Shown: in pieces, positions 1 through 64,000 of the stretch | How positions within the stretch are numbered: the first letter of the stretch is position 1 | Layout of the letters: the number at the start of each line of letters is the position of its first letter | NCBI GenBank assembly: GCA_011388305.1 | Contig: DSAF01000158.1 | Coordinates: forward strand, 2,212-66,211 | Length of the DNA: 64,000 nucleotides | From: Candidatus Zixiibacteriota bacterium | Lineage (GTDB): Bacteria > UBP14 > UBA6098 | Direction: 5' to 3' | The notes under the pieces: model-generated | Database searches by the model: none | What the model was told of the DNA's origin: nothing | What the model saw: only the letters and a program-made list of their open reading frames with translations | Made by a program: the position numbers and the translations under genes

Positions 1-1
1 G

Positions 2-865
2 GGGAAGCCCGTCATGGCCTGCCTGCGAGGCGACCACGACCTTTCCGAGGATAAGCTCCAGAGCGCGGTGGGGGAGGCCGTCCGCCCCGCCGAGCCGGAG
101 GAAGCACTCAAAATCACTGGAGCACCGATAGGGTTTTTAGGGCCGATAAGCCTTGCCGATAAGCTCGAAATCATAGTCGATTCCGCCGTGGAGGACGAGA
201 TGCCGTTCGCCACGGGCGCGAACGAAGTCGATTATCACATCACGGGATACTCGCTCGCCGACATCGGCAAACACCGAAGGGCGGACATCCGCGCGGTCGC
301 CGAGGGCGACCTCTGCATCGCATGCGGAAAAAAGCTCGACCTCGTCCCGACAATCGAGATAGGCCACATCTTCAAGCTCGGCACCAAGTATTCCAAACCC
401 ATGGGCGCGACTTTCCTCGACGAAGAGGGCACCGCAAAGCCTATCCAGATGGGAAGTTACGGCATCGGCGTAGGCAGAATCCTCGCGGGTGCGATAGAGC
501 TTTTCGCCGACGAGGACGGAATCTGCTGGCCGATTACAATCGCACCGTTCGAGGTGATTATCACGCCGGTGAACGTCTCCGACGAAGCGGTAATGTCCGT
601 TGCGATGGCGATTTACGAGGAGCTTATCGACGAGGGCGTGGAGGTCCTTCTCGACGACCGCGAGGCGCGCCCGGGCGTCAAGTTCAAAGACGCCGACCTC
701 ATCGGCGCGCCGATTAGAATCACCGTTGGCAAGGGCGTCAAGGACGGCGTTGTCGAGCTTATCGACCGCAAAGCCAAAGAGTCTGAGAATGTGCCCATCG
801 AAGACGCAGTCGAAAAGACGCTCGAACTTTGGGACCGCCTGTTCGCGGAGCTATCGGATTTGTAG
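2..865 (+). CDS. proS: prolyl-tRNA synthetase, C-terminal portion (5' end lies outside the window)
   Basis: Class II aaRS motif GHIFKLGTKYS and the ProRS anticodon-binding C-terminus. The frame is open from the window start. Confidence 0.85.
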   Translation, partial: GKPVMACLRGDHDLSEDKLQSAVGEAVRPAEPEEALKITGAPIGFLGPISLADKLEIIVDSAVEDEMPFATGANEVDYHITGYSLADIGKHRRADIRAVAEGDLCIACGKKLDLVPTIEIGHIFKLGTKYSKPMGATFLDEEGTAKPIQMGSYGIGVGRILAGAIELFADEDGICWPITIAPFEVIITPVNVSDEAVMSVAMAIYEELIDEGVEVLLDDREARPGVKFKDADLIGAPIRITVGKGVKDGVVELIDRKAKESENVPIEDAVEKTLELWDRLFAELSDL

Positions 866-877
866 GGACTTCGCCCG

Positions 878-1795
878 TTATGGGCACGTCGGGCAGTTGA
901 GCTTGCCGGTGAAAGCATTGCGATAGTGCTCGGCCTCGCGCGCAATTTCTTCATCGGGGAACTGCGCCTTTAGAACTTCGAGGCGCACCAGCCGCTCCTC
1001 GACTTCGAGGCACTTGCCGAGAACCCCCGCCGTCGCGCGGAGAACCCCCGGAAACGGCAAATACCGCGACCTCACCGAGACATCGCCGAAGTGTTCCCAG
1101 AACAGCGAGTCGAGCGCGAGAGCTTTGTCGCACATGTCGTTTTCCCATGCAACGCCACGGGCGAAAATCAGCCCGCGCGCCGTGAGCGGCGATTCTGCGG
1201 ACATCTCGACGAGTGTGAAACCCATCGCCACAGCATCATCGTGCCGCTCGACCTGATACGCGACATAGGCCTGCGCAAGACTGTCCAAAATCGGGCGCTC
1301 GGCAGTGGGCGGCTCCACAACCGTGAAATCAAGCGAATCTCCCGCCGACCATCCGCGATTATAGACGAGCCAATACTCTCCCGCCGGAAGGCACGGAAGC
1401 CCCACTTCCCGCTCATAGCTACGGACACCGCGAAACGGGTCGTGTTTGTGGCTCATGCCGTCGATGAGGATGTATCGATAGCGCACGGACTGGCCGGGCG
1501 CGAGCGTGTCGTTGGGGTTGCCCTCGGCCGGATTGATGAGCACGAAGGGGATTTCGGCCTCGACACGCACCATCGCGGGGTCGAGCTGATACACAATCGC
1601 CGAGTCGCTCGCGGTGTTCTTCGCGATAACATCGAAGGACATCGGCTCGCCCATCATAAAAGCCCGCTCGGGCGGAACCCATTCGAACTCGATAGCCTCT
1701 CGAAGAGACTGAATCGGCCCCAACACCTGCGACAACGCAAGAGGGGCGATAGTTAAACACAACACAATGATTAGCAAACACTTAAACGCTTTCAC
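878..1795 (-). CDS. hypothetical secreted protein
   Basis: 305-aa ORF with an N-terminal signal peptide (MKAFKCLLIIVLCLTIAPLALSQ). It overlaps the upstream DnaJ-like gene by 4 nt. No recognisable family. Confidence 0.6.
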   Translation of the reverse strand: MKAFKCLLIIVLCLTIAPLALSQVLGPIQSLREAIEFEWVPPERAFMMGEPMSFDVIAKNTASDSAIVYQLDPAMVRVEAEIPFVLINPAEGNPNDTLAPGQSVRYRYILIDGMSHKHDPFRGVRSYEREVGLPCLPAGEYWLVYNRGWSAGDSLDFTVVEPPTAERPILDSLAQAYVAYQVERHDDAVAMGFTLVEMSAESPLTARGLIFARGVAWENDMCDKALALDSLFWEHFGDVSVRSRYLPFPGVLRATAGVLGKCLEVEERLVRLEVLKAQFPDEEIAREAEHYRNAFTGKLNCPTCP

Positions 1796-2700
1796 AATCC
1801 CGCTTCCTCGGTAAATTTTTCGAACAACTCTCTCGACTTCTCGTCGAGTTTCGATGGGATTTCCACATTGACGACGACAAAGAAATCACCGGCCTTGCCC
1901 TTGCCCGCAAAGCCTTTACCGGGAATTCGGAGCTTCGTTCCCGGTTGCGTGCCCGGCGGGATTTTCAGCAGGACCTTCTCGCCGCGGGGCGTGCGCACGC
2001 GAATTTTCGCGCCCTCGACCGCCTGTTTGAGGCCGATTGTGACGTCGGCGAAAATGTCATCGCCCTCTCTTCGGAAGAACTTATCCTTGGCGACTCTGAC
2101 GGTGATGATGAGGTCTCCCGGTGCGCCGCCGCCGTAACCGGGCGCGCCCATCCCGCGAAGCCGAATCTTTCCGCCGTCGCGGATGCCCGCGGGGATATTG
2201 ATGTCGATGGTCTTCGGCCCCTGTCCGGGGATGTCGAACTGAACTCGGCTCTTGCCGCCCGTCACCGAGGTTTTGAACGGGACTTGGGCGACTGCCTGAT
2301 AGTCCGCGCCTTTGCTGGCGTAGCTTCGCTTTTGGCTACGCCCCCCGAAAAACTGCGAGAACAAATCGCCGAGGTTTCCGCCGCCCGCTCCGCCAAAGAT
2401 GTCCTCGAAGTTGCCCTCGATGACCGTCCCCTGCGGGTATTGGCGCCTTCCGCCGCCGGGGGGCACGCGGAAACCCGCGCCATATTTGCGAAGTTGCTCA
2501 TACTCGGCGCGCTTTTTGGGGTCGGAGAGGACTTGAAAGGCCTCGTTGATTTCCTTGAAGCGCGCCTCGGCCTCGGGCTTGTCGGGGTGGAGGTCGGGGT
2601 GGAATTCTTTCGCGAGGCGATGGAAGGCCTTCTTAATCTCAGCCTCCGATGCGCCTTCCTTCACGGATAAAATTTTGTAGTAGTCTTTGCTCGGATCCAT
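1792..2700 (-). CDS. J-domain co-chaperone (DnaJ/CbpA-like, no zinc finger)
   Basis: N-terminal J domain with HPD motif (YYKILSV...FHPDLHPD), a G/F-rich linker, and a DnaJ C-terminal substrate-binding region. At 302 aa it fits CbpA-type proteins. Confidence 0.85.
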   Translation of the reverse strand: MDPSKDYYKILSVKEGASEAEIKKAFHRLAKEFHPDLHPDKPEAEARFKEINEAFQVLSDPKKRAEYEQLRKYGAGFRVPPGGGRRQYPQGTVIEGNFEDIFGGAGGGNLGDLFSQFFGGRSQKRSYASKGADYQAVAQVPFKTSVTGGKSRVQFDIPGQGPKTIDINIPAGIRDGGKIRLRGMGAPGYGGGAPGDLIITVRVAKDKFFRREGDDIFADVTIGLKQAVEGAKIRVRTPRGEKVLLKIPPGTQPGTKLRIPGKGFAGKGKAGDFFVVVNVEIPSKLDEKSRELFEKFTEEAGL

Positions 2701-2711
2701 ATATCGTTCGG

Positions 2712-3920
2712 TTATTTATCGGCCTTCGGGTTCGATATTCTTCCCATGAAGAGGATGCTTCCGGTTTCGTTGTCGCGGATGATGAAAATGAACGGGTGGT
2801 CCGCGCGGAAAATCGGAGTGGGCTGTGGCATCGCCGCCTTCGTGGCCATCTCAACAGCGGTCGCCGCCGCGGCCTCGGTGCCTTTCTCGTTCACCTCGAT
2901 GAAAGCCTTGTGTTTAATCTGTGAAATCCAAAGCTCGCCGACCGGCCATCCCGTCCCGCTGAAATCGGCGACGTCCATCATAAACGCATCCCTCATGCCA
3001 AGGCTCTTGAATGGCGGGACGAGGCTGTAATCCGTCTTAAGCTCGAACTTGGGGATATAGAGCTTGACCTTCTCCTCCTCGTGGCTGTCGATTTCGGAGA
3101 GCCATTTGGCGAGGTTCTGCGGAGTCAGCTTGCTCTCGATTCCGGCGAGGTCGCCCCTCTCGTTCGGGAGGAAAATCACCATCGACATCGGCCTGCCCTT
3201 ATATGGCAATGAAATCGCCTGAAAGCCGTCGCCCTCGAGGAGCTTGAAACGGCTTTCTTGGAACATCATCGGGACGGAGACTTCATCATCGGGTGCAATA
3301 TAGAACGGCGCGTCGCGCGTGGCGTGGCCTTGAAACGGCGAGAGCCAATCGCCCTTGAAATAAATCGCGTTGAGGATGACGCAGACGGAGTTCGGGTCGA
3401 GCCTATCGAGGATTTTCTCAATCTTGCCGTGAGTCTTATCGCTCACCCACTCGTTGATTTTATCGAGGTCGCCGAAGAAAATTTCCGCGTGATAGTTCTG
3501 CGCGAGAAGGCTTTTGAATTCGCCGGAAACATCCCCGCCGGTGAGGGACAGCGCATTGGCGATGTCGAGCCTCGGCTCGGTTCCGACGAGGTTAGATATA
3601 AGTTCGCCGAAGGCACTATGAACGCCCTCGCCATCGGGAAGTTCCAGCGCGGAGCGCATCTCATCGGCGGTGTTCCCCCGCGCGCCGGAGAATGTCATCC
3701 CCAGCGCCGAGGACACACTGAACGGCGAGAAGAAAAGGTTGCCCTCATCGTCGCGAAGCTGGCCATACAGCTTGACCGCGAAGGCGTTATTCCCCGAAAC
3801 AAGCGCGGAGATGCCATCGGGGGGCGTGTTTTCGGGGGCTTTCGAGAGGGCAGTCGCCAGAGTCGCCAGAAGGCACATAAGTGTGAGAATAGTTGTCGTC
3901 CTGTCCATCGTCATCTCCAT
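2712..3920 (-). CDS. serpin (serine protease inhibitor) family protein
   Basis: Signal peptide, then a serpin core. The C-terminal region with a reactive-centre loop and the FIFIIRDNETGSILFMGRISNP tail is diagnostic. Confidence 0.85.
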   Translation of the reverse strand: MEMTMDRTTTILTLMCLLATLATALSKAPENTPPDGISALVSGNNAFAVKLYGQLRDDEGNLFFSPFSVSSALGMTFSGARGNTADEMRSALELPDGEGVHSAFGELISNLVGTEPRLDIANALSLTGGDVSGEFKSLLAQNYHAEIFFGDLDKINEWVSDKTHGKIEKILDRLDPNSVCVILNAIYFKGDWLSPFQGHATRDAPFYIAPDDEVSVPMMFQESRFKLLEGDGFQAISLPYKGRPMSMVIFLPNERGDLAGIESKLTPQNLAKWLSEIDSHEEEKVKLYIPKFELKTDYSLVPPFKSLGMRDAFMMDVADFSGTGWPVGELWISQIKHKAFIEVNEKGTEAAAATAVEMATKAAMPQPTPIFRADHPFIFIIRDNETGSILFMGRISNPKADK

Positions 3921-3975
3921 TGAATTATGTTTTCAATGAATTATAACGATAGTGTCAAGTCATGCAAAGAAAAAA

Positions 3976-4048
3976 TACCCCATGGAGGATTCGAACCTCC
4001 GACCCACTGATTAAGAGTCAGTTGCTCTGCCAGCTGAGCTAATGGGGC
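3976..4048 (-). tRNA. tRNA-Lys (anticodon CTT)
   Basis: The reverse complement folds as a cloverleaf: acceptor GCCCCAT, D-arm GCTC/AGCTGGCA/GAGC, anticodon stem ACTGA/TCAGT with loop CTCTTAA, and T-arm GGAGG-TTCGAAT-CCTCC. Pair 1-72 is G·U. CCA is not encoded. Confidence 0.85.
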
Positions 4049-4168
4049 ATTTCGCGGCCGGCCAATTCGGCCGATGTTCCGTCAATTTATTCCAAATGCA
4101 TTGGTATTTCAAGCTATTTGTGAAATTTTTTCGCCGGAAGCTCTCGCTTTTTTGCTCAATTTCGCCTC

Positions 4169-4304
4169 GCGCGGGGGCGTCGGCGCGCGTAAACGCGCCG
4201 CGAAGTAGTCGGAGCGCGATCCTGCACAACAAAGAAAGTCTTCCGCCCGACTACTTCGAGCCTGCCTGCGATTTGTAAATCGCAGGCAGGGCCGACGCCC
4301 CGCC
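4169..4304 (+). repeat. copy 1 of a ~135-nt GC-rich structured intergenic repeat (outer stem plus three hairpins)
   Basis: GGGGGCGTCGGC...GCCGACGCCCC outer inverted repeat enclosing three hairpins: GCGCG-TAAA-CGCGC, a 12-bp stem CGAAGTAGTCGG/CCGACTACTTCG with a 34-nt loop, and the palindrome CCTGCCTGCGATTT-GT-AAATCGCAGGCAGG. The same architecture recurs at 26711-26844 and 56386-56522. Confidence 0.8.
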
Positions 4305-4431
4305 ACGAAAAGCGTTAAAGACATCGAGTTCGCGCGAGCATAAGCACTGCTTGATTTGTCGCTATATATGGTTATATTTCGCGCTTAAAGGAGTTCAGAT
4401 ATTCAGAACGCGTTCTGAAGGACGGAGTAAT

Positions 4432-5484
4432 ATGGGGAAATGGCTTATCACAGGCGGTTCAGGGTTTCTCGGAATTAACCTGATTAGATATCTGCTCGAT
4501 AAAGGCGAGGAAATAGTCTCGCTCGACATTCTGCCATTCACATACGACGACTGCGCGGATAAAATCGCCCATGTTCGGGGAGACATTCGCGACAAAGACA
4601 CCGTCGATAGGTGCATGGAGGGCGTCGATATCGTGATGCACGGCGCGGCGGCACTGCCGCTATACTCAAAAGAGGACATCTACACCACCAACATCGATGG
4701 CACCGAGAAAGTCTTCCAGTCCGCACTCGAACACGGACTCAAGCGCGCAATCTACATCTCCTCGACAGCCGTCTATGGCATCCCTGACCATCACCCGATT
4801 TACGAAGAGGACAAGCTCATAGGCGTCGGGCCATACGGCGAGGCCAAAATCGAGGCGGAGAAGCTCGCCAAAATTTTCCGCGGGCGCGGAATGACGATTA
4901 CCACCATCCGCCCGAAATCATTCATCGGGCCGGAGAGGCTCGGCGTGTTCGGCATTTTCTACGAATGGGCCAACGAGGGGCGAAGTTTCCCGATGATAGG
5001 CAGAGGCAACAACTTATACCAGCTCCTCGATGTCGAGGATTTATGCGAGGCGATTTGGATGGCCGCGAACTTCGAGGACGAGGACGCGGTGAACACCGAG
5101 TTCAACATCGGCGCAAAGGAATTCTCGACCATGCGCGAGGACTATCAGGTCGTCCTCGATGCCGCCGGCTTCGGCAAAAAAATCAAAGGCTCGCCGGGAA
5201 ACTTGGTGGTTTTCACCCTCGAAGTCCTCGATAAGCTTAAGCTCTCGCCCTTGTATCCGTGGGTTTATAAGACCGCGACCAAAGACTCATTCGTCTCGGT
5301 GGAGAAAGCGGAAAAAGTTCTGGGGTTCACGCCGAAATTCTCGAACAAAGACGCGCTTCTTCGCAACTACGAGTGGTTTTTGGAGAATGTCGATAAATTC
5401 CATCGAGGCGACACACAAGACGGCATCACCCATCGAGTGCCTTGGAAGCAGGGCATCCTCGGCGTCATCAAGCGGTTCTTCTGA
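4432..5484 (+). CDS. NAD-dependent epimerase/dehydratase family protein (SDR, sugar-nucleotide modifying)
   Basis: Rossmann motif MGKWLITGGSGFLGINLIRYLL with a YxxxK active-site region. The start was moved to the internal MGKW, because the upstream part of the ORF is not protein-like. Confidence 0.8.
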   Translation: MGKWLITGGSGFLGINLIRYLLDKGEEIVSLDILPFTYDDCADKIAHVRGDIRDKDTVDRCMEGVDIVMHGAAALPLYSKEDIYTTNIDGTEKVFQSALEHGLKRAIYISSTAVYGIPDHHPIYEEDKLIGVGPYGEAKIEAEKLAKIFRGRGMTITTIRPKSFIGPERLGVFGIFYEWANEGRSFPMIGRGNNLYQLLDVEDLCEAIWMAANFEDEDAVNTEFNIGAKEFSTMREDYQVVLDAAGFGKKIKGSPGNLVVFTLEVLDKLKLSPLYPWVYKTATKDSFVSVEKAEKVLGFTPKFSNKDALLRNYEWFLENVDKFHRGDTQDGITHRVPWKQGILGVIKRFF

Positions 5485-5515
5485 GGGGTTTCCTGCAGAC
5501 AACTTTCCTGCCGCG

Positions 5516-6073
5516 TTAATACCTGTATCCCTGTGCCTCATCGGGGGTGAACTCCACGCCAAGCCCGAGAACTATTCTGTTCACGAAGTTGAAATATGCG
5601 GCGATAAGGGTTATTGTGAGGATCTCATCATCCGAAAGGCCTTGTTCACTAAGGGCTTTAATGCTCTGTTCGGATGCGTTGCCCGGGTTTCGGGTGAGGT
5701 TTTGCGCATACTCGCAGATGGCCGTCTCACGGTCATCGAGGCCAGCACTGCGATAATCCTCGGCGAGCAAGTCGATGCGGCGGGAGTCTTTCCAATATGC
5801 GTCGAGCGCCTCGGCGTGGTGTCGGATGCAGTATTTACAACCGTTTGCGGACGACACGACTACGGCGATAATCTCGCAAAGGCATCTTGGGAGCGAGTTT
5901 TCGCCGAACATGATGGCGCGGTAAAGGTTCATGTGCTCGCGCATGGCCTTGGGGTGCAGGCTGTGCACACGCATGACATTCGATAGTTTGCCTCGTGCGG
6001 AGATTATCTCGCGATATATCTCCTCAAGCTCGCCATCGGCGTCGTTCTCGTCGATAATTCTAATCCATGCCAT
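5516..6073 (-). CDS. carboxymuconolactone decarboxylase / AhpD-like peroxidase-related protein
   Basis: CMD-family CxxC-HH motif (CKYCIRHH). Length 185 aa. Confidence 0.7.
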   Translation of the reverse strand: MAWIRIIDENDADGELEEIYREIISARGKLSNVMRVHSLHPKAMREHMNLYRAIMFGENSLPRCLCEIIAVVVSSANGCKYCIRHHAEALDAYWKDSRRIDLLAEDYRSAGLDDRETAICEYAQNLTRNPGNASEQSIKALSEQGLSDDEILTITLIAAYFNFVNRIVLGLGVEFTPDEAQGYRY

Positions 6074-6665
6074 GTGTTTCCTCCTCGTCCAGTCCCTCTA
6101 TCCATCCTCGGACCCAGCGAATGTCGAATCTGCGGTCGGAGATGTCGCCCACCCTGTCCCAGATAAGCTCTTCGGGCGGGCCGAAATCTGTGATGTCGCG
6201 GAGGCGGAATCTGCCTCCCGGCGCACAATCTGTCACGCCGAAGAGCTGAAGCGAGTCGATGCCCTCCAAGAAGAACGGGTTCACCTCTGCGCTCATAACC
6301 CAGCTCGAGTCCGATTGGCGGAGCATCATATCACCAATGCGGTAGAAAGTGCCCTCTTGGCTACGGCGCTCAAACCCCCACGAACAAGTCTCCCAGACCG
6401 TCGAGTTGAACGTCCCCTCGCCGGGAAGCTCGTGATACTTGATTCCGAGGCTGAAAACATCCGGCGCGTCGAGGCCGTCTTTGAACAGGCGAAAGCGCAC
6501 CGCCCACTGAAACTGAAGTGCCGAACTGTCCGAGCGAACAAACTCGAGGCTATCCGGCATTTGAATGAGGTTCATCTCGGCGTAAAATGTCGTTGGCAGG
6601 GGCTTCTCCGCGATAGCGGCCATTGCCATAAGCAGGATTAGCAGTATGGCGACGCGTCCGCCCAT
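6060..6665 (-). CDS. hypothetical secreted protein
   Basis: 201 aa with a signal peptide (ILLILLMAMAAIA). No known family. It overlaps the CMD gene by 14 nt. Confidence 0.55.
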   Translation of the reverse strand: MGGRVAILLILLMAMAAIAEKPLPTTFYAEMNLIQMPDSLEFVRSDSSALQFQWAVRFRLFKDGLDAPDVFSLGIKYHELPGEGTFNSTVWETCSWGFERRSQEGTFYRIGDMMLRQSDSSWVMSAEVNPFFLEGIDSLQLFGVTDCAPGGRFRLRDITDFGPPEELIWDRVGDISDRRFDIRWVRGWIEGLDEEETHGMD

Positions 6666-7781
6666 TTATCCCGTCAATCCCTCTTGCACGGCCTCGATAA
6701 CCGCGCTCTGCTCATCGCAAGTCAGCTCCGGGAATATCGGAAGGGAGAGCACTTCATTGCACGCGCGCTCGGTTTCGGGAAGCGAAAGCTCGTCATATCG
6801 GCCGGAATATGCCGGCTGGCGATGAAGCGGCACCATGTAATACACGGCGCAACCGATGGCTTTCTCCTGCAGGTGCTTTAAGGTATCGTCCCTCTTGCCG
6901 TCCTCGATGCGAACTGTATATTGATGATATGTATGGCGATAGCCCTCAAGCTCGTGCGCTGGCTCGATGCCTCCTGCGCCCGCGAAGGCAAGGCGGTATC
7001 TCTCGGCATTGGCTCTGCGTTTGTCGTTGAAATCGTCGAGGTGGCGGAGCTTCACTTTAAGGACGGCGGCTTGGATTTCATCGAGGCGCGTGTTATATCC
7101 GAAAGTCTCGTGGCGGTATCGGTCGTTTCGTGTGCCGTGCATTCTCATCGAGACGGCGAAATCGCGGACTTCCTGCGAATTTGTCGTTATAAGGCCGCCA
7201 TCGCCCACTGCGCCGAGGTTTTTGCTGGGGAAGAAACTGAACGCGCCGGCATGACCGACAGAACCCGCTTTGCCTGACGGGCAGGCCGCGCCGATAGCTT
7301 GGCAAGCGTCCTCGATAACGGCGAGGCCGTGTTCTTCGGCAATCGCCATCACGGCGCCCATGTCGCACATCTGGCCGAAAATATGCACGGGAATAATCGC
7401 CTTGGTTTTGGGCGTGATTTTCCGGCGGATGTCCTCGGCGTCGATGTTGAAAGTTTTCGGCTCGATGTCCGCGAAAACCGGAGTCGCGCCGACATCGTCT
7501 ATGATCTCGCAGGTGGCGAAATAGCTGAACGCCGTCGTGATGACCTCGTCGCCCTCGCCCACTCCGAACGCCCGCAATGCGATGCGCAGTGCGTCGGTGC
7601 CGGAGTTCACGCCGACGGCGAACTTCGCGCCGGTGAAATCCGCCGCCTCGGCCTCAAACGCCTTGACGTTCGGCCCGAGAATATAATAACCAGAACGCAA
7701 GACGGCCAGCACCTCGCGTTCCACCTCGTCGCGAATCATCTCGTATTGCCTTTTAAGGTCGAGCAGGGGAACACTCATCAT
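6666..7781 (-). CDS. DegT/DnrJ/EryC1/StrS family PLP-dependent sugar aminotransferase
   Basis: N-terminal PLLDLKRQY...GPNVKAFE motif and a PLP-lysine region typical of sugar-nucleotide aminotransferases. Length 371 aa. Confidence 0.85.
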   Translation of the reverse strand: MMSVPLLDLKRQYEMIRDEVEREVLAVLRSGYYILGPNVKAFEAEAADFTGAKFAVGVNSGTDALRIALRAFGVGEGDEVITTAFSYFATCEIIDDVGATPVFADIEPKTFNIDAEDIRRKITPKTKAIIPVHIFGQMCDMGAVMAIAEEHGLAVIEDACQAIGAACPSGKAGSVGHAGAFSFFPSKNLGAVGDGGLITTNSQEVRDFAVSMRMHGTRNDRYRHETFGYNTRLDEIQAAVLKVKLRHLDDFNDKRRANAERYRLAFAGAGGIEPAHELEGYRHTYHQYTVRIEDGKRDDTLKHLQEKAIGCAVYYMVPLHRQPAYSGRYDELSLPETERACNEVLSLPIFPELTCDEQSAVIEAVQEGLTG

Positions 7782-8962
7782 TTTTCCTTACGCTCATGTC
7801 CACCGAGAGACTCGGCGAGCAGTTGATACTTTTCGGGCTGTTCGGTCTTCATTCGGTCGAGGAACGCCGCGCCCAGCACCCACATCGCGAGTAAAATTCC
7901 GCCGCCCAAAACCGAGAGAACGAGGATTATCGCGCGCTTGGGGCGTTCTTTCTTCTGGGGGACTTGCGCGCGAGAGAGAACCTGCAGAATCGGCGTATCT
8001 TTAAGCTCCTCGATGCGCGCCTGCTCGAACTGCTGAACGAGGAACTCATAAAGCACCTCTTGAATCATTAGCTCGCGATAGAGGCGCGCATACTCAACCG
8101 CCAGCTCGGGGATGTCGCGAAGGCCGATTTGACCTGCCGTGCCGGAGCCGGTTCTAATGATTTCGATTTGCTCGCGAAGCGATTTTATCTTTGCGCGAAC
8201 GTCCTCGATTTCGCCGTGCTCGGGTTTTCTCGTAGATGATAATATCCCCAATTCCACGTTTGCTATTTGGATTTCGGCCTCGAGTTGCGCGAGGTTTTCG
8301 ATTGTCACGCGAGTTTGGTCTTCGATGGAAAAAGCGCCGTGCTCTTTTTGGAACGCCGCGAAGGTCTCTGCGGCCTCGGCGAGTGTCATTTTTGTTTCCT
8401 CGAGCCTTGTCTCGATGAACTCCCTCGTCGCGCCGGCGCTACCCGAGCGTAAACTTCGGTTGATGTTGTCCAAATTATCGACTACCGTATTCGTTACAAA
8501 TGCGGCGAAGCGCGGGTCTTTGTCCTCGAACGATATTTTGAGAATGCCCTCGCCGGAAACATTGGCTTCCAAATGTTTGCGCACTTTTTTGCGGACTTTC
8601 TCATGCAAGTCGATTTCATACCGCGCATCCAAATCGAACTCGGAAATAAGCGTATCGACCATGGCGTTAGAATTGACGACAGCCTTCCAGAGGTCGGATG
8701 GCGTGGTCATCATAGGCAGTGAATAGTCTCCGCCGCCGCCGCCCATGCTCATTATTCCGGTGACGAGGTTGGCCATAGCTCCCATCGATGCGCTACTCCG
8801 GTAGGAGGGCATGACCTCGGCTTCGGCCTTATACCACTTCGGGAAAAGGGACGCGATGCCGAATGACAGCGCGCCGATAATTATCGAGCCTAAGATGATA
8901 AAACGCCAACGCCCGAGGAGCGTCCACACCCACCAGTAGTCATTTTTTTGAAAATCGCTCAT
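7778..8962 (-). CDS. polysaccharide chain-length determinant protein (Wzz/GumC-like)
   Basis: N- and C-terminal transmembrane segments flank a long coiled-coil periplasmic region. It overlaps degT by 4 nt and sits in a polysaccharide gene cluster. Confidence 0.7.
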   Translation of the reverse strand: MSDFQKNDYWWVWTLLGRWRFIILGSIIIGALSFGIASLFPKWYKAEAEVMPSYRSSASMGAMANLVTGIMSMGGGGGDYSLPMMTTPSDLWKAVVNSNAMVDTLISEFDLDARYEIDLHEKVRKKVRKHLEANVSGEGILKISFEDKDPRFAAFVTNTVVDNLDNINRSLRSGSAGATREFIETRLEETKMTLAEAAETFAAFQKEHGAFSIEDQTRVTIENLAQLEAEIQIANVELGILSSTRKPEHGEIEDVRAKIKSLREQIEIIRTGSGTAGQIGLRDIPELAVEYARLYRELMIQEVLYEFLVQQFEQARIEELKDTPILQVLSRAQVPQKKERPKRAIILVLSVLGGGILLAMWVLGAAFLDRMKTEQPEKYQLLAESLGGHERKEK

Positions 8963-8963
8963 G

Positions 8964-10199
8964 TTAGTCCCTGAATCCTATGACATAGATGGCCGAGGCA
9001 AAAGAGCCTGCTGAGGCGAGGCCCTTGAATGTTTCGATGGCAACATACCACGGCGAAGTTCCTACGATGATGACGTCACCTCTGCGAACTGTGCCCGCCT
9101 TATTGGGCTTCATCTTTTCGCCGCCTCGGATGATTCTAACCTGCCCAATTCCGCCCTCGGTTGAAACTCCACCGGCCATGGCGACATACGCTCTGTAGTC
9201 TGCGCCCGACACATAGGGCACCGTGCCGCCGGCCACGACCCTTCCGCCGACATAGACGGAGTCCGGCAAATCCTTGAAAAAAATGCTATCCCCTGCGCTT
9301 ATCGAGGTGCTTTTCCCATCGCCGAAGAGGTTGATAGAGAAGATTTCTCCGCCTCGAACGAGGCCGATGTCGGCGAGGTCGATATGCTCTCTGCTCGCAT
9401 CTACTCGTCGGATAAGCTCCTCGGCGGTGACGCCCGACTCGATGTTGACAATTTCGCCCGAGTATCCCGCCCCGAAAACAAAGACTGCGGGCTTCGATAT
9501 GTCTGCGCCGGGAACGACAACCAAATCGCCATCGAGGAGGTATGGATTCTGCGAGATGTCGCCAAGAGTGAGGAATCTCGAAAGGTCAAGCTCCCGCTCT
9601 GCGCCGCGGCGGATGAGCTTGACTCTGCTCAAATCGCCGGAGGGAAGCCTCCCGCCGGCCAGCTCTATCGCCGAGAAAACTCGATGCACCGCGCTGACCG
9701 TCTGGTTGCCGGGGAGGTTCACCATGCCCACGACATTGACGATGAACATGCGCGCCGATGTCAGCGAAACTGTCAGGTCGCTCTCGCGGATGACTTTGCC
9801 GAGCGCGGAGTTGATATCCGCTTTGGCCTCGGCGAGCGTTTTGCCCGCGACTTTCACGGCAGTTATGTATGGCAAAACGATTGAGCCGTCCGCGCCCACG
9901 ATGGCCTGAAACTGCTCCTCGATTCCGCCGGCGATGCTAATCGTGAACTGGTCGCCGGGGCCAATGATGTAATCGTTTTCATCGACGGCGCCCTCGAGCG
10001 GGATGTAATCCACGATGCCCTCGAGATCGGTGCGTCTTTTTTCGAGTTCTCTGAGCCTGTCCTCCAGCGGAAGCCTCGCGCTACGGACACCCGTGGTGGA
10101 AGATTCCCTTCGCTGGAGTGCGCTTGGCTGTTGCATTTGCTGTGCAAATGCCGAAACGGCTATCGCCATCGCGAGGATGGCTGTGAATGCGAGTCTCAT
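8964..10199 (-). CDS. polysaccharide export protein (Wza-like, Poly_export plus SLBB domains)
   Basis: GPGD motif (DYIIGPGDQFTISI) followed by SLBB-like repeats. The start is set at the internal MRLAFTAIL (signal peptide), which gives a 4-nt ATGA overlap with rfbB. Confidence 0.8.
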   Translation of the reverse strand: MRLAFTAILAMAIAVSAFAQQMQQPSALQRRESSTTGVRSARLPLEDRLRELEKRRTDLEGIVDYIPLEGAVDENDYIIGPGDQFTISIAGGIEEQFQAIVGADGSIVLPYITAVKVAGKTLAEAKADINSALGKVIRESDLTVSLTSARMFIVNVVGMVNLPGNQTVSAVHRVFSAIELAGGRLPSGDLSRVKLIRRGAERELDLSRFLTLGDISQNPYLLDGDLVVVPGADISKPAVFVFGAGYSGEIVNIESGVTAEELIRRVDASREHIDLADIGLVRGGEIFSINLFGDGKSTSISAGDSIFFKDLPDSVYVGGRVVAGGTVPYVSGADYRAYVAMAGGVSTEGGIGQVRIIRGGEKMKPNKAGTVRRGDVIIVGTSPWYVAIETFKGLASAGSFASAIYVIGFRD

Positions 10200-11146
10200 T
10201 GTTGCCCCCCGAATTTTTCTTTGAAGTGCAAGACTGTCTCGCGGAATCCCTCGTCCCAGCTGGTTTGGGGTCGCCATCCCAGCTCGCGGATTTTTGTCGA
10301 ATCTACCGCATATCGGAAATCGTGGCCGGGGCGGTCGGCGACATGCTCGATTCGGCTCTCGGGGATATCGAGAATCTCGAGCATCTTGCGTGCGACATCG
10401 ATGTTCTTACGATGGCAGTCTGCACCGATGTTGTAAATTTCGCCCACCTCGCCGCGGTCGAGCACGAGCTTTATCGCCCTGCAGTTATCTCGAACGAAAA
10501 GCCAGTCGCGCACTTGGTCGCCCTCGCCATAGATTGGCAAAGTCTCGCCCGCCATGGCGCGCTTGACGAAGAACGGGATGAGCTTCTCGGGGAATTGGTT
10601 CGGTCCGTAATTGTTCGTCGGGCGAACAATCACTGTCGGGACGCCCCAGCTTACGCGGTATGCGTTGCAAAGCGCATCGCCGGCGACTTTGCTGGCAGAA
10701 TACGGCGACGACGGATTAAGCGGGGACTCCTCAGTCGCACTGCCCTCGACGAACGCACCATATACCTCGTCGGTGCTGATGTGAACGAATTTCTCGATGG
10801 AAGCCTCGCGAGACTTCTCCATCAGCGCGTGCACGCCCATGATGTTCGAGCGAATGAAGGGGCTTGCCTCGGCGAGCGAGCGGTCAACATGTGTCTCAGC
10901 GGCGAAATTGACCACGTGGCGAGCGTCCTCGAGAGCACGGGCAACATCGTCCGGTTCGGCAATATCGCCTTTGAAGAAGCGGACGCGTTCGTTATCGAGC
11001 GCGCCGTCGAGGTTGTCGAGACTACCGGCATAGGTCAGCTTATCGATAATGAGGATTTCGTCGTAATCGCAGTCCTCAAGTAGCAGTTTGACGAAATTCG
11101 ACCCTATGAAGCCGGCACCGCCGGTTATTACTATCTTGTTTCCCAA
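10196..11146 (-). CDS. rfbB: dTDP-glucose 4,6-dehydratase
   Basis: MGNKIVITGGAGFIGSNFV Rossmann motif and the extended SDR catalytic YxxxK. The strong match to RmlB covers all 316 aa. Confidence 0.9.
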   Translation of the reverse strand: MGNKIVITGGAGFIGSNFVKLLLEDCDYDEILIIDKLTYAGSLDNLDGALDNERVRFFKGDIAEPDDVARALEDARHVVNFAAETHVDRSLAEASPFIRSNIMGVHALMEKSREASIEKFVHISTDEVYGAFVEGSATEESPLNPSSPYSASKVAGDALCNAYRVSWGVPTVIVRPTNNYGPNQFPEKLIPFFVKRAMAGETLPIYGEGDQVRDWLFVRDNCRAIKLVLDRGEVGEIYNIGADCHRKNIDVARKMLEILDIPESRIEHVADRPGHDFRYAVDSTKIRELGWRPQTSWDEGFRETVLHFKEKFGGQQ

Positions 11147-11251
11147 AACTTTTCCTAACTAATTATTGTTCTCCTCGAAAAACGAGCTAATTCGCTTTGC
11201 AATCTGTGTTCAGCAATTTCGAAGCCAAAAAATTTCTGCGGTGAAGCGTCC

Positions 11252-11285
11252 CCAAAAAATAAAGGGCGAGGCGCACCCCGCCCTT
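11252..11285 (-). terminator. rho-independent terminator downstream of the 11315-11848 gene
   Basis: On the minus strand AAGGGCG-(10 nt)-CGCCCTT is followed by TTTATTTTTTGG. Confidence 0.7.
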
Positions 11286-11314
11286 ATTATAGGCGTCACG
11301 AAAATCGCTCGGCT

Positions 11315-11848
11315 TTACCACCTTATTATATAGATGCACTCCGGATACTGCATTTTTCTGCAACACATATCGTCCTCGTGCTCTATCTTCACGGGCTGGC
11401 CGTCGTTATATTTTTCCATATAGGCCGAGAGAAAGCCCATGTCATAGGCGCAGGGCCTCGGGTTGTGGCTGATAATCCGCGCGGCGTTGTCCTCGAGATC
11501 GGTGAGTATGTATCTTCCGGAATCGCCGCCGTGGTGGAACGACTGGTAAAAGTCATTGAGGCGCTCAGCCGCGTCGTGCGGGTTGTCGATGTCTTCTGGG
11601 AAATCGATCACTTTTGACAGCGATCTTCCGATGGCGTAGAGCGCCGCGTCACCAAGCTCGCTGGCGATGTCCGTGAATGCGTTGAGCCAGCTCTGCTCGG
11701 GATACCATTTGTCGGGATCTATCTCCGTGATTCCGTATCGTGCAAGAACATCCCTTGCATAATCTTTGTTCATGAGACCCTCGACGATGGCGAGCATGGT
11801 TCTGCCTTTCACCACAGCCGACGGCGACAGCGCTGAATAGTCGGGCAT
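11315..11848 (-). CDS. hypothetical protein with a Cys-rich C-terminus
   Basis: 177-aa ORF with SD AGAGGAGA before the ATG. The C-terminus reads CAYD...CCRKMQYPEC. No family assigned. Confidence 0.55.
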   Translation of the reverse strand: MPDYSALSPSAVVKGRTMLAIVEGLMNKDYARDVLARYGITEIDPDKWYPEQSWLNAFTDIASELGDAALYAIGRSLSKVIDFPEDIDNPHDAAERLNDFYQSFHHGGDSGRYILTDLEDNAARIISHNPRPCAYDMGFLSAYMEKYNDGQPVKIEHEDDMCCRKMQYPECIYIIRW

Positions 11849-11974
11849 TTCTATCTCCTCTATTGATTTATGATTTGTGATTGATGATTATAGATTGGAA
11901 GGCGAGCGACTTTGGGTCGAACCCCGCCTTTTACAATCTTCAATCTCCAATCATCAATCTGAAATCCAAGTGCT
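11849..11974 (-). promoter_or_regulatory. conserved 5' leader element, copy A (shared with the secD upstream region)
   Basis: Minus-strand sense reads TTGGATT-CAGATTG-GATTGGAGATTG ... AAAAGGCG-loop-CGCC ... AAATCATAAATCAA-SD-ATG. This is about 70% identical over ~125 nt to 14897-15017. Confidence 0.6.
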
Positions 11975-12904
11975 CTATCTCTTCGCGCCGATTCTCTTGG
12001 GAGAAACATTCTCCCACGCAACAACTATCGGGCTTACGACGAAAATCGAGCTGTAAGTTCCAACGATAATTCCAATAAGCAAAGCCAGCGAGAAGTCGCG
12101 GATGACCGGCCCGCCGAAAAGGAATATACAGAGCACCACCAAGAACGTTGTCAAACTCGTAATCATCGTTCGGGTGATGGTCTGGTTGAGCGAGCGGTTC
12201 ACGAGGTCGCTGAACTTCTCTCTGAAGAGAATTCTCGCGTTCTCGCGGATTCTATCCGAAATGACAATCGTGTCGTTAATCGAGTATCCCACGATGGTGA
12301 GAATTCCCGCCACCACCGGCAGGGAAATCTCCGTGCGGAGTATAGTCAGCACGCCAACCGTGATGATGACATCGTGGAACAGCGCGACGACCGCCGCCAC
12401 GCCGAAGCGGAACTGGAAGCGAATCGTCACATAGACGAGAATGCCGATTAGCGCTAAGAGAGTAGCCCACAGCGCTTTGCTCTTAAGCTCGCCGGAGACT
12501 TTGGGCCCAACGACTTCCTTGAGGCGTAGCTCTATGGCGTCATCGCCATATTTCGCTTTAAGCTCGGCAAGAACTACTTCGCCGGCCTCTTTGCCGTCGA
12601 TTTCCATTTCCGCGGGCAGTCTGAAAACGACAATGCTTCCGTCGCCTATGGACTGTATCTCCGCGCCGGTAACTCCCGCAGTTTCGACGATAGAGCGAAT
12701 CTCGCCAACATCGACGGGCGAGTCGAAACCAATCTCGATTACCTCGCCGCCCTTGAAATCGATGCCATAGAGCATCAAATCGCCTTGGGAGATGAGGTTC
12801 ATTGCGAACGCCACAATCGCCAGAACTAATAAGATGCCGCTAATGACGAACCCGGCTTTGCGCTTGCCCAAGAAGTCCCAGTTAGTATCTTTAAGGAATT
12901 CCAT
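11975..12904 (-). CDS. secF: protein translocase subunit SecF
   Basis: Six-TM SecF topology and sequence. It follows secD directly. Confidence 0.9.
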   Translation of the reverse strand: MEFLKDTNWDFLGKRKAGFVISGILLVLAIVAFAMNLISQGDLMLYGIDFKGGEVIEIGFDSPVDVGEIRSIVETAGVTGAEIQSIGDGSIVVFRLPAEMEIDGKEAGEVVLAELKAKYGDDAIELRLKEVVGPKVSGELKSKALWATLLALIGILVYVTIRFQFRFGVAAVVALFHDVIITVGVLTILRTEISLPVVAGILTIVGYSINDTIVISDRIRENARILFREKFSDLVNRSLNQTITRTMITSLTTFLVVLCIFLFGGPVIRDFSLALLIGIIVGTYSSIFVVSPIVVAWENVSPKRIGAKR

Positions 12905-12919
12905 ATGTATCTCCTATCC

Positions 12920-14896
12920 TTATATTGAGAGCTTCTCGATGTGTCGTCTCGAGGTTATGAACTCAAATATCAGCCTTGTAACGACAATGGCCGTAATCAT
13001 GCTGATTATGATGCCCATGAACAAAGTCACCGCGAATCCTTGAACCGGCCCTGTGCCGACCATAAAGAGAATTGCGGCGGTAATGAGCGTCGTGATGTTC
13101 GCATCGACGATTGTCCTGAACGCGCGCGAATATCCGGCGTCGATTGCCGTCCGAACGGTTTTGCCGGAGCGAAGTTCCTCGCGTATTCGCTCGAAGATTA
13201 GAACATTCGCATCGACGGCCATGCCTATTGTAAGAATGATACCTGCGATTCCGGGTAGCGTCAGCGTTGCCCCGAATGCCGCCATTCCGGCCATCAGCGC
13301 GATGAGGTTTAGAATAAATGCTAAATTCGCGATAACGCCGGCCATTTTATAATAAATAATCATGAACAACGCAACGAGAATCGCCCCGAAAACGGTCGCC
13401 ATCACGCCCTTGCGGATGGAGTCCTCGCCCAGCGACGGCCCGACGGTTCTCTCGCTTTTTATATCCAATGGCACCGGCAGAGAGCCGGCACGGAGAATAA
13501 TGCTTATGAGCTTGGCCTCATCGAGGCTCGGGATGCCCGTAATTTGGGCATCGCCCTCGATTTTATTCTTTATATTGGGGGCGGAATAGACCTGCTCGTT
13601 GAGGATTATCGCCAGTTGCCTGCCAATGTTTGCACCGGTGACTTGTGCAAACATCCTGCCGCCCTGTGCGTCGAAGCCCAAATTCACTACCGGTCTTCCG
13701 TCGTTTCCAAAGCCGAAGTTCGCTTTTGAGACTCTATCTCCTGTGAGTTCCACTTTGTCGTTTAGAAGATAAAGGAAGCGATACCTAACGCCGCGGGCAA
13801 ACTCGTCTCTTGCGCCCCAAACAAACTCCGTTCCGCGCGGGAGAACATCGAGGATTTCGGGAAGGCGTATGATTCTGCTAACAGTGTTGAACTCGCTTCG
13901 AGGAACCATGATGACATCGCCGGAGACCTCGACGAGCGAGCTGAACGGCCTTGAAACTTCGATATCATCGGTAGAAAAGGGCAAGTCCTCCGAGGTAATG
14001 ATGCCCGATTCATCATCGCCGAAGATATCGGCAATGGCCGGAGCGTCCTCGGCAGGCTCTTCCTCGATAGCATCATCAGCCGCCATGAGGTCGGACGGAG
14101 GAACATCAGACTCCTCTGCCTCATCGACTTCGCGGGAAGTCCTATCTGCGTCCTCGGGGTGAGACTCGACTTTGGGCATAGTCTCGAAATCGTCTTCTAA
14201 ATGAGTGCGATACACACTTGCCAAAAGCTCGGGCCTGTCGCGAAGGAGCGCGTCGATTCTCTCGATAGCCTGCTGGACATCTCTATCTCTGCGAACAAGT
14301 TGAAACTTAAGTATCGCGGTCTCTTTGATGAGCGACCTTGCCTGTTCGGCATCTTGCACGCCCGGAAGCTCCACGACGATTCTGTCGCTACCGACCGTCT
14401 GGATTACAGGCTCGGAGACGCCGTATTGGTCGATTCTGCTTCTAACGACCTCGAGTGCGCCGTCGATTGACCTTATGCGCTCTTCGCGGATGGCTCGGAT
14501 AATCTCGCCCTCATTGCCGCCGAGATTGCTAAAATATTCCGTAAGCTCCAATCCTTGCCTGCGGAATACTCCGGGCATGACCTCGAGGAAATCCCTATTT
14601 TGTTGCTCGGACAGACGCTTCGTCTCGCGAAGTGCGGTGAGCAATTGCCCGTCGCGCTTTAAGGCGCGGCTCGACAGTAGCGTCACTAAATCCGGCTCAA
14701 GCAGAAGGTGCATGCCTCCCTGAAGATCGAGACCGAGTTTGATTGATTTTGCTGAAAGCCTTTCCTCCAACTCCGGACGCATGAGCTTTTCATCTTCGGA
14801 CATGAAGCTCAACCTGAGCGTCGGATAGAGAAAATAAAGCGATAATATCACGAGTAGCACCGTGATAATCATTCTCCATGCCTGCGCGCCGCGCAT
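12920..14896 (-). CDS. secD: protein translocase subunit SecD (with an acidic low-complexity insertion in the periplasmic domain)
   Basis: SecD N-terminal TM segment, P1 domain and C-terminal 5 TM segments. There is an ~85-aa D/E-rich insert (EVDEAEESDVPPSDLMAADDAIEEEPAEDAP...). SD AAGGAGGAG precedes the start. Confidence 0.9.
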   Translation of the reverse strand: MRGAQAWRMIITVLLVILSLYFLYPTLRLSFMSEDEKLMRPELEERLSAKSIKLGLDLQGGMHLLLEPDLVTLLSSRALKRDGQLLTALRETKRLSEQQNRDFLEVMPGVFRRQGLELTEYFSNLGGNEGEIIRAIREERIRSIDGALEVVRSRIDQYGVSEPVIQTVGSDRIVVELPGVQDAEQARSLIKETAILKFQLVRRDRDVQQAIERIDALLRDRPELLASVYRTHLEDDFETMPKVESHPEDADRTSREVDEAEESDVPPSDLMAADDAIEEEPAEDAPAIADIFGDDESGIITSEDLPFSTDDIEVSRPFSSLVEVSGDVIMVPRSEFNTVSRIIRLPEILDVLPRGTEFVWGARDEFARGVRYRFLYLLNDKVELTGDRVSKANFGFGNDGRPVVNLGFDAQGGRMFAQVTGANIGRQLAIILNEQVYSAPNIKNKIEGDAQITGIPSLDEAKLISIILRAGSLPVPLDIKSERTVGPSLGEDSIRKGVMATVFGAILVALFMIIYYKMAGVIANLAFILNLIALMAGMAAFGATLTLPGIAGIILTIGMAVDANVLIFERIREELRSGKTVRTAIDAGYSRAFRTIVDANITTLITAAILFMVGTGPVQGFAVTLFMGIIISMITAIVVTRLIFEFITSRRHIEKLSI

Positions 14897-15017
14897 ATAC
14901 TCCTCCTTGATTTATGATTTAGGATAGGTGATTTATTTGGGATTCGGGCGATTTCCTTACGCAGTAGCGCCTTTTCCAACATAAATCTCCAATCCGCAAT
15001 CTGCAATCCAATTTTTA
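14897..15017 (-). promoter_or_regulatory. conserved 5' leader element, copy B (upstream of secD)
   Basis: Homologous to 11849-11974: TTGGATTGCAGATTGCGGATTGGAGATTT...AAAAGGCG-loop-CGCC...AAATCATAAATCAAGGAGGAG-ATG. Confidence 0.6.
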
Positions 15018-15088
15018 GGCCTATAGCCTCGAACACAGAATTCATGATTATAAGATTTAACTTTGCTTTTGTCAAAGGAAAAAATCTA

Positions 15089-17884
15089 TCATTCACGCTT
15101 TGGCGCAAACTCTATCTCTACTCGGCGGTTTGTGATTCTTCCCTCGGGGAGTTCATTGTCTCCAAGTTCGATTTCGTAGGATTCCGTGCCTTTACCGCGC
15201 ATAAGCATATACGGCCTCGACGAGCCGTATCCCCGCGTGGCGATGGCGGAATTTCTCGTGGTGAGCCACGCATTCAGTTCGTCCTCTTCCGACATCCCAA
15301 GAATCTTCATTATGTATTCACGGAAAGTGAGAAGCTGTTCATCGGCACGGCGCCGGGATAGCGCCTCGTTAGCGGTCTCGACGCCCACGACATCCGTGTG
15401 GCCGCCAATTATGACATCGACACCGCCGTCTCTGTCGATTCTATCGACTATCTCCCGCGCGAGCTGTTCCATCCGAACCGATGCGTAATCCGGCTCGCCG
15501 TGTGCCCCCGCAAACGCGAATTGCACCAAAATAAGCCTTCCGGAAGATTTGCGACGCTCGGTATGCTCGACGCGGAGAGTCTCTGGCTCGGAGATAGCCC
15601 TTTGCCCGAAGTTATCGACCGCCTCCGCGCGGGCGATATAATAATCCGTAGGCTCGACAAGCGCACCGGCGGATGTCCGCCAATCCCATGCTACATCGCC
15701 GATGAGGCCGCCTTCGCTCGTGAACTCGCGGACGAGAGCGCCTCTGCTGTTCTCGATGACGACTCTCGATTCGGCGACATCTGCGCCGCCACGGACACTC
15801 ACACGGAAATTGCTTCTGCCGTATCCCGGCTCGACGATAGGTGCGCCATCGGGAATCTCCGTCGTCTTCGGCATATAGAGAATGCCTCCGGCCGTTATGA
15901 TTATCTTCGGCTCTTCGTCGTGCGCCTCTCGCGAGAACACCCTTCCGGCGAACTTCGAGCCGAGATATTCCGCGAACTTATTCTTAATGGCGAAGGCCGA
16001 GTCCAGTGAAGGCGCGACGGCGACAATCTCAAATAGCGGATTGGCCGCAAGGCGCGCTTTGATGCTCTCGACATCGAGGCTCTCGAGCGTGTTCGCCCGA
16101 AGGAGCCATTCGCTCGGTTGCGCGGGGCTAACGCGAATCTCCACGCGGCGGTTTTCCTCGGCGGTGAACTTCCCCCCGAGGCGCGTTCCCTCGAAGCGCT
16201 CCCTCTCGGCGCGCGGGCGTGCGCGGTCGTGCCATTTCGCGACATCGACTCGCCCATCGAGAGACGGCTCAATCGAGAGCAGTGCATCCCGAGTATTGGC
16301 GGCGCGGGCGTCGGCAAGGTCTCGTCCCTCGCGGTTCTGGGGGTCGTCGCCGGAGAAATAACCCTCGAAAGTGAGCGTCGCCTCCGGATTGTCGGCGAGC
16401 CTTCGGGCGATACTCCTCAGCGTGCCATGAAAACGCTCGGGGACTTCGTCCGAGCCAGCAGAGAAGAAGACTATCGGTATCAACGGCTCGTCCTCGGTGA
16501 CAGTAAGATATTGCGTCACATGAAGTTCGCGAACATCGACATTCATGCTCGCCGTGGGTGCGCCGAAAATATAGAACCCCGCCGATTGCTCGTTGTTCGT
16601 CTCATCCAACTCGAGAATTCTGCCGTCGAAGTTGGGGGAAAGCTCGCCGGTGTCATCGGCGCGGACGAGAAATTCCAGCGCGCCGGAGTCGCTCGCCGTC
16701 CACTCGAAATCGACAGTCGCGCTACCACCGGCGGGGACTCTCTTTGCGGTGAGTGACCGTATTCTCTCGCCGCGCAAGAACACCGCGACCGGAACGTCAT
16801 CCGCAGGGCGAGTGCCCTCGTTGCCAATCTCGATGCGTATCGTGAATTTACGCCCAGCGACGGGGTCGCCATCGAGGGCGATGTCGCTGACCACCAAGTC
16901 GGGATAGGCCGGCGGCGGAGGCTCGAAGCGATACGACGCGGAGACTCTGTGCGACGGGAAGTTGACGCCGGTAAGGGGTTGTGACGCCTCATACCTAACG
17001 CCGAGGCCGGCATTCGCGTCGAGATAGTATGTCGCGCCTATGCCGAAAGCCCATCTACCAAAGAACAGCCCCAGCTCGAGGTTGCCGTCCAGAAAATCCC
17101 GGCGAAAGGCCAAGTTTGGGTCGATGTCCGCCTCGAACTCGCCATACTCCGAGCGAAAATTTATCGACGGCGAGAAACGGATTTCCTCCCAGGGCAGTGT
17201 GAATTCGCCCGCAAACTGAAGCTCCATAGGCAATCTGTCGTCACCTGCGAGGCCGAGATTCGGGCGGTTGATGTCGTCGCCGACGATAGAAATCGACCAG
17301 CCCGGCTTTCGGTAAATCATTCCCGCGCCGAAAGATAGCGCCGTCGCGCTCGTGCCGCCTTCGAACAGCGGGTCGTTCGGGTCGCCGAGGCGGAACCGCG
17401 ACGCGGCATAAGCCCTTCGCCTAACTCGCGCTGTCGCACCGCCAAAGAGGCCGAGTCGCCTCGTCTCCTCGATGGGGCTGTGGGGCTTGCCCATTCGCCT
17501 CGCATAGTGCACCGCCAGAGACTGCGTCGAGAGCAATCCGCCGGCGAAAATCCCCGCCGATGCGCCCCAGCCGCTGTTTATATGCCTGTGCGCGTAGAGG
17601 ACATTCCCCGACGAAATTCCCTCGCCGATGCCCCAGTAATACCGCTGAAAATCGAACGCGGCCTGTGCCTGCGGGACAGTCGCGAGGCTCGCGGGATTGA
17701 GTAGCGACGGCCTGTGCGGCACGGCGAAAGAGCCTACGCCGCCGACGGGCATGCCATCGAGAAGGAGATTGTTTTCGTATGGGAAGAAATCGTAATTCAA
17801 AATATCGCTCTCGCCTGCAGATGCAAGAATTGCGGGCGCGATAAGCGTTACGAGCAAGAATGTCAGCGGAAAAAACTTTCTCAT
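15089..17884 (-). CDS. large OmpA-family outer-membrane protein (N-terminal beta-rich region, CARDB-like domain, two OmpA-like C-terminal domains)
   Basis: Signal peptide and a CARDB-like segment (DLVVSDIALDGDPVAGRKFTIRIEIGNEGT). The OmpA/MotB peptidoglycan-binding motif is VIIGGHTDVVGVETANEALSRRRAD, with a second degenerate OmpA-like motif upstream. Confidence 0.7.
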   Translation of the reverse strand: MRKFFPLTFLLVTLIAPAILASAGESDILNYDFFPYENNLLLDGMPVGGVGSFAVPHRPSLLNPASLATVPQAQAAFDFQRYYWGIGEGISSGNVLYAHRHINSGWGASAGIFAGGLLSTQSLAVHYARRMGKPHSPIEETRRLGLFGGATARVRRRAYAASRFRLGDPNDPLFEGGTSATALSFGAGMIYRKPGWSISIVGDDINRPNLGLAGDDRLPMELQFAGEFTLPWEEIRFSPSINFRSEYGEFEADIDPNLAFRRDFLDGNLELGLFFGRWAFGIGATYYLDANAGLGVRYEASQPLTGVNFPSHRVSASYRFEPPPPAYPDLVVSDIALDGDPVAGRKFTIRIEIGNEGTRPADDVPVAVFLRGERIRSLTAKRVPAGGSATVDFEWTASDSGALEFLVRADDTGELSPNFDGRILELDETNNEQSAGFYIFGAPTASMNVDVRELHVTQYLTVTEDEPLIPIVFFSAGSDEVPERFHGTLRSIARRLADNPEATLTFEGYFSGDDPQNREGRDLADARAANTRDALLSIEPSLDGRVDVAKWHDRARPRAERERFEGTRLGGKFTAEENRRVEIRVSPAQPSEWLLRANTLESLDVESIKARLAANPLFEIVAVAPSLDSAFAIKNKFAEYLGSKFAGRVFSREAHDEEPKIIITAGGILYMPKTTEIPDGAPIVEPGYGRSNFRVSVRGGADVAESRVVIENSRGALVREFTSEGGLIGDVAWDWRTSAGALVEPTDYYIARAEAVDNFGQRAISEPETLRVEHTERRKSSGRLILVQFAFAGAHGEPDYASVRMEQLAREIVDRIDRDGGVDVIIGGHTDVVGVETANEALSRRRADEQLLTFREYIMKILGMSEEDELNAWLTTRNSAIATRGYGSSRPYMLMRGKGTESYEIELGDNELPEGRITNRRVEIEFAPKRE

Positions 17885-18834
17885 GAAATCGGTGGCGCTT
17901 TGGAACCTGCGGATGCCGTCACGGGGGCTTTGATGTCATAGACACGAACGATGAAGCCCGCCCTCAAAGTGTCCTCCGTGATTGCCCTGCCGTTTGCGCC
18001 CTCGATTGAGAAGCGCGATATTTCTATCATCTTGCCGCTATTTTCGACAGAGCGGACGAAATTGGAAATCGCCGAGAAACTTCCGTTGCCCTTAACTCCG
18101 ATGAGATATCGGCTTCCTTCGGGGATTGTCTCGCTCCCGAGTGCGCTTGTTTTCACGGCAGACATGCCGCTGGCACGCGCAAGCGAATCGACCTCGCGAA
18201 GAACAGCGCCCCGCATATATGGCGGAACGGTCTTGGCATCGGCGGTGAGGCGCGCCGAGGGCAAAATTCCGAGAGCAATCGTATATTCCGTCTCGCCGCG
18301 CTTGATGTCGAATTCGAGAACCCGCTCGGTCACGACGACTTCCGAGCGGAAGATTCCTCCGGCTGTTTGGATGTCGATATTGACGGGCAGGAGGCCGCGA
18401 ACAAGCAAGCTTCCCTCCGCGCCGGTGGTAGCCGAAAAGACTTTGCCGCGCGCCGTCCTCAATACATCCAATATCGGCCAGACGCGCCCGAACCACGGGA
18501 CAGGAGCGGCAGTCACCGCCGCGACTGGGCGGGCGGTTTCCGAAGGCGGCCTCTCGGGGGCGCGCTCGGTCATCCGTGGCGGCGTTTCGGCGGGCGGTGT
18601 TGTTCGCGGGGGCGCCTCGGCGACGCGGGGCACACTCTCCCTCCGCGCAATCCGCCGCACACCAAACTCCGGCGCAATCTTGGGCAGTAAATTCCACCCG
18701 ACAATCGCCAGAACCACCACGACCAAGCCCGCCAAGGCGATGAGCTTCCAGCGAGGGCTTTTCTTCTCCTCAACCTCGGCGAGCACAGGCGCGGCCTGCG
18801 GCTCGATGAGCTTTATTGTGAGAAACTTAGTCAT
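17881..18834 (-). CDS. hypothetical membrane-anchored protein with a Pro-rich linker (possible pilus-assembly partner of PilM)
   Basis: N-terminal TM segment, a Pro/Ala/Thr/Arg-rich linker and a C-terminal globular domain. It lies immediately downstream of the PilM-like gene, overlapping it by 8 nt. Confidence 0.5.
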   Translation of the reverse strand: MTKFLTIKLIEPQAAPVLAEVEEKKSPRWKLIALAGLVVVVLAIVGWNLLPKIAPEFGVRRIARRESVPRVAEAPPRTTPPAETPPRMTERAPERPPSETARPVAAVTAAPVPWFGRVWPILDVLRTARGKVFSATTGAEGSLLVRGLLPVNIDIQTAGGIFRSEVVVTERVLEFDIKRGETEYTIALGILPSARLTADAKTVPPYMRGAVLREVDSLARASGMSAVKTSALGSETIPEGSRYLIGVKGNGSFSAISNFVRSVENSGKMIEISRFSIEGANGRAITEDTLRAGFIVRVYDIKAPVTASAGSKAPPIS

Positions 18835-19870
18835 ACGGCGATCTCATGGCCATCCCGAAAGGCTTAATCAGCCTCTGCCAAGGGACGGAGGTCTTGAGCT
18901 TCGAGACATCGACCCACGAGCTTTTGAACGGGTCGCCCTCGAAAATATGGAGATTCATGTAATTCCCGACCTGCGACACGAGATATGTCTCGGCGAACCT
19001 CCCGCAGGCCATCATCATGTCCGGGCTTTTCTTGCCGAGCGTGAATCCGTGGACGGCGAAATGTTTGTTGAAACTCAGCGTAAGCTTTTGCGCCAGCTCG
19101 AACGAGCCGTCCTCGCCGTGGAGCACCTCTCTCGGCGTGTTGAAATATCCCCCCGGAACGAAGACGCCCTTGACGGCCATCCCGAAACTCGTGAACGGCG
19201 CGGAAATATCGACTATAAGGAAATTCTCCGCCGGAAAGTCGAGGAAAATCACGGACAGAGCGTTGAACGCCGCCACAATGTCCGGCTCAACCGCCGACGG
19301 CGAAAGCCCGAGCGCAGTAAGCAATTTCGCACGCTCCTCGATAAGCCCCGCGCGCGATGCCACGGCGATGGACTTCCGCCCGAGCTTGCCCTCGCCAACT
19401 TCGACGGACTTAATGCAAAGCGAATCCGCCTCTGCGTTAACGTGCTGGCTCATCTCCCACTGCAGATTGTCGTTGTCGGGGGCGAAATAGCCCGCCGGGA
19501 CGTCGAACTCTTTCATCGACAAGAAGTGCGATGGAATGTTTATCGACGCGACCACGGCATTGAGTTTGGCGCGCTTTTTAATTTGGCGGAAAGCCTCGAC
19601 CAGCGCCTGTTGGTTGGCAATTCTCCCCTCGCGGACGACTCCGGACTCGAACTTCTCCTCGTCCGCGCCGGTGACGGAAATCTCCTTGCCCGAGACCAGC
19701 GCCTGAAGGACGGTAATCCTGTCCTCCTCGACTGCGATGCCCAGCGCGTTGCGCCTGTGCGTGAAATCAAAGCCCTCGGGAAAGGGGATTACCTCAGGCT
19801 CGGGAGCAGGCTTGACATCGCTGGCGGCGGGCGGATTATTTATTTTTTGTTTCTTTGCCGTCGAAAGCTC
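18827..19870 (-). CDS. PilM-like actin-like ATPase (type IV pilus assembly); the reading frame has no start codon
   Basis: The N-terminal region (ALGIAVEEDRITVLQALVSG...) resembles the PilM LGIDIG region, and the C-terminal half shows VDISAP...MMACG similarity. The frame is open from the TAG of the upstream prepilin-like gene at 19871-19873 through 19555 with no in-frame ATG/GTG/TTG. The track calls only the GTG at 19555. Confidence 0.6.
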   Translation of the reverse strand, partial: ELSTAKKQKINNPPAASDVKPAPEPEVIPFPEGFDFTHRRNALGIAVEEDRITVLQALVSGKEISVTGADEEKFESGVVREGRIANQQALVEAFRQIKKRAKLNAVVASINIPSHFLSMKEFDVPAGYFAPDNDNLQWEMSQHVNAEADSLCIKSVEVGEGKLGRKSIAVASRAGLIEERAKLLTALGLSPSAVEPDIVAAFNALSVIFLDFPAENFLIVDISAPFTSFGMAVKGVFVPGGYFNTPREVLHGEDGSFELAQKLTLSFNKHFAVHGFTLGKKSPDMMMACGRFAETYLVSQVGNYMNLHIFEGDPFKSSWVDVSKLKTSVPWQRLIKPFGMAMRSPYD

Positions 19871-20332
19871 CTACTCGTCTTCCCAAGTGAATCTTCCGTA
19901 GATTACCTGACCGTGGCCGTTCGGGCACGAGATTGAATAGAACAGCGAATCGCGGGCGTGGATGATATACTCCTCGCCGTCGAGCGGACACTTGAACGCA
20001 AAGCCGTCGGGCAGATATGGCTTGAGAAGATCGACATTGTCGGTGAACAACTTGACCTTGACCTTTGCGGAGTCGGCTTTTTCGGCTTTAGTTTTAGCTT
20101 CGGCCTCGGCGCTGTCCGGCTCCACGGGGGCGTGCAGAAGCGTCGTGTCGCCGAACGTGTCGAAGAAGCTGAGCATGGCGTTGTTGATCGACGTCATGCG
20201 CTCTCTGCACTCGGCCTCGGCCTCTAACAGCTTGCCCTCGCGTGCCTTAGGAATAAGTAGCGCGGCGAGAACGCCGACTATCAGAATCAGTATGATTACA
20301 TCCAACAGCGAGATTCCAGATTTACGGTTCAC
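19871..20332 (-). CDS. prepilin-type N-terminal domain (pseudopilin/pilin-like) protein
   Basis: N-terminus MNRKSGISLLDVIILILIVGVLAALLIP resembles a prepilin cleavage/methylation leader plus hydrophobic helix. Length 153 aa. Confidence 0.65.
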   Translation of the reverse strand: MNRKSGISLLDVIILILIVGVLAALLIPKAREGKLLEAEAECRERMTSINNAMLSFFDTFGDTTLLHAPVEPDSAEAEAKTKAEKADSAKVKVKLFTDNVDLLKPYLPDGFAFKCPLDGEEYIIHARDSLFYSISCPNGHGQVIYGRFTWEDE

Positions 20333-20347
20333 TTGACCTCCATTTTA

Positions 20348-20746
20348 TTATTCATTTGAAATTACTATCATTGGCTCGATTTTGCCGAGCGTCACCGGGC
20401 CGATGCCCTTAACGCGCAATAAATCCTCCGGCTTCTCATACCTGCCGTTTTGTTCCCTATCCTCGACTATCCTTCCGGCGATGACCGGCCCAATCGAGGG
20501 CAACTTGACCAGCTCCTCGACCGGCGCGCGATTGACGTCTATCGGCGCGCGAGGCTCGGCGGGGGCTTGCCTCGCAGAAATCTTCGGCACTGCCGATTCC
20601 GGCGAAATCGCTCGAACCGCCTCCGGCTCGGGGAAAGGCGCGGCGATTGACCTTGTGAAGTTACTCACCGCCCATCCCAAGCCAAGCCCTCCCAAAACAA
20701 ACACAAGCAGGGCGATTTCCCTCTTGGTGAATAAGTTCTTCATCAA
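20348..20746 (-). CDS. comEA: ComEA-family helix-hairpin-helix DNA-binding competence protein
   Basis: Signal/TM segment, then tandem HhH motifs (IDVNRAPVEELVKLPSIGPVIAGRIV...LLRVKGIGPVTLGKI). Confidence 0.8.
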   Translation of the reverse strand: MMKNLFTKREIALLVFVLGGLGLGWAVSNFTRSIAAPFPEPEAVRAISPESAVPKISARQAPAEPRAPIDVNRAPVEELVKLPSIGPVIAGRIVEDREQNGRYEKPEDLLRVKGIGPVTLGKIEPMIVISNE

Positions 20747-20861
20747 AAAGTCCTATTTTCAAACTATAAAATATAGCTTAAAAAGCAATCTATTCAAGAA
20801 ATATCCTTTAAAAAACGCAATTTTTTTGTATTTTATACGAAGTGAAACGAATGGAGCGCAT

Positions 20862-21938
20862 TTGAAGATACTGGACAGATACATTCTTCGAAGCTTCCTG
20901 ACCTTTGTCGGCTGGGCTTTTCTGGGTTTTTTAATTCTCTTCTACGTCGTCGATGTAGTCGAGAATGTAGATAAATTTATCGACAAAGGCGCAGGTCTCA
21001 TCGATGTCATATACTACTATATGGCCTATACGCCGTTTGTGCTCGTTCTCGTCAGCCCGATTGCGCTCCTGCTTGCGGCGAATTTCGTCTGCGGCTCGCT
21101 TTCGCGCCACAGAGAGATTGTCGCGGTTCGCTCGGGCACGATTAGCACGCTCCGAGCCGGCCTTCCGATAATCGCAGTCGGCCTGCTATGGTCGGTGGGA
21201 ATCATGCTATTCGGCGAGCTGGTTCTCCCGCGAACGAATGCCCTGCACGAGAGGATTAAGGAAGAGCGAATCAACCAAAGGCGCGCTCAAACTACAAGAG
21301 TGCGCAACCTCCTCTATCTCGGCGAGGATGGCAATGTCTATTCCGTAGGCTCTCTCGACCCACAGAGGGCCAGAGGCACGGATATTCTAATCGTGAGCTT
21401 CGGCGCCGATGACCGCGTAAGCAGAATGATTCGCGCCCGCGAGGCCAGATACGAACGCGGGCGATGGACGCTCTACGACGGCCACATCTATTCCTTCGGC
21501 AACGATTCCGCCGCTGAATACACGCGCTTTACCGAGAAAACCCTCCCGCTCCGCGAAACCCCCGAGGACCTTGCCAAACGCCGCGCCAACCCCGACGAGA
21601 TGGGATTCTTCGAGCTACGAAAATTCATCTCGCGCGTCCAGCGCGCGGGCGGCGACCCGATTCGTGAGCGCACCGACCTTCTGATGAAAGTATCGTTCCC
21701 GTTCATCAATTTCATTATCTTGCTTTTCGGAGTGCCATTGGCATTGCGCGTGCGGCGCTCGGGCTTCGTGATGGGTTTCGCGCAATCTCTGACAATAGGA
21801 TTTCTATATTTCGGCGCGATACGCATTGGCCAAGTTTTGGGATACAACGGCACACTGTCGCCATTTCTGGCCGCCACGATGGGGAACATCATTTTCGGCT
21901 CTGCGGGGCTTGTTCTTTTCGTGTCGATGAGGGAATAA
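20862..21938 (+). CDS. LptF/LptG family permease (YjgP/YjgQ)
   Basis: The LKILDRYILRSFL start is typical of LptF/G. It has six TM segments with a periplasmic beta-jellyroll insert. The start is assigned to TTG at 20862, because the upstream part of the long ORF is non-coding-like. Confidence 0.75.
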   Translation: MKILDRYILRSFLTFVGWAFLGFLILFYVVDVVENVDKFIDKGAGLIDVIYYYMAYTPFVLVLVSPIALLLAANFVCGSLSRHREIVAVRSGTISTLRAGLPIIAVGLLWSVGIMLFGELVLPRTNALHERIKEERINQRRAQTTRVRNLLYLGEDGNVYSVGSLDPQRARGTDILIVSFGADDRVSRMIRAREARYERGRWTLYDGHIYSFGNDSAAEYTRFTEKTLPLRETPEDLAKRRANPDEMGFFELRKFISRVQRAGGDPIRERTDLLMKVSFPFINFIILLFGVPLALRVRRSGFVMGFAQSLTIGFLYFGAIRIGQVLGYNGTLSPFLAATMGNIIFGSAGLVLFVSMRE

Positions 21939-21978
21939 TTTACGGGCGAGACGGGTGACTCAACCGAAATAATCCCCC

Positions 21979-22000
21979 CACCCCCTTTAACAAGGGGGTG
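21979..22000 (+). terminator. stable hairpin downstream of the lptF/G-like gene (no T-run)
   Basis: CACCCCCTT-TAAC-AAGGGGGTG forms a 9-bp GC-rich stem. Confidence 0.35.
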
Positions 22001-22070
22001 AGATAGTAGGGGCGAGGCTGAAGGAGATTGTTCGCTATCGCTCGAAATGACACAAGATTCCGGAGGAATT

Positions 22071-22673
22071 ATGATTGACGCGGCATTTTTCGAGACATGG
22101 GCATTCAAATGGGCGATTCTGCCCGCGCTGATTATCTGCGCGAGGATACTCGACGTTTCTATCGGAACTGTGCGAATTATCATGGTCTCCCGTAGGCAGA
22201 AGCTCATCTCGCCATTTCTCGGCTTTTTCGAGGTGATGATATGGCTCATCGCGATTGGCCAAGTCCTCGAAAACCTCACAAACCCGCTCTATTACGTCGC
22301 TTACGGCGCAGGTTTTGCAATGGGGAATTTCGTGGGAATCAAAATCGACGAACGCCTCGCAATGGGCTTCCAAGTCGTCCGGACAATCACCAAAAAGGAC
22401 GCGTATGAGCTAATCGAAGCCCTCCGAGATAGTGGATACATGGCGACAAACGTCCTCGCGGATAGCTCCGCAGGCCCCGTCAATGTCATCTGGACAGTGC
22501 TCCAGCGCGCCGACCTCGAAGAAGTCATCGCAATTATCAAAAGTTTCAACCCGCACGCATTCTTCTCCATAGAAGACGTCCGTTATGCCAACGAGGCCAT
22601 CCCGCCATTCAGAAGGCGTAGCAATATCGATGTCGCCCGACGCCTCATGCCGTTCGCGAGAAAGGGTAAGTAG
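22071..22673 (+). CDS. UPF0316/DUF2179 family membrane protein
   Basis: Clear similarity to the UPF0316 family (IDERLAMGF, RDSGYMATNV, SFNPHAFFSIEDVRY regions). The start is taken at MIDAAFF, which is preceded by GGAGGAATT. Confidence 0.75.
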   Translation: MIDAAFFETWAFKWAILPALIICARILDVSIGTVRIIMVSRRQKLISPFLGFFEVMIWLIAIGQVLENLTNPLYYVAYGAGFAMGNFVGIKIDERLAMGFQVVRTITKKDAYELIEALRDSGYMATNVLADSSAGPVNVIWTVLQRADLEEVIAIIKSFNPHAFFSIEDVRYANEAIPPFRRRSNIDVARRLMPFARKGK

Positions 22674-22832
22674 GCGGGCGGAGAGGCACACATCTATTTA
22701 GCATTCACAAGGAAATAGTTGCAGGTTATGACGTAATCTATGATTCGGGCAAAGAGGTTATCGACGAAATGATTAAAAAATCGAGATAAACTCATCCCCG
22801 ATATTATTTTAGATAACTCGCTAATTGCCTCG

Positions 22833-23027
22833 CTATTTCTTCCCGCGCATGTAGAACTCGACCGAGCGGTTGTATGTCCTCTCCTGCTCGGCTGTGAAGT
22901 AGCACGCCGGAAGCTCGCCGCTTCTTCGATGATACGCCAAGCACTCGCAACATTTGCCCTTGCGGGGGCAAGGATATGTGCAGTTGCACATTTGGAGGTT
23001 TTCTTGTATTTTCGGACAGTCGCTCAT
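22833..23027 (-). CDS. small Cys-rich domain protein (64 aa), translationally coupled to iorB
   Basis: Motif [30 protein letters not shown] resembles the 'cysteine-rich small domain' family. Its ATG overlaps the iorB TGA (ATGA). Confidence 0.55.
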
Positions 23028-23608
23028 CTCTCTGCGGCCTTGCGTCCAAGCTCGAACGCCTTCATGTTCATCTCGACGAATTTCGGCGGGACTTTGTTCT
23101 CGATAGCCTTCTTCCATAGTGCCTCATCGAACGGAAGAAACGCGCTGAGAGCGCCCAGAAGGACGACGTTCGTGGCCTTGACATTGCCTGCCTCTTTGGC
23201 GAGTTCCATTCCGGGGATGAGCAGGGCATTGGGGACGGCCTCGCGGACTCTGTCCCACGTGTTTTCGGGGTAGTCCATCACTCCGGCGGCAACGGGCGCG
23301 GGAGCGATCTCCTGATCGTTGACGATGACCATGCCGTCCGGCTTGACGAAATTGATATAGCGCACGGCCTCGAGCTTCTCGAACGATAGCAGAACATCGG
23401 CCTCGCCCTCGGTAATCAGCGGCGAATGCACCTCGTCGCCGAACTTGACGTGCCCCATGACCGAGCCGCCGCGTTGCGCCATGCCGTGCACCTCGCTCTT
23501 CTTGACATCCATGCCCGCGAGGCGCGCAACCTCGCTCAAAAGCTCGCTGGCGAGGATAATTCCTTGTCCGCCGACACCGGTGATGAAAACACCTTTAACT
23601 TCGCTCAT
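23024..23608 (-). CDS. iorB: indolepyruvate/2-oxoacid:ferredoxin oxidoreductase gamma-type subunit (IorB-like)
   Basis: GVGGQG motif and overall POR/KOR gamma-domain similarity over 194 aa. No partner alpha subunit lies adjacent. Confidence 0.75.
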
Positions 23609-23670
23609 AATTCCCCTTTAGATTGAGATTTCAGTAAGTTCAGACATTTCGAAAATGATTGAAATTTGCG

Positions 23671-23700
23671 GGCGAATTCAATTCGCCACATCGTTTTTTT
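23671..23700 (+). terminator. hairpin plus T-run (plus-strand intrinsic-terminator-like)
   Basis: GGCGAATT-C-AATTCGCC palindrome followed by acatcgTTTTTTT. No plus-strand gene ends nearby. Confidence 0.35.
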
Positions 23701-23729
23701 CATCTCGATCAGGCGAATGCGGCTCGCCT

Positions 23730-26597
23730 CTACTTCATATAAACTATCTTGCCTCCGGCCTGCTCGCCGCCCGATGTCACCCTGTAGAGATAAGTCCCCG
23801 TAGGGAGAAACTCGCCGTTTTCGAGCGTCGCGTTCCAGCGGATGAGGTTCGGGCCGGCCTTCGCCGACGGCAATGAGAAATTGCGCACGAGGCGGCCGTT
23901 TACGTCGAATATGTCTATCTCCACCGGCGCAGGCTCAGGAATGTCGAAGCCGAGTATCACCGCGCTGTTGAACGGATTCGGATACGGCGAGAGGAGCTTC
24001 ATCGAATACGGCCTCACCGCCTCCTCGGGAACATCCCAGAAATAGGGGACATCCGCCCACGCCAAAGCCCTCTCGAGGAAAGAGTGGCGTAGGCTATCGC
24101 TGAATCCCTCGATGCCGAACTCGAGAAGTATGCTCTTCCATCCCTCGGGGCTTTCATAGCGAACTCCGCAAGTCGAGTCGGGAAGCTCGCCTGCATTGTA
24201 GTAGAGGAACGGAATTCCGCCGCCGACTGCGCTACAGCTTCCCGTGTATCGCTGGTTAAGGGCGCTTCCGCCCCCAAACGCGATATTGTCCTCGAATCCG
24301 TCGCCGATGATGTCGCCGTCCAAGCCTTTGATGTTCATGGCCAGAGCCAGCGGGACGACATCCTCCACATGCCTCGTGCCGAAAACTCGCTCGAGCCAAG
24401 CGGGCGTGGCCATCTGGGGCATGTGTTGGCCGGTGAGCATGAGCAATCTTCCGGCTTCGGCGGAGAGCCAGCCCTCCATGTCGGCCTCGCTTGAACCAGG
24501 GAGAACCCTATGGCCGGACTCGTCGCCGGTCATGTAAATTATCACTCTATGGCGATCCATAATTTCGCGGGGGAGGCCGGTAGTTGGCACGAAAACGCTG
24601 TCGAACGGCACTCCGCCCCAGCGAAGCGATCCCATTACTTTATTTATATAGTCGAATGTCGTGTCTATCGATGCTACGAGAACCTCGGGATATCCCACCA
24701 TCGTTCTGAAATTGGCGATGTGGACGTAGCGGTCGGGCGTGGTTAACTCGATTTTGAAACTGACGAATCGTCCGTAGCGGTGCGTAGGATCCATCTTGAA
24801 AACTATCGGGTTGCCCGCGTTCGAGTTGGTTGCGCCGTTGGGAATAGAGCCGATAGTCGCGATGCTATCGAGTATTATCACGAGCGTGTCTTTGGTTGTC
24901 ACTTTGATTTGCGCGCCTGTCGCGGGCGCCCAAGTCGGGTCGGCGCTGTTCTCGTATGTGAAGAAAAGCTCGACTCTCTCGTCCGGCTCGGGGCGGCCGT
25001 TGCCGTTCTCGTCGATAAGCTCGACATCGACTAAAGACAGCGATGGGAATATGCCCGCGGCGAGTGCCCTGAAAGCGTTGACTCTGCCGGAACCGAGCTG
25101 TTCGCCCGCGGCGTATGATGCATTGCCGGGGACGTCGTATATATAGTCCGCCCAGTCCTCTAACCTCTGGCGAATCCAGTGGTTAGAGCTGTCCGGGAAG
25201 AAGCTCCATAGAAGTCCGGCGGCACCCGCGACAACGGGCGCGGCCATGCTCGTGCCATCGAAAGAGGCGTATCCGGGAGCGAAATTCGACCACCATGAAC
25301 CATCGCACGGTGCTGGTGGGCGCTCGTAGAAGCGCGGCACTGTCGAGCCCATATCCTCGCCCGGGGCCGAGATATCGACAGTTGTGCTGAAATTAGAAAA
25401 TCCCGCTTTGCGGTCGGATGGGCCGGTGGCGGCAACGGCAATAACCTCGGGATATGCCGACGGATAGTGAAGCTCATCGGTGTTGTCGTTGCCGGCGGCG
25501 GCTGTGATGAGCACGCCCCAGCTGTTGACTGCTGTGTCTATGAGAGAATGAACGAAATGGCTCGAATCCCTTCCGCCGTAGCTGAAGTTGAAAACCTTAC
25601 AACCCATCATAGTGCCGTAATGCAGAGCCTGTATGACGGCGGCGTTCTGGTTATATCCGCGACAGTCGCGCGAATAATAGCCCGTGCGGAGTGCCATAAT
25701 TTGCGTCCGCCATGTGATTCCCGCGATGCCGACGTTGTTGTTGGCCTCGGCGGTCATGATGCCCGTGCAATGCGTTCCGTGGCCGTTATATCTGAAGTCC
25801 ATCGGGTCGTTGTCGAAATCGAGGCCGTCCTCGCGGATTGTCGGGTCGGTGGGGTGGCGGTATGCATCGGTGAAAACGCCATCGACGAAATCATAACCGA
25901 TGAAGTCGTCGATATATCCGTTGCCGTCGAGGTCGAAGGATGAGTCTGGCGGAAGTGTCCAGTCTTGTTGGACATCCCCCGGATCGAATCCTACGCCGGG
26001 GATGAAGACATAGCCGTTGTCGTTCAAGTCTTCGCCGAGATTCTGCCACATAAGGTTGGTCAAGTCCTCGTGGAGATAGTCCACGCCGGAATCGCATGCG
26101 CCCATGATAATCGTCGGCTCGCCCTGCGTGAAGTCCCAGACGCGGTCTGCCTGAATTTTGCGGGCATACCATTGGTGCGACCAGTAGAACGGGTCGTTGG
26201 GCGTCGCGCACTGGACATAAACGAAATCAGGCTCCATGATTGTGATGCCCTTCGCGCCATGCAAAAGCTCCATGGCCGATGGGACGTCGATTTTTTCTTC
26301 ATCGAAATATACTTTGAACCATCTCTCGACCCAGCGCCACCTCCGGCGATATTCGGGGTTCGGAGCGATAGGGATGAGCCTCCGCCAACGATCGACGCCA
26401 ATTACGCGGAAAGCCGCGTCGATTTCGGGCCAGCCGGTTGTGACGAAGCCGTCCTCGTCGATTATAGGGTCGCCGAATTCCGTCTCTTCGATTTCCATAA
26501 GAAGTGTGCCGGAAACCCATCGTGTGGGGTCGTCTTGCGCGAAAGCGGCGAGAGCCAAAACAATCAGCGCAACAGCTATTAACATCAAACTTCGCAT
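23730..26597 (-). CDS. subtilisin-like serine peptidase (S8) with a T9SS C-terminal sorting domain
   Basis: Catalytic Asp/His/Ser motifs: DSGVDYLHEDL, HGTHCTGIM, GTSMAAPVVAGAAGLL. The C-terminus carries the T9SS CTD signature YPNPFNSAV...GTYLYRV. The start is set at MRSLMLIAV (signal peptide). Confidence 0.85.
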   Translation of the reverse strand: MRSLMLIAVALIVLALAAFAQDDPTRWVSGTLLMEIEETEFGDPIIDEDGFVTTGWPEIDAAFRVIGVDRWRRLIPIAPNPEYRRRWRWVERWFKVYFDEEKIDVPSAMELLHGAKGITIMEPDFVYVQCATPNDPFYWSHQWYARKIQADRVWDFTQGEPTIIMGACDSGVDYLHEDLTNLMWQNLGEDLNDNGYVFIPGVGFDPGDVQQDWTLPPDSSFDLDGNGYIDDFIGYDFVDGVFTDAYRHPTDPTIREDGLDFDNDPMDFRYNGHGTHCTGIMTAEANNNVGIAGITWRTQIMALRTGYYSRDCRGYNQNAAVIQALHYGTMMGCKVFNFSYGGRDSSHFVHSLIDTAVNSWGVLITAAAGNDNTDELHYPSAYPEVIAVAATGPSDRKAGFSNFSTTVDISAPGEDMGSTVPRFYERPPAPCDGSWWSNFAPGYASFDGTSMAAPVVAGAAGLLWSFFPDSSNHWIRQRLEDWADYIYDVPGNASYAAGEQLGSGRVNAFRALAAGIFPSLSLVDVELIDENGNGRPEPDERVELFFTYENSADPTWAPATGAQIKVTTKDTLVIILDSIATIGSIPNGATNSNAGNPIVFKMDPTHRYGRFVSFKIELTTPDRYVHIANFRTMVGYPEVLVASIDTTFDYINKVMGSLRWGGVPFDSVFVPTTGLPREIMDRHRVIIYMTGDESGHRVLPGSSEADMEGWLSAEAGRLLMLTGQHMPQMATPAWLERVFGTRHVEDVVPLALAMNIKGLDGDIIGDGFEDNIAFGGGSALNQRYTGSCSAVGGGIPFLYYNAGELPDSTCGVRYESPEGWKSILLEFGIEGFSDSLRHSFLERALAWADVPYFWDVPEEAVRPYSMKLLSPYPNPFNSAVILGFDIPEPAPVEIDIFDVNGRLVRNFSLPSAKAGPNLIRWNATLENGEFLPTGTYLYRVTSGGEQAGGKIVYMK

Positions 26598-26710
26598 AGT
26601 CACTCCATGACAATCTGAGTTTACAAATTTATAGATTATATTTGAATAGCATCGCAAAGTCAAACCAAAATGCAATTTGGAGTTTGTTTCGATATTTTTG
26701 TGATTTCCGA

Positions 26711-26844
26711 GCAGGGGGCGTCGGCCCTTCCTGCGATTTGTAAAATCGCAGGAAGGTGCGAAGTAGTCGGTGGGCAGTTATTTGCCACAATAAGCAATCG
26801 CGCCCCGACTACTTCGTAGCGCGTTTACGCGCGCCGACGCCCCG
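26711..26844 (-). repeat. copy 2 of the structured intergenic repeat, inverted orientation
   Basis: Module order on the plus strand is outer-D-C-B-outer: TTCCTGCGATTT-GTA-AAATCGCAGGAA, then GCGAAGTAGTCGG...CCGACTACTTCG, then GCGCG-TTTA-CGCGC, bounded by GGGGGCGTCGGC / GCCGACGCCCC. Confidence 0.8.
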
Positions 26845-26919
26845 TGAGGAGCGAAAAAACAGCTTGACTTTCATGAAGGGGATGCGTATTTTTATTAAAA
26901 GTTAGGAAGAATTAACTCA

Positions 26920-27234
26920 ATGCGGCTCGATATAATCCAAGACGGCGAATTTGCACAGGTAATCGATGTGTGCGGGCAAGGCCCTATCCGTGCGAGACTC
27001 ATGGACATGGGATTCTCCCGAGGCACAACAGTCGAGGTCATCCGCAAGGCGCCGATGGGCGGCCCCATCGAGGTGAGAGTCAAGGGAACGCTGGTATCTC
27101 TGAGGCCACAGGAGGCCATGATGGTCGAAGTCGCTCCTATCGTCCGTAGGCGAGGATATCGCCATCGCGGGCGGCGCGGATTTTTTCGCGGTTTCATGAA
27201 TTTCTTCGAAAACGGCACCGATGGAGACAAGTAG
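26920..27234 (+). CDS. feoA: FeoA domain protein with an Arg-rich C-terminal extension
   Basis: An SH3-like FeoA core (VIDVCGQGPIRARLMDMGFSRGTTVEV), then an RRRGYRHRGRRGFFRGF tail. The 3' end overlaps the feoB start. Confidence 0.8.
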   Translation: MRLDIIQDGEFAQVIDVCGQGPIRARLMDMGFSRGTTVEVIRKAPMGGPIEVRVKGTLVSLRPQEAMMVEVAPIVRRRGYRHRGRRGFFRGFMNFFENGTDGDK

Positions 27235-29257
27235 TCCCTCCCAAAAAATCCGTGTGGCCGTCGCCGGCAACCCAAATTCCGGCAAAACATCGATTTTCAA
27301 CGCTCTCACGGGGATGCGCCAGCATGTAGGCAATTGGCCGGGCGTGACGGTCGAGAAAATCGTCGGCCATGCCGTCTATGACGACATCGATATCGAGTTC
27401 ATCGACCTTCCCGGCACATACTCGCTGTCGCCATACAGCCCCGACGAGCGCGTCGCGCGGGATTTCCTGCTCTTCGAGCGGCCTGATGCCGTCTGCGTTG
27501 TCGTTGATGGCACGAGCCTCGAGCGGAGCCTCTATCTCGTCGCGCAAATAGTCGAGCTGAACATCCCATTTGTGTTGGCGCTCAACATGATAGACATAGT
27601 CGAGGCGCGCGGAATGAAGATCGACACCGAGAAACTCTCAGCGCTCATCGGCGCGCCGGTCGTTCCCACCGTCGCACGCTCGCGCAGGGGAATTCGCGAG
27701 CTGGTCAGGGAAATCATTCACATCAAAGACAACGAATATTATCCCGTCCCTGTCGATTATGGCAAAGAAACCGAGCGAGCCATCCTCAATGTTGTTGAGA
27801 AAATCTCGCTGGCACCGCAACTCGCCAAGAAGTGCCACACCGGAAGGTTCATCTCGGCCATGCTCCTCGCCGGCGACCCCGAAATCGAGGGGCTTATATA
27901 CGGAGCATCCGAAAACAGCGAGCTTGAGGCCGAAATCGCCGAACTTCGCATGAAACTCGAGGCCCGCGAGCGCACCGACGGCGAGACTATCCTCGCAAAC
28001 GCCCGCCACGGCTGGGCCAGCGGCATCTTCCACGAGGTAGTCGAACACCCCACGCACGACGAGCCGACGGTCACCGACAAAATTGACGACGTGCTACTCC
28101 ATAAATTTCTCGGCCTGCCGATTTTCGGCGTGGCGATGTTCCTCGTGTTCATGGCGACATTCGGCCTCGGGCGTTTCCCCACAGTCTGGATAGAGGCGTT
28201 TTTCGGCTGGCTCGGCGGCTCTCTCGATGGCTTGTTTGCGTCGCTCGGCGCGCCGGAGATATTGAATTCGCTCGTCGTGAACGGCATCATCGAGGGCGTG
28301 GGCGGCGTGCTGGTCTTCCTCCCGAACATAGCGATATTATTCTTCTTTGTAGCGATTTTGGAGGATTCCGGATACATGGCGCGTGCCGCATTCCTCGTGG
28401 ATAACATAATGCACCGCATGGGCTTACATGGCAAGAGCTTCATCCCGATAATACTCGGCTTCGGGTGCACCGTGCCGGCGGTCATGGCAACGCGCACTCT
28501 CGAAAACCGCGAAGACCGCCTGCTGACAATACTCATCCTGCCGTTCGTGCTGTGTAGTGCGCGCATTCCTGTTTTCGTCCTGCTGTCGAGCATATTTTTC
28601 GCGCGATGTGCGGGTATCGTTATGTTCAGCATGTATTTATTGAGCATCCTCGTGGCGATTTTCACCGCGAAACTCCTCAAAACGGCGATTTTCCCCGGCC
28701 TCACGACACCCTTCGTCATGGAGCTTCCGCCCTATCACGTCCCCAGCCTGCGCGGGATTCTGCTCCACACGTGGGAGCGGTCATGGGCGTTCATCCGCAA
28801 AGCAGGCACGGTTATTCTCGTGGGGTCTGTGATTATCTGGGCGCTGGGGAGCATGCCTCCGGGCGCGGAATACGCAAGCGAGGGCACTTGGGCGGCATCG
28901 ATTGGCAAGTTCCTTGAGCCGCTGGTTAAACCCTTCGGCTCGAACTGGATTGGCGCGGTGGCATTGCTATTCGGGTTTGCGGCGAAGGAGATAGTCGTTT
29001 CCACGCTGACTGTGTTGGCTGGCGCAGGCGATATCGCCCTCGGTGGCGCAATGCGGGAGATTTTCACGCCGCTGTCGGCTTATGCTTTCATGGTCTTCAC
29101 GCTGATTTACACGCCATGCATCGCGACGGTCGCGGTTATCAAGAAAGAGACGCAGAGCTGGAAGTGGACGGCAGTCTCGGTAGCGTTGGGGCTTGCGCTG
29201 GCGTGGATTTTGGCGACCTTGGTTTACACTGTCGGCTCAGTGCTGGGGTTTAGCTGA
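27221..29257 (+). CDS. feoB: ferrous iron transporter FeoB
   Basis: N-terminal G-domain with GNPNSGKTS and DLPGTYS motifs, followed by the polytopic membrane domain. Length 678 aa. Confidence 0.9.
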   Translation: METSSPSQKIRVAVAGNPNSGKTSIFNALTGMRQHVGNWPGVTVEKIVGHAVYDDIDIEFIDLPGTYSLSPYSPDERVARDFLLFERPDAVCVVVDGTSLERSLYLVAQIVELNIPFVLALNMIDIVEARGMKIDTEKLSALIGAPVVPTVARSRRGIRELVREIIHIKDNEYYPVPVDYGKETERAILNVVEKISLAPQLAKKCHTGRFISAMLLAGDPEIEGLIYGASENSELEAEIAELRMKLEARERTDGETILANARHGWASGIFHEVVEHPTHDEPTVTDKIDDVLLHKFLGLPIFGVAMFLVFMATFGLGRFPTVWIEAFFGWLGGSLDGLFASLGAPEILNSLVVNGIIEGVGGVLVFLPNIAILFFFVAILEDSGYMARAAFLVDNIMHRMGLHGKSFIPIILGFGCTVPAVMATRTLENREDRLLTILILPFVLCSARIPVFVLLSSIFFARCAGIVMFSMYLLSILVAIFTAKLLKTAIFPGLTTPFVMELPPYHVPSLRGILLHTWERSWAFIRKAGTVILVGSVIIWALGSMPPGAEYASEGTWAASIGKFLEPLVKPFGSNWIGAVALLFGFAAKEIVVSTLTVLAGAGDIALGGAMREIFTPLSAYAFMVFTLIYTPCIATVAVIKKETQSWKWTAVSVALGLALAWILATLVYTVGSVLGFS

Positions 29258-29412
29258 TGGAATGGCTCGTTCCGATAATCGCACTGGCTGTGGGCTTGGC
29301 CGTGCTTATTGTGAGAGTCGTCCGCGATGCGAGAAGCAAGCGATGCAGAGACTGTCCGCTATCATCCGCCTGCCCCTTGGCCAAGAACGATGAGCGGGAC
29401 GCGGGCGACTGA
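29257..29412 (+). CDS. FeoB-associated Cys-rich small membrane protein (51 aa; below the ORF-track length cutoff)
   Basis: Its ATG overlaps the feoB TGA (TGATG). It encodes MEWLVPIIALAVGLAVLIVRVVRDARSKRCRDCPLSSACPLAKNDERDAGD: one TM helix then a CxxC...CP tail, as in the small proteins found downstream of feoB in many genomes. Confidence 0.55.
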   Translation: MEWLVPIIALAVGLAVLIVRVVRDARSKRCRDCPLSSACPLAKNDERDAGD

Positions 29413-29434
29413 TAATGCGCTTTGCCCATCCCCC

Positions 29435-29462
29435 TTGACTTTTCGCGATTGAAAAGCGATAA
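29435..29462 (+). promoter_or_regulatory. sigma70-like promoter (TTGACT-16 nt-GATAAT) for the 29471 gene
   Basis: -35 TTGACT at 29435-29440 and -10 GATAAT at 29457-29462. The GTG start lies 8 nt downstream, so the transcript would be near-leaderless. Confidence 0.45.
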
Positions 29463-29470
29463 TTACAGCC

Positions 29471-29965
29471 GTGAAAAGATTTCTTCTCATACTGATTCTA
29501 TGTGCCTGCGCGTTCGGCGATGGGCGGGACACGCTCTGGCGGCCTAATCCGAGCGTTTCGGCGGGATTGTCATTAGCAATTCCCGGCGCGGGGCAAATAT
29601 ATAACCGAAGCTACTGGAAAGCCCCGATAGCCATGGCTTTGGAGGGATACTCGGTCTATGTCACCATCGCCTCGTGGCGCGAGATGAACGAGTTGGAGGA
29701 GCTGGGAAGAAGCCTCTCGGCGGGGTCGGCGGAGTTCGAGCAAGCCCGCGCCGATTGGGAGTCTGCGCGCGAGCGCCGGAACATCCATATATGGCTTTTA
29801 GCAGGCTTCGCGCTAATCTCGGCAATCGATGCATACGTCGATGCGCACCTTTACACATGGACGCGCGAAATGAGCCGCCCAATTGCGGGCACAAACGTTG
29901 CTCTATCGCCGTTGATTGACGAGCGCGGCGGCGTGGGAATCTCTCTCTCCCTCAAATTTCCGTAA
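29471..29965 (+). CDS. hypothetical membrane/lipoprotein-like protein
   Basis: GTG start, signal peptide with an early Cys, the motif AGLSLAIPGAGQIYNRSYWKAP and a second TM segment. Possibly a DUF5683-like family; not certain. Confidence 0.55.
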   Translation: MKRFLLILILCACAFGDGRDTLWRPNPSVSAGLSLAIPGAGQIYNRSYWKAPIAMALEGYSVYVTIASWREMNELEELGRSLSAGSAEFEQARADWESARERRNIHIWLLAGFALISAIDAYVDAHLYTWTREMSRPIAGTNVALSPLIDERGGVGISLSLKFP

Positions 29966-30052
29966 GAACTTCCAAACACGAGCCTTAACTCTGTAATTTC
30001 GAGTTTCTGTCATTTCGAGCGAAGCGAGAAATCTCGCAAGCTGGAAGGAGAA

Positions 30053-30580
30053 CTATCTCCTCCGAAGTAGCTTGAGGAGGTATTCTCTCTGTTCGGCGAA
30101 GAATTTTTTCGCGGAAGAATTTGCGTAATCACGGTATGTCCAAGGCGTGTTGACCCATTCCTCGTGGCGGAATATCAGCTCGGTTTCGGCGTATATGCCA
30201 TCGCGGAGCGGGATTCGCTGGGGATGGCCTTTGCAACTTGCCAGCACGACTCTCGGCAGGCCTATGAAGCCGGGGTCGATGTTGACCGTCCGGCCTTCGG
30301 GCGATGCGAGTTCGTGCTCAATCGCGTTCGACGCGATTTTCCAGTCGGCGAGTCCGGATGGGTCGGCGAGCTGTTCCGATGCAATCCAAATTCGCGTAAT
30401 ATTGCCAATCATTTCCTTATTATAATAATCGGTATGATCGAAGGGAAATGGTTCGGATGCGCGGACGAGCGCGGGGATGACTATCTCCATGCGCCTTAAT
30501 GCTTTACGCAATAAGATTTCGTCAGTGAAGAGAATCCCCACGAACGGCAGAACCGGCTGGAACGGCGACTGCTCGGCCAC
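30053..30580 (-). CDS. hypothetical protein (possibly DUF4416-like)
   Basis: 175-aa ORF with a GTG start that overlaps the TAG of the upstream QueG-like gene (TAGTG). Confidence 0.5.
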   Translation of the reverse strand: MAEQSPFQPVLPFVGILFTDEILLRKALRRMEIVIPALVRASEPFPFDHTDYYNKEMIGNITRIWIASEQLADPSGLADWKIASNAIEHELASPEGRTVNIDPGFIGLPRVVLASCKGHPQRIPLRDGIYAETELIFRHEEWVNTPWTYRDYANSSAKKFFAEQREYLLKLLRRR

Positions 30581-31254
30581 TATCGGCCCCCTTCACACGC
30601 CTTGATGCACACGCCGCAGATGAACTGCCCGATTCCGCGCATTTTCGAGAACTCTTTCAGCAGTTCGAAGCATTTCCCGACATCGCAACCTTGCTGGGAA
30701 ATTGCGCCGGCGGGGCACGCGGAGATGCAAGCGGTGCAGTCGCCGCAGAGGTTCTCCATCGGTTCGCAAGGGGGCAACGGGATGTTGGTGAGCACGGTCG
30801 CGAATCTCATCTGCGCGCCGAATTGCGGCGTGACGACGAGGCCATGCCGCCCACGCCAACCGATGCCCGCGGTAATCGCCGCCGTGCGATGGCATAAATG
30901 GCCGCGCTGGTTCTCCCAATCCACGATGACGCTCGCCGGAATGGGCATGGCTTTCGCACTGCGAAGCTCGAGAAACAGGGCAAGCTCAGTTGCGGCGCGG
31001 TCGAGCCGCCAGTTGACCTGTTGGTAGTGATGCTTGTATAGCAAATTCGGACGGTCGTCAATGGTGTCGAGAACCGCATTGGACAGCGGATGCCCAAGGA
31101 CAATTGCGAACTCAAGCTCGCGCACAGCGGGCAATATTCTCTCGTCGATTGTCTCCGCTAAATCTTCAGTTCGGCAGAAGCCGACTGCCGGAAGCCTTAG
31201 CTCATCTCCCACGAAACGGCGGACTTCGGCTGAGTTTTCGGCGGGGTCGTTCAT
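30580..31254 (-). CDS. QueG-like 4Fe-4S protein (epoxyqueuosine reductase family, short form)
   Basis: Similarity to the QueG catalytic region (AGIGWRGRHGLVVTPQFGAQMRFATVLTNIPL). Two Cys clusters: CGDCTACISACP and CGVCIKAC. Confidence 0.55.
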   Translation of the reverse strand: MNDPAENSAEVRRFVGDELRLPAVGFCRTEDLAETIDERILPAVRELEFAIVLGHPLSNAVLDTIDDRPNLLYKHHYQQVNWRLDRAATELALFLELRSAKAMPIPASVIVDWENQRGHLCHRTAAITAGIGWRGRHGLVVTPQFGAQMRFATVLTNIPLPPCEPMENLCGDCTACISACPAGAISQQGCDVGKCFELLKEFSKMRGIGQFICGVCIKACEGGR

Positions 31255-33089
31255 CGGAGCAAAACTATGGGTTTGGCGGATTCGCTGAATTTTGTGCGCG
31301 CAAGATACACGCCCGACGGCAGAGGCCTTCCGCCGCTATCCTCCGCGTTCCAGAGGACGGGTGCGCCGCCGTTTGCGGGCAATTCCGCGACGAGCCTGCC
31401 GCTCATGTCATAAACTTCCACCGGCTCATCGGTCGCGATTCGGCAAGTTGCGTTAAACGGATTGGGATAGACGGAAAGCTCCATCTGGCGGGGCTTTTCG
31501 GCCTCAACTATGCTCGATGTCGTGTCGATGGGCGCAATAATCGAGCGTTCGCTTTCGGTGAAGCGAGTCGTGCTGGTGACGAAATAGTATGAGAAAAGAC
31601 TGTCGTAATCTACTATAGTCATTGTGTCAATAAAACTCCCCAAGAACACGGCGCCCGATGAATTCACCGAGTCGGATGTCGCATAGAGACGATATTCGAG
31701 CAAATCCCAGACATCCCGCGCGCCCCACGAGACGCGGACAAGCTCGCCCTCGCGCTGTGCCTCGACGGCCGATGGCGCTTTGGGATGAAGCCAGCCCGTG
31801 CGAAGCGGGTCGTGCCGCGCCATGACCCAAGGCCTCGAATAGCGCGTGCCCGTGCCGGGGTAGTCGAATAGGTGGACTTTGCCGTCCGAGCCTATCGCGC
31901 AGATTTCGAGAGTGTTGTCGCCGTTCATGTCGGCGATTGCCGGTGTGGCAAGTTTCCAAGGCGCGCCCGCTTGCCAAGGGAATGAGTCAATCGCCGAGCC
32001 AATCGCATTGAATGCCGCCACGGTGCCCAGCGAGTCGTTTCCTAAGAATAGGATGTCCGGCCTGCCGTCGCCGTCGAAGTCGCAGACAAGCGGGCTGGAC
32101 TCGAGCGCGCCGATTCCCAGCGCCATGCTCCATGGGCTTGGCGCGGTGGCATTCGCATTGATGACGTAGCCCCTGCCGTTCCGACTGGTCGCGATAACCT
32201 CCGGAAGGCCGTCGCCGTCGATATCGCCCACCGCGGAGGAACCATAGACCCAGCTTCCGTAGCCGCCAGCGGCAATCGGCCAGCTGGAGAGCTTCTCGGC
32301 ATATGCGTTCCACGCGGAGATATACCCGCGATTCGTGCCCACGAAAGCGTGATAGCCGCAGATTATTTCGAGCGTGTCGTTGCCGGTGATGTCCGCCAAA
32401 ATGGGCGCGCTATAGCTGAAACCGGCCGTGTCGCCGAGGCTTATCGGGAAGCCGGAGAGGACTTCGCCAGTGTAATCGAATGCGTAAAGCTTGTTATATC
32501 CAATCGCGACGATTTCGGCTCTGCCATCGCCGGTGATGTCGCCTATCGCGGGCGCACCTGCCGGCCCGAACTCCGATTCTACCGTCACAGGGAAGCCGGG
32601 GATGTCGTGTCCGTCGGCGTCGAGAAGATGCAGAGACTCGCCTACGTGGGCAACAATCTCCGCCCTGCCGTCGCCGGTGAAATCCCATAATGCGACTCCG
32701 GCCGGCCCGGGCGAATAGCCGAGCGCGACGGGATATGCAGAAATCTCCGCGCCGTTGGCCTCGAGCACGTGGACGACGCCCTCGTCTGTTATTGTGACAA
32801 GCTGAAACCATGTTCCCGTCACCGGCCCGAGCGCAACCGGCGTCGATACCGCTCCCGAGAGCACGACCGGATAGCCCGGAAAGCTCGTCCCATCGAGCGA
32901 GAAGACGCGAAGCGAGTCGTCCGGCCCGGCGATGACGACCTCGAGAACATCGTTGCAGTCGAGGTCAACCAGTAGCGGCGAGCTGAGAAAAGCGCCCTCC
33001 GGCACGGGAATTTCGACCGGCCAGCCGGGCAGTTGCCCTACGGCGAGGATGGCGGTTATCAACATCGTGGTGTAAAGAAAATATTTCAT
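31251..33089 (-). CDS. FG-GAP/VCBS-repeat protein with a T9SS C-terminal sorting domain
   Basis: Multiple DITGDGRAEIVA-type FG-GAP repeats. C-terminus LSVYPNPFNATCRIA...GVYLARTKF. Signal peptide present. Confidence 0.8.
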   Translation of the reverse strand: MKYFLYTTMLITAILAVGQLPGWPVEIPVPEGAFLSSPLLVDLDCNDVLEVVIAGPDDSLRVFSLDGTSFPGYPVVLSGAVSTPVALGPVTGTWFQLVTITDEGVVHVLEANGAEISAYPVALGYSPGPAGVALWDFTGDGRAEIVAHVGESLHLLDADGHDIPGFPVTVESEFGPAGAPAIGDITGDGRAEIVAIGYNKLYAFDYTGEVLSGFPISLGDTAGFSYSAPILADITGNDTLEIICGYHAFVGTNRGYISAWNAYAEKLSSWPIAAGGYGSWVYGSSAVGDIDGDGLPEVIATSRNGRGYVINANATAPSPWSMALGIGALESSPLVCDFDGDGRPDILFLGNDSLGTVAAFNAIGSAIDSFPWQAGAPWKLATPAIADMNGDNTLEICAIGSDGKVHLFDYPGTGTRYSRPWVMARHDPLRTGWLHPKAPSAVEAQREGELVRVSWGARDVWDLLEYRLYATSDSVNSSGAVFLGSFIDTMTIVDYDSLFSYYFVTSTTRFTESERSIIAPIDTTSSIVEAEKPRQMELSVYPNPFNATCRIATDEPVEVYDMSGRLVAELPANGGAPVLWNAEDSGGRPLPSGVYLARTKFSESAKPIVLLR

Positions 33090-33420
33090 CGCTTAGACCT
33101 CCATAAATTGCGTAAAAGATATGTCTCGAATGCGATAAAGCAATACTATTCTCTATCTTCTTGGCGAAAAAAGGATTATTTTTGACAAGAAAATTTTTTT
33201 AGTGATTTTTTTTCATAATTATATATATTATTTGGATAAGCTTGAGGGCTTATCCACATTAACCGGCAGTTAAGAACTGCCAAGCCCTTACGCTCAGAGG
33301 GGTTAAGGCCGACAGGCGGGGGCTTTTAAGGTGTTCCACATAATTAAGCGACAATAGCGGCTGTGCATTCGAGCACGCCGTTCAGCTTCATATTGCATTG
33401 GCAGGCCCGAAAGGAAATAT

Positions 33421-36400
33421 ATGCCTCAGCCAAAAAAAAGTCTTCGCTTTTCCCATATCGCACTCGCAATTCTCTCACTCTGCTCTATCGCAGTAGCCCA
33501 AACGGAAATCATCTTCGATGTCATTAGCGCCGGCGGAAACGAGCATTTCGGGGTCACATCATCGAGATACAAGCTGACATCGACAATCGGCCAGTCCACG
33601 CCGATTTCGGCGGAGCCGCTGACGGGAACATCGCACAGCATCTTCCCCGGCTATCGCAAAATTGACAGGGACTACTGGTATCCGTTCAGCTGGTTCACAA
33701 TCACCGTCCACTATGCCTCGGCGACATCGTTCGAGCTTACTTGGTCGGGGATGGACACCACATCACACGATGGCGAGGGCTGGGGAATCTGGAACTACGA
33801 CCTCCAGTATCGCACCGAGGGCGGCGCATGGACAGATTGGCACATGGCCACGGTCGAGACTTCGGCGACCTTCGGGCCGTCGGCGCCGGTTGTTGTCGAG
33901 GAGGGCGAGTCGTATTATTTCCGGCTCCGCGCGAGGGACAAGGTTCGCAATGTTGCGCCGTGGACGGAGGAGAGCGGCCACGACACGACGGTCATCACGG
34001 TGAACTACACAGTGGAGTTCTGCATTCACACGCCTGCTCCGGGGCTTTCGACGGATGCGTTCAACTTCGCGACAATCGAGTATTTCCCCGTCGCCGGCCT
34101 GCCCACGAGCGTCAACCTTTGGGAGGGCGAGTGCGTAGAGCTGTCCTGCGTTCCCGGCGAAAGGGCATCGATTTCGCGGACGACATCCGACTCCGACGGC
34201 GAGGAGCGCTGGGCGGTGTCCAACATCGATGACACTGCATTCGTCATCACCGGCTCGACCGATTACGACATACCATTTTGGCATCAAATTCGCCCGACTG
34301 TCCACCTTGTCGGGACGGACATAACGCACACCGTTTCGACACTTCAGCGCGAAGAATTCGGCTCGCCGCATCTTGAGTCCGGGCTATGGGAACTTTGGAC
34401 CGATTGGCTGGATTACGGCTCGACGCTCGAATTCTCCGAGTGGACTACCGGCTCTCCCGCGCGCAGAGCCGAAGCCGACGATTCTGTCCGCTTCCGCGAC
34501 ATTACTTCGTCATTCACCGATACGATTAACTACACCGCGGCCGGCAACATGGTGACAATCCAGACGAACTTCGGCGATTCGGTATATGTCGATGGCACGC
34601 GGTTCCCAAGCCCCCACCACACGAACTGGTTCATAGGCTCATCGCACGAAATAGCCGTCTGCAGGACGGTCCATATCTCTGACTGCGAGCGCTGGGTTTT
34701 CCAGCAATGGCACGATGGCTCGATAGACACGTCCCGCATGGTCACCATCGATTCCGATACGGTGTTCACCGCTATTTTCGAGCGGCAGTTGCGCGTGGAA
34801 ATCACGAACCCATCCGGCATTGGCTACCCCATCCCGGCGGTTGGCTCGTATTGGTTTGCTGAGGGCGATACGGTCGAGGGCCACATGGATGTCACGGGCG
34901 TTGTCGATTACATGCTCGTCGGTTGGCTCGGGACGGGGTCGGCGCTCTCCGGCGGAGGGGCGAGTTTTTGGTTCATCATTCACGACTGCTCGAGCATCGA
35001 GTGGCGATGGGTCCCCGCCAGCGACGATTTGTGCACGCTCCGCGTTTATAGCCGATACGGACATCCGCACCCCAGCGGCGTTTATGTCGTGCCGAGAGGG
35101 ACTTTGGTTTGGGCGAGCGTCGAGGACAGCACTTTCGAGGGCGGCGACTGGCATCATTGCACGGGCTGGCTCGGCGATGGCGATGTCGTGCCCGCAGAGG
35201 GCGACAGCAATATATTGAGTTTCACGATGACGGACAACGGCTGGCTCGTATGGCAGTGGGATGGCAATCTCGAACTGCCGTTAGTGGTCAGCAGTTCGCC
35301 ATCGATTCACGGCCCGCCGGTGCCGCCGGTGGGGACGCACTGGTATGAGATAGACTCGCCAATCTCCGCGTTCGTCGAGGAAAACCCCGACGAAGACTGG
35401 TTCTGCACCGGCTACATCGCATCGGGCGCACTGCCTACAACGAGTGCGGACAGCGTCCACTTCATCCTCTCCGCGCCCACGGAAATCGACTGGCAGTGGG
35501 TATATTACCCATCAGGGCCGCTGGATACCGTTTGGATTTTCAGCAGATTCGGCGACCCTCTTCCCACGCGCGGCATGCACAGATACCCGCGCGGCACGGT
35601 CGTCACCGCGGTGGTCACGCCGTTCGACGGCCCGAACTATTGCTCCGGCTGGTCGGGCACGGGCAGTGTTCCGGGGTTGGGCACGGGGACTTCGGTGAGC
35701 TTCACGCTGGATGCTTTCAGCACGCTCACATGGAATTGGAACGACGAGCTACTTGTGCCGCTTGTGGTGATAAACCCCGGCGGATACGGCAATCCCACGC
35801 CGAACGAGGGCGTCCATTGGTATGAGATGTTCACGGAGGTTAGCGCATCCGTGACAAGCCCCTATTCCGGCTGGTTCTGCGTCGGGTATAACGGCTTCGG
35901 GAGCGTGCCGGGGTTCGGATATCCGCCATATTGCCACTTCACCATTGCCGTGGCCTCGGGCATCGAGTGGCTCTGGGCAGACGAGGCTTATATCCTCCGC
36001 GTAACCGCGCCGGCTTACAGCGATCCTGTTCCGCCGGCGGGGATAACATATCACCCGCCCGGGCGTCATATCGTTGCGACCAATGTCGATACCCTATGGG
36101 AGCACGACGCTTTCCGCTACGTTTGCAAAGGCTGGACGGGCGACGGCACCGTCGTGCCGATTGCCGGCACGACGAGCATGGCAGATTTCACGATGACAGC
36201 TAATGCTACTCTTGAATGGCTCTATCAAACCCAGTTCTACCTCGAACTTGACTATTATGGCCTGCCGGAGGGCATCGAGCCGGATGTCCTCGACTTCGAG
36301 GGCTGGTTCGCCCGCAATGATACGGTCGTTCTCGTCACCGACTCGGTGGTTATGGACGGCGATGATCCCTATGTCTTCCTCCGCTGGGATGATTCGGGCA

Positions 36401-37782
36401 TCGGCGCACCAATCGATAACATATTCAGCGACTCAACATTCATCGTTATCGACAGTTCATACACCATTCTCGCGGAATTCCGCGAGGCGGTTTGGGTCGA
36501 GATAATCAAAAGCCCGCCGGGCAATGACCTCGGCTGGATTAGGATAAACACCGATACTACTTATGGCGAGGCTTTCGCCGGATATCTCGTCCGCGATTTC
36601 GAATACACAGTTCAAGTCTCGCCCTATGACGCAAACTCCGATGTGATGTTCAATTTCCTGCACTGGCGCGTGGATTCACTTGCCGCGTCCCAAAGAACAT
36701 TCACCCCCCTCTCGGACACCGTGCTCTATGCCGACTATCAGAGGTTCTGGCATATCATCATCGAGAAGCATCCGCCGGACAATCACCTCGGCAAGCTCGA
36801 GGTTGACGAAATCACTTATGCCGGCGCGGCTTCCGTCCGACAGTCTTTTTGGTGGGAGGACGGGAGCATTCACCGCTTCAATGTGACAGCGAGAGATTCT
36901 ACCCCGACTATCAGATACGATTTCAATCGCTGGAACGACGGCTCGACTTCTGTCAGCAGAATTTATGGTCCGGTCACCGGCCCGGATTCACTGGCCGCTC
37001 TTTACAATAAGACCGTCCTCTGCCGCGTCGAGAAGGTGCCGTCGCAACCATACGGCGCCATCGAGATTACGGGAACGCGTTATTACGGTGTCGGCGCGGT
37101 GGATTTCTGGCATCCATGGGGCGATGCGGTCGTTTTGGCCGTGAGCAAGTATGACGCCCACGACGATTCGGTCTATATATTCTCGCATTGGGATATCCCG
37201 GGAGAGCCTACGGATAGCGCATGGACTTGGCTCGATGTGAGAGAGCCACAGACGTTCAGAGCTATATACAACGGCTCCAAAATCAACATATATTTCGAGA
37301 TTGGACAGCATGGCGTCATGCCGCGTGACAGCATTTACTGGCTTATCCCCGATTCGCTGGATTTCGGCGAGGAGAGGGTAATGCCGATTCAGGATTCTAT
37401 TAGGATAGTGAGCCTCTCGAACGTCCCAATCGACTTTTCGCTGGGCATCGACCGAATAAAGGACTTGAACACCGGCACGCTTGATCCTCATTGGACGCCG
37501 GCATATTTCGCGGGCGTCGGCAGATTTGCGCTTCATGCACAATTCACGGATCTGTCCACGCCGCCGGTGACATGGGCGAGGATCCACGATTACGTTAAGG
37601 ATACGCCGTTCTGGGCGTCATCGATAATTTTCGGACCGGGGGGACATTACATTCAGCCCGAGGGATATCCGAACAGCTCGACAATGCTGTGGTTCAAATT
37701 CACAGCGCCGCTCGCATCCGAAAACTCGACGCACCAGCGGGCGATATGCCTCAAGCTTTCGGCAAGGATGTATTTACCATAA
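33421..37782 (+). CDS. giant secreted protein (1453 aa) with an FN3-like N-terminal region and more than ten tandem InlB-B-repeat-like (Listeria-Bacteroides repeat-like) modules
   Basis: Signal peptide, then repeated ~70-aa modules with the pattern P-x-P-x-G-x-(H/Y)-W-Y/F...C-x-G-W-x-G-x-G...F-T-M...W-x-W. Examples: YGHPHPSGVYVVPRGT...CTGWLGDGDVVP...LSFTMTDNGWLVWQW and FGDPLPTRGMHRYPRGT...CSGWSGTGSVPG...VSFTLDAFSTLTWNW. Confidence 0.75.
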   Translation: MPQPKKSLRFSHIALAILSLCSIAVAQTEIIFDVISAGGNEHFGVTSSRYKLTSTIGQSTPISAEPLTGTSHSIFPGYRKIDRDYWYPFSWFTITVHYASATSFELTWSGMDTTSHDGEGWGIWNYDLQYRTEGGAWTDWHMATVETSATFGPSAPVVVEEGESYYFRLRARDKVRNVAPWTEESGHDTTVITVNYTVEFCIHTPAPGLSTDAFNFATIEYFPVAGLPTSVNLWEGECVELSCVPGERASISRTTSDSDGEERWAVSNIDDTAFVITGSTDYDIPFWHQIRPTVHLVGTDITHTVSTLQREEFGSPHLESGLWELWTDWLDYGSTLEFSEWTTGSPARRAEADDSVRFRDITSSFTDTINYTAAGNMVTIQTNFGDSVYVDGTRFPSPHHTNWFIGSSHEIAVCRTVHISDCERWVFQQWHDGSIDTSRMVTIDSDTVFTAIFERQLRVEITNPSGIGYPIPAVGSYWFAEGDTVEGHMDVTGVVDYMLVGWLGTGSALSGGGASFWFIIHDCSSIEWRWVPASDDLCTLRVYSRYGHPHPSGVYVVPRGTLVWASVEDSTFEGGDWHHCTGWLGDGDVVPAEGDSNILSFTMTDNGWLVWQWDGNLELPLVVSSSPSIHGPPVPPVGTHWYEIDSPISAFVEENPDEDWFCTGYIASGALPTTSADSVHFILSAPTEIDWQWVYYPSGPLDTVWIFSRFGDPLPTRGMHRYPRGTVVTAVVTPFDGPNYCSGWSGTGSVPGLGTGTSVSFTLDAFSTLTWNWNDELLVPLVVINPGGYGNPTPNEGVHWYEMFTEVSASVTSPYSGWFCVGYNGFGSVPGFGYPPYCHFTIAVASGIEWLWADEAYILRVTAPAYSDPVPPAGITYHPPGRHIVATNVDTLWEHDAFRYVCKGWTGDGTVVPIAGTTSMADFTMTANATLEWLYQTQFYLELDYYGLPEGIEPDVLDFEGWFARNDTVVLVTDSVVMDGDDPYVFLRWDDSGIGAPIDNIFSDSTFIVIDSSYTILAEFREAVWVEIIKSPPGNDLGWIRINTDTTYGEAFAGYLVRDFEYTVQVSPYDANSDVMFNFLHWRVDSLAASQRTFTPLSDTVLYADYQRFWHIIIEKHPPDNHLGKLEVDEITYAGAASVRQSFWWEDGSIHRFNVTARDSTPTIRYDFNRWNDGSTSVSRIYGPVTGPDSLAALYNKTVLCRVEKVPSQPYGAIEITGTRYYGVGAVDFWHPWGDAVVLAVSKYDAHDDSVYIFSHWDIPGEPTDSAWTWLDVREPQTFRAIYNGSKINIYFEIGQHGVMPRDSIYWLIPDSLDFGEERVMPIQDSIRIVSLSNVPIDFSLGIDRIKDLNTGTLDPHWTPAYFAGVGRFALHAQFTDLSTPPVTWARIHDYVKDTPFWASSIIFGPGGHYIQPEGYPNSSTMLWFKFTAPLASENSTHQRAICLKLSARMYLP

Positions 37783-37825
37783 TCAATATGCGTTATTGGA
37801 TAATTCCCAAAGACATGGAGCAGAT

Positions 37826-40111
37826 ATGAAAAAGACAATTCTTCTTGCGCTCGTGATGATGTTAGCCGTGACGGCTCTCATGGCCGAGATTCCCCGCAAA
37901 ATTAACTATCAGGGGAAGCTGGCCGACGCAGACGGCATCGGCATCGAGGACGATGTGAATATGGTGTTCTCGCTTTTCGCCGGCCCGACGGGCGGGACGC
38001 CACTCTGGACGGAAACGCACAGCGGTGTTTCGGTGCAGAAGGGGCTTTTCGATGTCCTTTTAGGTTCGGTGACGGCGTTTCCCGAAGCGCTTCGCTTCGA
38101 CGCGCCATATTGGCTGGAGATTACCGTCGATGGCGACATAATGCGGCCGAGGGTTCAATTCTATTCTGTGCCATACGCTCTCTCGGCGGGCACCGCGACC
38201 TCGGTTTCATCGAGCGCCGCCGGAAGGGGACTCTCAGTCGATGCGGGAGACTCACTACATGTGAACGTCCGCGACGGCATCGAGATTTTCAACGACTCGC
38301 TTCAGATTAAGAACGCGGGCGTCTCCTGGCCAAAGCTCGACGAGGAGGTCAAGGACAGCATTCGATACGCTATCGGCGCGGGCGGTGTGAGCAGTCTCAA
38401 CACGCTCACCGGCGACTTGTCCATTGTAGGCGAGGGGGGCGTCTCGGTGAGCGCCGAGGGGTCGAACATTGTCGTAGATCTCACGCTCGCTCCGGGGGAT
38501 TGCCCGATGCTGATTGACCTCACAGAAGGCTCGACCGGCAATCAATATGTCCCGACGAACGTTCAGACTTTCACCCCGTCTATAGGCCAGTTTCTCATTC
38601 TCGGCGACGATATTGGTTGCACCGGCGGGCGCATGTATGGCGCGACTCTCATCGCCACATCGACATCCGGCACGATACCCGATGTAGATATCTGGTTCGA
38701 CAATGTCCTCTTGAGCGACCTCTCGGGCGGCTCGGTCTTCCCGTCGGGAACGCCGATTATCTCTGGCGCAACGCTGACAATCAACCCCGACAGCACCGTC
38801 GAGCTGACCTTCCCGCGAGGCTTTGTGTATGCCGGCAATAATCTGCTTGTCACCATGCGCAAAAACAGCACCGCCGGAATCTTCTCGGCATGGGTGGGCA
38901 AGCCTACGGCGACTGTCAACGCGCGATACACACCGGACGCTTCGAGCTTCCCGATGACGCACACGGCGAATTTCCGCCCGAATATCAAGCTCAATTTCCT
39001 CGCACCGGAGATTCCCGACATCGTAAACGATGTCAACGGCATCACCGGCTCGGTGAACATTATCGGCGGAACGGCAATCAATGTCGAAACGGCCGGCTCG
39101 GACATCACCATCAATTACACCGGCGAGTTCGAGGATGACGAAAACTGGAATTTCCGCGTCACCGACGGCGCGGACACAACGCTCATCACCAGAGGTCGCT
39201 GGGGACTCGCGCGCGGCGGCAACACTCTCCACGGCAACGCCGACTCGACTCACACGAATTGGGGCATCGCTTCGGTGACGGGAACATCCGGCTCGAATTA
39301 CAAGTATGCCACTGTAGGCGGCGGCGCAAACAATTTGGCCGGACATACTTGGACGACTGTCTCCGGAGGCTCGGAGAATCAGGCGCTCGGCCCTGGCGCG
39401 ACCGTTGGCGGAGGTTTTCTCAACACCGCGAGAGACTCGGCATCCGTCATCGGCGGCGGAAGCTGGAACGAAACCAGCGGCAAGTATTCAACTATCGCCG
39501 GCGGAAATAACAACACCGCATCAGGGCTTTGGTCAACTGTAGGCGGCGGATACAGCAACTCCGCAAGCGAAATGAACGCCACCGTCGCGGGAGGATTCCA
39601 GAATGCCGCGAGCGGGCTTTGGTCTGCAATCGTCGGAGGACACAATAACCAAGCCCAGTTCGACTATGCCGCTGTCGGCGGCGGAAGGAACAACATCGTC
39701 GCGGGCGAAAGGGCTGTCATCCCCGGCGGAAGCCTTCTGAAGGTCGGCTCACGGAGCTTCGGCTTCAGAGGAGGAATCGGCGGCAATCCCACTACACTGT
39801 CCGATGTCTCCGGCTCGCCCGAGACTTTCCATATCGTCGATGCGCATTTCCACCATAATTATAATAATTCCGCGGCTCATTTCCGCGTGGACGGAACGAC
39901 GGACTTCATGATTTACATGAATGCGACATCGAACCGCATAGGCTTCAACACGAACACGATGAGCCGAATGATAGACATCAACGGCACGGTGGGAATCAGC
40001 GACACATTAGACATGCGCCAAAACCAGACGATTAACATGGTGCTCGAAAACCGCACGGACAATCCGCCGAGTCCGGTTATCGGCCAGATTTGGATGCGCA
40101 TCGACCTTTAG
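37826..40111 (+). CDS. cell-surface / tail-fibre-like protein with N-terminal beta-sandwich repeats and a C-terminal Gly-rich 'GG' head-repeat region
   Basis: Signal peptide (MKKTILLALVMMLAVTALMA) and the N-terminal module KINYQGKLADADG...TPLWTETHSGVSVQKGLFDVLLGSV...YWLEITVDG. The C-terminal half is made of repeated ATVGGGxNNxASGxWSTVGGG units (YadA-head/Hep_Hag-like). Confidence 0.65.
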   Translation: MKKTILLALVMMLAVTALMAEIPRKINYQGKLADADGIGIEDDVNMVFSLFAGPTGGTPLWTETHSGVSVQKGLFDVLLGSVTAFPEALRFDAPYWLEITVDGDIMRPRVQFYSVPYALSAGTATSVSSSAAGRGLSVDAGDSLHVNVRDGIEIFNDSLQIKNAGVSWPKLDEEVKDSIRYAIGAGGVSSLNTLTGDLSIVGEGGVSVSAEGSNIVVDLTLAPGDCPMLIDLTEGSTGNQYVPTNVQTFTPSIGQFLILGDDIGCTGGRMYGATLIATSTSGTIPDVDIWFDNVLLSDLSGGSVFPSGTPIISGATLTINPDSTVELTFPRGFVYAGNNLLVTMRKNSTAGIFSAWVGKPTATVNARYTPDASSFPMTHTANFRPNIKLNFLAPEIPDIVNDVNGITGSVNIIGGTAINVETAGSDITINYTGEFEDDENWNFRVTDGADTTLITRGRWGLARGGNTLHGNADSTHTNWGIASVTGTSGSNYKYATVGGGANNLAGHTWTTVSGGSENQALGPGATVGGGFLNTARDSASVIGGGSWNETSGKYSTIAGGNNNTASGLWSTVGGGYSNSASEMNATVAGGFQNAASGLWSAIVGGHNNQAQFDYAAVGGGRNNIVAGERAVIPGGSLLKVGSRSFGFRGGIGGNPTTLSDVSGSPETFHIVDAHFHHNYNNSAAHFRVDGTTDFMIYMNATSNRIGFNTNTMSRMIDINGTVGISDTLDMRQNQTINMVLENRTDNPPSPVIGQIWMRIDL

Positions 40112-40224
40112 GAAATATTCGTGCCGGTTATCATTTCATCGGCAAAATTCCCGTTGAACTGGATGGGAAAATTGTTATATTGCATGAAAATTTGATACGC
40201 ACTATTATAAAAGTAAGGAGAGAG

Positions 40225-41172
40225 ATGAGGGGTATTATCTTAACACTGGCGCTTATCGCGGTTGCCGGGATGGCTATCAATACGACGCCGTATTTCCCGA
40301 TAGCGCTCGGACATGAGTGGGTCTATCAGGATTCATCGGAGGCCGGATATGACACATCGCGCGCCTTAGTCAGCGGGATGACCACGATTCACGGGCACGA
40401 GACCTTTATCGTCACGAAGAGGGGCGTCGAAGGCATCGATAGCTCGTTCTATCAGGTTCGCCCCGAGGGTTTCTACGAAATGTTCAATCTTTATGTGGAA
40501 ATGGCAGACATTTCAATCGAGAACTATCCGGTGCTGTTCATGAAGAACCCAGCCGAAATCGGCGAAAGATGGGCGGCTATGTCGATTGATACGAGCATGA
40601 TGGTTATGGGTTTTCCGGTCGATCTGACCATCGATGTCATAGCCGAGTTCGAGGGCTTCCACGATTTGATTCTCCCAATCGGCGACATGCGCGACTGCAT
40701 TAAAATAACTGCCCTCGCAGACTGGAAAATCGACGCGGGCGCACTCTTCGCAGACTCCGGTCAGGATCTCTACTCGATTTCATATTATGTCGAGAATGTC
40801 GGCCTCGTCAGCCAAACGGAGTTTGACATCATGGGCGCCATGATGGGCGGCTCGATGGACGCCACCACTTCCAAGCTCATCAGCTATGACTTCTCCTCCA
40901 TTGAGGAGCTTATCGATCGTCCGGAGGGCATGGAGCTTTCCGCCTTCCCGAACCCGTTCAACTCTGCGGTGACTATCCGCCTTCCGAGCGCCGATGTCCG
41001 GCGCGTGGAAATTTTCGACGTCACGGGCAGAGTCGTCGAGACGCTCGATGTCCCTTCCGGCGCAGGCTTCGTAGGATGGGAGCCTTCGCAGACGGCGCAA
41101 TCAGGCGTTTACTTCATCAAGGCTTTTGCCCCAGCCGCCGAGTTCTCTACACGCGCAGTCTATCTAAAATAG
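40225..41172 (+). CDS. hypothetical secreted protein with a T9SS C-terminal sorting domain
   Basis: SD AAGGAGAG before the ATG. Signal peptide present. C-terminus LSAFPNPFNSAVTIRLPS...GVYFIKA. Confidence 0.75.
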   Translation: MRGIILTLALIAVAGMAINTTPYFPIALGHEWVYQDSSEAGYDTSRALVSGMTTIHGHETFIVTKRGVEGIDSSFYQVRPEGFYEMFNLYVEMADISIENYPVLFMKNPAEIGERWAAMSIDTSMMVMGFPVDLTIDVIAEFEGFHDLILPIGDMRDCIKITALADWKIDAGALFADSGQDLYSISYYVENVGLVSQTEFDIMGAMMGGSMDATTSKLISYDFSSIEELIDRPEGMELSAFPNPFNSAVTIRLPSADVRRVEIFDVTGRVVETLDVPSGAGFVGWEPSQTAQSGVYFIKAFAPAAEFSTRAVYLK

Positions 41173-41186
41173 CGGCCAAGTTTTAA

Positions 41187-42410
41187 GTGAAAAAGCTGGT
41201 CACCATCGCGGTTCTCGCCGTTGTCGTCGCCACGACGATAGCGGCGAGAACCGGCGTTGTGGTTTGGGAGACTATCAACCTGCGCGAGGGGCCGGGCACC
41301 CGCTATCACCGTCTCGGGAATTTCGAAAAGGGCAAGTATTTCGCCATTCTCGGTCAAGAGGGCAACTGGGTCGAGGTCAACGCCAACGGCATTCACGGAT
41401 ATTTCTACAAAGACGGCATCAAAGAGGTCAAGACGCTCGGAACTTACATCGTTCGCGAGGATGAAGTCCTCTTTCGCTGGGGGCCGGGAGAGCGATTCGA
41501 TACGCTCGCCATCCGAGAAGGGGGGATTGCCATCGAGGTGGTATGGGAGCACGGACAATACCTTTTCGGCCAGTTCAACGGCTCGGGCGTGTGGTTCAAC
41601 CGCGATGCGGTAATCAAGATTCTCCCCTCGGACGACGAAGTTCCCGGGCTGGAGTCGCCGCTTGTGGATGACATCCCCGAACTTCCGGAAATTCCCGAAG
41701 TGGTCGTGCCAGCGGTTGAAAAGCCTCCGGTGCGAACCGAGCCAACGGTGCAGATTACTCGGAGAGTCCCGGAACCTCCCCCGAAAACGCCCTCCCGATG
41801 GCGCTGGGGCGCGATGGTCTCCGCCAATAACGCGTGGGTTCACAGCGAGGTTGCCGATCCTTTGCAGGACATCTCCATTCCCACTATCACTATCGGCGAG
41901 GACTATCGCCAGAGCTTGCTGGGCGGCCAGTTCCGCGCGCATGTGGGGTTTTCCCCGGGGAAAAAGCGCCGATGGGAAATCGCACTTCTTCCGTCCGTCG
42001 CGTGGACGCCCAAGAGCCACATCGTCAACATCCACGGCGAAAACCACACCGTGACAGACGAATATCTTCGCGCAGGCGGCGAGCTTGGCTTGGCGTTCAA
42101 ACCTCACCGCTCTTTTGCTTTGGGGATAGGCGGCGGGTGCACAATGATAGAGCACGAGATGCGCCTTTCCAGCCAAAACGGCACGAGCGAGCAAGTCTTG
42201 ATGGACGGCTCTTTCCTTGCTCCTATGGGGTTCTTCGAGTTTCGCATTGGCGCGGGAGCTTTGAAGACCGTCGCGGGCGCGAGCTGGACGCAATGGATTT
42301 CCGACAACACGCGCTTCTTCGTCGAGCGCGACGGCACGCCGATTCCCATCGGCGGGGATGTCAACAGAGAATCGTTCGAGGTATATATTGGCCTTATGCT
42401 TTCGAAATAG
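41187..42410 (+). CDS. SH3b-domain protein with a C-terminal beta-rich (possibly outer-membrane) region
   Basis: N-terminal SH3b motif (VNLREGPGTRYHRLGNFEKGKYFAILGQEGNWVEV), a Pro/Glu-rich linker and a ~200-aa beta-strand-rich C-terminus. Confidence 0.6.
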   Translation: MKKLVTIAVLAVVVATTIAARTGVVVWETINLREGPGTRYHRLGNFEKGKYFAILGQEGNWVEVNANGIHGYFYKDGIKEVKTLGTYIVREDEVLFRWGPGERFDTLAIREGGIAIEVVWEHGQYLFGQFNGSGVWFNRDAVIKILPSDDEVPGLESPLVDDIPELPEIPEVVVPAVEKPPVRTEPTVQITRRVPEPPPKTPSRWRWGAMVSANNAWVHSEVADPLQDISIPTITIGEDYRQSLLGGQFRAHVGFSPGKKRRWEIALLPSVAWTPKSHIVNIHGENHTVTDEYLRAGGELGLAFKPHRSFALGIGGGCTMIEHEMRLSSQNGTSEQVLMDGSFLAPMGFFEFRIGAGALKTVAGASWTQWISDNTRFFVERDGTPIPIGGDVNRESFEVYIGLMLSK

Positions 42411-44313
42411 CGCGCGCTGGGCGTTTCTTTTCGCCATTCTCGCCGCCGTTTCTTGCGGATGGGAGGAGAAAAGCCCCGTCTCGCAATATCCCGAGCTTCG
42501 ATGGGGGGTGAGCTTCCACGCCGAAAGTGGCATCATCGAGGCGGAGTTCTGCAATATTCTCGTGCGCGGCGACTTCTCCCGCGACAACATCTCCGCCGAA
42601 CCGGCAGATTTCGCGGTAATTCTCACGCCGGATACCAATTACTATTTCTACTCGCCCAAGCAGGGGAATCTCGAGAATTTGAGCCTACGATTGAGCATAG
42701 ACGCGCTGATTCTGCTCCTTCGCGACCAAGGCTACTTCGGCGAAGCGCACCGGCGGCCGGATTTTTACGCGTCGCAGTTCGTCGGCATAGACATCTCCGG
42801 CGATCAGGATGCGCCCGAAAAGCTTTTCGAGAACAGGCTGAACCGATTCGCCGGCATCGTCTCCGGCGGCTCGATGAAGATTTTGCCGTCGCCTTCGGGC
42901 GGAACTTCGCTCGTTGCGCCTTTTCTCTTCGACGAGATGGGCGCGATAGTGCAGAACGACGGGCACACGGCGATGTTGCCCTGCAGGATTTCGCCGCCGC
43001 CGGACACGGCATATCTATACAACGCGAACTCGCTGGCCATGCTTCTCGAGCCGCTTTCAGCGTCCTACATCGAGGAATTCGGGGAGCTGTTTTACGAGGG
43101 TATTTCCGTTTCGCCGCCGCTGGTAGCGCGTCTCTCTATCGCCGACCAGATGGGCATTCTCGCGCTGGTTATCGATGCTTTCTCATCCGAGGCGACCGGC
43201 GATGAGAACGTCGATTCAGCCGAAGTGCGGCTTACCAGCAGAATCGAGCCTTTGGCCGAAGATTTCGACCTCTCGCTCCGTAATACATTGAGCTATCGGG
43301 AGATTTCCGCCCTCTTTCGCGAGATTATCACAGCCGATATCCTCGAACGCCTCATCGATTCCCCCGCCGAGACAACGGTTATCTCCTTTACCGCTAATGC
43401 ACTGCGGCACATATTGTTAGGCGTAGATTCGCTGGTCGGTGCCGTGGAGACATACGCGCGTCCGCCGTTCGCGAAATGGGCTGGAAGAATCCCCAGTGTC
43501 AATATCGAAGCGCCGATTTCCGGCGAGACCTATTCGCGCTCCGAGGAGGTCGAGTTCATCGGCTCTGCGACAGACCCAGAAGACGGCGCTATCCCCGGCA
43601 ATATGCTGAACTGGCGCTCATCCCGCGATGGCGACTTGGGCATCGGCGCGACGATTCGCCGAAGAATCTCCTCCGGCGACCACGAGATAATCCTCTCTGC
43701 GGAGAACTCAAACGGCTTTGTAGCTGAGGACACGGTGCACATCACAGTTGATTTGGGCAGGCCGCCTTATGTTCGAATTCTCTCGCCCGAGAGCAACTCC
43801 GAGTTTCAGAACACACTGCTGGTGGCCTTCCTCGGCCATGCCGAGGATTTCGAGGACGGCCTCCTCACCGGCGAATCGCTGGAGTGGACGTCCTCGATTG
43901 ATGGATTCTTGGGCTATGGAACTTCAATCGAGCGCGAGCTGTCCGTCGGCACACATACAATCACATTCACCGCCACTGACAGCGACGGGCTTTCCTCCTC
44001 GGACGAAATCACAATCGAGGTCATCCTCAACACGCCGCCGGATGTCTGGATTATCTTGCCACGCGACGGGGACACGCTGTCGATGATAGGCCTGAACATC
44101 TTCATCGGCGGCGCAACCGACGCTGAAGACCTCGTCATTCCGGCGGACAACCTCGTCTGGACATCGAGCCGCTCCGGCGAAATTGGCAGAGGGTTCTTCT
44201 TCCAGCTAATGTTCATGATGCCCGGCAGGCACGAGATTGTTCTCACTGCGACGGACTCCGGCGGCCTCTCCGCCGCGGACACTATCGAGGTTTTCGTCAG
44301 TTTCAGCGATTGA
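42358..44313 (+). CDS. lipoprotein with three C-terminal tandem Ig-like (~90 aa) repeats
   Basis: Lipobox LAAVSC. The C-terminal repeats follow the pattern P-x-V-x-I...G...V-x-F-x-G-x-A-x-D-x-EDG...L-x-W-x-SS-x-DG-x-LG...G-x-H-x-I. The start is uncertain: the ORF-track ATG overlaps the upstream gene by 53 nt, and a downstream TTG is possible. Confidence 0.6.
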   Translation: MSTENRSRYILALCFRNSARWAFLFAILAAVSCGWEEKSPVSQYPELRWGVSFHAESGIIEAEFCNILVRGDFSRDNISAEPADFAVILTPDTNYYFYSPKQGNLENLSLRLSIDALILLLRDQGYFGEAHRRPDFYASQFVGIDISGDQDAPEKLFENRLNRFAGIVSGGSMKILPSPSGGTSLVAPFLFDEMGAIVQNDGHTAMLPCRISPPPDTAYLYNANSLAMLLEPLSASYIEEFGELFYEGISVSPPLVARLSIADQMGILALVIDAFSSEATGDENVDSAEVRLTSRIEPLAEDFDLSLRNTLSYREISALFREIITADILERLIDSPAETTVISFTANALRHILLGVDSLVGAVETYARPPFAKWAGRIPSVNIEAPISGETYSRSEEVEFIGSATDPEDGAIPGNMLNWRSSRDGDLGIGATIRRRISSGDHEIILSAENSNGFVAEDTVHITVDLGRPPYVRILSPESNSEFQNTLLVAFLGHAEDFEDGLLTGESLEWTSSIDGFLGYGTSIERELSVGTHTITFTATDSDGLSSSDEITIEVILNTPPDVWIILPRDGDTLSMIGLNIFIGGATDAEDLVIPADNLVWTSSRSGEIGRGFFFQLMFMMPGRHEIVLTATDSGGLSAADTIEVFVSFSD

Positions 44314-44346
44314 GTGCGGTAATTGTTTTCGGCGGATGGACGCCTG

Positions 44347-47178
44347 CTATTCTTTATAAATCAGCACTGCCGGCCTGATAACTCCCGCGCGAATCTGCGT
44401 CCTTCCGGAGATGCTCGCGAGCCTGCCCGCTGAACTCTCGATGACGCCTCGAACTTGCCCGGAAACTTCGTATTCCCCAAAGCCGCTCGTAAAAATAACG
44501 GGAAAAGGCAAAGCCTCGTCGCCGGTATGCGCGAGGCCGAGTTCTCTCCCGCAGAACTTCCTCCAATCGACGCTTGGGATTGACGGCGCTATAATTCCCG
44601 CGACGGCAATCTCGGCGCATCTGCGCAGAAAATCGAGGTCGATTGGTTTCATGGAGGCAATAATTTTGCCCTCGAGTTCCGGTTTTAATGATGAAATGTT
44701 TTCGGCGATTAAGATTTCGCCTGCCGCCTCGCCCCCGAAGCCGATTTTGCCATAGATTTTGCCGGCGGTGGCGAGAATGGTGACGCTTCGTTTAGGTTCA
44801 ACAGCGGTGACTACGCCTCTAACGAAGGCTTTTAGCTCCACAGGTTCGATGTCATATTGGATGGTCACTTTGCCGCTTTTTTGGTCAATATTTTTAATGG
44901 TGCCGGTGCTCGGCGCTTTGATGATAATATTATTTCGCAGATCGCCGGCAATCATCTGGCCAGCCTCGACAAAATCTCCGAGCCTGTATCGGAGATGCCC
45001 GGCGACATGCGATGGCTTGATATGCATAAGCTTTGCGACATGAACGGTGTGCGGCCTGCCGTCATAATCTTGAATTTCTCGCATAATGATAAGGCCGGAC
45101 GGCTCGATTTTTTCAATCATCCCGCGCACCGGCGAACTGAAGTATATTTTGCTCCCGAATATGCCCTCGGTTGCGGCAAAAATCCTCTGACCGATTTTGA
45201 CCGACTCGCCCTCGGCGACGAGGATGCCTTCGGCTATATCCTCTTCACTTAAAGGTTTTTCATAGCCTGCGAGACGATTGATATCGAGAATGTAGAGGCG
45301 CGGAGGGCCGAATCGGTTCTCGCCGATAGTGTCCCATGGTTCGACAGAATCGCCTACTTTGGCCAGAATATCGCCATCGTATGGGAGCTTTCGGTCGATA
45401 GAGTATTCGCCGAACTCGGGCTTTTTTTCTTCGACCATGATTGTATCAACAACTCCGGCATCGCACTTGAACTTTGAAATCCTTCCGCCGAGGAAGAACC
45501 TTCCTCGGCCACGGCAATCAATTATTACGGACATCTCCGTGTTTATTTCGGCGGTTGTTCGGTCGTTCTCGAGGTTGAGTCTGCCATGACACTCTATCAT
45601 GAAATCGCCGCCACCATCGATGATAATCGCCTGTCCGCCTTCGACTATAAGCTTTTCGCCGGTGGTGCGATTCTTGACAGTTAGCGCGGGCTTGCCTCGA
45701 CGAACCTTCCCCAACGGCGCAACGACATGGCCGAGAGACTCGATGCACTCATCTTCGAAGAGGCGGAGGGCTTCATCCGGCTCCACCTTCGAGAAAATGC
45801 CAAGATGCGGCGATTTGAAATGCCTGTCGATTGCAAGCTCTGTGATTCCCGTCGGCATGAAGGCATCGGCAAGGATAATTCTCGCGACATCGCCGGGAAG
45901 ATGCGTGATCACGCCGCCTGCGCCGATGAGGAGCGAAATATCCGAAAGCTGAAATTTCTCCTCGTGTTTGTTCAACTGAAGCACCTCTTCCCAGCGATTG
46001 GAGTCCGCGAGGAGCTTTTTGCGGCGGTCGAGGAAACCGACTCGGCTAATCTTGAAGTTCATATCGACATGCTTTTCCCACGCCATCCGCATTCCCTCGA
46101 TAGCACAAGCATATTCTACGAGTTTCTGCGATTCGGCCTGTGGAACATGCGTAGGATTCAGTGTCTTATTCGCGATGTAATTGCGGATTTCGCCCTCGGG
46201 AATGCCTTCGATGTGCGACGAAACGGCCTCGATGCCAGCCTCCACGAGGATGTTCGACAGCGAATAGCTCATCCCGATGTTCGCCGAAACCGTGCGGTGG
46301 TGTTGCGATTTGATGACCGTGAAAATGTCCGTTGTTGCGCCGCCGATGTCAACCATCGCGATATTTCGGCCGGTTTTGTCTGCGAATGCCGAGAGCATCG
46401 CCTCGACGCCCGCGGGCGTGGGCATGATGTCCGTTTTCACGCTCGATTTCAGTTCGGAATATCCCGGCGCGCGCTCCATGACATTATCCATAAAAAGCTC
46501 ATGAATCTTTGCTTTCGCCGGTTCTGTGTTCATCCTTTCCATGTCCGGCCGGACATTCGGGACGATGTGCACATCGAAATTCTCGGCCAGCAAGTTCGCT
46601 ACAAACGCCCGCGCAGACTTGTTTCCGCAGAAAACCAGCGGAATCTTCTCGCCCTCGCGGAATTTCGGCGAGGGCTTGGCGAGGCTAAGAATCTCTGCAA
46701 GCTCGACGACCGGGGCTATCGCGCCACCATCGATGCCGCCGGCCATGAGAATCATGTCAGGGTGAAGCTCGCTCATGATGCGCATCTTCTCGACCGGCGG
46801 GATTTTGTCGTCTATCGTGAACGTCTTGAGGATGATGCCGCCGGCGCCGTATGCCGTCATCTCGGCGACCGTGCCGGTTTCGTTGGATGAGAGGCCGAAT
46901 ACTAATATCTGCAGGCCGCCACCGGCCGAGCTTGTAGTGAGAAAAGGCGCAGTGAGTTTTCCGTTGTCGTCGGTGAGGGGCGCGTCTAATCCCTCGCCGA
47001 TGCCCTCGATGAGGCGGCGCAGGCCTACCCGCACATCCTCGTCGGGCTTCTCGACGGTCGTGGCAGTGTCGAACTGTCTCAAGAAACGGAAACCGTCGTC
47101 GGTTCTTTCTAAGAGTAGCCCCTTCGTGGTAGTGCTTCCAATGTCCGTTATCAGTAAATAATTGCTGTTACGTGACAT
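44347..47178 (-). CDS. large fusion protein: GlmL/MutL-like (glutamate-mutase-L / reactivase-like) ASKHA ATPase N-terminal half plus a C-terminal half of four barrel-sandwich-hybrid-like repeats
   Basis: Two ASKHA phosphate motifs, LLITDIGSTTTKG and MVDIGGATTDIFTV. The C-terminal half contains repeated xGDxVxxGQxIA motifs: KVGDSVEPWDTIG, VAEGESVKIGQRIFAA, GDFVEAGQMIAGDL. The start is set at MSRNSNY, preceded by GGCGGAGGAAAAA. Confidence 0.6.
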   Translation of the reverse strand: MSRNSNYLLITDIGSTTTKGLLLERTDDGFRFLRQFDTATTVEKPDEDVRVGLRRLIEGIGEGLDAPLTDDNGKLTAPFLTTSSAGGGLQILVFGLSSNETGTVAEMTAYGAGGIILKTFTIDDKIPPVEKMRIMSELHPDMILMAGGIDGGAIAPVVELAEILSLAKPSPKFREGEKIPLVFCGNKSARAFVANLLAENFDVHIVPNVRPDMERMNTEPAKAKIHELFMDNVMERAPGYSELKSSVKTDIMPTPAGVEAMLSAFADKTGRNIAMVDIGGATTDIFTVIKSQHHRTVSANIGMSYSLSNILVEAGIEAVSSHIEGIPEGEIRNYIANKTLNPTHVPQAESQKLVEYACAIEGMRMAWEKHVDMNFKISRVGFLDRRKKLLADSNRWEEVLQLNKHEEKFQLSDISLLIGAGGVITHLPGDVARIILADAFMPTGITELAIDRHFKSPHLGIFSKVEPDEALRLFEDECIESLGHVVAPLGKVRRGKPALTVKNRTTGEKLIVEGGQAIIIDGGGDFMIECHGRLNLENDRTTAEINTEMSVIIDCRGRGRFFLGGRISKFKCDAGVVDTIMVEEKKPEFGEYSIDRKLPYDGDILAKVGDSVEPWDTIGENRFGPPRLYILDINRLAGYEKPLSEEDIAEGILVAEGESVKIGQRIFAATEGIFGSKIYFSSPVRGMIEKIEPSGLIIMREIQDYDGRPHTVHVAKLMHIKPSHVAGHLRYRLGDFVEAGQMIAGDLRNNIIIKAPSTGTIKNIDQKSGKVTIQYDIEPVELKAFVRGVVTAVEPKRSVTILATAGKIYGKIGFGGEAAGEILIAENISSLKPELEGKIIASMKPIDLDFLRRCAEIAVAGIIAPSIPSVDWRKFCGRELGLAHTGDEALPFPVIFTSGFGEYEVSGQVRGVIESSAGRLASISGRTQIRAGVIRPAVLIYKE

Positions 47179-47275
47179 TTTTTCCTCCGCCGTTTGAGGC
47201 GCTGTTCGACACAAATAATTCTTGATGCACAGAATATATATATTCCTGCAAGAATCTGTGGCCTATTGGAACCTA

Positions 47276-47578
47276 TCACATATTCAATGCGGCCAATATT
47301 CCGGCACCGGCGACAAGGAAGATGAGGATGTAAATCGCAAAAACTATCGCCATCCAAATAAGTGTAGCTTTGGCCCAATTGGCTTTGCTTATTGGGGTGT
47401 TGCTCCCGAAAGCCCAAACGAAAAGAAGGATGAGATTGACAATGGGAATTGCCATAAGAAGTAAGGTCACTATCCAATCGCCAACGGTGACCGGCTTATA
47501 CAGCGAATTCTGCGGTTTTTGGATTTCGTTTTCCATGAGTCTCCTTTCGGCTTCGCTAACTCTGGCGAAGCGGTTCAA
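47276..47578 (-). CDS. small membrane protein (3 TM), hypothetical
   Basis: 100 aa and strongly hydrophobic. Downstream of lemA. Confidence 0.5.
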   Translation of the reverse strand: MNRFARVSEAERRLMENEIQKPQNSLYKPVTVGDWIVTLLLMAIPIVNLILLFVWAFGSNTPISKANWAKATLIWMAIVFAIYILIFLVAGAGILAALNM

Positions 47579-47599
47579 ACGAATCTGCTAACTGATGGA

Positions 47600-48181
47600 C
47601 TATCTCCCGAAATCGACCTTCGGCGCCTCGCGCTGGGCGGTGTCGTCCAGTTCGAAATATTCTCTTTTGGCGAAGTTGAACATATTCGCCACGATGTTCG
47701 AGGGGAATTTCTCGCAAGTTGTGTTCAGGTCGCGGACGACGGCGTTGTAGTATCTCCGGCTGTCGGCGAGTGCGCTCTCGATTCTCTCCAACGCGGCCTG
47801 AAGTTCGAGGAAGCTCTGGTCGGCCTTAAGCTCGGGATAGCTCTCGGAGAGCGCGAACAGCTGGCGAAGCGCCTGCGTGAGGACATTCTCCGCCTGCGCC
47901 ATCTTTGCGACATCGTCGGTGACATTTATCGCCTGTTGGCGCGCCTTGATGACGTTTTCCAAGGTTTCGCGCTCGTGGCCGGCATATCCCTTGACTGTCT
48001 CGACGAGGTTCGGTATAAGGTCGTATCGCCGTTTAAGCTGGACATCGACATCCGCCCATGCGTTCTCGGAGCGGTTTTTCAAGCCAACGAGCTTGTTATA
48101 TAACCCTATCCCAACGACAACAATAATAACGACGGCGATGGCGAGTAGCGCCAAACACCCGACTAACAAACCAATGCCCAT
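47600..48181 (-). CDS. lemA: LemA family protein
   Basis: N-terminal TM segment plus the LemA core (NAWADVDVQLKRRYDLIPNLVETVKGYAGHERETLENV). Confidence 0.85.
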   Translation of the reverse strand: MGIGLLVGCLALLAIAVVIIVVVGIGLYNKLVGLKNRSENAWADVDVQLKRRYDLIPNLVETVKGYAGHERETLENVIKARQQAINVTDDVAKMAQAENVLTQALRQLFALSESYPELKADQSFLELQAALERIESALADSRRYYNAVVRDLNTTCEKFPSNIVANMFNFAKREYFELDDTAQREAPKVDFGR

Positions 48182-48195
48182 GAAGGCCTCCTGTG

Positions 48196-48669
48196 TTATC
48201 TCGCGGAATTTTCCATGTCGGAATTCATCTCAAATATAATCGGATAAATCCAAAAAACAATACCAAAAGCAGAAACTGCGCCCACGATAAATCGCGGGAT
48301 GTTGCCGGTGTTCCACAATCCGAAAGTCTGCGCCAGCCCGTCGATTGCAAGCGGCGCGACAAAGGCGAGCAAGCCAAGCAAGGGCAAGGCGAAGCGCCGT
48401 TTGAGCATCATCGAAAAAACGCCGAAAACGAACAGCCCCGCGAAAATTCCGGTGCATCGCGCGCAGAGGCCGAGTTTGTGCCCCATGATAGCGAAACTTC
48501 GCTCCGCGCTCTGATGACAAAGCGGCGCAAGCCCGAGATAGCATCCCGCCGAGCCGAGGGGGCAGGTCTCCGCCAATATCGGCGCCGTAATGCTCGCCAG
48601 AAGAACGACGAACCACACGGCGGTGAGAAGAAGCGCGCCGTTTCGGCCTATCCAGCGGAGTAAACGCAT
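48196..48669 (-). CDS. DUF2085 family membrane protein
   Basis: CHQSAERSF...LCARCTG motif. The start is assigned to MRLLRW, whose ATG overlaps the TGA of the upstream S8 gene (TGATG). Confidence 0.7.
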   Translation of the reverse strand: MRLLRWIGRNGALLLTAVWFVVLLASITAPILAETCPLGSAGCYLGLAPLCHQSAERSFAIMGHKLGLCARCTGIFAGLFVFGVFSMMLKRRFALPLLGLLAFVAPLAIDGLAQTFGLWNTGNIPRFIVGAVSAFGIVFWIYPIIFEMNSDMENSAR

Positions 48670-50642
48670 CAACGGACTACCGCGATTTTCTCGGTGATGG
48701 AGCCGTGCTCCGTGACGAGGCGGACGATGTAAATCCCGTTGGCGATGGGAGTGCCTTTCCCGTTTTTGAGCGGCCATACAATCTCGAACTTGTCAGCAAG
48801 CGACCATCTTTCGTCGAACACCAGCTCTCCCGATGCTGTGAACACCGAGAAATGCGCGTTTTGGCCGGCGTATGCCACAGCGCGCAAATACTCCGAGGCG
48901 GGATTTGGGAAGACCAACAGTTCTGTCTCGCCGTCGCGGTATCTTCCGAAGCGAACCGCCCTGCCCGCGCCATCTACGGTGAAGCTGATTGCTTCCGGAT
49001 AGCCGGGCATATAGAGCGCAACCGATTGCCCTGCCATAGCGAGCGGATCTACGAAGATGCCGAAGGTATCCGTGGCCGAGATTATCGTGGTGTCGTCGTA
49101 TATGAAGTGAATCTCTTTATTGGGGATGACTTCGCCGCTGAGAATATCGACCGCCCTGCCGTAGAAGCCCATCGTCAGGCCTGCGGCCACCGTGCCCTTG
49201 GGAATTCCCCAGCCATAGTCGTTGTCGGCGGAATCGGCGGGGAAGGTCGGGTCGAATGCGCGAACGCGGTCGCCGCTGGCGCGGACGGCCAGCGCAAGGT
49301 CATAGCCGGAAAGCTCGTGGTTTGCGCTTTTAACTGCGGCGCAGAGGCCAGCGATGAGCGGACAAGAGAAGCTTGTGCCGGAACTCCAAGCGATGCCCGC
49401 GTTGGCGTATGCGTTGACGATGACCGTGCCCCATCCTACGGCGGATATGTCGGGCTTGATTCTGCCGTCCGCAGAGGGGCCGGGGCTGGAGAACGAGGCG
49501 ATAACTTTGTCATGTCCAACCGCCGCCACCGCAAGCACGGAGTCGCCGTCGGCGGGGCTGATTATCGTGGGCCAATCAGGCTGTTGGCGGTAATTCCCCG
49601 CCGAATTCACCACGCAAATCCCCCGTGATGCCGCGATGTCCGCCGCGATTGTCGTCACCATCGTGTTGCCGTCGAGGTCGTTCATCGTATATGGAGTCTC
49701 CTCGTCGAATGTCGAATATCCGAGACTGCTCGATGCGATGTCCGCGCCTAAAGAGTCGAGCCACTCGATGCCCGCGACCCAGTTGTCTTCCTCGCCGCGA
49801 TATTCGGCCTCGATGTCCTCGGTTTTGGCGAGTGCCACCGACGCGCGATATGCCGCGCCGATAATCTCCCCCGGCGAGAAGGCCGCGACGCAACTCAAGG
49901 TCTGCGTGCCGTGGCGAAAGCCCATCTCATCGATGTCGCCGGCATCGGGGTCGAAATCGACCGTAGTGTCGTTGTGAACGAAATCATAGACGGCGACTAT
50001 GTCGAGGCTGTCGAACGCTCTATGCGTTGTCCGAAAGCCCGAGTCGAGCATCCCCACGAGCACGCCTTGGCCGGCAAAGCCTCGCTGGTGCAGGTCAATC
50101 GCGCCAATCATCTCCAGTTGCGCACGGGATGCGCCGTAAAAATCGTCCACGCTGTCCACCTCGGAGGGGCGCATGAGCGAGACCGGCTCTATCGGCCTGC
50201 GATATGTCCGCACGGGGCGAATCTCGCGGACGAATGGAAGTTCGGCGATGTTGTGCAATGCCGCCTTGGGCGTGATGAACGACGCCGAGTTCAGCCATCG
50301 GCTGGTTCGTCTGTGGCGCGCGCCGAGCGCAACCACCTGCTCGATATAGCGCGTATTGACGGGCACATCGTGGATGTCCAGCTCGAGGCCGTCCTTGGCT
50401 CTTCTTTCGAGCGCTCTCTCAGAGAGGGTCAGGCGGGCGACTGCGGCTATGCTCATGCCGTCCAAGGGCTTGTCCTCGAAAAACACCCACACCATAAGGG
50501 AGTCTTTGCTCGATGCAAGCAGTCCGGGCGCGATTTTGGGCGAAGCTCCGGCGGTGGCGGAGATGACTGCTATTGCGATTATTGCTGTGATGATGGCTAT
50601 TCTCATGTTGCCTTTCAAACTGTTAAGCGACGGGCGATGCAA
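48669..50642 (-). CDS. subtilisin-like serine peptidase (S8) with an N-terminal fervidolysin-like propeptide and a T9SS C-terminal sorting domain
   Basis: Motifs DSGFRTTHRAFD, HGTQTLSCVAA, GTSFSCPLIAGLCAAV. C-terminus LLVFPNPASEYLR...GIYIVRLV. An alternative start at MRIAIITAI (50606) is possible. Confidence 0.85.
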   Translation of the reverse strand: MHRPSLNSLKGNMRIAIITAIIAIAVISATAGASPKIAPGLLASSKDSLMVWVFFEDKPLDGMSIAAVARLTLSERALERRAKDGLELDIHDVPVNTRYIEQVVALGARHRRTSRWLNSASFITPKAALHNIAELPFVREIRPVRTYRRPIEPVSLMRPSEVDSVDDFYGASRAQLEMIGAIDLHQRGFAGQGVLVGMLDSGFRTTHRAFDSLDIVAVYDFVHNDTTVDFDPDAGDIDEMGFRHGTQTLSCVAAFSPGEIIGAAYRASVALAKTEDIEAEYRGEEDNWVAGIEWLDSLGADIASSSLGYSTFDEETPYTMNDLDGNTMVTTIAADIAASRGICVVNSAGNYRQQPDWPTIISPADGDSVLAVAAVGHDKVIASFSSPGPSADGRIKPDISAVGWGTVIVNAYANAGIAWSSGTSFSCPLIAGLCAAVKSANHELSGYDLALAVRASGDRVRAFDPTFPADSADNDYGWGIPKGTVAAGLTMGFYGRAVDILSGEVIPNKEIHFIYDDTTIISATDTFGIFVDPLAMAGQSVALYMPGYPEAISFTVDGAGRAVRFGRYRDGETELLVFPNPASEYLRAVAYAGQNAHFSVFTASGELVFDERWSLADKFEIVWPLKNGKGTPIANGIYIVRLVTEHGSITEKIAVVR

Positions 50643-50649
50643 TTCGCCT

Positions 50650-51078
50650 CTACATTTGGCGAACGGTTATTTTTCGCTCGCTATCGCTGATTCTATCAAT
50701 CGACACGCGGATAACCCTTTGCGGAAGTAGCTCCTCCCCCCTATCTGCCCATTCTACCAGCGAAATGCCCTCGCCCTCGAAAATCTCCCAAAGCCCGAGT
50801 TGCGCAATATCCTCGTGCTTCTCGACTCGATATAAATCTATGTGATAAATTATCTTATCCGCAATATATTCATGTATTATCGCAAATGACGGACTTGAAA
50901 CCTCTGTCTCGTTGAATCCTAACGCCCTCGCGATGCCCTTAATCATCGTAGTCTTGCCTGCGCCCAAATCGCCGGTAAACGCCACGACATCGCCCTCGCG
51001 GAGATATCCGGCGAACTCTCCGCCAAAACCTGAGGTCTGCTCGGCGGAGCGGCTTATGAAATCGAGCCTCAGCCTCAT
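50650..51078 (-). CDS. tsaE: tRNA threonylcarbamoyladenosine biosynthesis ATPase TsaE
   Basis: Walker A GDLGAGKTT and YjeE-family similarity over 142 aa. There is a 4-nt overlap with porX. Confidence 0.85.
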   Translation of the reverse strand: MRLRLDFISRSAEQTSGFGGEFAGYLREGDVVAFTGDLGAGKTTMIKGIARALGFNETEVSSPSFAIIHEYIADKIIYHIDLYRVEKHEDIAQLGLWEIFEGEGISLVEWADRGEELLPQRVIRVSIDRISDSERKITVRQM

Positions 51079-52634
51079 TTCGGCCTCAGAACCGCCACGG
51101 GAACCACCATCTCCTCGATGCTAATTCCGCCGTGGAGGAAGCTGTTTCGATATTGCCGCTCGAACTGCGAGAAATTCGTCGGATAGACGAAGTAATAATC
51201 CTCTTTGGCGATGATGAAGTTCGTAGTCCGCGTGAAGCTCGGAAGGCGCCAGTCTTTTGGGTTTCGGATGAAGATGCCGCCCTTTTCATCGCAGTTGATG
51301 TTGTCGCCGAATTTATATCGAAGGTTCGGCGATGTGTCTCTCTTGCCGAATGCCTTCGTGCCGCGTCTTCCAATGGTGCTCCCGTGGTCTGTCGTAATTA
51401 CAACGGTGACATTCTCGCGCGCAATCGCCCTAAGAGCTTTGAGCAGGCTCGAATGCGCGAACCAAGTCTTCATTACGCTACGGTATGCGCCCTCGTCAGG
51501 GGACATCTCGCGAAGCACCTCGTTGGCGGCTCTACTGTGGGCGAGGATGTCCAGAAAGTTCGCTACCACGCTGGTCATCGGCGCGGAGAGGTAGCTCTTC
51601 AGCCGGTGGACGAGGCTCTCGCCCTCCTCGGGGTCGAGAATTTTGATGTATTTGGTATCGCCGGGGAGGTCTATGCCGTTTTGGGCTATGAGCTTATCCA
51701 GAAGCTGGTGCTCATAGCGGTTGCGAGAGCTGGAGTCATCCAGCGGATTTATCCACAGGTCGGGGTATCGTTGGGAAATTTCATAGGGGAAAAGCCCGCT
51801 GAACACAGCATTGCGCGCGTAAGGCGTCGCCGAGGGCAGAAGGCTGAAGAACACGTCCGTCTCGATGTTGTAATAGTCGCTGAGGAGAGATTCGACAGTG
51901 AGCCACTGGTCGAGGCGCATGCAGTCGATGACGACAAAGAACACCTTCTCGCCCGCGCCGAGTGCCGGAATCACGTGTTCCCCCGCAACATCGACGGAGA
52001 GCATCGGTCTGTTTTCGCGCTCGCTCCAAATCCATTGTTCCCAATTGCTTTCGATGTAGCGCGAGAACTCGCCGTTGCACTCTCTGCGGAAATCGCGGTG
52101 TGTCCGCGTGAGGCCGAGTTCCGAATGACTGTCGAGGATGACGTCCCATTCGGCCAGCCAGAACGACAGCTCGAGCCACTGCTCGGGAGATGCTTTCTGC
52201 GAGGGCCGCATGACCATATCGCGGTATTCCGTCGTGTAATCACGCGTGAGTTGTTGGCCTACGATGCGTCCCGAGTCGAAAATTCTCTTCAGCGTGGAGA
52301 GTATCTGATGCGGATTGACGGGCTTGACGAGGTAATCTGCGATTTCTTTGCCGATTGCGTCCTCCATCAGCGTCTCCTCCATCGATTTGGTAATCATGAC
52401 GACGGGGATGCGCTTGTCTATTTTGCGGATTTCCTCGAGCGTGGTAAGCCCGTCCATTCCGGGCATCATTTCGTCGAGGAGGACGAGGTCGAATCCGCCG
52501 CTCTGCACCAGCGCGACGGCATCCTCGCCGGAGTGGACGCCCTCGACGGAGTATCCCCTTTCCTGAAGGAAGATTATGTGCGGCTGAAGTTGGGCGATTT
52601 CGTCATCTGCCCAAATAATTCGTTTTTCTGTCAT
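51075..52634 (-). CDS. porX: PorX-like response regulator (CheY receiver plus PglZ/alkaline-phosphatase-like domain), T9SS regulator
   Basis: Receiver domain with a phospho-acceptor Asp (DLVLLDEMMPGMDG) followed by a ~390-aa PglZ domain. At 519 aa it matches PorX architecture. T9SS cargo genes and a histidine kinase are adjacent. Confidence 0.8.
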   Translation of the reverse strand: MTEKRIIWADDEIAQLQPHIIFLQERGYSVEGVHSGEDAVALVQSGGFDLVLLDEMMPGMDGLTTLEEIRKIDKRIPVVMITKSMEETLMEDAIGKEIADYLVKPVNPHQILSTLKRIFDSGRIVGQQLTRDYTTEYRDMVMRPSQKASPEQWLELSFWLAEWDVILDSHSELGLTRTHRDFRRECNGEFSRYIESNWEQWIWSERENRPMLSVDVAGEHVIPALGAGEKVFFVVIDCMRLDQWLTVESLLSDYYNIETDVFFSLLPSATPYARNAVFSGLFPYEISQRYPDLWINPLDDSSSRNRYEHQLLDKLIAQNGIDLPGDTKYIKILDPEEGESLVHRLKSYLSAPMTSVVANFLDILAHSRAANEVLREMSPDEGAYRSVMKTWFAHSSLLKALRAIARENVTVVITTDHGSTIGRRGTKAFGKRDTSPNLRYKFGDNINCDEKGGIFIRNPKDWRLPSFTRTTNFIIAKEDYYFVYPTNFSQFERQYRNSFLHGGISIEEMVVPVAVLRPK

Positions 52635-52700
52635 ATTTTCTCCGGAAAAATAAAAATCTTAACTGTCATCACTGGCGAGCCACCGTCTCGCCCCTACGGG

Positions 52701-52785
52701 TTGTCATTGCGAGACCTGAAAGGTCGAAGCAATCTTGAATGAATTGAGGAGATTGCTTCGTCGCTGTTCTCCTCGCAATGACAAA
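52701..52785 (-). ncRNA. Y-shaped nested hairpin in the porY-porX intergenic region (candidate attenuator/processing site/small RNA)
   Basis: Outer stem TTGTCATTGCGAG/CTCGCAATGACAA (13 bp) encloses GACC-tgaaa-GGTC and GAAGCAATCT-(14 nt)-AGATTGCTTC. Confidence 0.4.
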
Positions 52786-52816
52786 CACTACCTATCACCC
52801 ATAACCCAATACCCTA

Positions 52817-54079
52817 TCACACTTTCGCGCTCTTTGGGAAAGTAATCACAAAGGTCGTCTTTTCGAACGGTTTGCTCTCCAGAAGCGTGAGCCGGCCGAA
52901 ATGATATTCCTCGACGATTCTTTTAGCAAGGGAAAGGCCAAGCCCCCATCCGCGCTTCTTGGTTGTGTATCCGGGGGAGAAAATTTTACGGTAGTTTCGG
53001 GCAGAAATTCCCTTGCCGTTGTCCGTAACGATTATCTGGACATCCTCGCCATCGACGTCCATTCGTGTGGCGACCTTGATTTTTGCGCCATCTTGAGGCG
53101 CGGCCTCCATCGAGTTTCTGATTAGGTTCTCGATTGCCCACGAGAGGAGCATCTGGTTGGCCATCACCGGCGGGACGGGATAATATTGCTCGACTATCTC
53201 CATCCGGCCTCGAAGGCGCGGCATACGCTGGCGGAGATACGCCACAGACTGGTGGATAAGCGATGGCAGTTCTGTAGGCTCCAGCTCGGGCGTCGAGCCG
53301 ATTTGCCCGAAGCGCATGACAATCTTGTTGAGGATTAGTATATCCTCTGAGATTCTGTCGATGATGTCTTGCGGCGAGCGGTTGGAATGCCGGAACGCGC
53401 CGGCGATTTCGGCCTCTTTGATTTCGTCTTTGAGAAGCTCGTTCCATCCCATCATGCTCGAAATGGGCGTGCCGAGCTGATGCGCTGTCTCGCGCGCCAT
53501 TCCCAGCCAGATGTTCTGTTCTTCGTAGAATTTTAGGCGGTTGTATGAGAGATACGAGAACACCAGTAGCAGTGCGACGAGCGTCAGAATGCCTATCGGG
53601 ATGACTCTGAACCATTTAGCAAACGGCGGCTCGCCGAAATAAATATATCCGAGCAACCTGTCTGTTCTGCCGACATAGATTGGCACCGGCGATTGCGCCT
53701 GCCGCATCTTGGCGACCTCCGCGCGGAGCCGCTCGCGGGCTTCCTCGGTTGTATCGTTTCGGGCGATGCCCACATTGCGCCACGACATAGGCTGACCTTC
53801 GACTGATGTGAGTATCATCGGGAAATCGCTTTTGTCTATAATCTCCTCGAAAAAAATTGAAATCTCCGCCGCGCCGGCCGTTCTCAAAGCCGCGAGCGAC
53901 CAAAGTCGCGCATACGCGCTGACGACTCTTCGGTTGTGCTGGGATGTCCTCTCGCGGCTGTAGTTGACTATGTAAAATATGCTCACTACAATGAGAAACC
54001 CCGCAACGACTGCCGTAAGAGAATAGAAGAACGGCACTCCCATATAGGTGATGCGGTATTTTGACCTCGAATTTTTCAA
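52817..54079 (-). CDS. porY: sensor histidine kinase (PorY-like; partner of PorX)
   Basis: Two TM segments, a HisKA H-box (HQLGTPISSMMGW) and a HATPase_c domain (motifs DNGKGI, GLGLSLA). It lies immediately upstream of porX. Confidence 0.75.
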   Translation of the reverse strand: MKNSRSKYRITYMGVPFFYSLTAVVAGFLIVVSIFYIVNYSRERTSQHNRRVVSAYARLWSLAALRTAGAAEISIFFEEIIDKSDFPMILTSVEGQPMSWRNVGIARNDTTEEARERLRAEVAKMRQAQSPVPIYVGRTDRLLGYIYFGEPPFAKWFRVIPIGILTLVALLLVFSYLSYNRLKFYEEQNIWLGMARETAHQLGTPISSMMGWNELLKDEIKEAEIAGAFRHSNRSPQDIIDRISEDILILNKIVMRFGQIGSTPELEPTELPSLIHQSVAYLRQRMPRLRGRMEIVEQYYPVPPVMANQMLLSWAIENLIRNSMEAAPQDGAKIKVATRMDVDGEDVQIIVTDNGKGISARNYRKIFSPGYTTKKRGWGLGLSLAKRIVEEYHFGRLTLLESKPFEKTTFVITFPKSAKV

Positions 54080-54082
54080 CGG

Positions 54083-55363
54083 CTATAACCTCGGGGAAAT
54101 CTCCTCTTGCCCGTGCATATACGGCCTCAACGCGCGGGGAATTTGCACCGTCCCTCGGGCGGTTTGATACGATTCCCATATCGCGACTAAGAGCCTCGGG
54201 AGTGCCACGCCGCTTGCGTTTAGCGTGTGGACGAACTGCACCTGTCCGCCGCTTTCCGGGCGGAAGCGAATGTTCGCTCTCCGCGACTGGAAATCGAGGA
54301 AGTTGCTACAGCTGGATACCTCGAGCCACCTGCCTTCGCCGGGCGCCCAAAGCTCGATGTCATAGACCTTTGCCGACGCGAATGACATGTCGCCCGTCGC
54401 CAGAAGGACGACGCGGTAGTGAAGTTCGAGCGCCTGAAGGACTTTCTCGGCCTGCGCGAGAAGCGACTCGTGTTCCTCCCACGATTTATCGGGATGCGAG
54501 AACTTGACAAGCTCGACCTTGTCGAACTGGTGAACGCGGAGAAGCCCGCGTGTATCTGCACCGTATGAGCCGGCCTCCCTTCGGAAATTGGCCGTGTATC
54601 CCGCGTAGTATATCGGGAGGTTCTCCTCGCGGAGCATTTCGCCGGCGTGGAGATTGGTGATTGGCACCTCGGCGGTGGGGATGAGGAAGAGGTCTTCCTC
54701 GGGGAAGTGATACATGTCGCCTTCGAGCTTAGGGATTTGCGCGGTGCCGGTCATCGCTTGCCTGTTCGCGAGGAACGGGGGCGCGATTTCGAGAAAGCCC
54801 GATTCGCGGTGAATATCCAGCATCATCGCGATAAGGGCGCGGGACATGCGGGCGCCATCGCCGGCGAGGAGCGAGAAGCCGCTACCGGCGACTTTCGCGC
54901 CAAGTTCCATATCGAGCATGCCGAGCATGTCGCCGAGATCGATATGGTCGCGCGGCTCGAAATCGAACTTCGGCGGACTTCCCCACTCGCGGAGAATCAC
55001 ATTTGCCGAAGCATCGCCCACGGGGACGTCATCCGCGGGGATGTTCGGGACTTTGATAAGCAATGCCGACCATCGTGTCTCGGCTTCGCGCTGTTTTTCC
55101 TCGAGGGCTTTCACGCTGTCGGAGAGGGCTTTGGCCTCGGCCTTGAGTTTTTCGGCCAGCTCGCGGTCTCCGCCGGCGAACGCCGCGCCGACTTGCGAGG
55201 ACAATTCTTTTTGCCGATGGCGAAGCTCGTCGCCCTCGGCCTGAAGCGCGCGCCGCTCGGCATCGGCAGTGAGGATTTCGTCAACCACATCTGGCTCGTT
55301 TTTGTTGGCGCAGGCTGATTTTACTAACTCGGGATTTTCTCGAATGATGTTAATGTCTATCAT
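54083..55363 (-). CDS. serS: seryl-tRNA synthetase
   Basis: N-terminal coiled-coil arm and the class II catalytic core. The SerS match covers all 426 aa. Confidence 0.9.
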   Translation of the reverse strand: MIDINIIRENPELVKSACANKNEPDVVDEILTADAERRALQAEGDELRHRQKELSSQVGAAFAGGDRELAEKLKAEAKALSDSVKALEEKQREAETRWSALLIKVPNIPADDVPVGDASANVILREWGSPPKFDFEPRDHIDLGDMLGMLDMELGAKVAGSGFSLLAGDGARMSRALIAMMLDIHRESGFLEIAPPFLANRQAMTGTAQIPKLEGDMYHFPEEDLFLIPTAEVPITNLHAGEMLREENLPIYYAGYTANFRREAGSYGADTRGLLRVHQFDKVELVKFSHPDKSWEEHESLLAQAEKVLQALELHYRVVLLATGDMSFASAKVYDIELWAPGEGRWLEVSSCSNFLDFQSRRANIRFRPESGGQVQFVHTLNASGVALPRLLVAIWESYQTARGTVQIPRALRPYMHGQEEISPRL

Positions 55364-55364
55364 A

Positions 55365-55474
55365 GTTGGGTTTTGGGTTATGGGTTTTGGGTTTTGGGTT
55401 TTGGGTTATGGGTGATTGGGAAAAGGCTAAGGGTTAAAGGTTAAGGGTTAAGGGTAAATGGGTCATGGGTTTGG
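55365..55474 (+). repeat. telomere-like G-rich minisatellite: (GGGTTTT/GGGTTAT)x7 followed by (GGGTTAA)-type units; 14 G3 tracts in 110 nt
   Basis: Direct reading gives GGGTTTTGGGTTATGGGTTTTGGGTTTTGGGTTTTGGGTTATGGGTGATTGGG...AAGGGTTAAAGGGTTAAGGGTTAAGGGTAAATGGGTCATGGG. It fills the whole interval between the stop of the 55475-56305 gene and the serS ATG. Confidence 0.85.
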
Positions 55475-56305
55475 TCATTTTTTTACAGTGAAACGAAATG
55501 CGCAGAACGGCGCGGTCGTGTTTTCCACGCGAAATTCGACGATGTTCTCGCCTTTGGGGAGTTCGATGTCAAAGCGCCGCGCCCTCGCAGGAATAACGCT
55601 CGGCTCGTTCTCGAAAATAGCTGTCTCGGAGATAGACGCGCGGAGCCTCGTGCGCGTCTCCGTTCCGTCCGCCCTCCTAACAACGACGGTGTAATTCTGC
55701 GCGCCCTTCATCGTCTTGTCGAAAGCGAGCCTCGTCCATACGGTTAGCATCCCCGCGCCATTATATTTGATGGTGACCGCCTTCTTGCCTTTGCCGGTGT
55801 AGTAAGTCGAACGGGTGTCCCCAACTACAAGCGCAAGCGCCTTGTCATATCGTTCGGGCGTAATGCGCGATGGGCTTCGCGGGATAGCGATTAGCCGCGC
55901 AAAAAGCTCGCCGTCGGTGGTCATCTTCAGCTCGCGCTTGCCGCGCTCCAGCTTGATTTTCAGTATTTTCGCCTGAGTGACCGGCACGGGCTTGGCCTTG
56001 CCAACCTCCATGCGGTATTTCTTCGATGGCCTCTCCGAGAAAGTGAAGCGCTTGAACTCCGCGCCATCGATGTGGAGAACAAAATCTGCGGACTTGCCCG
56101 CCTCGGCGCGAACATATAGGTGCACATATCCCGGGCCTTCGGCCGTCCACTCAATTGGGGTTTTGGCTGTAAGTTGTGAATATGAGTATCGTCCGTCGCC
56201 GCCGATAAGCCTGCACTGTGTGCCGGCCCTCTTCGGCTGAATCAACTGCGCAGTCGCCGTGAAGGCGAGCGCAAATATCGCACCGACGATGATTGTCTTC
56301 CGCAT
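55475..56305 (-). CDS. hypothetical secreted protein
   Basis: 276 aa with a signal peptide (MRKTIIVGAIFALAFTATAQ). Lys/Arg-rich; no family assigned. Confidence 0.55.
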   Translation of the reverse strand: MRKTIIVGAIFALAFTATAQLIQPKRAGTQCRLIGGDGRYSYSQLTAKTPIEWTAEGPGYVHLYVRAEAGKSADFVLHIDGAEFKRFTFSERPSKKYRMEVGKAKPVPVTQAKILKIKLERGKRELKMTTDGELFARLIAIPRSPSRITPERYDKALALVVGDTRSTYYTGKGKKAVTIKYNGAGMLTVWTRLAFDKTMKGAQNYTVVVRRADGTETRTRLRASISETAIFENEPSVIPARARRFDIELPKGENIVEFRVENTTAPFCAFRFTVKK

Positions 56306-56385
56306 CTTTCCTCCGAAAAAATGACATCACTATATGATAGGCCGAAGTCCTGCCTATGTCAAACAGCTAATTTCGCTTTCAGCCC

Positions 56386-56522
56386 GCAGGGGGGCGTCGG
56401 CGGCCGTGAACGGCCAGCGAAGTAGTCGGGGCAGAATCGTCGCTTTGTGCAAAAAATCTCCCCCGACTACTTCGCTCTCACCTGCGATTTGTTAAATCGC
56501 AGGTGAGGCCGACGCCCCCCCC
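56386..56522 (+). repeat. copy 3 of the structured intergenic repeat
   Basis: GGGGGGCGTCGGC / GGCCG-TGAA-CGGCC / GCGAAGTAGTCGGGG...CCCCGACTACTTCGC / CTCACCTGCGATTT-GTT-AAATCGCAGGTGAG / GCCGACGCCCCCC. Stems are kept by compensatory substitutions relative to copy 1. Confidence 0.8.
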
Positions 56523-56544
56523 GTTTGCACGCGCGAAAATCGAA

Positions 56545-57894
56545 TTAAATCTCGCCGTATTCTTCAAGCTTGCGGTAGAGCGTTCTCAGGCCTATGCCGA
56601 GAATTTCGGCGGCGCGCTTCTTATCGCCATCGCACTCTTCGAGCGTCTCGAGAATGGCAGTGCGCTCCAAATCGCGAATCGGAATGCCCCCGAGCTTGCC
56701 GCTATCGAACGAGCGCTCGACTCGAATCGTCTCGGGGACATTCGACAGCACCGGCTCCGGGCTGAAAATCGCCATCTGCTCGAGCGCGTGCTTTAACTCG
56801 CGGATGTTTCCCGGCCATTTATATTCCATGAAGACCTCCATCGCCTCCTCGGAGAGGGCCTCGAGCTTGCGGTTGAGTTGCACCGAGAGGCGGTTGAGAA
56901 AGAACTCCACGAGGCGCGGAATGTCCTCTTTGCGCTCGCGAAGCGGCGGTAGGTCTATTGTGACAACGCGCAACCGATACAGCAAATCCTGACGGAATTC
57001 GCCTTTGCGGACGGCTTCGTCGAGGTCGCGGTTAGTCGATGAGACGACGCGCAAATCGAGCTGTTTCGAGCCTCTTCCGCCGAGGCGCTCGACCGTGGAG
57101 TTCTCGAGCACACGAAGAAGTTTCGGCTGAAGCCTCAACGGGACATCGCCAATCTCATCGAGGACGATAGTTCCGCCGGATGACTGCTCGAATTTGCCCG
57201 GCCTGCTGTCGGTGGCACCTGTGAAAGCGCCCTTTTCATGGCCGAAAAGCTCGCTCTCCATGAGTGTCTCCGGTATCGCCGAGCAGTTAACCTTGACCAG
57301 CGGGCCTTCCGCACGCGATGACACCTTGTGAATCGCGTCGGCGACCAGCTCTTTGCCGGTGCCGCTTTCGCCGGTGATGAGCACCGTTGTGTCAATCGGC
57401 GCGACGGCCTTGACTTGCTCGAAAACTTTGACGATGGCCGGAGATTCCCCCACGATGCCCATCCACGCGCCCTCACCACGAAGCGCCGACTCGAGTTCCT
57501 TCTGCCGACGAATCATGTGCGACACCTCGAGAGCCTTGTCGGCCAACGCGCGGAGACGGCGTATATCGACGGGCTTCGTGAGATAGTCGTATGCGCCCTT
57601 CTTCATCGCCTCGATTGCCGTATCGACGGAGCCGTGGCCGGTGACGAGGATTACCTCCGCCGGCGACTCGGCGGTTCGCGCCATTTCGAGAAGGTCGATG
57701 CCGCCGATAGTCCCCGGAAGCATGAGGTCGGCAATGAGGAGGTCGATGTCGAGCTTCTCGAAGAGCTTTTTGGCCTGTTCGCCGGTCTGGGCGGTATGTA
57801 TAATTCGGTCTTCGGTTTCGAGAACTTCGCTCAAAGTCTCGAGCTGAGCCGGTTCGTCGTCAACTACGAGCAGGTGATTCTTATTGTCTTGCAT
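56545..57894 (-). CDS. sigma-54-dependent response regulator (NtrC family: receiver, AAA+ and Fis-type HTH)
   Basis: Receiver Asp (DLLIADLMLPG), Walker A GESGTGKE, the GAFTGA motif and a C-terminal HTH. Confidence 0.9.
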   Translation of the reverse strand: MQDNKNHLLVVDDEPAQLETLSEVLETEDRIIHTAQTGEQAKKLFEKLDIDLLIADLMLPGTIGGIDLLEMARTAESPAEVILVTGHGSVDTAIEAMKKGAYDYLTKPVDIRRLRALADKALEVSHMIRRQKELESALRGEGAWMGIVGESPAIVKVFEQVKAVAPIDTTVLITGESGTGKELVADAIHKVSSRAEGPLVKVNCSAIPETLMESELFGHEKGAFTGATDSRPGKFEQSSGGTIVLDEIGDVPLRLQPKLLRVLENSTVERLGGRGSKQLDLRVVSSTNRDLDEAVRKGEFRQDLLYRLRVVTIDLPPLRERKEDIPRLVEFFLNRLSVQLNRKLEALSEEAMEVFMEYKWPGNIRELKHALEQMAIFSPEPVLSNVPETIRVERSFDSGKLGGIPIRDLERTAILETLEECDGDKKRAAEILGIGLRTLYRKLEEYGEI

Positions 57895-57920
57895 GGCCTC
57901 TTCTGGTTATGTGATTATCT

Positions 57921-59192
57921 TCATCTTGGCAATGATACCGTGAAAGTCGTCCCCACACCGGGCTTGCTCTCAACGCGAACGCTCCCGCCGTGGTCCATCG
58001 CGACGCGCCGGACAATCGCCAGCCCAACGCCGGTGCCGGTTTCTTTGTTTGTTGTGTATGGCTCGAAAATCCGCTCCATCTGCTTTTTCTCGATGCCGCA
58101 CCCCTCGTCGATTATAGCGACATGCACCCTCCGCGAAGTTTTGCTTATCGAAACGACTATATCGTCGCCGGACTGGCATGCATCGCGGGCGTTGAGAAGC
58201 AAGTTCAAAAAAAGTTGCCGAAGCTGTTCGGCATCGCCGCGAATCTCGGGGATTTCCTCCTTGACATCGATTCGAATGCGCATTCCCGCGCTCTCGAACT
58301 CCGGCCCGACGAACTCGGCGAGCCGCGTCAGGGCATCGACTATGTCCATCTTCGCGAGATTGAGTTTCGGCGGGCGCGCAAACCTCAGGAAGCTCGTCAA
58401 AATGCTGTCGAGGCGCATGACCTCCGAGCGGACACGCGAGAGCTTGAGGCGCGTCTTCTCGTCCTCACCGCCGAGCTTCTCGTCGAGAAGCTGAATGTTC
58501 ATGTTAATAGTATTCAAAGGGTTACGAATCTCGTGGGCGAGGCTTCCGGCGATTTCGCCTAAATATGCCAGCCGGCTCTGCCGCTCGATTTCCTGCCTAA
58601 GCCTTCGAACCCTCCGCACCATAAATCCGCCATAAGCGATTGCCACGGCTATCGCGCCCAGCGCGAGCGCAAACAGCACGCGCAGTAAATTCCCCGCGCG
58701 GTCGGTGACCTCGGCAAGCTCGGGCGTCAGTCCCTCCTGCGGAATCCCCGCGTGGAGCACTCTTCCGCCAGGCATGCCCACGGCGATGTCATAGACGGGG
58801 ATTCGCACGCCCGGGCCGGTCAGCACCAGCGGCTGAATGCCCTTGTCCTGAATCTTCCCGAGCGCAAGCGCCTGCGGGATGCCCATGTTGAAAACAACGC
58901 CGCCGTCGGCATCCGCGGCCACGATGTAGATGAACCCGTATTTCTCCATAATCGTGCGGATTCTCGCGCGGTCGTTGGGCGAAATGAATCCCTCGGCGAG
59001 GCGCTCGGCGATGAAATCCCCAAGCTCGCGCGTGTCGATTAGAGCATCATTGAGCGTCGCCTCGAGAAGCTTCTCGGAGAAATCCGACAAATAGAACTGG
59101 CTGATACCATAACCGCCGGCCACCACCGCGACGAACATCACCGCAGTCCGCATGGCTAAATGTATCACGCGCTTTCTGTCTTCGGGTATCAT
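57921..59192 (-). CDS. sensor histidine kinase (NtrB-like partner of the sigma-54 regulator)
   Basis: TM-anchored sensor, HisKA H-box (LAHEIRNPLNTI) and a HATPase_c domain (motifs DEGCGI, GTGVGL). Confidence 0.85.
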   Translation of the reverse strand: MIPEDRKRVIHLAMRTAVMFVAVVAGGYGISQFYLSDFSEKLLEATLNDALIDTRELGDFIAERLAEGFISPNDRARIRTIMEKYGFIYIVAADADGGVVFNMGIPQALALGKIQDKGIQPLVLTGPGVRIPVYDIAVGMPGGRVLHAGIPQEGLTPELAEVTDRAGNLLRVLFALALGAIAVAIAYGGFMVRRVRRLRQEIERQSRLAYLGEIAGSLAHEIRNPLNTINMNIQLLDEKLGGEDEKTRLKLSRVRSEVMRLDSILTSFLRFARPPKLNLAKMDIVDALTRLAEFVGPEFESAGMRIRIDVKEEIPEIRGDAEQLRQLFLNLLLNARDACQSGDDIVVSISKTSRRVHVAIIDEGCGIEKKQMERIFEPYTTNKETGTGVGLAIVRRVAMDHGGSVRVESKPGVGTTFTVSLPR

Positions 59193-59341
59193 CTGACCTT
59201 ACCTAAATATACATAGCTGTCAATTGTCGTTTAGTTGAACGGCTGTAAAGAGAAGAACATCTTTATGAGGAAGAGATTTCTCCTTCGCTATCGGCGTCGT
59301 CGTAATTACGGATAGCATATCGCTTCTAACTCTATGATTCA

Positions 59342-60967
59342 TCATACTTTGCCCAATATCGCATAGGCGATGTAAGAGATGTGTATCGCGATTCTCGACA
59401 AGTCGGAGATGAGATCGAGGTGAATCGCGCTCGTGTCGGCGGAAAATTTCACGCCGGCGTGGAGACGCTCGATGTGACTACGGTTGAGGCGTCTCTGCTC
59501 TTGGGCGATTTCCTTAGTTTCCTCGATAATCGCCTTCGCCATGTCCTTGTCCCGAAGGGCAATCAAATCGAGCGTATTGCAGAGTAGCTCGCGAACTTTG
59601 CAGTGGAAGCCTTGTATTTCGGCGATGCCCTGCTCGGAGAAGAAGTAGCCGTCATCGAGGCGCTTTTCCACGTATGTAGAGAGGTTTTTGCTGATTACAT
59701 CGGCGATATGCTCAAGCTCGAGTGTAATCGTGAGAAGCTCCATCTCTGTGCGGGATTCTTTCGTGGAAAGTTCCGAGCCGGTGAGCTGTGTGAGGTATTC
59801 GGTAATCGCCTCCTGCTCTATATCCACCAAGTCGTCCCGCGCTATGACCTCCTCCAGTAGCGCTCTGTCGGATTGGGCGAGGGCGATGTAAATGTCGTCC
59901 ATCATCGAGAGCACGATATCGCCCTGGCGGAGAATCTCGCGCGCCGCGCTTCCGAGCGCGATGGGCGGGTTGCTCGTGGCGTTCGGGTCGAGATATTTCG
60001 GCCTAAAGAGCTTCTCGGATGCGCCCGACGGCACCATCCTTTCGATAAGCTTCGCCAGAGGCCTGTTGAACGGCAGGAATAGAACGCCCGCCGTGAGCGC
60101 AAAGAGTGTATGAACATGCGCGATTCCCCTCGCGGGGTCGGCGGAGAGTGTCTCGGCGAGCGATGTGTATGCCCCTGCGAACAGGAAGACGACAATACCC
60201 GCCGTGGCGCGGACTATAAGCTCCGTCCACGCGATGCGCTTGCCGCGGGAGCTTCCGCCCGCGGAGCCGATGAACGCGATTCCGCAACTTCCAATATTCG
60301 CCCCGATGATGAACGGCAGTGCCGACGAGACATTCATGACGCCCGCGAACCCCAGCGTGAGCAATAGGCCGAGCGTCGCGGCGCTGGACTGGAACAGGAG
60401 CGTCATTCCCGCCGCTATCACCGCCGCGAAAAACGGCGTCCGCGCGAAAAACGCAATCGCATCCGGGAAGAAGTCCTCGCCCGTCAGCGGCTCCGTGCCC
60501 ATGGTAATGAGGTGCATGCCCAAAAACACCAACCCGAACGAGAAAATTGCACTGCCTATATCGCGAAGACGCTCGGCGCGTGTGATTCTCATTAGTATAA
60601 AGCCCGCGAGCAACATCGCCGGCGCCCACGCGTGGATTCTGAAAGCGAGAAGCTGAACCGTCAGCGTCGAGCCGACGCCCGCGCCGAGGATTATCCCCAC
60701 TGCGTTCGCCAGAAGTATAAGCCCGTTGTTCGAGAGCGCGACAATCATGAGCATAACCGCCGCCGAAGACTGAAGCGATAGCGCCACTACCAGCCCCAAC
60801 AGAAACCCGCGAATCCGGCTCGATGTCATCCGCGTGATGACCAGCCGAAGGCTCGCGCCCGCGAAATCCTCCAACGATTTTGTCAGCTTGCGGATGCCAT
60901 AGAGAAACAGCGCAACGCCGCCGAGGATTTCGAACAACAGTAGTGTTATGCTCTGCTCGTTTGTCAT
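59342..60967 (-). CDS. Na/Pi cotransporter family protein (NptA-like with C-terminal PhoU-like domains)
   Basis: Duplicated Na/Pi-cotransporter membrane repeats (LLGLVVALSLQSSAAVMLMIV...) plus a C-terminal PhoU-like helical domain. Length 541 aa. Confidence 0.8.
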   Translation of the reverse strand: MTNEQSITLLLFEILGGVALFLYGIRKLTKSLEDFAGASLRLVITRMTSSRIRGFLLGLVVALSLQSSAAVMLMIVALSNNGLILLANAVGIILGAGVGSTLTVQLLAFRIHAWAPAMLLAGFILMRITRAERLRDIGSAIFSFGLVFLGMHLITMGTEPLTGEDFFPDAIAFFARTPFFAAVIAAGMTLLFQSSAATLGLLLTLGFAGVMNVSSALPFIIGANIGSCGIAFIGSAGGSSRGKRIAWTELIVRATAGIVVFLFAGAYTSLAETLSADPARGIAHVHTLFALTAGVLFLPFNRPLAKLIERMVPSGASEKLFRPKYLDPNATSNPPIALGSAAREILRQGDIVLSMMDDIYIALAQSDRALLEEVIARDDLVDIEQEAITEYLTQLTGSELSTKESRTEMELLTITLELEHIADVISKNLSTYVEKRLDDGYFFSEQGIAEIQGFHCKVRELLCNTLDLIALRDKDMAKAIIEETKEIAQEQRRLNRSHIERLHAGVKFSADTSAIHLDLISDLSRIAIHISYIAYAILGKV

Positions 60968-61051
60968 TTTGACAATATGATATTGCTTTCGCGCGAATAA
61001 TCAAGCTTAAACTTTCGCGCGAGAGAGAAATGCGACGGATAGTTTTCGTTA

Positions 61052-61681
61052 TCAGGTAGTTCCGTAGTGGCGGTCGCCTGCGTCGCCGAGGCCGGGGCGG
61101 ATGTATGCGTTCTCGTCGAGGCGCTCATCCAGCGCGCCGAGGAAGACGGCCATGTCGGGGAATTCGGAGGTGAGGCGGCGGACGCCCTCCGGAGCGCCGA
61201 TAATCCCGCAGAAGACTATCCTGTCGGGATTGAGCGCGGAGAGGCGTTTTGCCGTGAAAATCGCGCTTCCGCCGGTGGCGAGCATGGGGTCGAGGATTAT
61301 CGCCGTCTTGCCGGAGAGGTCTTCGGGGAGCGAGTCGTAGTAGTAGTTTGGCTCGAAAGTCGCCTCGTCTCTTCGGACGCCGATGTGATGCACCGGTGCC
61401 GAGGGGATTAGCCTCAAGAATGCGCGCTCCATGCCCATTCCCGCGCGAAGTATCGGCACGCCCACGACATCTCGCTCGATGATGCGCCGGATATGCGCCG
61501 GCTCGAGCGGCGTATCGACGACGGCTTCCTCCGACGGTGCCAAATCCAATGCCCGTGCGATAAGTAGCGTCGCGAGCGTCTCGGTCCGCGCGACGAACTC
61601 GGCGGCGGATGTCCGCTTGTCGCGAAGAACGGACAGAAGGTGCGAAACGGCAAGCTCTTCCTGCAAAACGGTCGGCATCAT
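61052..61681 (-). CDS. upp: uracil phosphoribosyltransferase
   Basis: PRPP-binding motif (AIILDPMLATGGSAI) and UPRTase family similarity over 209 aa. Confidence 0.9.
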   Translation of the reverse strand: MMPTVLQEELAVSHLLSVLRDKRTSAAEFVARTETLATLLIARALDLAPSEEAVVDTPLEPAHIRRIIERDVVGVPILRAGMGMERAFLRLIPSAPVHHIGVRRDEATFEPNYYYDSLPEDLSGKTAIILDPMLATGGSAIFTAKRLSALNPDRIVFCGIIGAPEGVRRLTSEFPDMAVFLGALDERLDENAYIRPGLGDAGDRHYGTT

Positions 61682-61977
61682 GTTTCTCCTTTGCGGTTGT
61701 TTATGATAAAATATCGAGGAAGTCGCCCTAAGGCAAGGCGAATCTGCGTGCGCTTGAATTTTTTAGGACAAATCCGTTCCCGCACAAATAGCATCGTCCT
61801 ATTTCGATGAAGATGAGCCTGCGCAACCTCTTTGTTGACAACCTATTAGGCCACTTTCGAGACACAATTGGTGCAACATAACGGATGGGGTTTTTCGTCG
61901 GAATGCGGCCTCTACTGTGGTAATTGGGAGGCAAATCCATATATTAGGCGGATAAAATTGTTTGAAATGGAGCTTGT

Positions 61978-64000
61978 ATGTCTAAAGTCAAATATCTCCT
62001 GCTTCCGTTATTATTCGTTTTCCCACTCATCGCCGGTTTTATGGAAATCGAGATTGTTCGCTCGGCGAACGATTTCGAGGTCGTCTCCGGCGATTTCGTT
62101 CGAGTATTTTCGGATGATTGCGTGGTGTGGGGCGAACCGGGGACGCCGCAAATTTTAGCGGAGGCGCTCCAAGTTCTAATTCCGCAAGGATTTGCGCTAA
62201 CCGACGCGAGCATTGATTCGGAGGTGTGGCGGCCATTGGCGGAGGGAGTTCCCTTTCCCGCGCAGAGTCCGGCGATTTTGTCCATACCCTCGCCGATGAT
62301 TGCCCCGCCGACTCCATCGGACTATCGCGCCGACAGGTGGTTTCCCGAAAACCCGCTTCTGGGCGCATCTTCGGGCAACATGTCGGGTTTCTCCATAGGC
62401 TCTGTCGTCCTATCGCCAATTCGCTGGAATCCCGCGATGGGCATCTGCGAGTTCCTCGAATCCGCGCGAATTACCATCGAATATGCACCGAACACATCGA
62501 TTTCGCCATCGCGAAGAACACCTCACAGCGATAGACATTGGCGGGAATCTATCGCCGGGATCGTCATAAATCCTCAAGAGATAAACAGTTATAGCTTCTC
62601 CGTCGATCCCTCTGCGTTCGATTACGCGATAATTTCGCCGCCGGCTTTCGAGCATCATTTTGCGCAACTTCTCGACCTTCGCCGAAGCTGGGGGCTACGC
62701 GACACGGTGCTCATCACGACGGATATTTACGCCTCTTTTCCGGGAATCGACCGCGCGGAAAAACTCCGCAACGCCATCAAGGATATCTTCATCGAGGAGG
62801 GGATAAGCTTCGTCCTGCTTGCGGGCGACACATCGCACATTCCGGCGCGCAAAGTCTTCGCGATGGACTGCCTTGCGGGCTTCTACCCCGACGAGAACGA
62901 GATTTTTGCCGACCTCTATTTCGCGGATTTGGACGGCGATTGGAATTTCAACGGCGACACTATTTTCGGCGAAATCGCCGACTCGATCGACATGTTCGCA
63001 GATGTCCACATCGGGCGCCTCTCACTCACAAATACGACCCAGCTCGCCGGGATTATCGGCAAACTCACGCGATACGAGAACAACCGCTCGGAGCATTTCG
63101 CCAATAGCGGCCTCATGCTTGCGCAAGTCCTCTGGCACGAACCATACACCGACGGCGCAATCTTCAAAGACGACCTCGTCTCGAATGTCTTTCCGGATCA
63201 TTTCGACTTCGGGCGCGTCTATGGCTCGCTCGGCGGAGACGCGCCCACCGCCCTCGACAGCATGAACACCGGCGCGAACTTCATCAACCATGCGGGGCAC
63301 GCGAATATTGCGGTGATGTGCATTGACCACGGCAGTTGCCTTTTCCTGACGGATATGGAACTTCTCGGCAATTTCGACAGACCGTCGATTCTCTACTCTA
63401 TCGGCTGTTGGCCGGCGGCGTTCGATAAGGACTGCATCGCCGAGCGATTCGTGAACAACCCGCATGGCGGGGGCGCGGCGTTCATTGGCAACAGTCGCTA
63501 TGGCTGGGGTTCGCCGGGCAACCCCGGGCGCGGATACTCCGAGGTGCTCGATAAGGCTTTCTGGGAGGAGATTTTCCGCGGGAATTACACACTCGGCGCG
63601 GCGCACGATTTGTCGAGGGCGCGCTATGTCCCGTTCGCGCAATGGGAGAACGTCTGGCGATGGGTCATCTATGAGCTGAATATCATCGGCGACCCCGCGA
63701 CGGGGGCCATCACCGGCTTCTCGCCGATTGGAATTACCTGCGATGTCGAGGGCGCGGATGTCGGCGTTCGTGTCGAGAGGTTAGGCGGCGCACCGGCAGG
63801 GGGGGCAATCGTTTCCGCACGAGACACTTACGGCCTCATTGATGAGGCGATGACCGACGCGCTCGGCTTCGCGGGATTGTCCATCGCGGGGGGAGTGCCG
63901 CCGATTATCATCACCGCGCGCCTCGATGGCGAGGGCGTTATCGCTGAGACGCTATGGGTCGCCGGCTCGGCGGGGTTTTTCCGTTGGGGATACTCGCCGG
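61978..64000 (+). CDS. peptidase C25 (gingipain-like cysteine peptidase) family protein, 3' partial; absent from the ORF track because it has no stop in the window
   Basis: ATG at 61978 with a signal peptide (MSKVKYLLLPLLFVFPLIAG). The frame is open for more than 670 codons to the window end. C25 signatures: FVLLAGDTSHIP, DLYFADLDGDWNFNGDTIFGE, VHIGRLSL, NHAGHAN, YSIGCWPAAFD. Confidence 0.8.
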   Translation, partial: MSKVKYLLLPLLFVFPLIAGFMEIEIVRSANDFEVVSGDFVRVFSDDCVVWGEPGTPQILAEALQVLIPQGFALTDASIDSEVWRPLAEGVPFPAQSPAILSIPSPMIAPPTPSDYRADRWFPENPLLGASSGNMSGFSIGSVVLSPIRWNPAMGICEFLESARITIEYAPNTSISPSRRTPHSDRHWRESIAGIVINPQEINSYSFSVDPSAFDYAIISPPAFEHHFAQLLDLRRSWGLRDTVLITTDIYASFPGIDRAEKLRNAIKDIFIEEGISFVLLAGDTSHIPARKVFAMDCLAGFYPDENEIFADLYFADLDGDWNFNGDTIFGEIADSIDMFADVHIGRLSLTNTTQLAGIIGKLTRYENNRSEHFANSGLMLAQVLWHEPYTDGAIFKDDLVSNVFPDHFDFGRVYGSLGGDAPTALDSMNTGANFINHAGHANIAVMCIDHGSCLFLTDMELLGNFDRPSILYSIGCWPAAFDKDCIAERFVNNPHGGGAAFIGNSRYGWGSPGNPGRGYSEVLDKAFWEEIFRGNYTLGAAHDLSRARYVPFAQWENVWRWVIYELNIIGDPATGAITGFSPIGITCDVEGADVGVRVERLGGAPAGGAIVSARDTYGLIDEAMTDALGFAGLSIAGGVPPIIITARLDGEGVIAETLWVAGSAGFFRWGYSP

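Follow-up and report, generated by a model that had tools for sequence, protein, structure and literature searches.

A dispersed intergenic repeat family with three hairpins under an outer inverted repeat in a UBP14 bacterium, probably a REP- or MITE-like palindromic DNA element

Correia/NEMIS, ERIC, BOX, RUP, bcr1 and RPE are bacterial MITEs and long structured repeats. MITEs have target-site duplications, and their inverted repeats are also those of autonomous IS elements; most of them fold as a single, long and imperfect hairpin rather than as a branched junction. The BIMEs of E. coli consist of tandem alternating REP units at the 3′ ends of genes and bind IHF or gyrase, and in the attC sites of integrons, which are recognised as folded single-stranded DNA, the structure is conserved and the sequence is variable. 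REPINs are inverted REP doublets with a spacer that fold in single-stranded DNA or in mRNA and are extragenic (PMC3116915); they are better conserved than singlets and are linked to RAYT transposases (Bertels & Rainey 2011, PMC3116915). Two superfamilies of REPs, tagged with GTAG and with CGTC, have been distinguished (Di Nocera et al. 2013, PMC3733652). The tagged REPs are often inverted dimers with spacers of 20-100 bp that can carry stem-loops of their own, and their usual place is downstream of a gene, where the neighbouring ORFs are convergent or unidirectional (PMC3733652). For the CGTC REPs no dedicated transposase is known, and they are characterised by an unpaired tag, a stem of 8-9 bp, A/T at positions 1-2, a loop of 4-5 nt and a CCA tail (PMC3733652).

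The repeat family described here is present in three copies in a window of 64 kb, that is, the whole stretch of DNA that was analysed. These copies and their shared architecture had been proposed in an initial annotation, and upon inspection of the sequence all three were found at the positions given there, with every named module present. In copy 1 the core (positions 4174-4301, forward strand; 134.8 bits with covariance model R1) consists of an outer inverted repeat that closes three hairpins in a row, H1, H2 and H3. The 5′ outer arm GGGGCGTCGGC (4174-4184), which contains CGTC, pairs with the 3′ outer arm GCCGACGCCCC (4291-4301), both arms being exact matches. Between them, all on the forward strand, are located H1 (GCGCG-TAAA-CGCGC; 4185-4198, from sequence and fold), H2 with the 12-bp stem CGAAGTAGTCGG/CCGACTACTTCG and a loop of 34 nt (4201-4258, from a stem search) and H3 (CCTGCCTGCGATTT-GT-AAATCGCAGGCAGG; 4261-4290, from sequence and fold). 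Copy 2 is inverted (26715-26843, reverse strand; 145.4 bits with R1) and has exact outer arms at 26715-26725 and 26833-26843. Copy 3 is located on the forward strand (56391-56518; 145.5 bits with R1), with exact arms at 56391-56401 and 56508-56518. The core is about 128 bp long and its G/C-rich outer inverted repeat 11-14 bp. In each copy the outer stem closes H1 (5-bp stem, all G/C, 4-nt loop), H2 (12-bp stem, loop of about 34 nt) and H3, a near-perfect palindrome of 14 bp with a loop of 2-4 nt. In the three window copies the H3 palindrome reads CCTGCGATTT..AAATCGCAGG, and the variable bases at its foot are complementary. Within the window the 11-nt arms GGGGCGTCGGC/GCCGACGCCCC have exact matches at the three copy sites only, and likewise the 12-nt H2 stem CGAAGTAGTCGG and its complement; the pattern GGCGTCGGC-N90-120-GCCGACGCC matched three times, vs 0 times in 100 shuffles.

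All three copies lie between genes, in agreement with the initial annotation. Copy 1 is placed between a tRNA-Lys gene (3975-4049, reverse strand) and an ORF for a NAD-dependent epimerase (4432-5484, forward strand). Copy 2 separates the starts of an S8 protease with a T9SS tail (23730-26597, reverse strand) and of FeoA (26920-27234, forward strand), where it sits between two outward sigma-70-like promoter matches. Copy 3 is found between a 276-aa ORF (55475-56305, reverse strand) and a sigma-54 response regulator (56545-57894, reverse strand) and is antisense to both; the 276-aa ORF, labelled a secreted protein in the initial annotation, gave no hit in Pfam, and since it is an orphan, copy 3 has no orthologous locus for comparison. 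The copies are 8-30 kb apart among housekeeping genes. According to Pfam, the window encodes ordinary chromosomal proteins (ProRS, DnaJ, SecDF, LptFG, FeoAB, SerRS, TsaE and UPRTase) as well as two-component systems and proteins with T9SS sorting tails, and no transposase, integrase or other mobile-element gene was found among the ORFs of the 64 kb. FeoB of the window is identical to a protein of a MAG that NCBI labels 'candidate division Zixibacteria', and the nearest genome is UBA6098 (GTDB UBP14), with a FeoB 76% and an AhcY 91% identical.

For the three window copies, RNA folding yielded minimum free energies of -87 to -101 kcal/mol with z-scores of -8 to -15, the opposite strand was predicted to fold equally well, and the same fold was obtained with DNA parameters at -54 to -62 kcal/mol. 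Since the inverted repeat encloses three hairpins, either strand can form a four-way junction. The outer stem closing three hairpins is real, as supported by the alignment of 39 copies and diverged subfamilies described below. Analysis of mutual information gave no convincing extra helix inside the H2 loop. Dyad-symmetric motifs are present in H3 (GCGATTT-N3-AAATCGC), in the H2 loop (GGAAGWCTTCC) and in the flanks (GATTTTCGC). The H2 loop was also considered as a guide for, or a complement of, DNA in its vicinity and rejected as such, complementarity being at chance level: the longest matches between the loop and its own flanks have a mean of 8.95 nt, and those with control flanks 8.86 nt. A search for a tRNA-like cloverleaf with ARAGORN and Rfam RF00005 returned only the tRNA-Lys at 3975-4049, and a scan of the whole window against Rfam 15 at the gathering threshold gave this tRNA-Lys only. 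In a permissive Rfam scan, copy 3 showed generic hairpin matches of the miRNA type at 12-25 bits, vs cut-offs of 49-168 bits. No Rfam family matches the element, and a description of this repeat family was not found in literature searches.

In a metagenome scan, the H2 stem pattern was matched at 38 loci, most of them in ENA assembly OMKS01; L076, L084 and L097 were discarded as unrelated long perfect hairpins that contain the 12-mer by chance. By nhmmer and the covariance model R1, which was built from alignment A6, 39 distinct full-length copies including the three window copies were identified with scores of 100-155 bits. The 36 further full copies are distributed over 27 contigs of one metagenome assembly and have unrelated flanks. 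A model search of the same assembly revealed a second subfamily (L094:1202-1340), in which the architecture is kept and the hairpin sequences differ. Additionally, GTDB species representatives were scanned with the outer-arm pattern. Of the 63 loci obtained, about 58 are chance matches in high-GC genomes with no inner modules in common; the true relatives are L001 and L045, both from UBA6098, and L017 from an uncultured bacterium, all three with identical outer arms and diverged H1, H2 and H3. A fourth relative, L106:21126-21284, is located in a genome with a FeoB 67% identical and keeps the plan with sequences that are different again. The heptamer GGCGTCG is kept in the outer stem of every subfamily seen, L106 included, and the GTAG of the main-family H2 arm is not conserved in the other subfamilies. 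No match was obtained in a plasmid collection (blastn) or in two viral-contig scans, and a covariance-model search of about 380 kb detected no decayed copies.

The covariation that had been claimed from the three window copies is strong once the 39 copies and the diverged subfamilies are aligned. In the 39 copies, standard pairs occupy 96.5% of 1831 pair cells, and changes on both sides were counted in 106 cells at 17 pairs, vs 33.6±6.6 cells in shuffles (0/500); when the partners were slid by 1-3 columns, pairing fell to 37-48%. The larger part of this signal is due to a box of 4 bp at the base of H3, which occurs in 12 variants, all of them complementary except in one copy, L095 (CCTC/GTGG, a single mismatch). 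One pair of the box is distributed as CG:20/UA:18/GC:1 and another as UA:15/CG:13/AU:5/GC:4. Moreover, the two middle pairs of H1 swap GC/CG between copies (29 vs 8), and two double substitutions are found in the outer stem, in L081 and L093. Across subfamilies, compensatory changes were found in 25 of 42 pairs, including 9 of the 12 H2 pairs, with 98.6% of cells paired; alignment A7, from which these figures come, was fitted to the model. Between copies, identity is 98% in the outer stem and in the CTGCGATTT/AAATCGCAG segment of H3, whereas identities of 36% for the H3 loop, 39% for the middle of the H2 loop and 54% for the H3 box are near saturation; the 100% identity of the H2 stem among main-family copies is imposed by the search pattern. 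The view that selection acts on the structure and not on the sequence therefore holds for the 4-bp box of H3 and two base pairs of H1, which drift with compensation, but not for the outer stem and CTGCGATTT, which are 98% identical.

Alignments of the 150-nt flanks of the three window copies revealed no extended similarity, and the flanks were on these grounds rejected as part of a longer conserved unit or promoter. A short motif does recur outside the arms: of 78 flanks, 18 have ATTTTC at a distance of 21-30 nt outward from the arm, vs 0.54 expected. The full motif GATTTTCGC is degenerate and mirrored on the two sides, about 22 nt outside each arm, and extends the inverted repeat to about 190 bp. 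At copy 3 it is represented on the forward strand by ATTTCGC (56370-56376), a variant of GATTTTCGC seen in the sequence, and by its mirror GCGAAAATC (56534-56542), assigned by sequence and by the family-wide enrichment of the motif. Since GCGAAAA is located just upstream of TTGAC at feoA and ahcY, a function of GATTTTCGC as a promoter UP-like element was considered. It was rejected because the motif is carried by 18 of 49 sides that face outward-transcribed genes vs 17 of 27 that face inward genes, and because it shows no preference for the sense orientation upstream of 248 genes without the element. The element itself has no conserved promoter or terminator attached.

The type of pairing and the gene context bear on the question of whether the structure is used as DNA or as RNA. 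The 1714 pair cells of the core comprise 1686 Watson-Crick pairs, 5 G·T, 10 A·C, all of the latter at one junction-adjacent position, and 13 other mismatches. Wobble enrichment is absent and pairing is strand-symmetric, and some H1 variants (GGCCGTGCACGGCC) are perfect DNA palindromes. Based on rough ORF calls, all 37 copies that could be classified lie between genes; 16 of their spacers are divergent, 16 tandem and 5 convergent, and in the tandem spacers the orientation is random (7 sense, 9 antisense). Element-free spacers were counted as 30 divergent, 159 tandem and 45 convergent, or 22, 63 and 19 when only spacers of at least 60 nt were included; the divergent share is 43% for the copies vs 13% of all spacers and 21% of those of at least 60 nt, an excess that shrinks with spacer length considered. 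The copies occur singly, without clusters, and are not concentrated at the 3′ ends of genes. Perfect covariation within a repeat family does not count as evidence for an RNA, and here it does not point to RNA because the pairs are essentially all Watson-Crick without a wobble signature, both strands fold equally and the orientation is random. These observations favour a DNA-level, orientation-independent element over a strand-specific RNA, a 5′-UTR regulator or a terminator.

The dispersal of the copies was analysed further. The flanks of the 39 copies are mutually unrelated, and near-identical sister copies are found at different loci, such as L070 and L100 with 93% loop identity. Loop similarity predicts the same H3 box, which indicates descent with modification. 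Some close pairs differ by a fully compensated H3 box, and among the copies the H1 type is freely combined with the H3 box, which together suggest exchange between copies or a concerted arm-to-arm correction. Presence next to orthologous genes is lineage-specific. At feoA, the window organism has the element upstream of the gene, and UBA6098 and a third lineage lack it there. Upstream of ahcY, it is present in UBA6098, just before the promoter, and absent in five related genomes with AhcY proteins 85-92% identical, the window organism included. These two loci are not clean empty sites, since the upstream neighbour gene differs in each case. At the level of strains no empty site was found, contigs with identical flanking proteins either carrying the element or, in one case, breaking inside it. 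An empty site at nucleotide resolution was not obtained because the neighbouring gene is a different one in the nearest relatives, so that mobility is here inferred only.

Target-site duplications, which the initial annotation had proposed to look for at the element ends, were not found: none of at least 3 bp is present at any boundary, and with all combinations of boundary offsets of 0-49 nt, a direct repeat of 3-8 nt was common to 7 of 38 copies at most. The search for a mobilising enzyme was equally negative within its scope. When 331 ORFs of the loci were compared all against all, no multicopy mobile-element protein appeared near elements, a crude regular expression gave no ORF with an HUH/Y1 motif in about 0.55 Mb of sequence, and the genes beside the diverged copies are, according to Pfam, housekeeping genes and not mobile-element genes. 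In a search for a parent IS, no solitary or widely spaced arm pairs were detected in about 0.53 Mb.

Taken together, the family is probably, with some room left for the alternatives below, a small non-autonomous palindromic mobile DNA element of the REP/BIME/REPIN or MITE kind, which would be recognised through its stems, probably as folded single-stranded DNA. According to this explanation, an enzyme acting in trans would recognise the sequence-conserved stems, probably on folded single-stranded DNA by analogy with the HUH/Y1 (RAYT-type) transposases, and would copy or move the unit into intergenic DNA. The loops would need only to stay unpaired and the 4-bp box only to stay paired, so that both drift. 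The dispersal in many copies, the architecture, the covariation, the strand symmetry, the random orientation and the lineage-specific presence next to orthologous genes are observed; mobility, the single-stranded DNA intermediate and the type of enzyme are what we infer. Against a mobile element it has to be considered that neither a transposase nor a target-site duplication was found in the sequences searched, that the copies differ from classical REPs in their gene context, and that the lack of decayed copies in about 380 kb, the saturated loops and the intact stems could mean selection in place and a host function.

This objection leads to a rather unlikely but serious alternative, in which the element is a DNA structural or protein-binding element used by the host, possibly an exapted repeat, that is selected in place copy by copy. 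It might act by extrusion of a cruciform or four-way junction, or by binding a nucleoid or topology protein as BIMEs bind IHF or gyrase, and could serve as a supercoiling buffer or chromosome organiser, particularly between divergent promoters. Stems that are 98% identical next to saturated loops, without decayed copies found, are in line with such use; so are the symmetric, Watson-Crick-only pairing, which fits double-stranded or cruciform DNA, and the dyad motifs in H3, the H2 loop and the flanks, which resemble sites of dimeric proteins. The architecture is kept across related genera, divergent spacers are enriched and copy 2 lies exactly between two outward promoter-like sites. However, the enrichment in divergent spacers is mostly lost once spacer length is considered, the density of the element appears to differ between related genomes at the loci examined, and its absence beside the same genes in related genomes means that no locus-specific function is conserved. 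Host use would also be compatible with a mobile origin, the two not being exclusive.

A related proposal, which is considered unlikely, goes beyond selfish DNA and holds that the element is a structure-specific module conserved across UBP14/'Zixibacteria', each copy being kept by selection. The invariant stems (the GGCGTCG arm, CG..G..CGG in H2 and CTGC in H3) would then form a docking site for a junction- or single-stranded-DNA-binding enzyme or for a nucleoid protein, and the hypervariable, complementary 4-bp box and the loops would be the free or specificity-bearing parts. If true, the element could represent a new kind of chromosomal four-way-junction element or, alternatively, be acted on by a system of single-stranded-DNA transposition or recombination that has yet to be described.

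It is distinctly improbable that the four-way-junction fold is that of a structured non-coding RNA, be it an sRNA encoded in many copies or a UTR element that acts in cis on the stability or processing of mRNA in the manner of transcribed REPs, and the small structured RNA put forward in the initial annotation lacks support. The very stable predicted fold and the strong covariation could be expected of an RNA, and 23 of 37 copies lie upstream of a gene in the same sense (16 divergent and 7 tandem), typically 20-150 nt from the start codon. Nevertheless, 5 G·U cells vs 10 A·C among the 1714 are no wobble signature, the opposite strand folds as well, tandem copies are sense or antisense at random and 5 copies occupy convergent spacers. 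With H1 variants such as GGCCGTGCACGGCC, a loop of 2 nt would be left, which is disfavoured in RNA. The absence of an attached conserved promoter or terminator, the absence of an Rfam family and the presence or absence of the element beside the same genes in relatives likewise argue against this reading.

A terminator or insulator of transcription had also been proposed; such an element, intrinsic and possibly bidirectional, is extremely improbable, since in the main family there is no U-tract after the stem (3′ flank consensus CCCCCCGAGCG...AAAATC), a T-rich motif precedes the stem and an A-rich one follows it on each strand, which is the reverse of a terminator, a terminator scan gave 0 sites at copy 2, and 16 of 37 copies as well as L106 are placed between divergently transcribed genes, where nothing needs terminating; in its favour speak the GC-rich outer stem and, in the distant relative L106:21126-21284, the A-tract before and T-tract after the outer stem.

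If the preferred reading as a small mobile DNA element is correct, a well-defined interspersed repeat family is added from a candidate phylum without cultured members, and its three-hairpin architecture under an outer inverted repeat departs from the single-hairpin model of REPs and REPINs. Stems that are invariant or compensated contrast unusually cleanly with loops that are saturated, which makes the family a good system for studying how palindromic repeats are maintained, with transposase recognition, templated repair and host use as the options to ask about. In practical terms, the element breaks short-read assemblies of these MAGs, and the covariance model can be used as a lineage marker.

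In comparison with the described systems, the element resembles REPINs in being short, non-coding and extragenic, in its dozens or more of copies and in its inverted repeats with a foldable spacer, as well as in a conservation above that of decaying DNA and in forming within-genome sequence populations with subfamilies. At least 39 copies are available and 37 of 37 classifiable ones are intergenic, as for REPIN doublets. The folds differ, though: two REPs of 20-40 nt make up the single long hairpin of a REPIN, whereas here the fold is branched, with an outer stem that closes three hairpins, and a RAYT gene, to which REPINs are linked, was not found beside the copies (regular expression over about 0.55 Mb and Pfam of neighbours). 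With the tagged REPs the element has the two tags in common, CGTC being found in each of its outer arms and GTAG in the H2 arm of the main family, and it can be read as an inverted heterodimer of CGTC-GGC-H1 and CGTC-GGC-H3 around the structured spacer H2. In contrast to the CGTC REPs, its CGTC is paired inside the outer stem, with GGC between the tag and H1 or H3, and it differs from CGTC-1 to CGTC-4 in the 5-bp, all-G/C stem of H1, the 14-bp stem of H3 and the lack of the CCA tail. Its location is also different from that of REPs, divergent spacers being over-represented (16/16/5 divergent/tandem/convergent vs a background of 30/159/45).

MITEs are resembled in length (about 100-200 bp), terminal inverted repeats, strong predicted structure, intergenic dispersal and the absence of coding capacity; the element has a terminal inverted repeat, namely the outer repeat of 11-14 bp with the mirrored motif GATTTTCGC, but not the target-site duplication of a MITE. 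Like a BIME, it is a mosaic of palindromic modules with variants that recombine between copies and with possible protein-binding dyads; unlike a BIME, it is a single fixed unit with a nested architecture. The likeness to attC is a functional analogy only, in that structure is conserved over sequence: the arms are GGGGCGTCGGC and not R''/R' GTTRRRY core sites, and neither a cassette array nor a nearby intI is present. As it departs from these specific definitions, the element is filed in no named family and is treated as working like a REPIN or MITE; of the roles suggested in the initial annotation, that of a REP/MITE-like mobile element is the one favoured by its dispersal, strand symmetry, random orientation and lineage-specific presence.

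The architecture of the main family recurs in a second subfamily, represented by the element at 1202-1340 of locus L094 from the same metagenome assembly (OMKS01). Its outer stem is CCGGCGGCGTCGGC, H1 reads GCAACC-GAA-GGTTGC, the H2 stem pairs the 5′ arm TTCGGCGAACCGGA with the 3′ arm TCCGGTTCGCCGC, and H3 has a 14-bp stem with the 5′ arm CGCATAGCTACGC; a glycosyltransferase gene lies on one side and an AcrB-type gene on the other. In a distant family member (L106:21126-21284) the outer stem is preceded by an A-tract and followed by a T-tract. Because of these tracts the layout is that of a bidirectional terminator. Despite this terminator-like geometry, the element is located in the spacer of divergent NUDIX and BacA genes.

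Copy 2 of the window (26715-26843, minus strand) is bracketed by two sigma-70-like promoter matches, each pointing outward: TTGACT-17-TATAAT at 26635-26663 on the minus strand (11/12), which faces the protease gene, and TTGACT-17-TATTTT at 26864-26892 on the plus strand (9/12), which faces feoA. Across the whole family, an outward TTGAC 25-40 nt beyond the arms was observed 9 times versus about 1.4 expected, a mild enrichment. Copy 1 (4174-4301, plus strand) and the tRNA-Lys gene adjoin the gene of a full-length bacterial serpin (2712-3920, minus strand; Pfam Serpin, E = 2e-108).

The H2 loop contains the semi-conserved dyad GGAAG(A/T)CTTCC and a 5′ segment GGGGC-R-N-GAT(T/C)G, as exemplified at 56440-56462 of the window and in columns 74-88 of alignment A6, the alignment of main-family copies. 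Both motifs are too tight to form hairpins and might serve as sites for a dimeric protein.

One short-read contig from the same strain (Logan contig SRR7787372_443; L110:1-30) stops within the element, where the 3′ half of H2/H1 begins; assemblies of this lineage are thus broken up by the repeat. The search 12-mer CGAAGTAGTCGG was also found by chance in long perfect hairpins of about 70-110 nt on unrelated JGI metagenome contigs, located at contig ends (L076:1505-1574 and L084:1-90) or near a contig start (L097:38-145); these hairpins may be palindromic elements of another kind, or artefacts of fold-back during assembly.

A separate leader motif of about 25 nt, TATGGG(A/T)TC(A/G)AGAGC(G/A)GG(G/T)CCA(A/C)AT, is conserved across three related genomes (L001, UBA6098, ~3913-3940; L112, ~358-385; L114, ~9886-9912), where it follows a promoter-like CTTGACC-17-TATAWT and precedes the start codon of ahcY (adenosylhomocysteinase). 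Compared with Rfam, it gave no match at the gathering threshold or at E<=1, and it may represent an undescribed leader or riboswitch.

Follow-up and report, generated by a model that had tools for sequence, protein, structure and literature searches.

A pilM-like gene on a contig of Candidatus Zixiibacteriota is likely to be intact and to start at a non-canonical ACG codon (19859–19861, minus strand). The gene lies within the 64,000 nucleotides analysed here (the window), directly behind a pseudopilin-like gene. Judged from the aligned sequences of 12 related lineages, its apparently missing start is most likely a rare and weak ACG, and not the sign of a fusion, a dead gene or a sequencing error. 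No canonical start appears to fit the conserved N-terminus of the protein; a near-cognate codon stands at a fixed spacing from a Shine-Dalgarno (SD)-like motif, and conservation of the coding sequence begins at that codon.

Reading frames at the junction

The pilin-like ORF, on the minus strand, opens with GTG 20332, closes with TAG 19873–19871 and encodes 153 residues, with the N-terminus MNRKSGISLLDVIILILIVGVLAALLIP. The PilM-like frame is in the same phase and stays open from 19870 to the TAA at 18829–18827 (347 codons). These coordinates bear out the original prediction that the PilM-like frame has no start of its own and is in phase with the prepilin-like gene across a single TAG. The earliest ATG, GTG or TTG in the frame is GTG 19555, codon 106 counted from the TAG and residue 103 of the ACG-initiated protein. 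It falls inside the PilM fold, and was rightly judged to come about 100 codons too late. Homology to PilM begins far 5′ of it in both the Pfam and the TIGR01175 profile matches. In the AlphaFold2 model, three strands (residues 37–44, 48–56 and 61–70) and a helix (84–98) lie upstream of this GTG, which was rejected as the true start. All features are listed in Table 1.

How unusual is such a gap? Among the long GC3-rich frames listed in the window, the canonical start lies 0–43 codons past the upstream stop, with a single exception of 56 codons (37628–40111), which overlaps the end of the preceding ORF. In ten window genes with larger stop-to-start gaps, no Pfam domain was found before the first canonical start. 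Since no comparable gap occurs in the other listed long frames, the PilM-like gene is a real outlier and not a chance effect.

Table 1. Features of the pilin-like/PilM-like junction and of the surrounding gene cluster.
Feature	Coordinates	Strand	Remarks
ComEA-like helix-hairpin-helix protein	20348..20746	-	First gene of the conserved cluster; Pfam HHH_3, E 2.9e-17
Pseudopilin-like gene, 153 aa	19871..20332	-	GTG start 20330-20332 behind GGAGG; TAG 19871-19873; C-terminus ...GRFTWEDE*
SD-like TAGGAG	19868..19873	-	Overlaps the stop codon of the pilin-like gene
6-nt spacer CTTTCG	19862..19867	-	Between the SD-like motif and the proposed start
Candidate pilM-like start, ACG (non-canonical)	19859..19861	-	Comparative
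Proposed pilM-like CDS	18827..19861	-	344 aa plus TAA stop 18827-18829; Pfam PilM_2, AlphaFold2, Foldseek
Lys/Pro/Ala-rich N-terminal leader, about 30-35 residues	19772..19861	-	Predicted disordered
First canonical start GTG	19553..19555	-	Start of the automatically called 242-aa product P0001; not accepted as true start
PilN-like 317-aa membrane protein	17881..18834	-	ATG 18832-18834; overlaps the end of pilM by 8 nt
931-aa outer-membrane protein (PorP/SprF + CARDB + OmpA-like)	15089..17884	-	Last cluster gene; TIGR03519 T9SS_PorP_fam E 1.2e-15, OmpA-like matches

The proposed start and its surroundings

The duplex of the window's TAGGAG with the anti-SD is predicted at −6.5 kcal/mol, assuming a canonical anti-SD sequence. 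The same arrangement of TAGGAG, 6 nt and an ATG opens another gene of the window (11975–12913), so SD motifs of this kind are in use by the organism. From the TAG to the ACG the gap is only 9 nt. With stop and start so close together, most of the initiating ribosomes have probably finished translating the pilin-like gene immediately before, and the pilM-like gene is probably coupled to it translationally. The in-frame position of the TAG is a by-product of this geometry, made up of the 3-nt stop, three further SD nucleotides and the 6-nt spacer; the TAG is not a recoding signal.

The comEA-like, pilin-like, pilM-like, pilN-like and PorP/OmpA-like genes would be carried on one mRNA, on which the pilin-like stop codon would form part of the SD-like motif UAGGAG. 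Initiator tRNA would then pair with the ACG, 6 nt past this motif, in the ribosomal P site, mismatched only at the second base of the codon. Translation from there would yield a PilM homologue of 344 residues whose N-terminal leader is disordered and rich in Lys, and the weak codon would serve to limit PilM to a low and constant proportion of the pilin made.

The surroundings of the stop, SD and ACG show no conserved RNA structure; the sole predicted hairpin is located inside the pilin coding region and has no covariation. A promoter and terminator scan gave weak consensus matches only. (A sigma-70-like site matching at 9/12 positions, 19864–19835, was not relied on: its −10 element is a window-specific AATAAT, and transcription from it would begin downstream of the ACG.)

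The PilM-like protein

Residues 44–231 past the TAG match positions 1–196 of the Pfam profile PilM_2 (PF11104; E 1.2e-7, 31.5 bits, cut-off 27), and TIGR01175 (pilM) matches from its profile position 4, with 38.7 bits, below the cut-off of 133. Structure prediction with a 5-sequence alignment gave a pLDDT of 32.6, and an AlphaFold2 model from 12 sequences was used instead (pLDDT 84.8, pTM 0.82). The best Foldseek matches to this model are the PilM structures 5eou_B (TM 0.72) and 2ych_A (TM 0.70). The top 10 PDB matches are all PilM (TM 0.65–0.72 over about 350 columns), with FtsA next, and a profile search matches the same PilM entries (5EOU/5EOX, 2YCH and 3JC8). As modelled, the protein has a complete actin-like fold of the FtsA/PilM type, and this fold needs its N-terminal 100 residues.

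The leader in front of the fold is translated. Between the start and the PilM core, frame 0 contains no stops, while the other frames contain 15 and 27, and the length of this segment varies from 19 to 44 codons across lineages by whole-codon changes only. Residues 1–23 of the leader have a pLDDT below 50 in the model.

The protein shares its full-length actin-like fold with PilM of type IVa pilus machines (P. aeruginosa, 5EOU/5EOX; T. thermophilus, 2YCH; M. xanthus, 3JC8), with Foldseek TM 0.66–0.72 and E 1e-21 to 5e-17, and the gene that follows it codes for a membrane protein whose N-terminal motif resembles that of PilN. On the other hand, identity to these proteins is only about 17%, the Lys-rich leader is an extra, and the cluster contains a PorP/SprF-CARDB-OmpA protein and no recognisable PilO, PilP or PilQ.

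Comparison across lineages

The comparison set consisted of five close lineages (the window included), six lineages of a sister clade and the more distant L011. The distant lineages were found by an exhaustive HMM search and a third homologue search. All 12 are mutually related, so that counts across them are of non-independent events. Genome and metagenome scans for more loci returned only duplicates of the known lineages, and a profile search of 90% clusters with the close family gave the same five proteins again. One of the relatives is labelled UBP14.

Comparison with orthologues, proposed along with the original prediction, found the ACG layout to be shared and no ATG at the codon 6 nt past the SD in any of the 12 lineages: the codon is ACG in the five close lineages, ATC in three others, GTC in three and TTG in one, so that 11 of the 12 have a non-canonical one. 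All but one of the 12 share the spacer length of 6 nt. In all lineages compared, the SD overlaps or abuts the pilin-like stop, with TAGGAG, TAGGGG, TAAGGAG, TAA-AGGAGG or TAA-GGGAGG at this position, and the stop-to-start gap in the relatives is 4–12 nt. Pairing is predicted at −5.6 to −12.1 kcal/mol across the lineages, again assuming a canonical anti-SD.

The close lineages, with 63–69% protein identity, all read W-E-[ED]-[EK] TAG GRG NNN NNN ACG GSN AAR AAR. The ACG is invariant in all five despite near-saturated synonymous sites (pS 0.54–0.95). Conservation at the protein level begins at the ACG, with T-[GA]-K-K-x-K, and the codon that follows it varies synonymously (GGA/GGT/GGG). The spacer region is conserved neither in sequence nor in translation: the codons past the stop read GLS, GDK, GNK, ELS or EF*, and the two codons before the ACG are unconserved. 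In L001 there is even a second in-frame stop, a TAA, directly before the ACG (TAG GAG TTC TAA ACG).

The sister clade has the same geometry, with ATC in L015, L017 and L018 and GTC in L013, L019 and L020, followed by a strongly conserved [VI]ELG[LF]DKL[LF]KG with many synonymous changes. In L011 (36% identity), TTG stands at the aligned position, and the called product begins M-A-K-G-S-S-K-N.

The first canonical start falls at a different position in each of the 12 lineages, from +9 to +102 codons. Four of the five close lineages have no ATG, GTG or TTG for 44–102 codons past the ACG, and in 10 of the 12 the first such codon comes only downstream of the conserved leader and the PilM core. (L001 has a GTG nine codons past the ACG, a possible alternative start.) ATG occurs once in 720 codons within the first 60, and 88 times in 3406 elsewhere (Fisher p 1e-6, with lineages that are non-independent and a leader of low complexity); GTG among Val codons and TTG among Leu codons are about halved near the 5′ end, which is not significant. 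This depletion of internal canonical starts may be taken as weak support for a start at the ACG.

Could the start codon simply have been lost, in the organism or in the data? Recent pseudogenisation and sequencing error had both been offered as explanations at the outset. The canonical start is indeed missing, and automatic calling gives a shortened product of 242 aa. However, the junction has exactly the same sequence in an independent assembly (L007, SRR7787372), which contradicts an error in assembly or sequencing, as does a layout common to 12 lineages from different samples. The same architecture speaks against a pseudogene: the frame is intact in all 12 lineages, synteny is conserved, the full-length PilM fold is intact in the model, and pN/pS upstream of GTG 19555 is 0.22–0.47, like that of the remainder of the gene. 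A pseudogene, or an error at the start codon, is thus improbable in the extreme.

The in-frame TAG

The original prediction also considered that the UAG might be read through or recoded to give a pilin-PilM fusion, and that TAG might be reassigned. Such a fusion could be the sole source of PilM or a functional minor product. The pilin-like stop is in frame with pilM in five of five close and five of six sister-clade lineages, and is TAG in all of the close ones. As in programmed read-through and UAG recoding (pyrrolysine, leaky UAG), an in-frame UAG parts two frames, the downstream one without a canonical start. However, the in-frame layout is already accounted for by the SD overlap and the 6-nt spacer, and the junction is unlike programmed read-through in that neither the frame relation nor the identity of the stop is conserved: the pilin stop is out of frame with pilM in L011 (gap 4 nt) and L015 (gap 10 nt), and most sister-clade lineages have TAA instead. 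L001, with its second stop, would require two read-through events, and the amino acids encoded directly past the stop show no conservation.

No recoding element was found either, as there was no Rfam match at the junction and no suppressor tRNA in the window, whose only tRNA is tRNA-Lys(CTT). TAG terminates ordinary genes of the window, such as that of an S8 peptidase (23730–26675), which ends in TAG four residues past its C-terminal T9SS sorting domain; this, and the TAA of the sister lineages, speaks against reassignment. Finally, a pilin domain is located outside the cytoplasmic membrane and PilM in the cytoplasm, which makes a fusion topologically awkward. Read-through or recoding is therefore highly improbable, and a start at the ACG is the preferred reading.

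Other candidate start codons

An unusual initiation codon had been among the explanations first proposed. The idea appears to have been right in kind and wrong as to the codon: the candidates named were ATA, ATC and CTG, and the comparison favours the ACG, 9 nt past the TAG. Initiation might still take place further downstream, at an ATA 10 codons past the TAG (19841–19843) or an ATC at codon 28 (19787–19789, just before PEGFD). Both are in frame, an Ile codon (ATA or ATC) lies four residues before PEGFD in all five close lineages, and AUA and AUC outperform ACG as starts in E. coli (PMC3643588). Nevertheless, a downstream start is quite unlikely, as SD pairing there is weak and variable (−1.7/−2.2 kcal/mol in the window, 0.8 to −5.8 elsewhere) and the ATA at codon 10 is found in the window only. 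In every lineage the leader 5′ of the Ile codon stays open and in phase, its indels being of whole codons only, and the conserved T-G-K-K-x-K block would be left unexplained.

The gene cluster

The synteny of the cluster is conserved across the loci compared. Its first product, the ComEA-like protein, also matches TIGR01259 (comEA; E 9e-14, below cut-off). The pseudopilin-like protein has no Pfam match; at its N-terminus it weakly resembles GspG (E 8e-4) and PilA, neither of which reaches its cut-off. Its gene is kept in 11 lineages, and in each of them it begins with GTG and has a GGAGG motif. The gene downstream of the pilM-like gene has an ATG start in every lineage, and its junction with the pilM-like gene in the sister clade reads TGATG. 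Its bitopic product begins with MTKFLTIKLIEP (MAKLLHTNLLPEE in the sister clade) and continues with a hydrophobic segment. Pfam and NCBIfam gave no match to PilN, PilO, PilP or PilQ and no family for this 317-aa protein; it is called PilN-like for the resemblance of its N-terminus to the INLLP motif of PilN. PorP_SprF, CARDB and OmpA domains (precomputed Pfam) are present at all loci compared.

Relation to known initiation systems

Can an ACG serve as a start codon in bacteria? In E. coli, translation can begin at ACG, and the protein then carries Met at its N-terminus (bioRxiv 10.1101/063800); the initiator tRNA reads AUU, AUC, AUA, CUG and ACG, all of them weakly (PMC3643588; bioRxiv 063800). 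In a CAT reporter, ACG gave about 0.7–1% of the activity of AUG, and AUC about 5–8% (PMC3643588). The further apart two cistrons lie, the less re-initiation occurs in E. coli, and an SD promotes it (PMC2268962). Standard lists of bacterial start codons comprise AUG, GUG and UUG, and occasionally CUG, AUU and AUC, with ACG left out. A literature search of incomplete coverage found no report of a natural ACG start in bacteria, and we know of no documented case.

The closest parallels may be sought among weak starts and coupled genes. Conserved AUU starts are found in infC, which encodes IF3, and in pcnB. Like the proposed ACG, they are weak near-cognate codons behind an SD, kept by selection across lineages and associated with low translation. 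The pilM-like gene differs in having ACG, with its second-position mismatch, or ATC or GTC in the sister clade, and in encoding a homologue of a pilus-assembly protein and not a translation factor; IF3-based autoregulation is without support here. In termination-reinitiation pairs (M13 gene V-gene VII, overlapping genes), the stop-to-start distance is very short and an SD lies at the end of the upstream ORF. Both features are present at the pilin-like/PilM-like junction, where coupling is predicted, and neighbouring genes of the operon likewise overlap (8 nt between the pilM-like and pilN-like genes). However, known coupled pairs use AUG, GUG or UUG, whereas the restart codon of the pilM-like gene is non-canonical in 11 of 12 lineages. 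Outside bacteria, the same triplet is found at the start position in AAV VP2, the paramyxovirus C′ protein and plastid genes in which ACG is edited to AUG. These depend on eukaryotic scanning initiation or C-to-U RNA editing, and, to our knowledge, neither process is known for bacteria of this kind.

GTC, present in three sister lineages, differs from AUG at two positions and would initiate even less well than ACG, so that the mechanism may not be ordinary codon-anticodon selection. Ribosomes held by the SD after termination might instead resume at any codon 6 nt on, with little or no dependence on pairing with initiator tRNA. Consistent with such tolerance, the codon drifts (ACG, ATC, GTC, TTG) and is never ATG, the doubly mismatched GTC accompanies the strongest SD motifs (AGGAGG, −11.7 kcal/mol), and the distance from stop to start is fixed at 9–12 nt. 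Moreover, when RRF is inactivated in E. coli, ribosomes left on the mRNA start at non-canonical codons past the stop (PMC2268962). On the other hand, nine of the 12 lineages have a codon with a single mismatch, a sign that pairing with the initiator anticodon has kept its importance; five lineages all have ACG although Thr has four codons; and re-initiation in wild-type E. coli requires initiator tRNA, IF2 and IF3 (PMC2268962). Codon-tolerant re-initiation is thus unlikely, and initiation at the ACG by initiator tRNA is preferred.

Implications

Why would a start codon this weak be kept? A tentative and rather doubtful answer is that, in this uncultured lineage, the pilM-like gene is expressed only through SD-anchored termination-reinitiation, 9–12 nt past the pilin-like stop, at weak or doubly mismatched codons (ACG, AUC and GUC), with AUG being selected against, and that a very low PilM:pilin ratio is hard-wired in this way. 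A deeply conserved ACG, replaced by ATC or GTC in sister lineages and never by ATG, would exemplify natural selection for an extremely weak start.

There is also a practical consequence. Gene callers accept only ATG, GTG and TTG, so that automatic calls shorten the proteins of this PilM-like family by 44–102 N-terminal residues in most lineages, and the public sequences lack them. The opening three strands and the opening helix of the PilM fold are among the residues lost. The combination of ComEA-like, pseudopilin-like, PilM-like, PilN-like and PorP/SprF-OmpA proteins is itself undescribed and may deserve study.

If expression does depend on such re-initiation alone, no conserved natural start site with ACG (or GUC) would have been described in bacteria before this one, which would also be a natural case of relaxed start-codon choice in re-initiation. 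A conserved ACG start of the pilM-like gene would provide a test case for how SD strength, the distance from the upstream stop and proofreading by IF3 are combined in coupled initiation.

A PilM-like frame with no early canonical start

By its N-terminus (MNRKSGISLLDVIILILIVGVLAALLIP), the pilin-like frame resembles a prepilin or pseudopilin; a Pfam search gave no match, and its similarity to the GspG N-terminus is weak and below threshold (E 8e-4). The PilM-like frame follows in the same phase and, as the original prediction held, without an early start. It matches Pfam PilM_2 over residues 44-231 past the TAG (profile positions 1-196; 31.5 bits, cut-off 27), and its TIGR01175 pilM alignment begins at profile position 4, so that homology starts some 60 codons ahead of the earliest canonical start. 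The window's other long GC3-rich frames have a canonical start 0-43 codons past the upstream stop, with one exception (a gap of 56 codons, in a frame overlapping the preceding ORF), and no domains were found upstream of the first canonical start in ten window frames with larger stop-to-start gaps. The PilM-like gene is a genuine outlier in the window.

Coordinates of the features discussed
Feature	Position	Strand	Details
Conserved gene cluster	15089-20746	minus	order kept in L001-L020
Pilin-like ORF	20332 to 19873-19871	minus	GTG to TAG, 153 codons
Proposed pilM-like start	19859-19861	minus	ACG
PilM-like ORF	19870 to 18829-18827	minus	open to TAA
First ATG/GTG/TTG of PilM-like ORF	19555	minus	GTG, codon 106 counted from the TAG
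Sigma-70-like match	19835-19864	minus	TCGACG, 18 nt, AATAAT; 9/12
PilN-like protein	17881-18834	minus	317 aa, downstream of pilM
PorP/SprF, CARDB and OmpA-like outer-membrane protein			931 aa, in the cluster
Antisense open frame	17951-19936	plus	661 codons
S8 peptidase	23730-26675		FlgD_ig; C-terminal Por_Secre_tail
Second Por_Secre_tail protein	40036-41172		C-terminal domain
Frame with 56-codon gap	37628-40111
Gene with the same spacing before ATG	11975-12913		TAGGAG + 6 nt + ATG

The TAG is an ordinary stop in the window, where it terminates several long genes (in the S8 peptidase, four residues past the end of the T9SS sorting domain) and no suppressor tRNA was found; the reassignment raised by the original prediction finds no support there. 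In the sister clade, the conserved ...TWEE end of the pilin-like protein is identical in place and is followed by TAA instead.

The junction in related lineages

Homology searches returned only a small family; more distant relatives were added by an exhaustive profile search and a third homologue search, and the DNA of the loci was retrieved. All loci share the order LptF/G (opposite strand), ComEA-like HHH, pilin-like, PilM-like, a gene of about 320 codons and PorP/SprF-CARDB-OmpA (about 930 codons), followed in most by SecDF. One locus comes from a MAG labelled 'bacterium UBP14_UBA6098', and L007, an independent assembly, has the same junction sequence as the window.

Sequences where the pilin-like gene meets the pilM-like gene
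Lineage	Sequence	Remarks
Close clade (window/L007, L001, L002/L008, L003-5/9/10, L006)	W-E-[ED]-[EK] TAG GRG NNN NNN ACG GSN AAR AAR	ACG in 5/5
L001	TAG GAG TTC TAA ACG GGA AAG AAG	GTG nine codons past ACG
L011 (36% identity)	...GGGAGGATTAA CCTA TTG GCA AAG GGT	pilin stop out of frame
L013/14, L019, L020/21	TAA AGGAGG NTTAAG GTC	sister clade
L017	TAA GGGAGG TTTGAG ATC	sister clade
L018	TAG GAG ACACCT ATC	sister clade
L015/16	TAAGGAG AAACCT ATC	sister clade; pilin stop +1 out of frame

In L011 the called product begins M-A-K-G-S-S-K-N, its TTG being aligned to the close-clade ACG, and in the sister clade [VI]ELG[LF]DKL[LF]KG follows the start codon every time, with many synonymous differences. 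An ATG, as a normally initiated orthologue would have, occurs at this position in none of the 12 lineages. Read-through of the stop into a pilin-PilM fusion, which the original prediction entertained, is contradicted by the second stop in L001, the out-of-frame arrangement in L011 and L015, the TAA stops of relatives and the lack of conservation right after the stop: the two codons ahead of the ACG do not have conserved amino acids in the close clade (GLS, GDK, GNK, ELS, EF*).

The Shine-Dalgarno-like motif lies 6 nt from the proposed start in 11/12 lineages, and pairing in the 15 nt upstream amounts to -5.6 to -12.1 kcal/mol, assuming a canonical anti-SD. GGAGG- or AGGAG-type motifs also stand 5-9 nt ahead of ATG in many window genes. 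For other near-cognate codons in the leader, pairing is weaker or inconsistent; initiation at a downstream ATA or ATC fails on this point and would not account for the conserved open leader. The original prediction is partly supported: it rightly listed an unusual initiation codon among the possibilities, but the codons it named were wrong. Neither Rfam families nor conserved RNA structure were found at the junction. A weak sigma-70-like match would place a transcription start just past the ACG; it is probably due to chance, since its -10 consists of window-specific AAT AAT codons that are not conserved.

Translation of the leader and the PilM fold

The leader, from the proposed start to the core motif [KR]R[NKT]xxG, spans 19-44 codons and over all lineages has no stops in frame 0, against 15 and 27 in the other two frames. 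From PEGFD to GTG 19555, pN/pS is 0.22-0.47, compared with 0.22-0.36 over the remaining gene. Judged by these measures, the region past the proposed start is translated. A pseudogenizing mutation or a sequencing error, both previously suggested, fails as an explanation, given conservation among relatives and purifying selection.

An AlphaFold2 model (12-sequence alignment; pLDDT 84.8, pTM 0.82) has residues 1-23 disordered, and strands 37-44, 48-56 and 61-70 and helix 84-98 precede residue 103, the GTG at 19555. Full-length Foldseek comparison with PilM structures gave 5eou_B (TM 0.72), 2ych_A (0.70) and 3jc8 (0.66), with FtsA next in rank, and profile searches matched the same PilM entries. 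The protein resembles PilM in fold and Pfam match, but is below the TIGR01175 cut-off. GTG 19555 was rejected as the true start; its product would lack an integral portion of the fold.

Across the 12 lineages the first canonical in-frame start lies +0, +9, +21, +44, +47, +52, +52, +59, +60, +72, +74 and +102 codons from the proposed start, so its position is not conserved. Automatic annotation (P0001, P0003-P0005, P0010, P0155, P0157-P0159; public gene calls, some in NCBI/ENA records) takes whichever internal ATG, GTG or TTG comes first as the start. Public proteins are consequently 44-102 residues short at the N-terminus, where part of the PilM fold lies, and several lack Pfam annotation for this reason. 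Over the first 60 codons in the 12 lineages, in-frame ATG makes up 1/720 codons, versus 88/3406 in the rest, the lineages not being independent; GTG among Val and TTG among Leu are about halved, which is not significant. Either selection against stronger internal starts following a weak one or simply a low-complexity leader could account for this.

How might initiation occur?

By every sequence-based test, the pilM-like gene appears to start at a conserved, non-canonical ACG. Among known cases it compares most closely with conserved weak starts, such as the AUU of infC, with termination-reinitiation coupling, and with canonical PilM/PilN. Standard start-codon lists omit ACG, AUG-to-ACG serves as a knock-down mutation, and the searchable literature yielded no description of ACG as a natural start in bacteria. 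Initiation at ACG, giving an N-terminal Met, is possible in E. coli (bioRxiv 10.1101/063800); in a CAT reporter ACG gave about 0.7-1% of AUG activity and AUC about 5-8% (PMC3643588). Re-initiation after termination is helped by short distances and SD motifs, and when RRF is inactivated, ribosomes remaining on the mRNA can start at non-canonical codons (PMC2268962).

The 9-nt gap, the SD motif overlapping the stop in an unstructured, purine-rich context, and the overlaps nearby (8 nt between the pilM- and pilN-like genes in the window; TGATG in the sister clade) fit translational coupling of the pilM-like to the pilin-like gene, which is probable; we infer its purpose as well, the weak start codon presumably limiting how much PilM is made compared with the pilin-like protein. 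The shared frame follows from the stop/SD overlap and the 6-nt spacer (3+3+6 or 3+6+6 nt). In three sister lineages (L013/L014, L019, L020/L021), the codon six nt past a perfect AGGAGG is GTC, with two mismatches to AUG; in L019, the only single-mismatch alternatives between the upstream stop and VELG[LF]DKL are AAG/AGG. Ordinary near-cognate initiation and start-codon rules do not account for this GTC. It occurs alongside the strongest SD motifs, and it leaves room for a less usual kind of re-initiation that tolerates different codons.

The gene cluster and its significance

The pseudopilin-like gene starts with GTG after GGAGG (start codon at window 20330-20332, minus strand; equivalent positions in L001-L019) in 11/11 lineages, never ATG, and the PilN-like gene with ATG in every lineage; start-codon identity seems fixed for each gene along the operon. 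The PilN-like protein begins MTKFLTIKLIEP, or MAKLLHTNLLPEE in the sister clade, and a hydrophobic segment comes next. A family search with it gave no match; its N-terminus resembles the PilM-binding INLLP peptide of PilN. The antisense frame opposite the pilM- and pilN-like genes is most likely not a gene but a shadow ORF arising from the GC3-rich coding strand.

Unlike the canonical pil operon, this one has no recognizable PilO, PilP or PilQ. Type IV pilus/T2SS-like inner-membrane parts stand beside a T9SS-type PorP/SprF barrel and a DNA-binding ComEA-like protein, and we know of no described system combining ComEA-like, pseudopilin-like, PilM-like, PilN-like and PorP/SprF proteins. The Por_Secre_tail proteins together with the PorP/SprF protein suggest a type IX secretion system in the organism. 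On the comparative sequence evidence, a conserved ACG start would be noteworthy in the study of translation initiation and in the practice of gene annotation.

Follow-up and report, generated by a model that had tools for sequence, protein, structure and literature searches.

An oriented, dispersed intergenic repeat with a conserved four-way-junction fold, one copy of which lies between the S8 peptidase and feoAB genes of a Zixibacteria genome

What is the strongly structured DNA that lies between a divergently transcribed S8 peptidase gene and feoAB in a Candidatus Zixiibacteriota genome, and how does it stand to the promoters on its two sides? The window analyzed here is a 64,000-nucleotide stretch of that genome (contig DSAF01000158.1), and its 47 ORFs are ordinary chromosomal genes. 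The SerRS and FeoB that it encodes are identical to NCBI proteins filed under 'candidate division Zixibacteria bacterium' (MAG). A first-pass annotation described positions 26711-26844 as the second, inverted copy of a structured repeat that has a defined polarity and has inserted in both orientations, and proposed that this copy, placed in a divergent promoter region, could affect both promoters. The genes and predicted promoters of the region are as follows.

23730..26597, minus strand: S8 family peptidase with a T9SS C-terminal sorting domain (Pfam PF00082, 2.5e-41; PF18962, Por_Secre_tail)
26663->26635, minus strand: predicted sigma-70-like promoter of the S8 gene, TTGACT-17-TATAAT (11/12 match), outside the element
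26864->26892, plus strand: predicted sigma-70-like promoter of feoA, TTGACT-17-TATTTT (9/12 match), outside the element
26920-27234, plus strand: feoA (Pfam FeoA, 1.6e-21)
27221-29257, plus strand: feoB (Pfam FeoB_N, 2e-63)

Pfam confirms both neighbors, and with predicted S8 and feoA promoters on either side, copy 2 does lie in a divergent promoter region. The distances given for it are also right: the S8 peptidase ATG at 26597 is 114 nt from 26711, and the feoA ATG at 26920 is 76 nt from 26844. A promoter scan of 26500-27000 returned two sites against 0.5 expected, and the core of copy 2 falls between their -35 boxes, 52 nt from the S8 box and 21 nt from the feoA box. Since both predicted promoters lie between the element and the genes, the element is upstream of both -35 boxes and is part of neither transcript. 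The same 500 nt hold no site with the features of an intrinsic terminator, and a T-rich tract precedes the structure rather than following it.

The interval 26711-26844 contains a full copy of the repeat, whose core limits were refined to 26715-26843 by covariance-model search (cmsearch). Its parts, and the other two copies in the window, are listed here.

26844..26863, minus strand: 5' flank extension of copy 2, …TTTTTTCGCTCCTCAC on the element strand, adjoining the feoA -35 box
26715..26843, minus strand: core of copy 2, a complete four-way-junction repeat (129 nt; cmsearch and alignment with copies 1 and 3)
26833..26843, minus strand: outer stem, 5' arm, GGGGCGTCGGC on the element strand, which includes CGTC
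26819..26832, minus strand: hairpin B, a 5-bp stem GCGCG/CGCGC with a 4-nt TNNA loop
26759..26816, minus strand: long stem C, with GTAG in the stem and an asymmetric, partly conserved loop
26805-26816 and 26759-26770: arms of stem C, reverse complements CGAAGTAGTCGG and CCGACTACTTCG, respectively
26771-26804, minus strand: loop of stem C in copy 2, ~34 nt
26726..26756, minus strand: hairpin D, a 14-bp perfect stem CCTTCCTGCGATTT/AAATCGCAGGAAGG with a 3-nt loop
26715..26725, minus strand: outer stem, 3' arm, GCCGACGCCCC on the element strand
26686..26714, minus strand: 3' flank extension of copy 2, CTGCTCGGAAATCACAAAAATATCGAAAC on the element strand
4174..4301, plus strand: copy 1 (127.5 bits, cmsearch), between tRNA-Lys(CTT) and an NAD-dependent epimerase gene
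3975-4049, minus strand: tRNA-Lys(CTT) beside copy 1
56391..56518, plus strand: copy 3 (139.9 bits, cmsearch), flanked by the stop codon of a sigma-54 response regulator gene and by the promoter of a 276-aa gene

The 64-kb window thus holds three copies, and within it the conserved 11-12-mers occur at zero mismatches inside these three alone, as does the exact 11-mer of the 5' outer arm. Copy 2 is indeed inverted. Its end-to-end alignment with 4174-4301 and 56391-56518 requires the reverse complement; it scores 139.0 bits on the minus strand (E = 4e-25) and 60.7 bits on the plus strand; and its plus strand reads outer arm, D, C, B, outer arm, an order opposite to that of copies 1 and 3 and the one described in the annotation. 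The loop of stem C begins GGCGCGAT on the minus strand, as had been reported (ATCGCGCC at 26798-26805 on the plus strand). The end-to-end alignment and the orientation-dependent bit scores exclude the refutation that had been set in advance, namely that the apparent inversion is just two unrelated palindromes. One Logan contig (L032) begins at window position 26814, inside the copy 2 repeat, a typical assembler break at a dispersed repeat.

All three window copies share a four-way junction made of an 11-bp outer stem, a short hairpin B, a long stem C with a loop of ~30 nt, and a 14-bp hairpin D, with hardly any unpaired bases at the junction. Their predicted folds range from -87 to -109 kcal/mol (z = -9.2 to -15.0, none of 200 shuffles being as good), that of copy 2 being -88.2 kcal/mol (z = -11.5, 0/200), and both strands fold about equally well. 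A metagenome scan that used both arms of stem C as its pattern returned 45 loci, mostly from assembly OMKS01; these gave 8 unrelated simple palindromes, 3 duplicates of a locus already found, from other samples, and 38 new distinct full copies. Together with the three window copies, the latter form an alignment of 41 sequences. Columns 38-48 and 85-95 of this alignment are invariant by ascertainment, because they formed the search pattern; the covarying pairs belong to the outer stem, hairpin B, the base of stem C, and hairpin D, parts that the search pattern did not select.

Across the 41 copies, 97.9% of the 1882 pair cells of the four-helix structure are paired, a level that 0 of 500 shuffles reach (92.7% after shuffling). 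Changes on both sides are seen at 16 pairs (97 cells), and in a control in which the 3' partners were slid by 1-3 columns pairing falls to 36-50%. The outer stem (pairs 1-11/130-140) is 100% paired, with compensatory changes in three copies (L053, L069, and L062). In hairpin B, GCGCG/CGCGC covaries with GGCCG/CGGCC, with nine double changes at each of two pairs, and hairpin D has double changes at 7 of its 14 pairs with 99.7% of cells paired. Nearly all of the pair cells are Watson-Crick (1833 of 1882), with 10 G.T and 13 A.C; the four core helices have only two G.T pairs and one T.T, and are essentially free of wobble. For instance, column pair 101/127 has switched from C-G to T-A (21 versus 19 copies) without wobble intermediates. 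One junction position has an excess of A.C cells, which a single subfamily has inherited. Neither chance palindromes nor an artefact of assembly is a tenable account; both are refuted, with a probability that we put close to nil: the same locus is present in three independent assemblies (ENA, JGI, and Logan), the 41 distinct copies have covariance-model E-values down to 5e-27, and neither the fold energy (0/200) nor the covariation (0/500) is reached by shuffled sequences.

The polarity claimed for the element proves to be general. In the right orientation the 41 copies score 117-148.4 bits, with a variant (L075) at 96.7, and in the wrong orientation 46.9-73.1, so that the right orientation exceeds the wrong one in every copy. 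This gap makes polarity a property of the family, which owes it mostly to its B-C-D order and to the asymmetry of the C loop. The family has many copies, is oriented and strictly intergenic (every one of the 41 copies), and occurs in both orientations regardless of the neighboring genes: 21 copies are on the '+' strand and 20 on the '-' strand of arbitrary locus coordinates. The claim of an oriented element found in both orientations is upheld by these counts; the further claim that it had "inserted" is supported directly only for copy 3, as set out below.

Where do the copies lie? Divergent spacers hold 17 of the 39 classifiable copies, tandem spacers 16, and convergent spacers 6, and the tandem-spacer copies run 6 along the direction of the genes and 10 against it. 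The 5' end of the element faces gene starts 27 times and the 3' end 23 times; median distances are 34 nt to stop codons and about 97 nt to start codons, and density in the window and the OMKS contigs is ~1 copy per 10-20 kb. With local GC skew as a proxy for the replication strand, 25 of the 41 copies are in one configuration, which is not a significant bias (p = 0.14, Mann-Whitney; p = 0.21, Fisher). Canonical terminators, a hairpin followed by a T-tract, adjoin several copies (in the flanks of L039, L053, and L057), and the element is not a terminator substitute. TTGAC[AT] hexamers within 70 nt of an element end point outward in 15 cases and inward in 1. Their spacing, however, varies between 21 and 63 nt, which rules out the element as a donor of -35 boxes and identifies the outward boxes as host promoters rather than element parts.

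These observations bear on whether the element is a structured non-coding RNA, made from a small RNA gene or acting in cis within mRNAs, with the four-way junction as an RNA fold. Functional RNA is usually marked by strong covariation and by a fold that persists as the sequence turns over, both of which are seen here, and the tandem and convergent copies, a median of 34 nt past stop codons, would be co-transcribed in 3' UTRs. On the other side, the core helices are almost without G.U pairs, and a comparison of G.U with A.C asymmetry in these helices, by which an RNA strand might be chosen, gave no signal; both strands fold equally; orientation is random relative to transcription; and 17 of the 39 copies, copy 2 included, are in divergent spacers upstream of both promoters. 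The flanks have no conserved promoter or terminator, the junction lacks the conserved unpaired nucleotides that ribozymes and riboswitches need, and no Rfam family corresponds to the element. In Rfam 15 at the gathering score the only window hit is a tRNA, and relaxing the cutoff to E < 10 adds nothing but generic hairpin matches to miRNA models, of at most 26 bits compared to gathering scores of 54-90. We consider an RNA function of the family quite unlikely.

The best evidence that a copy arrived by insertion comes from copy 3. Synteny of a histidine kinase, the sigma-54 regulator, a 278-aa gene, and SerRS allows comparison with two relatives (L084 and L086; 81% and 70% SerRS identity), in which the spacer between the regulator and the 278-aa gene is 69 and 25 nt, versus 239 nt in the window. 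In the relative with 81% SerRS identity the stop codon lies 7 nt from a TTGACA-17-TATCTT promoter, and at the copy 3 locus ~178 nt (the core and both flank extensions) stand between the stop codon and the equivalent TTGACA-17-TATCAT. Copy 3 at least is thus absent from the orthologous sites of related genomes, which, in a comparison between species rather than strains, supports its insertion as a unit of ~180 nt.

The annotation had named comparison with orthologous loci as its check, and for copy 2 the outcome is less favorable than for copy 3. In a more distant relative (L087; S8 57% and FeoB 69% identical), the one in which this gene arrangement is kept, S8 and feoA are likewise divergent, and the 326-nt spacer between them contains no family member. 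Its inter-promoter DNA is AT-rich, weakly structured (z = -2.3), and has no alignment with the element; because the spacer is equally long and unalignable, it offers no clean empty site. Copy 2 is therefore absent from this relative, and the clean empty site that copy 3 has is not available for it. The three closest S8 orthologues (70%, 68%, and 56% identity), which were considered as empty sites, have a different upstream neighbor and were set aside. The feoA promoter, together with an operator-like palindrome before feoA (GTTAGG-N6-YTAAC), is conserved in the window and in two relatives (L087 and L088), and equivalent feoA promoters are present in relatives without the element. As promoter and palindrome are conserved in element-free relatives, the regulatory region predates the element. 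That copy 2 affects the S8 and feoA promoters, as the annotation suggested, is speculation for which proximity is the sole ground.

The limits of the mobile unit, if such it is, are less sharply drawn than its core. The outer stem is commonly prolonged outward by a short covarying stretch (such as CGCTCG/CGAGCG or CGCGCCG/CGGCGCG), and the flanks carry a position-conserved T-rich TTTTCGC at about -20 and an A-rich GCGAAAA at about +15, a pair that is clear in ~40% of copies. The repeat unit is a 128-nt core, or ~180 nt with the flank extensions. Comparing own with mismatched flanks told nothing about the distal inverted repeat, since its motif is common to the whole family. No consistent direct repeat that would mark a target-site duplication is seen beside the copies, a result to be read with exact ends that are undefined and a sole empty site that is between species. 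A terminal-inverted-repeat type of MITE, derived from a DDE insertion sequence, could be drawn from these features, with the outer stem and TTTTCGC/GCGAAAA as the transposase-binding inverted repeats and the internal hairpins as incidental. Such a MITE would be, like this family, ~180 nt, non-coding, multicopy, intergenic, present in both orientations, and absent at orthologous sites, and terminal inverted repeats do exist here (the outer stem and the distal TTTTCGC/GCGAAAA). That no target-site duplication was seen argues against it, as does the lack of an insertion sequence with matching ends in GTDB representatives (exact pattern) and in plasmid and phage collections. Moreover, the three internal helices are compensatorily kept and have same-shape replacements in other subfamilies, which is unexpected for incidental structure. 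For these reasons a DDE-type origin seems improbable to us.

How old are the copies, and what keeps them folded? Averaged over pairs of copies, the C loop has diverged by 45%, the D loop by 64%, and the B loop by 34%, compared to 13% for those paired columns that were not part of the search pattern. Among the 22 pairs that vary, Watson-Crick cells make up 94.5%, versus 79.6 ± 0.8% after shuffling. Hence the pairing and the sequence of three stems have been maintained while the loops diverged almost to saturation: the copies are old, yet their stems are intact, which is not expected of a dead selfish element. Upkeep of the stems needs either ongoing constraint on each copy or a process that corrects palindromes. 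A guide-RNA-like role for the C loop was tried and rejected, as the loop is not complementary to its own flanks (longest match 7.37 nt to own flanks, 7.27 nt to the flanks of other copies). Intact stems combined with nearly randomized loops, taken together with the compensatory evolution of all four helices and with a fold that outlasts sequence replacement (below), point to a specific recognizer of the branched DNA (or RNA) structure.

In-situ constraint of this kind is what would be seen if the repeat were an architectural or protein-binding DNA site maintained by the host, comparable to the E. coli BIME/REP elements that bind gyrase, IHF, and Pol I. Such a site could act by cruciform extrusion or by binding a dimeric protein, with a topological or insulating role between transcription units, possibly with A-tract, UP-like DNA beside the -35 boxes, and might overlay a mobile origin. 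Invariant stem sequence with loops near saturation fits a site of this sort, as do the strict Watson-Crick pairing, equal on both strands, the density of ~1 copy per 10-20 kb, and the element ends adjoining outward -35 boxes (15 outward versus 1 inward). A motif common to hairpin D and the distal flanks, GCGATTT/AAATCGC, could be a dimer binding site. The positions are not kept, however: copies 2 and 3 are absent from orthologous spacers, and the members found in relatives are elsewhere. The -35 boxes are at variable distance (21-63 nt), and complete turnover of the inner helices between subfamilies argues against sequence-specific binding there. We regard a host-maintained site as somewhat unlikely.

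That turnover is seen in weaker covariance-model matches at three places in related genomes (L070 1207-1335, L078/L079 2246-2417, and L084 3848-3987), all of which fold as four-way junctions (z = -10.0, -11.2, and -9.7 for L070, L078, and L084, respectively). These members start with (G)GGCGTCGG and continue with a short hairpin, a long stem capped by a large loop, a long hairpin, and the complementary arm, and their three inner helices are entirely different in sequence from those of the window family. The fold thus outlasts complete sequence replacement among related genomes, while one CGTC-containing stem remains unchanged. L078/L079 belong to genome GCA_023145965.1, whose S8 peptidase is 70% identical to that of the window. 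The members in relatives are at other sites, that of L084 being upstream of UPRTase, where the window has none, and that of L078 upstream of tRNA-Lys.

Other searches, for further family members and for a partner enzyme, returned nothing. A 20-base, two-block pattern from the 5' end gave 29 hits in GTDB species representatives, which we discarded as chance or coding matches in high-GC actinobacteria without the downstream modules. A pattern scan of a viral contig collection gave 0 matches, and blastn of plasmid and phage collections gave no match. No HUH…YxxNP motif of the RAYT type was found in six-frame ORFs of ~620 kb or in the window; Pfam domains reveal no transposase, recombinase, HUH, or integrase among the 47 window ORFs; and no parent insertion sequence with matching ends was found in GTDB representatives (exact pattern), plasmid, phage, or the other DNA searched. 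A search for split halves of the element on either side of a gene (9-mer arms, one mismatch) was too noisy to use, and a search of the literature on repeats in Zixibacteria brought up no relevant paper. The repeat family is previously undescribed.

Of the systems described so far, REPs and REPINs come closest. REPs fall into GTAG- and CGTC-tagged superfamilies and often form head-to-head dimers able to fold into larger structures; a unit is defined as a 20-40 bp palindrome with an unpaired GTAG/CGTC tag at one end, and no transposase is known for those of the CGTC type (Di Nocera et al. 2013, PMC3733652). REPINs have conserved ends and a spacer limited in length and hairpin capacity, compensatory changes in them are common, and a 'clover' fold with IS200-like recognition has been proposed for them (Bertels & Rainey 2011, PMC3116915). 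The present element is likewise extragenic, non-coding, present in tens or more copies (here 41), and predicted to fold as single-stranded DNA; as in REPINs, its ends are conserved, its middle is variable, and compensatory changes occur. It has both GTAG and CGTC, and the head-to-head arrangement of REPs and REPINs also places tags at the outer ends. Unlike the tag of a REP, however, its invariant CGTC (outer stem) and GTAG (stem C) are fully paired in 11-12-bp stems, in a unit of 128-180 nt. REPs are said to have frequent G.T pairs, which this family almost lacks, and they prefer tandem or convergent spacers, downstream of ORFs, whereas 17 of the 39 classifiable copies here are in divergent ones. 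In a REPIN two inverted copies form a single long hairpin; here the terminal hairpins B and D are unrelated to each other, and the four-way junction is the most stable fold. A single-copy RAYT gene flanked by repeats would be expected of a REP/REPIN system, and no RAYT-type motif was found in the ~620 kb searched here.

The ends of IS200/IS605 elements and the PATEs are similar in having distinct subterminal hairpins on the left and the right, polarity, no requirement for target-site duplication, and a folded single-stranded DNA substrate. The outer stem of the present element pairs its two ends, which those of IS200/IS605 do not, and for the present family no TnpA/TnpB gene and no parent insertion sequence were found, and the test for strand bias was not significant (p = 0.14-0.21). 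Integron attC sites also keep their structure, with conserved outer pairing boxes, while inner sequence turns over, and they are recognized as folded single-stranded DNA with a defined polarity. An attC site, however, is an unbranched hairpin that bears extrahelical bases, and such sites are lined up as cassette arrays beside the intI integrase, whereas the copies described here are branched, single, and dispersed, and the window has no integrase. BIME, ERIC, Correia/NEMIS, and Bacillus cereus bcr1-type repeats are intergenic, 100-200 nt long, and extensively structured. They are often beside promoters or in 3' UTRs, some alter transcription or mRNA stability, and they fold as simple or imperfect long hairpins, with target duplications in Correia and bcr1. 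None has sequence similarity to the element, and to our knowledge no BIME, ERIC, Correia, or bcr1 repeat has been reported to form a four-way junction that is fully paired and covaries in all its arms.

The reading that we favor, with about even confidence, is that the family is a non-autonomous, non-coding, dispersed structured DNA repeat of the REPIN/MITE-like kind, an elaborate variant of REPs, REPINs, and MITEs. The copies would have spread, in the past or at present, as miniature mobile elements. A trans-acting, structure-specific enzyme may recognize the folded single strand, as Y1/HUH transposases of the RAYT or IS200/IS605 type do, and the conserved outer stem would then be the region of recognition or cleavage. 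Insertions would survive solely where promoters stay undisrupted, which would explain why copy 2 lies exactly between two -35 boxes. Several observations sit uneasily with a mobile repeat: near-saturated loops with invariant stems are unlike a recently active selfish element and point to in-situ constraint, the preference for divergent spacers is unlike that of classical REPs, no target-site duplication was seen, the GC-skew test of orientation was not significant, the one clean empty site (for copy 3) is between species, and no partner enzyme was found in ~620 kb or among the 47 window ORFs. A bolder form of the REPIN/MITE-like reading, which we think unlikely, is that the family represents a new class of structure-specified DNA repeat in Zixibacteria and relatives, in which a four-way ('clover' or Holliday-junction-like) fold closed by the CGTC stem is the substrate of a single-strand- or junction-specific enzyme and is also kept in situ by host use, for example as a supercoiling-responsive cruciform or as an insulator between divergent promoters such as those of S8 and feoA.

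For work on these genomes, the repeat is one that breaks short-read assemblies and that might be taken for an operator or a regulatory RNA ahead of feoAB. Much work has been done on dispersed structured repeats in Proteobacteria; for Zixibacteria, which are known essentially from metagenomes only, we found no description of any. With all four helices evolving by clean compensatory changes, a fold that outlasts sequence replacement around a constant CGTC stem, and stems kept intact beside nearly randomized loops, the family is unusually informative, and it gives a handle on what mobilizes or maintains CGTC-type palindromic repeats.

Gene order upstream of the S8 peptidase varies among close relatives: at two loci, L078 and L080 (the 70% and 68% relatives), an aminotransferase lies 60 nt upstream of the peptidase in the same direction, whereas the window (26597-26920) has a divergent feoAB at this place, as does L087, the locus of a more distant relative. 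Because L087, although more distant, shares the divergent feoAB with the window and the closer relatives differ, the S8/feoA arrangement is probably the ancestral one, with rearrangement probably having taken place in the closer relatives. The L087 DNA between the two promoters, a locus where the four-way-junction repeat is absent, is enclosed by a 12-13-bp inverted repeat, GGGAGTTTCCCCG … CGGGGAAACTCC (7383-7395 and 7530-7541); within this DNA, TTTTCGCGCGGGGACGGGC recalls the 5' end of the element. The predicted fold of the stretch is only weakly better than that of shuffled sequences (z = -2.3). The stretch could be a palindromic element, decayed or unrelated, at the position that copy 2 occupies in the window.

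Downstream of the -10 box of feoA and ahead of its start codon sits a palindrome, GTTAGG-N5/6-YTAAC, that is conserved in three genomes:

26901-26916, palindrome upstream of feoA in the window
~7598-7613, the same palindrome in L087, where it is perfect (GTTAGGATATCCTAAC)
~7677-7692, the same palindrome in L088, a relative sharing the feoA promoter region

It resembles a DtxR/IdeR-type iron box, and is a plausible candidate for an iron-responsive operator of feoAB.

Repeats of other kinds also occur in the window. The entire spacer between a 276-aa gene and SerRS consists of ~14 tandem heptamers (TTGGGTT / GGGTTAA; TRF score 82), and in relatives this spacer is just 4 nt (L084) or 21 nt (L086) long. 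A CCCA-rich stretch at 52790-52814 is related to the array (inverted repeat I23). The spacers flanking secD/secF carry short TGATT/CAATC-rich tandem repeats with periods of 7 and 14 (11861-11966, 14907-14933). Internal periodic repeats of ~480 and ~144 nt (families D1 and D3) lie near two very large ORFs for which Pfam at 1e-5 gave no match, and T9SS-tailed proteins adjoin.

55475, stop of the 276-aa gene
55366-55471, heptamer array
55363, start of SerRS
33421-37782, very large ORF, 1453 aa
37796-40111, very large ORF, 771 aa

Two members of the four-way-junction family, from two different genomes, each lie just upstream of a tRNA-Lys gene, which could reflect coincidence or a preferred neighbourhood:

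4174-4301, window copy, 125 nt from tRNA-Lys 3975-4049 (CTT anticodon), in opposite orientation
2246-2417, member in L078, 85 nt from tRNA-Lys 2502-2574 (TTT anticodon)

One contig of a short-read assembly (L032; Logan SRR7787372_443) ends inside the repeat, its start corresponding to window 26814, showing that this repeat family fragments assemblies of its host organism.
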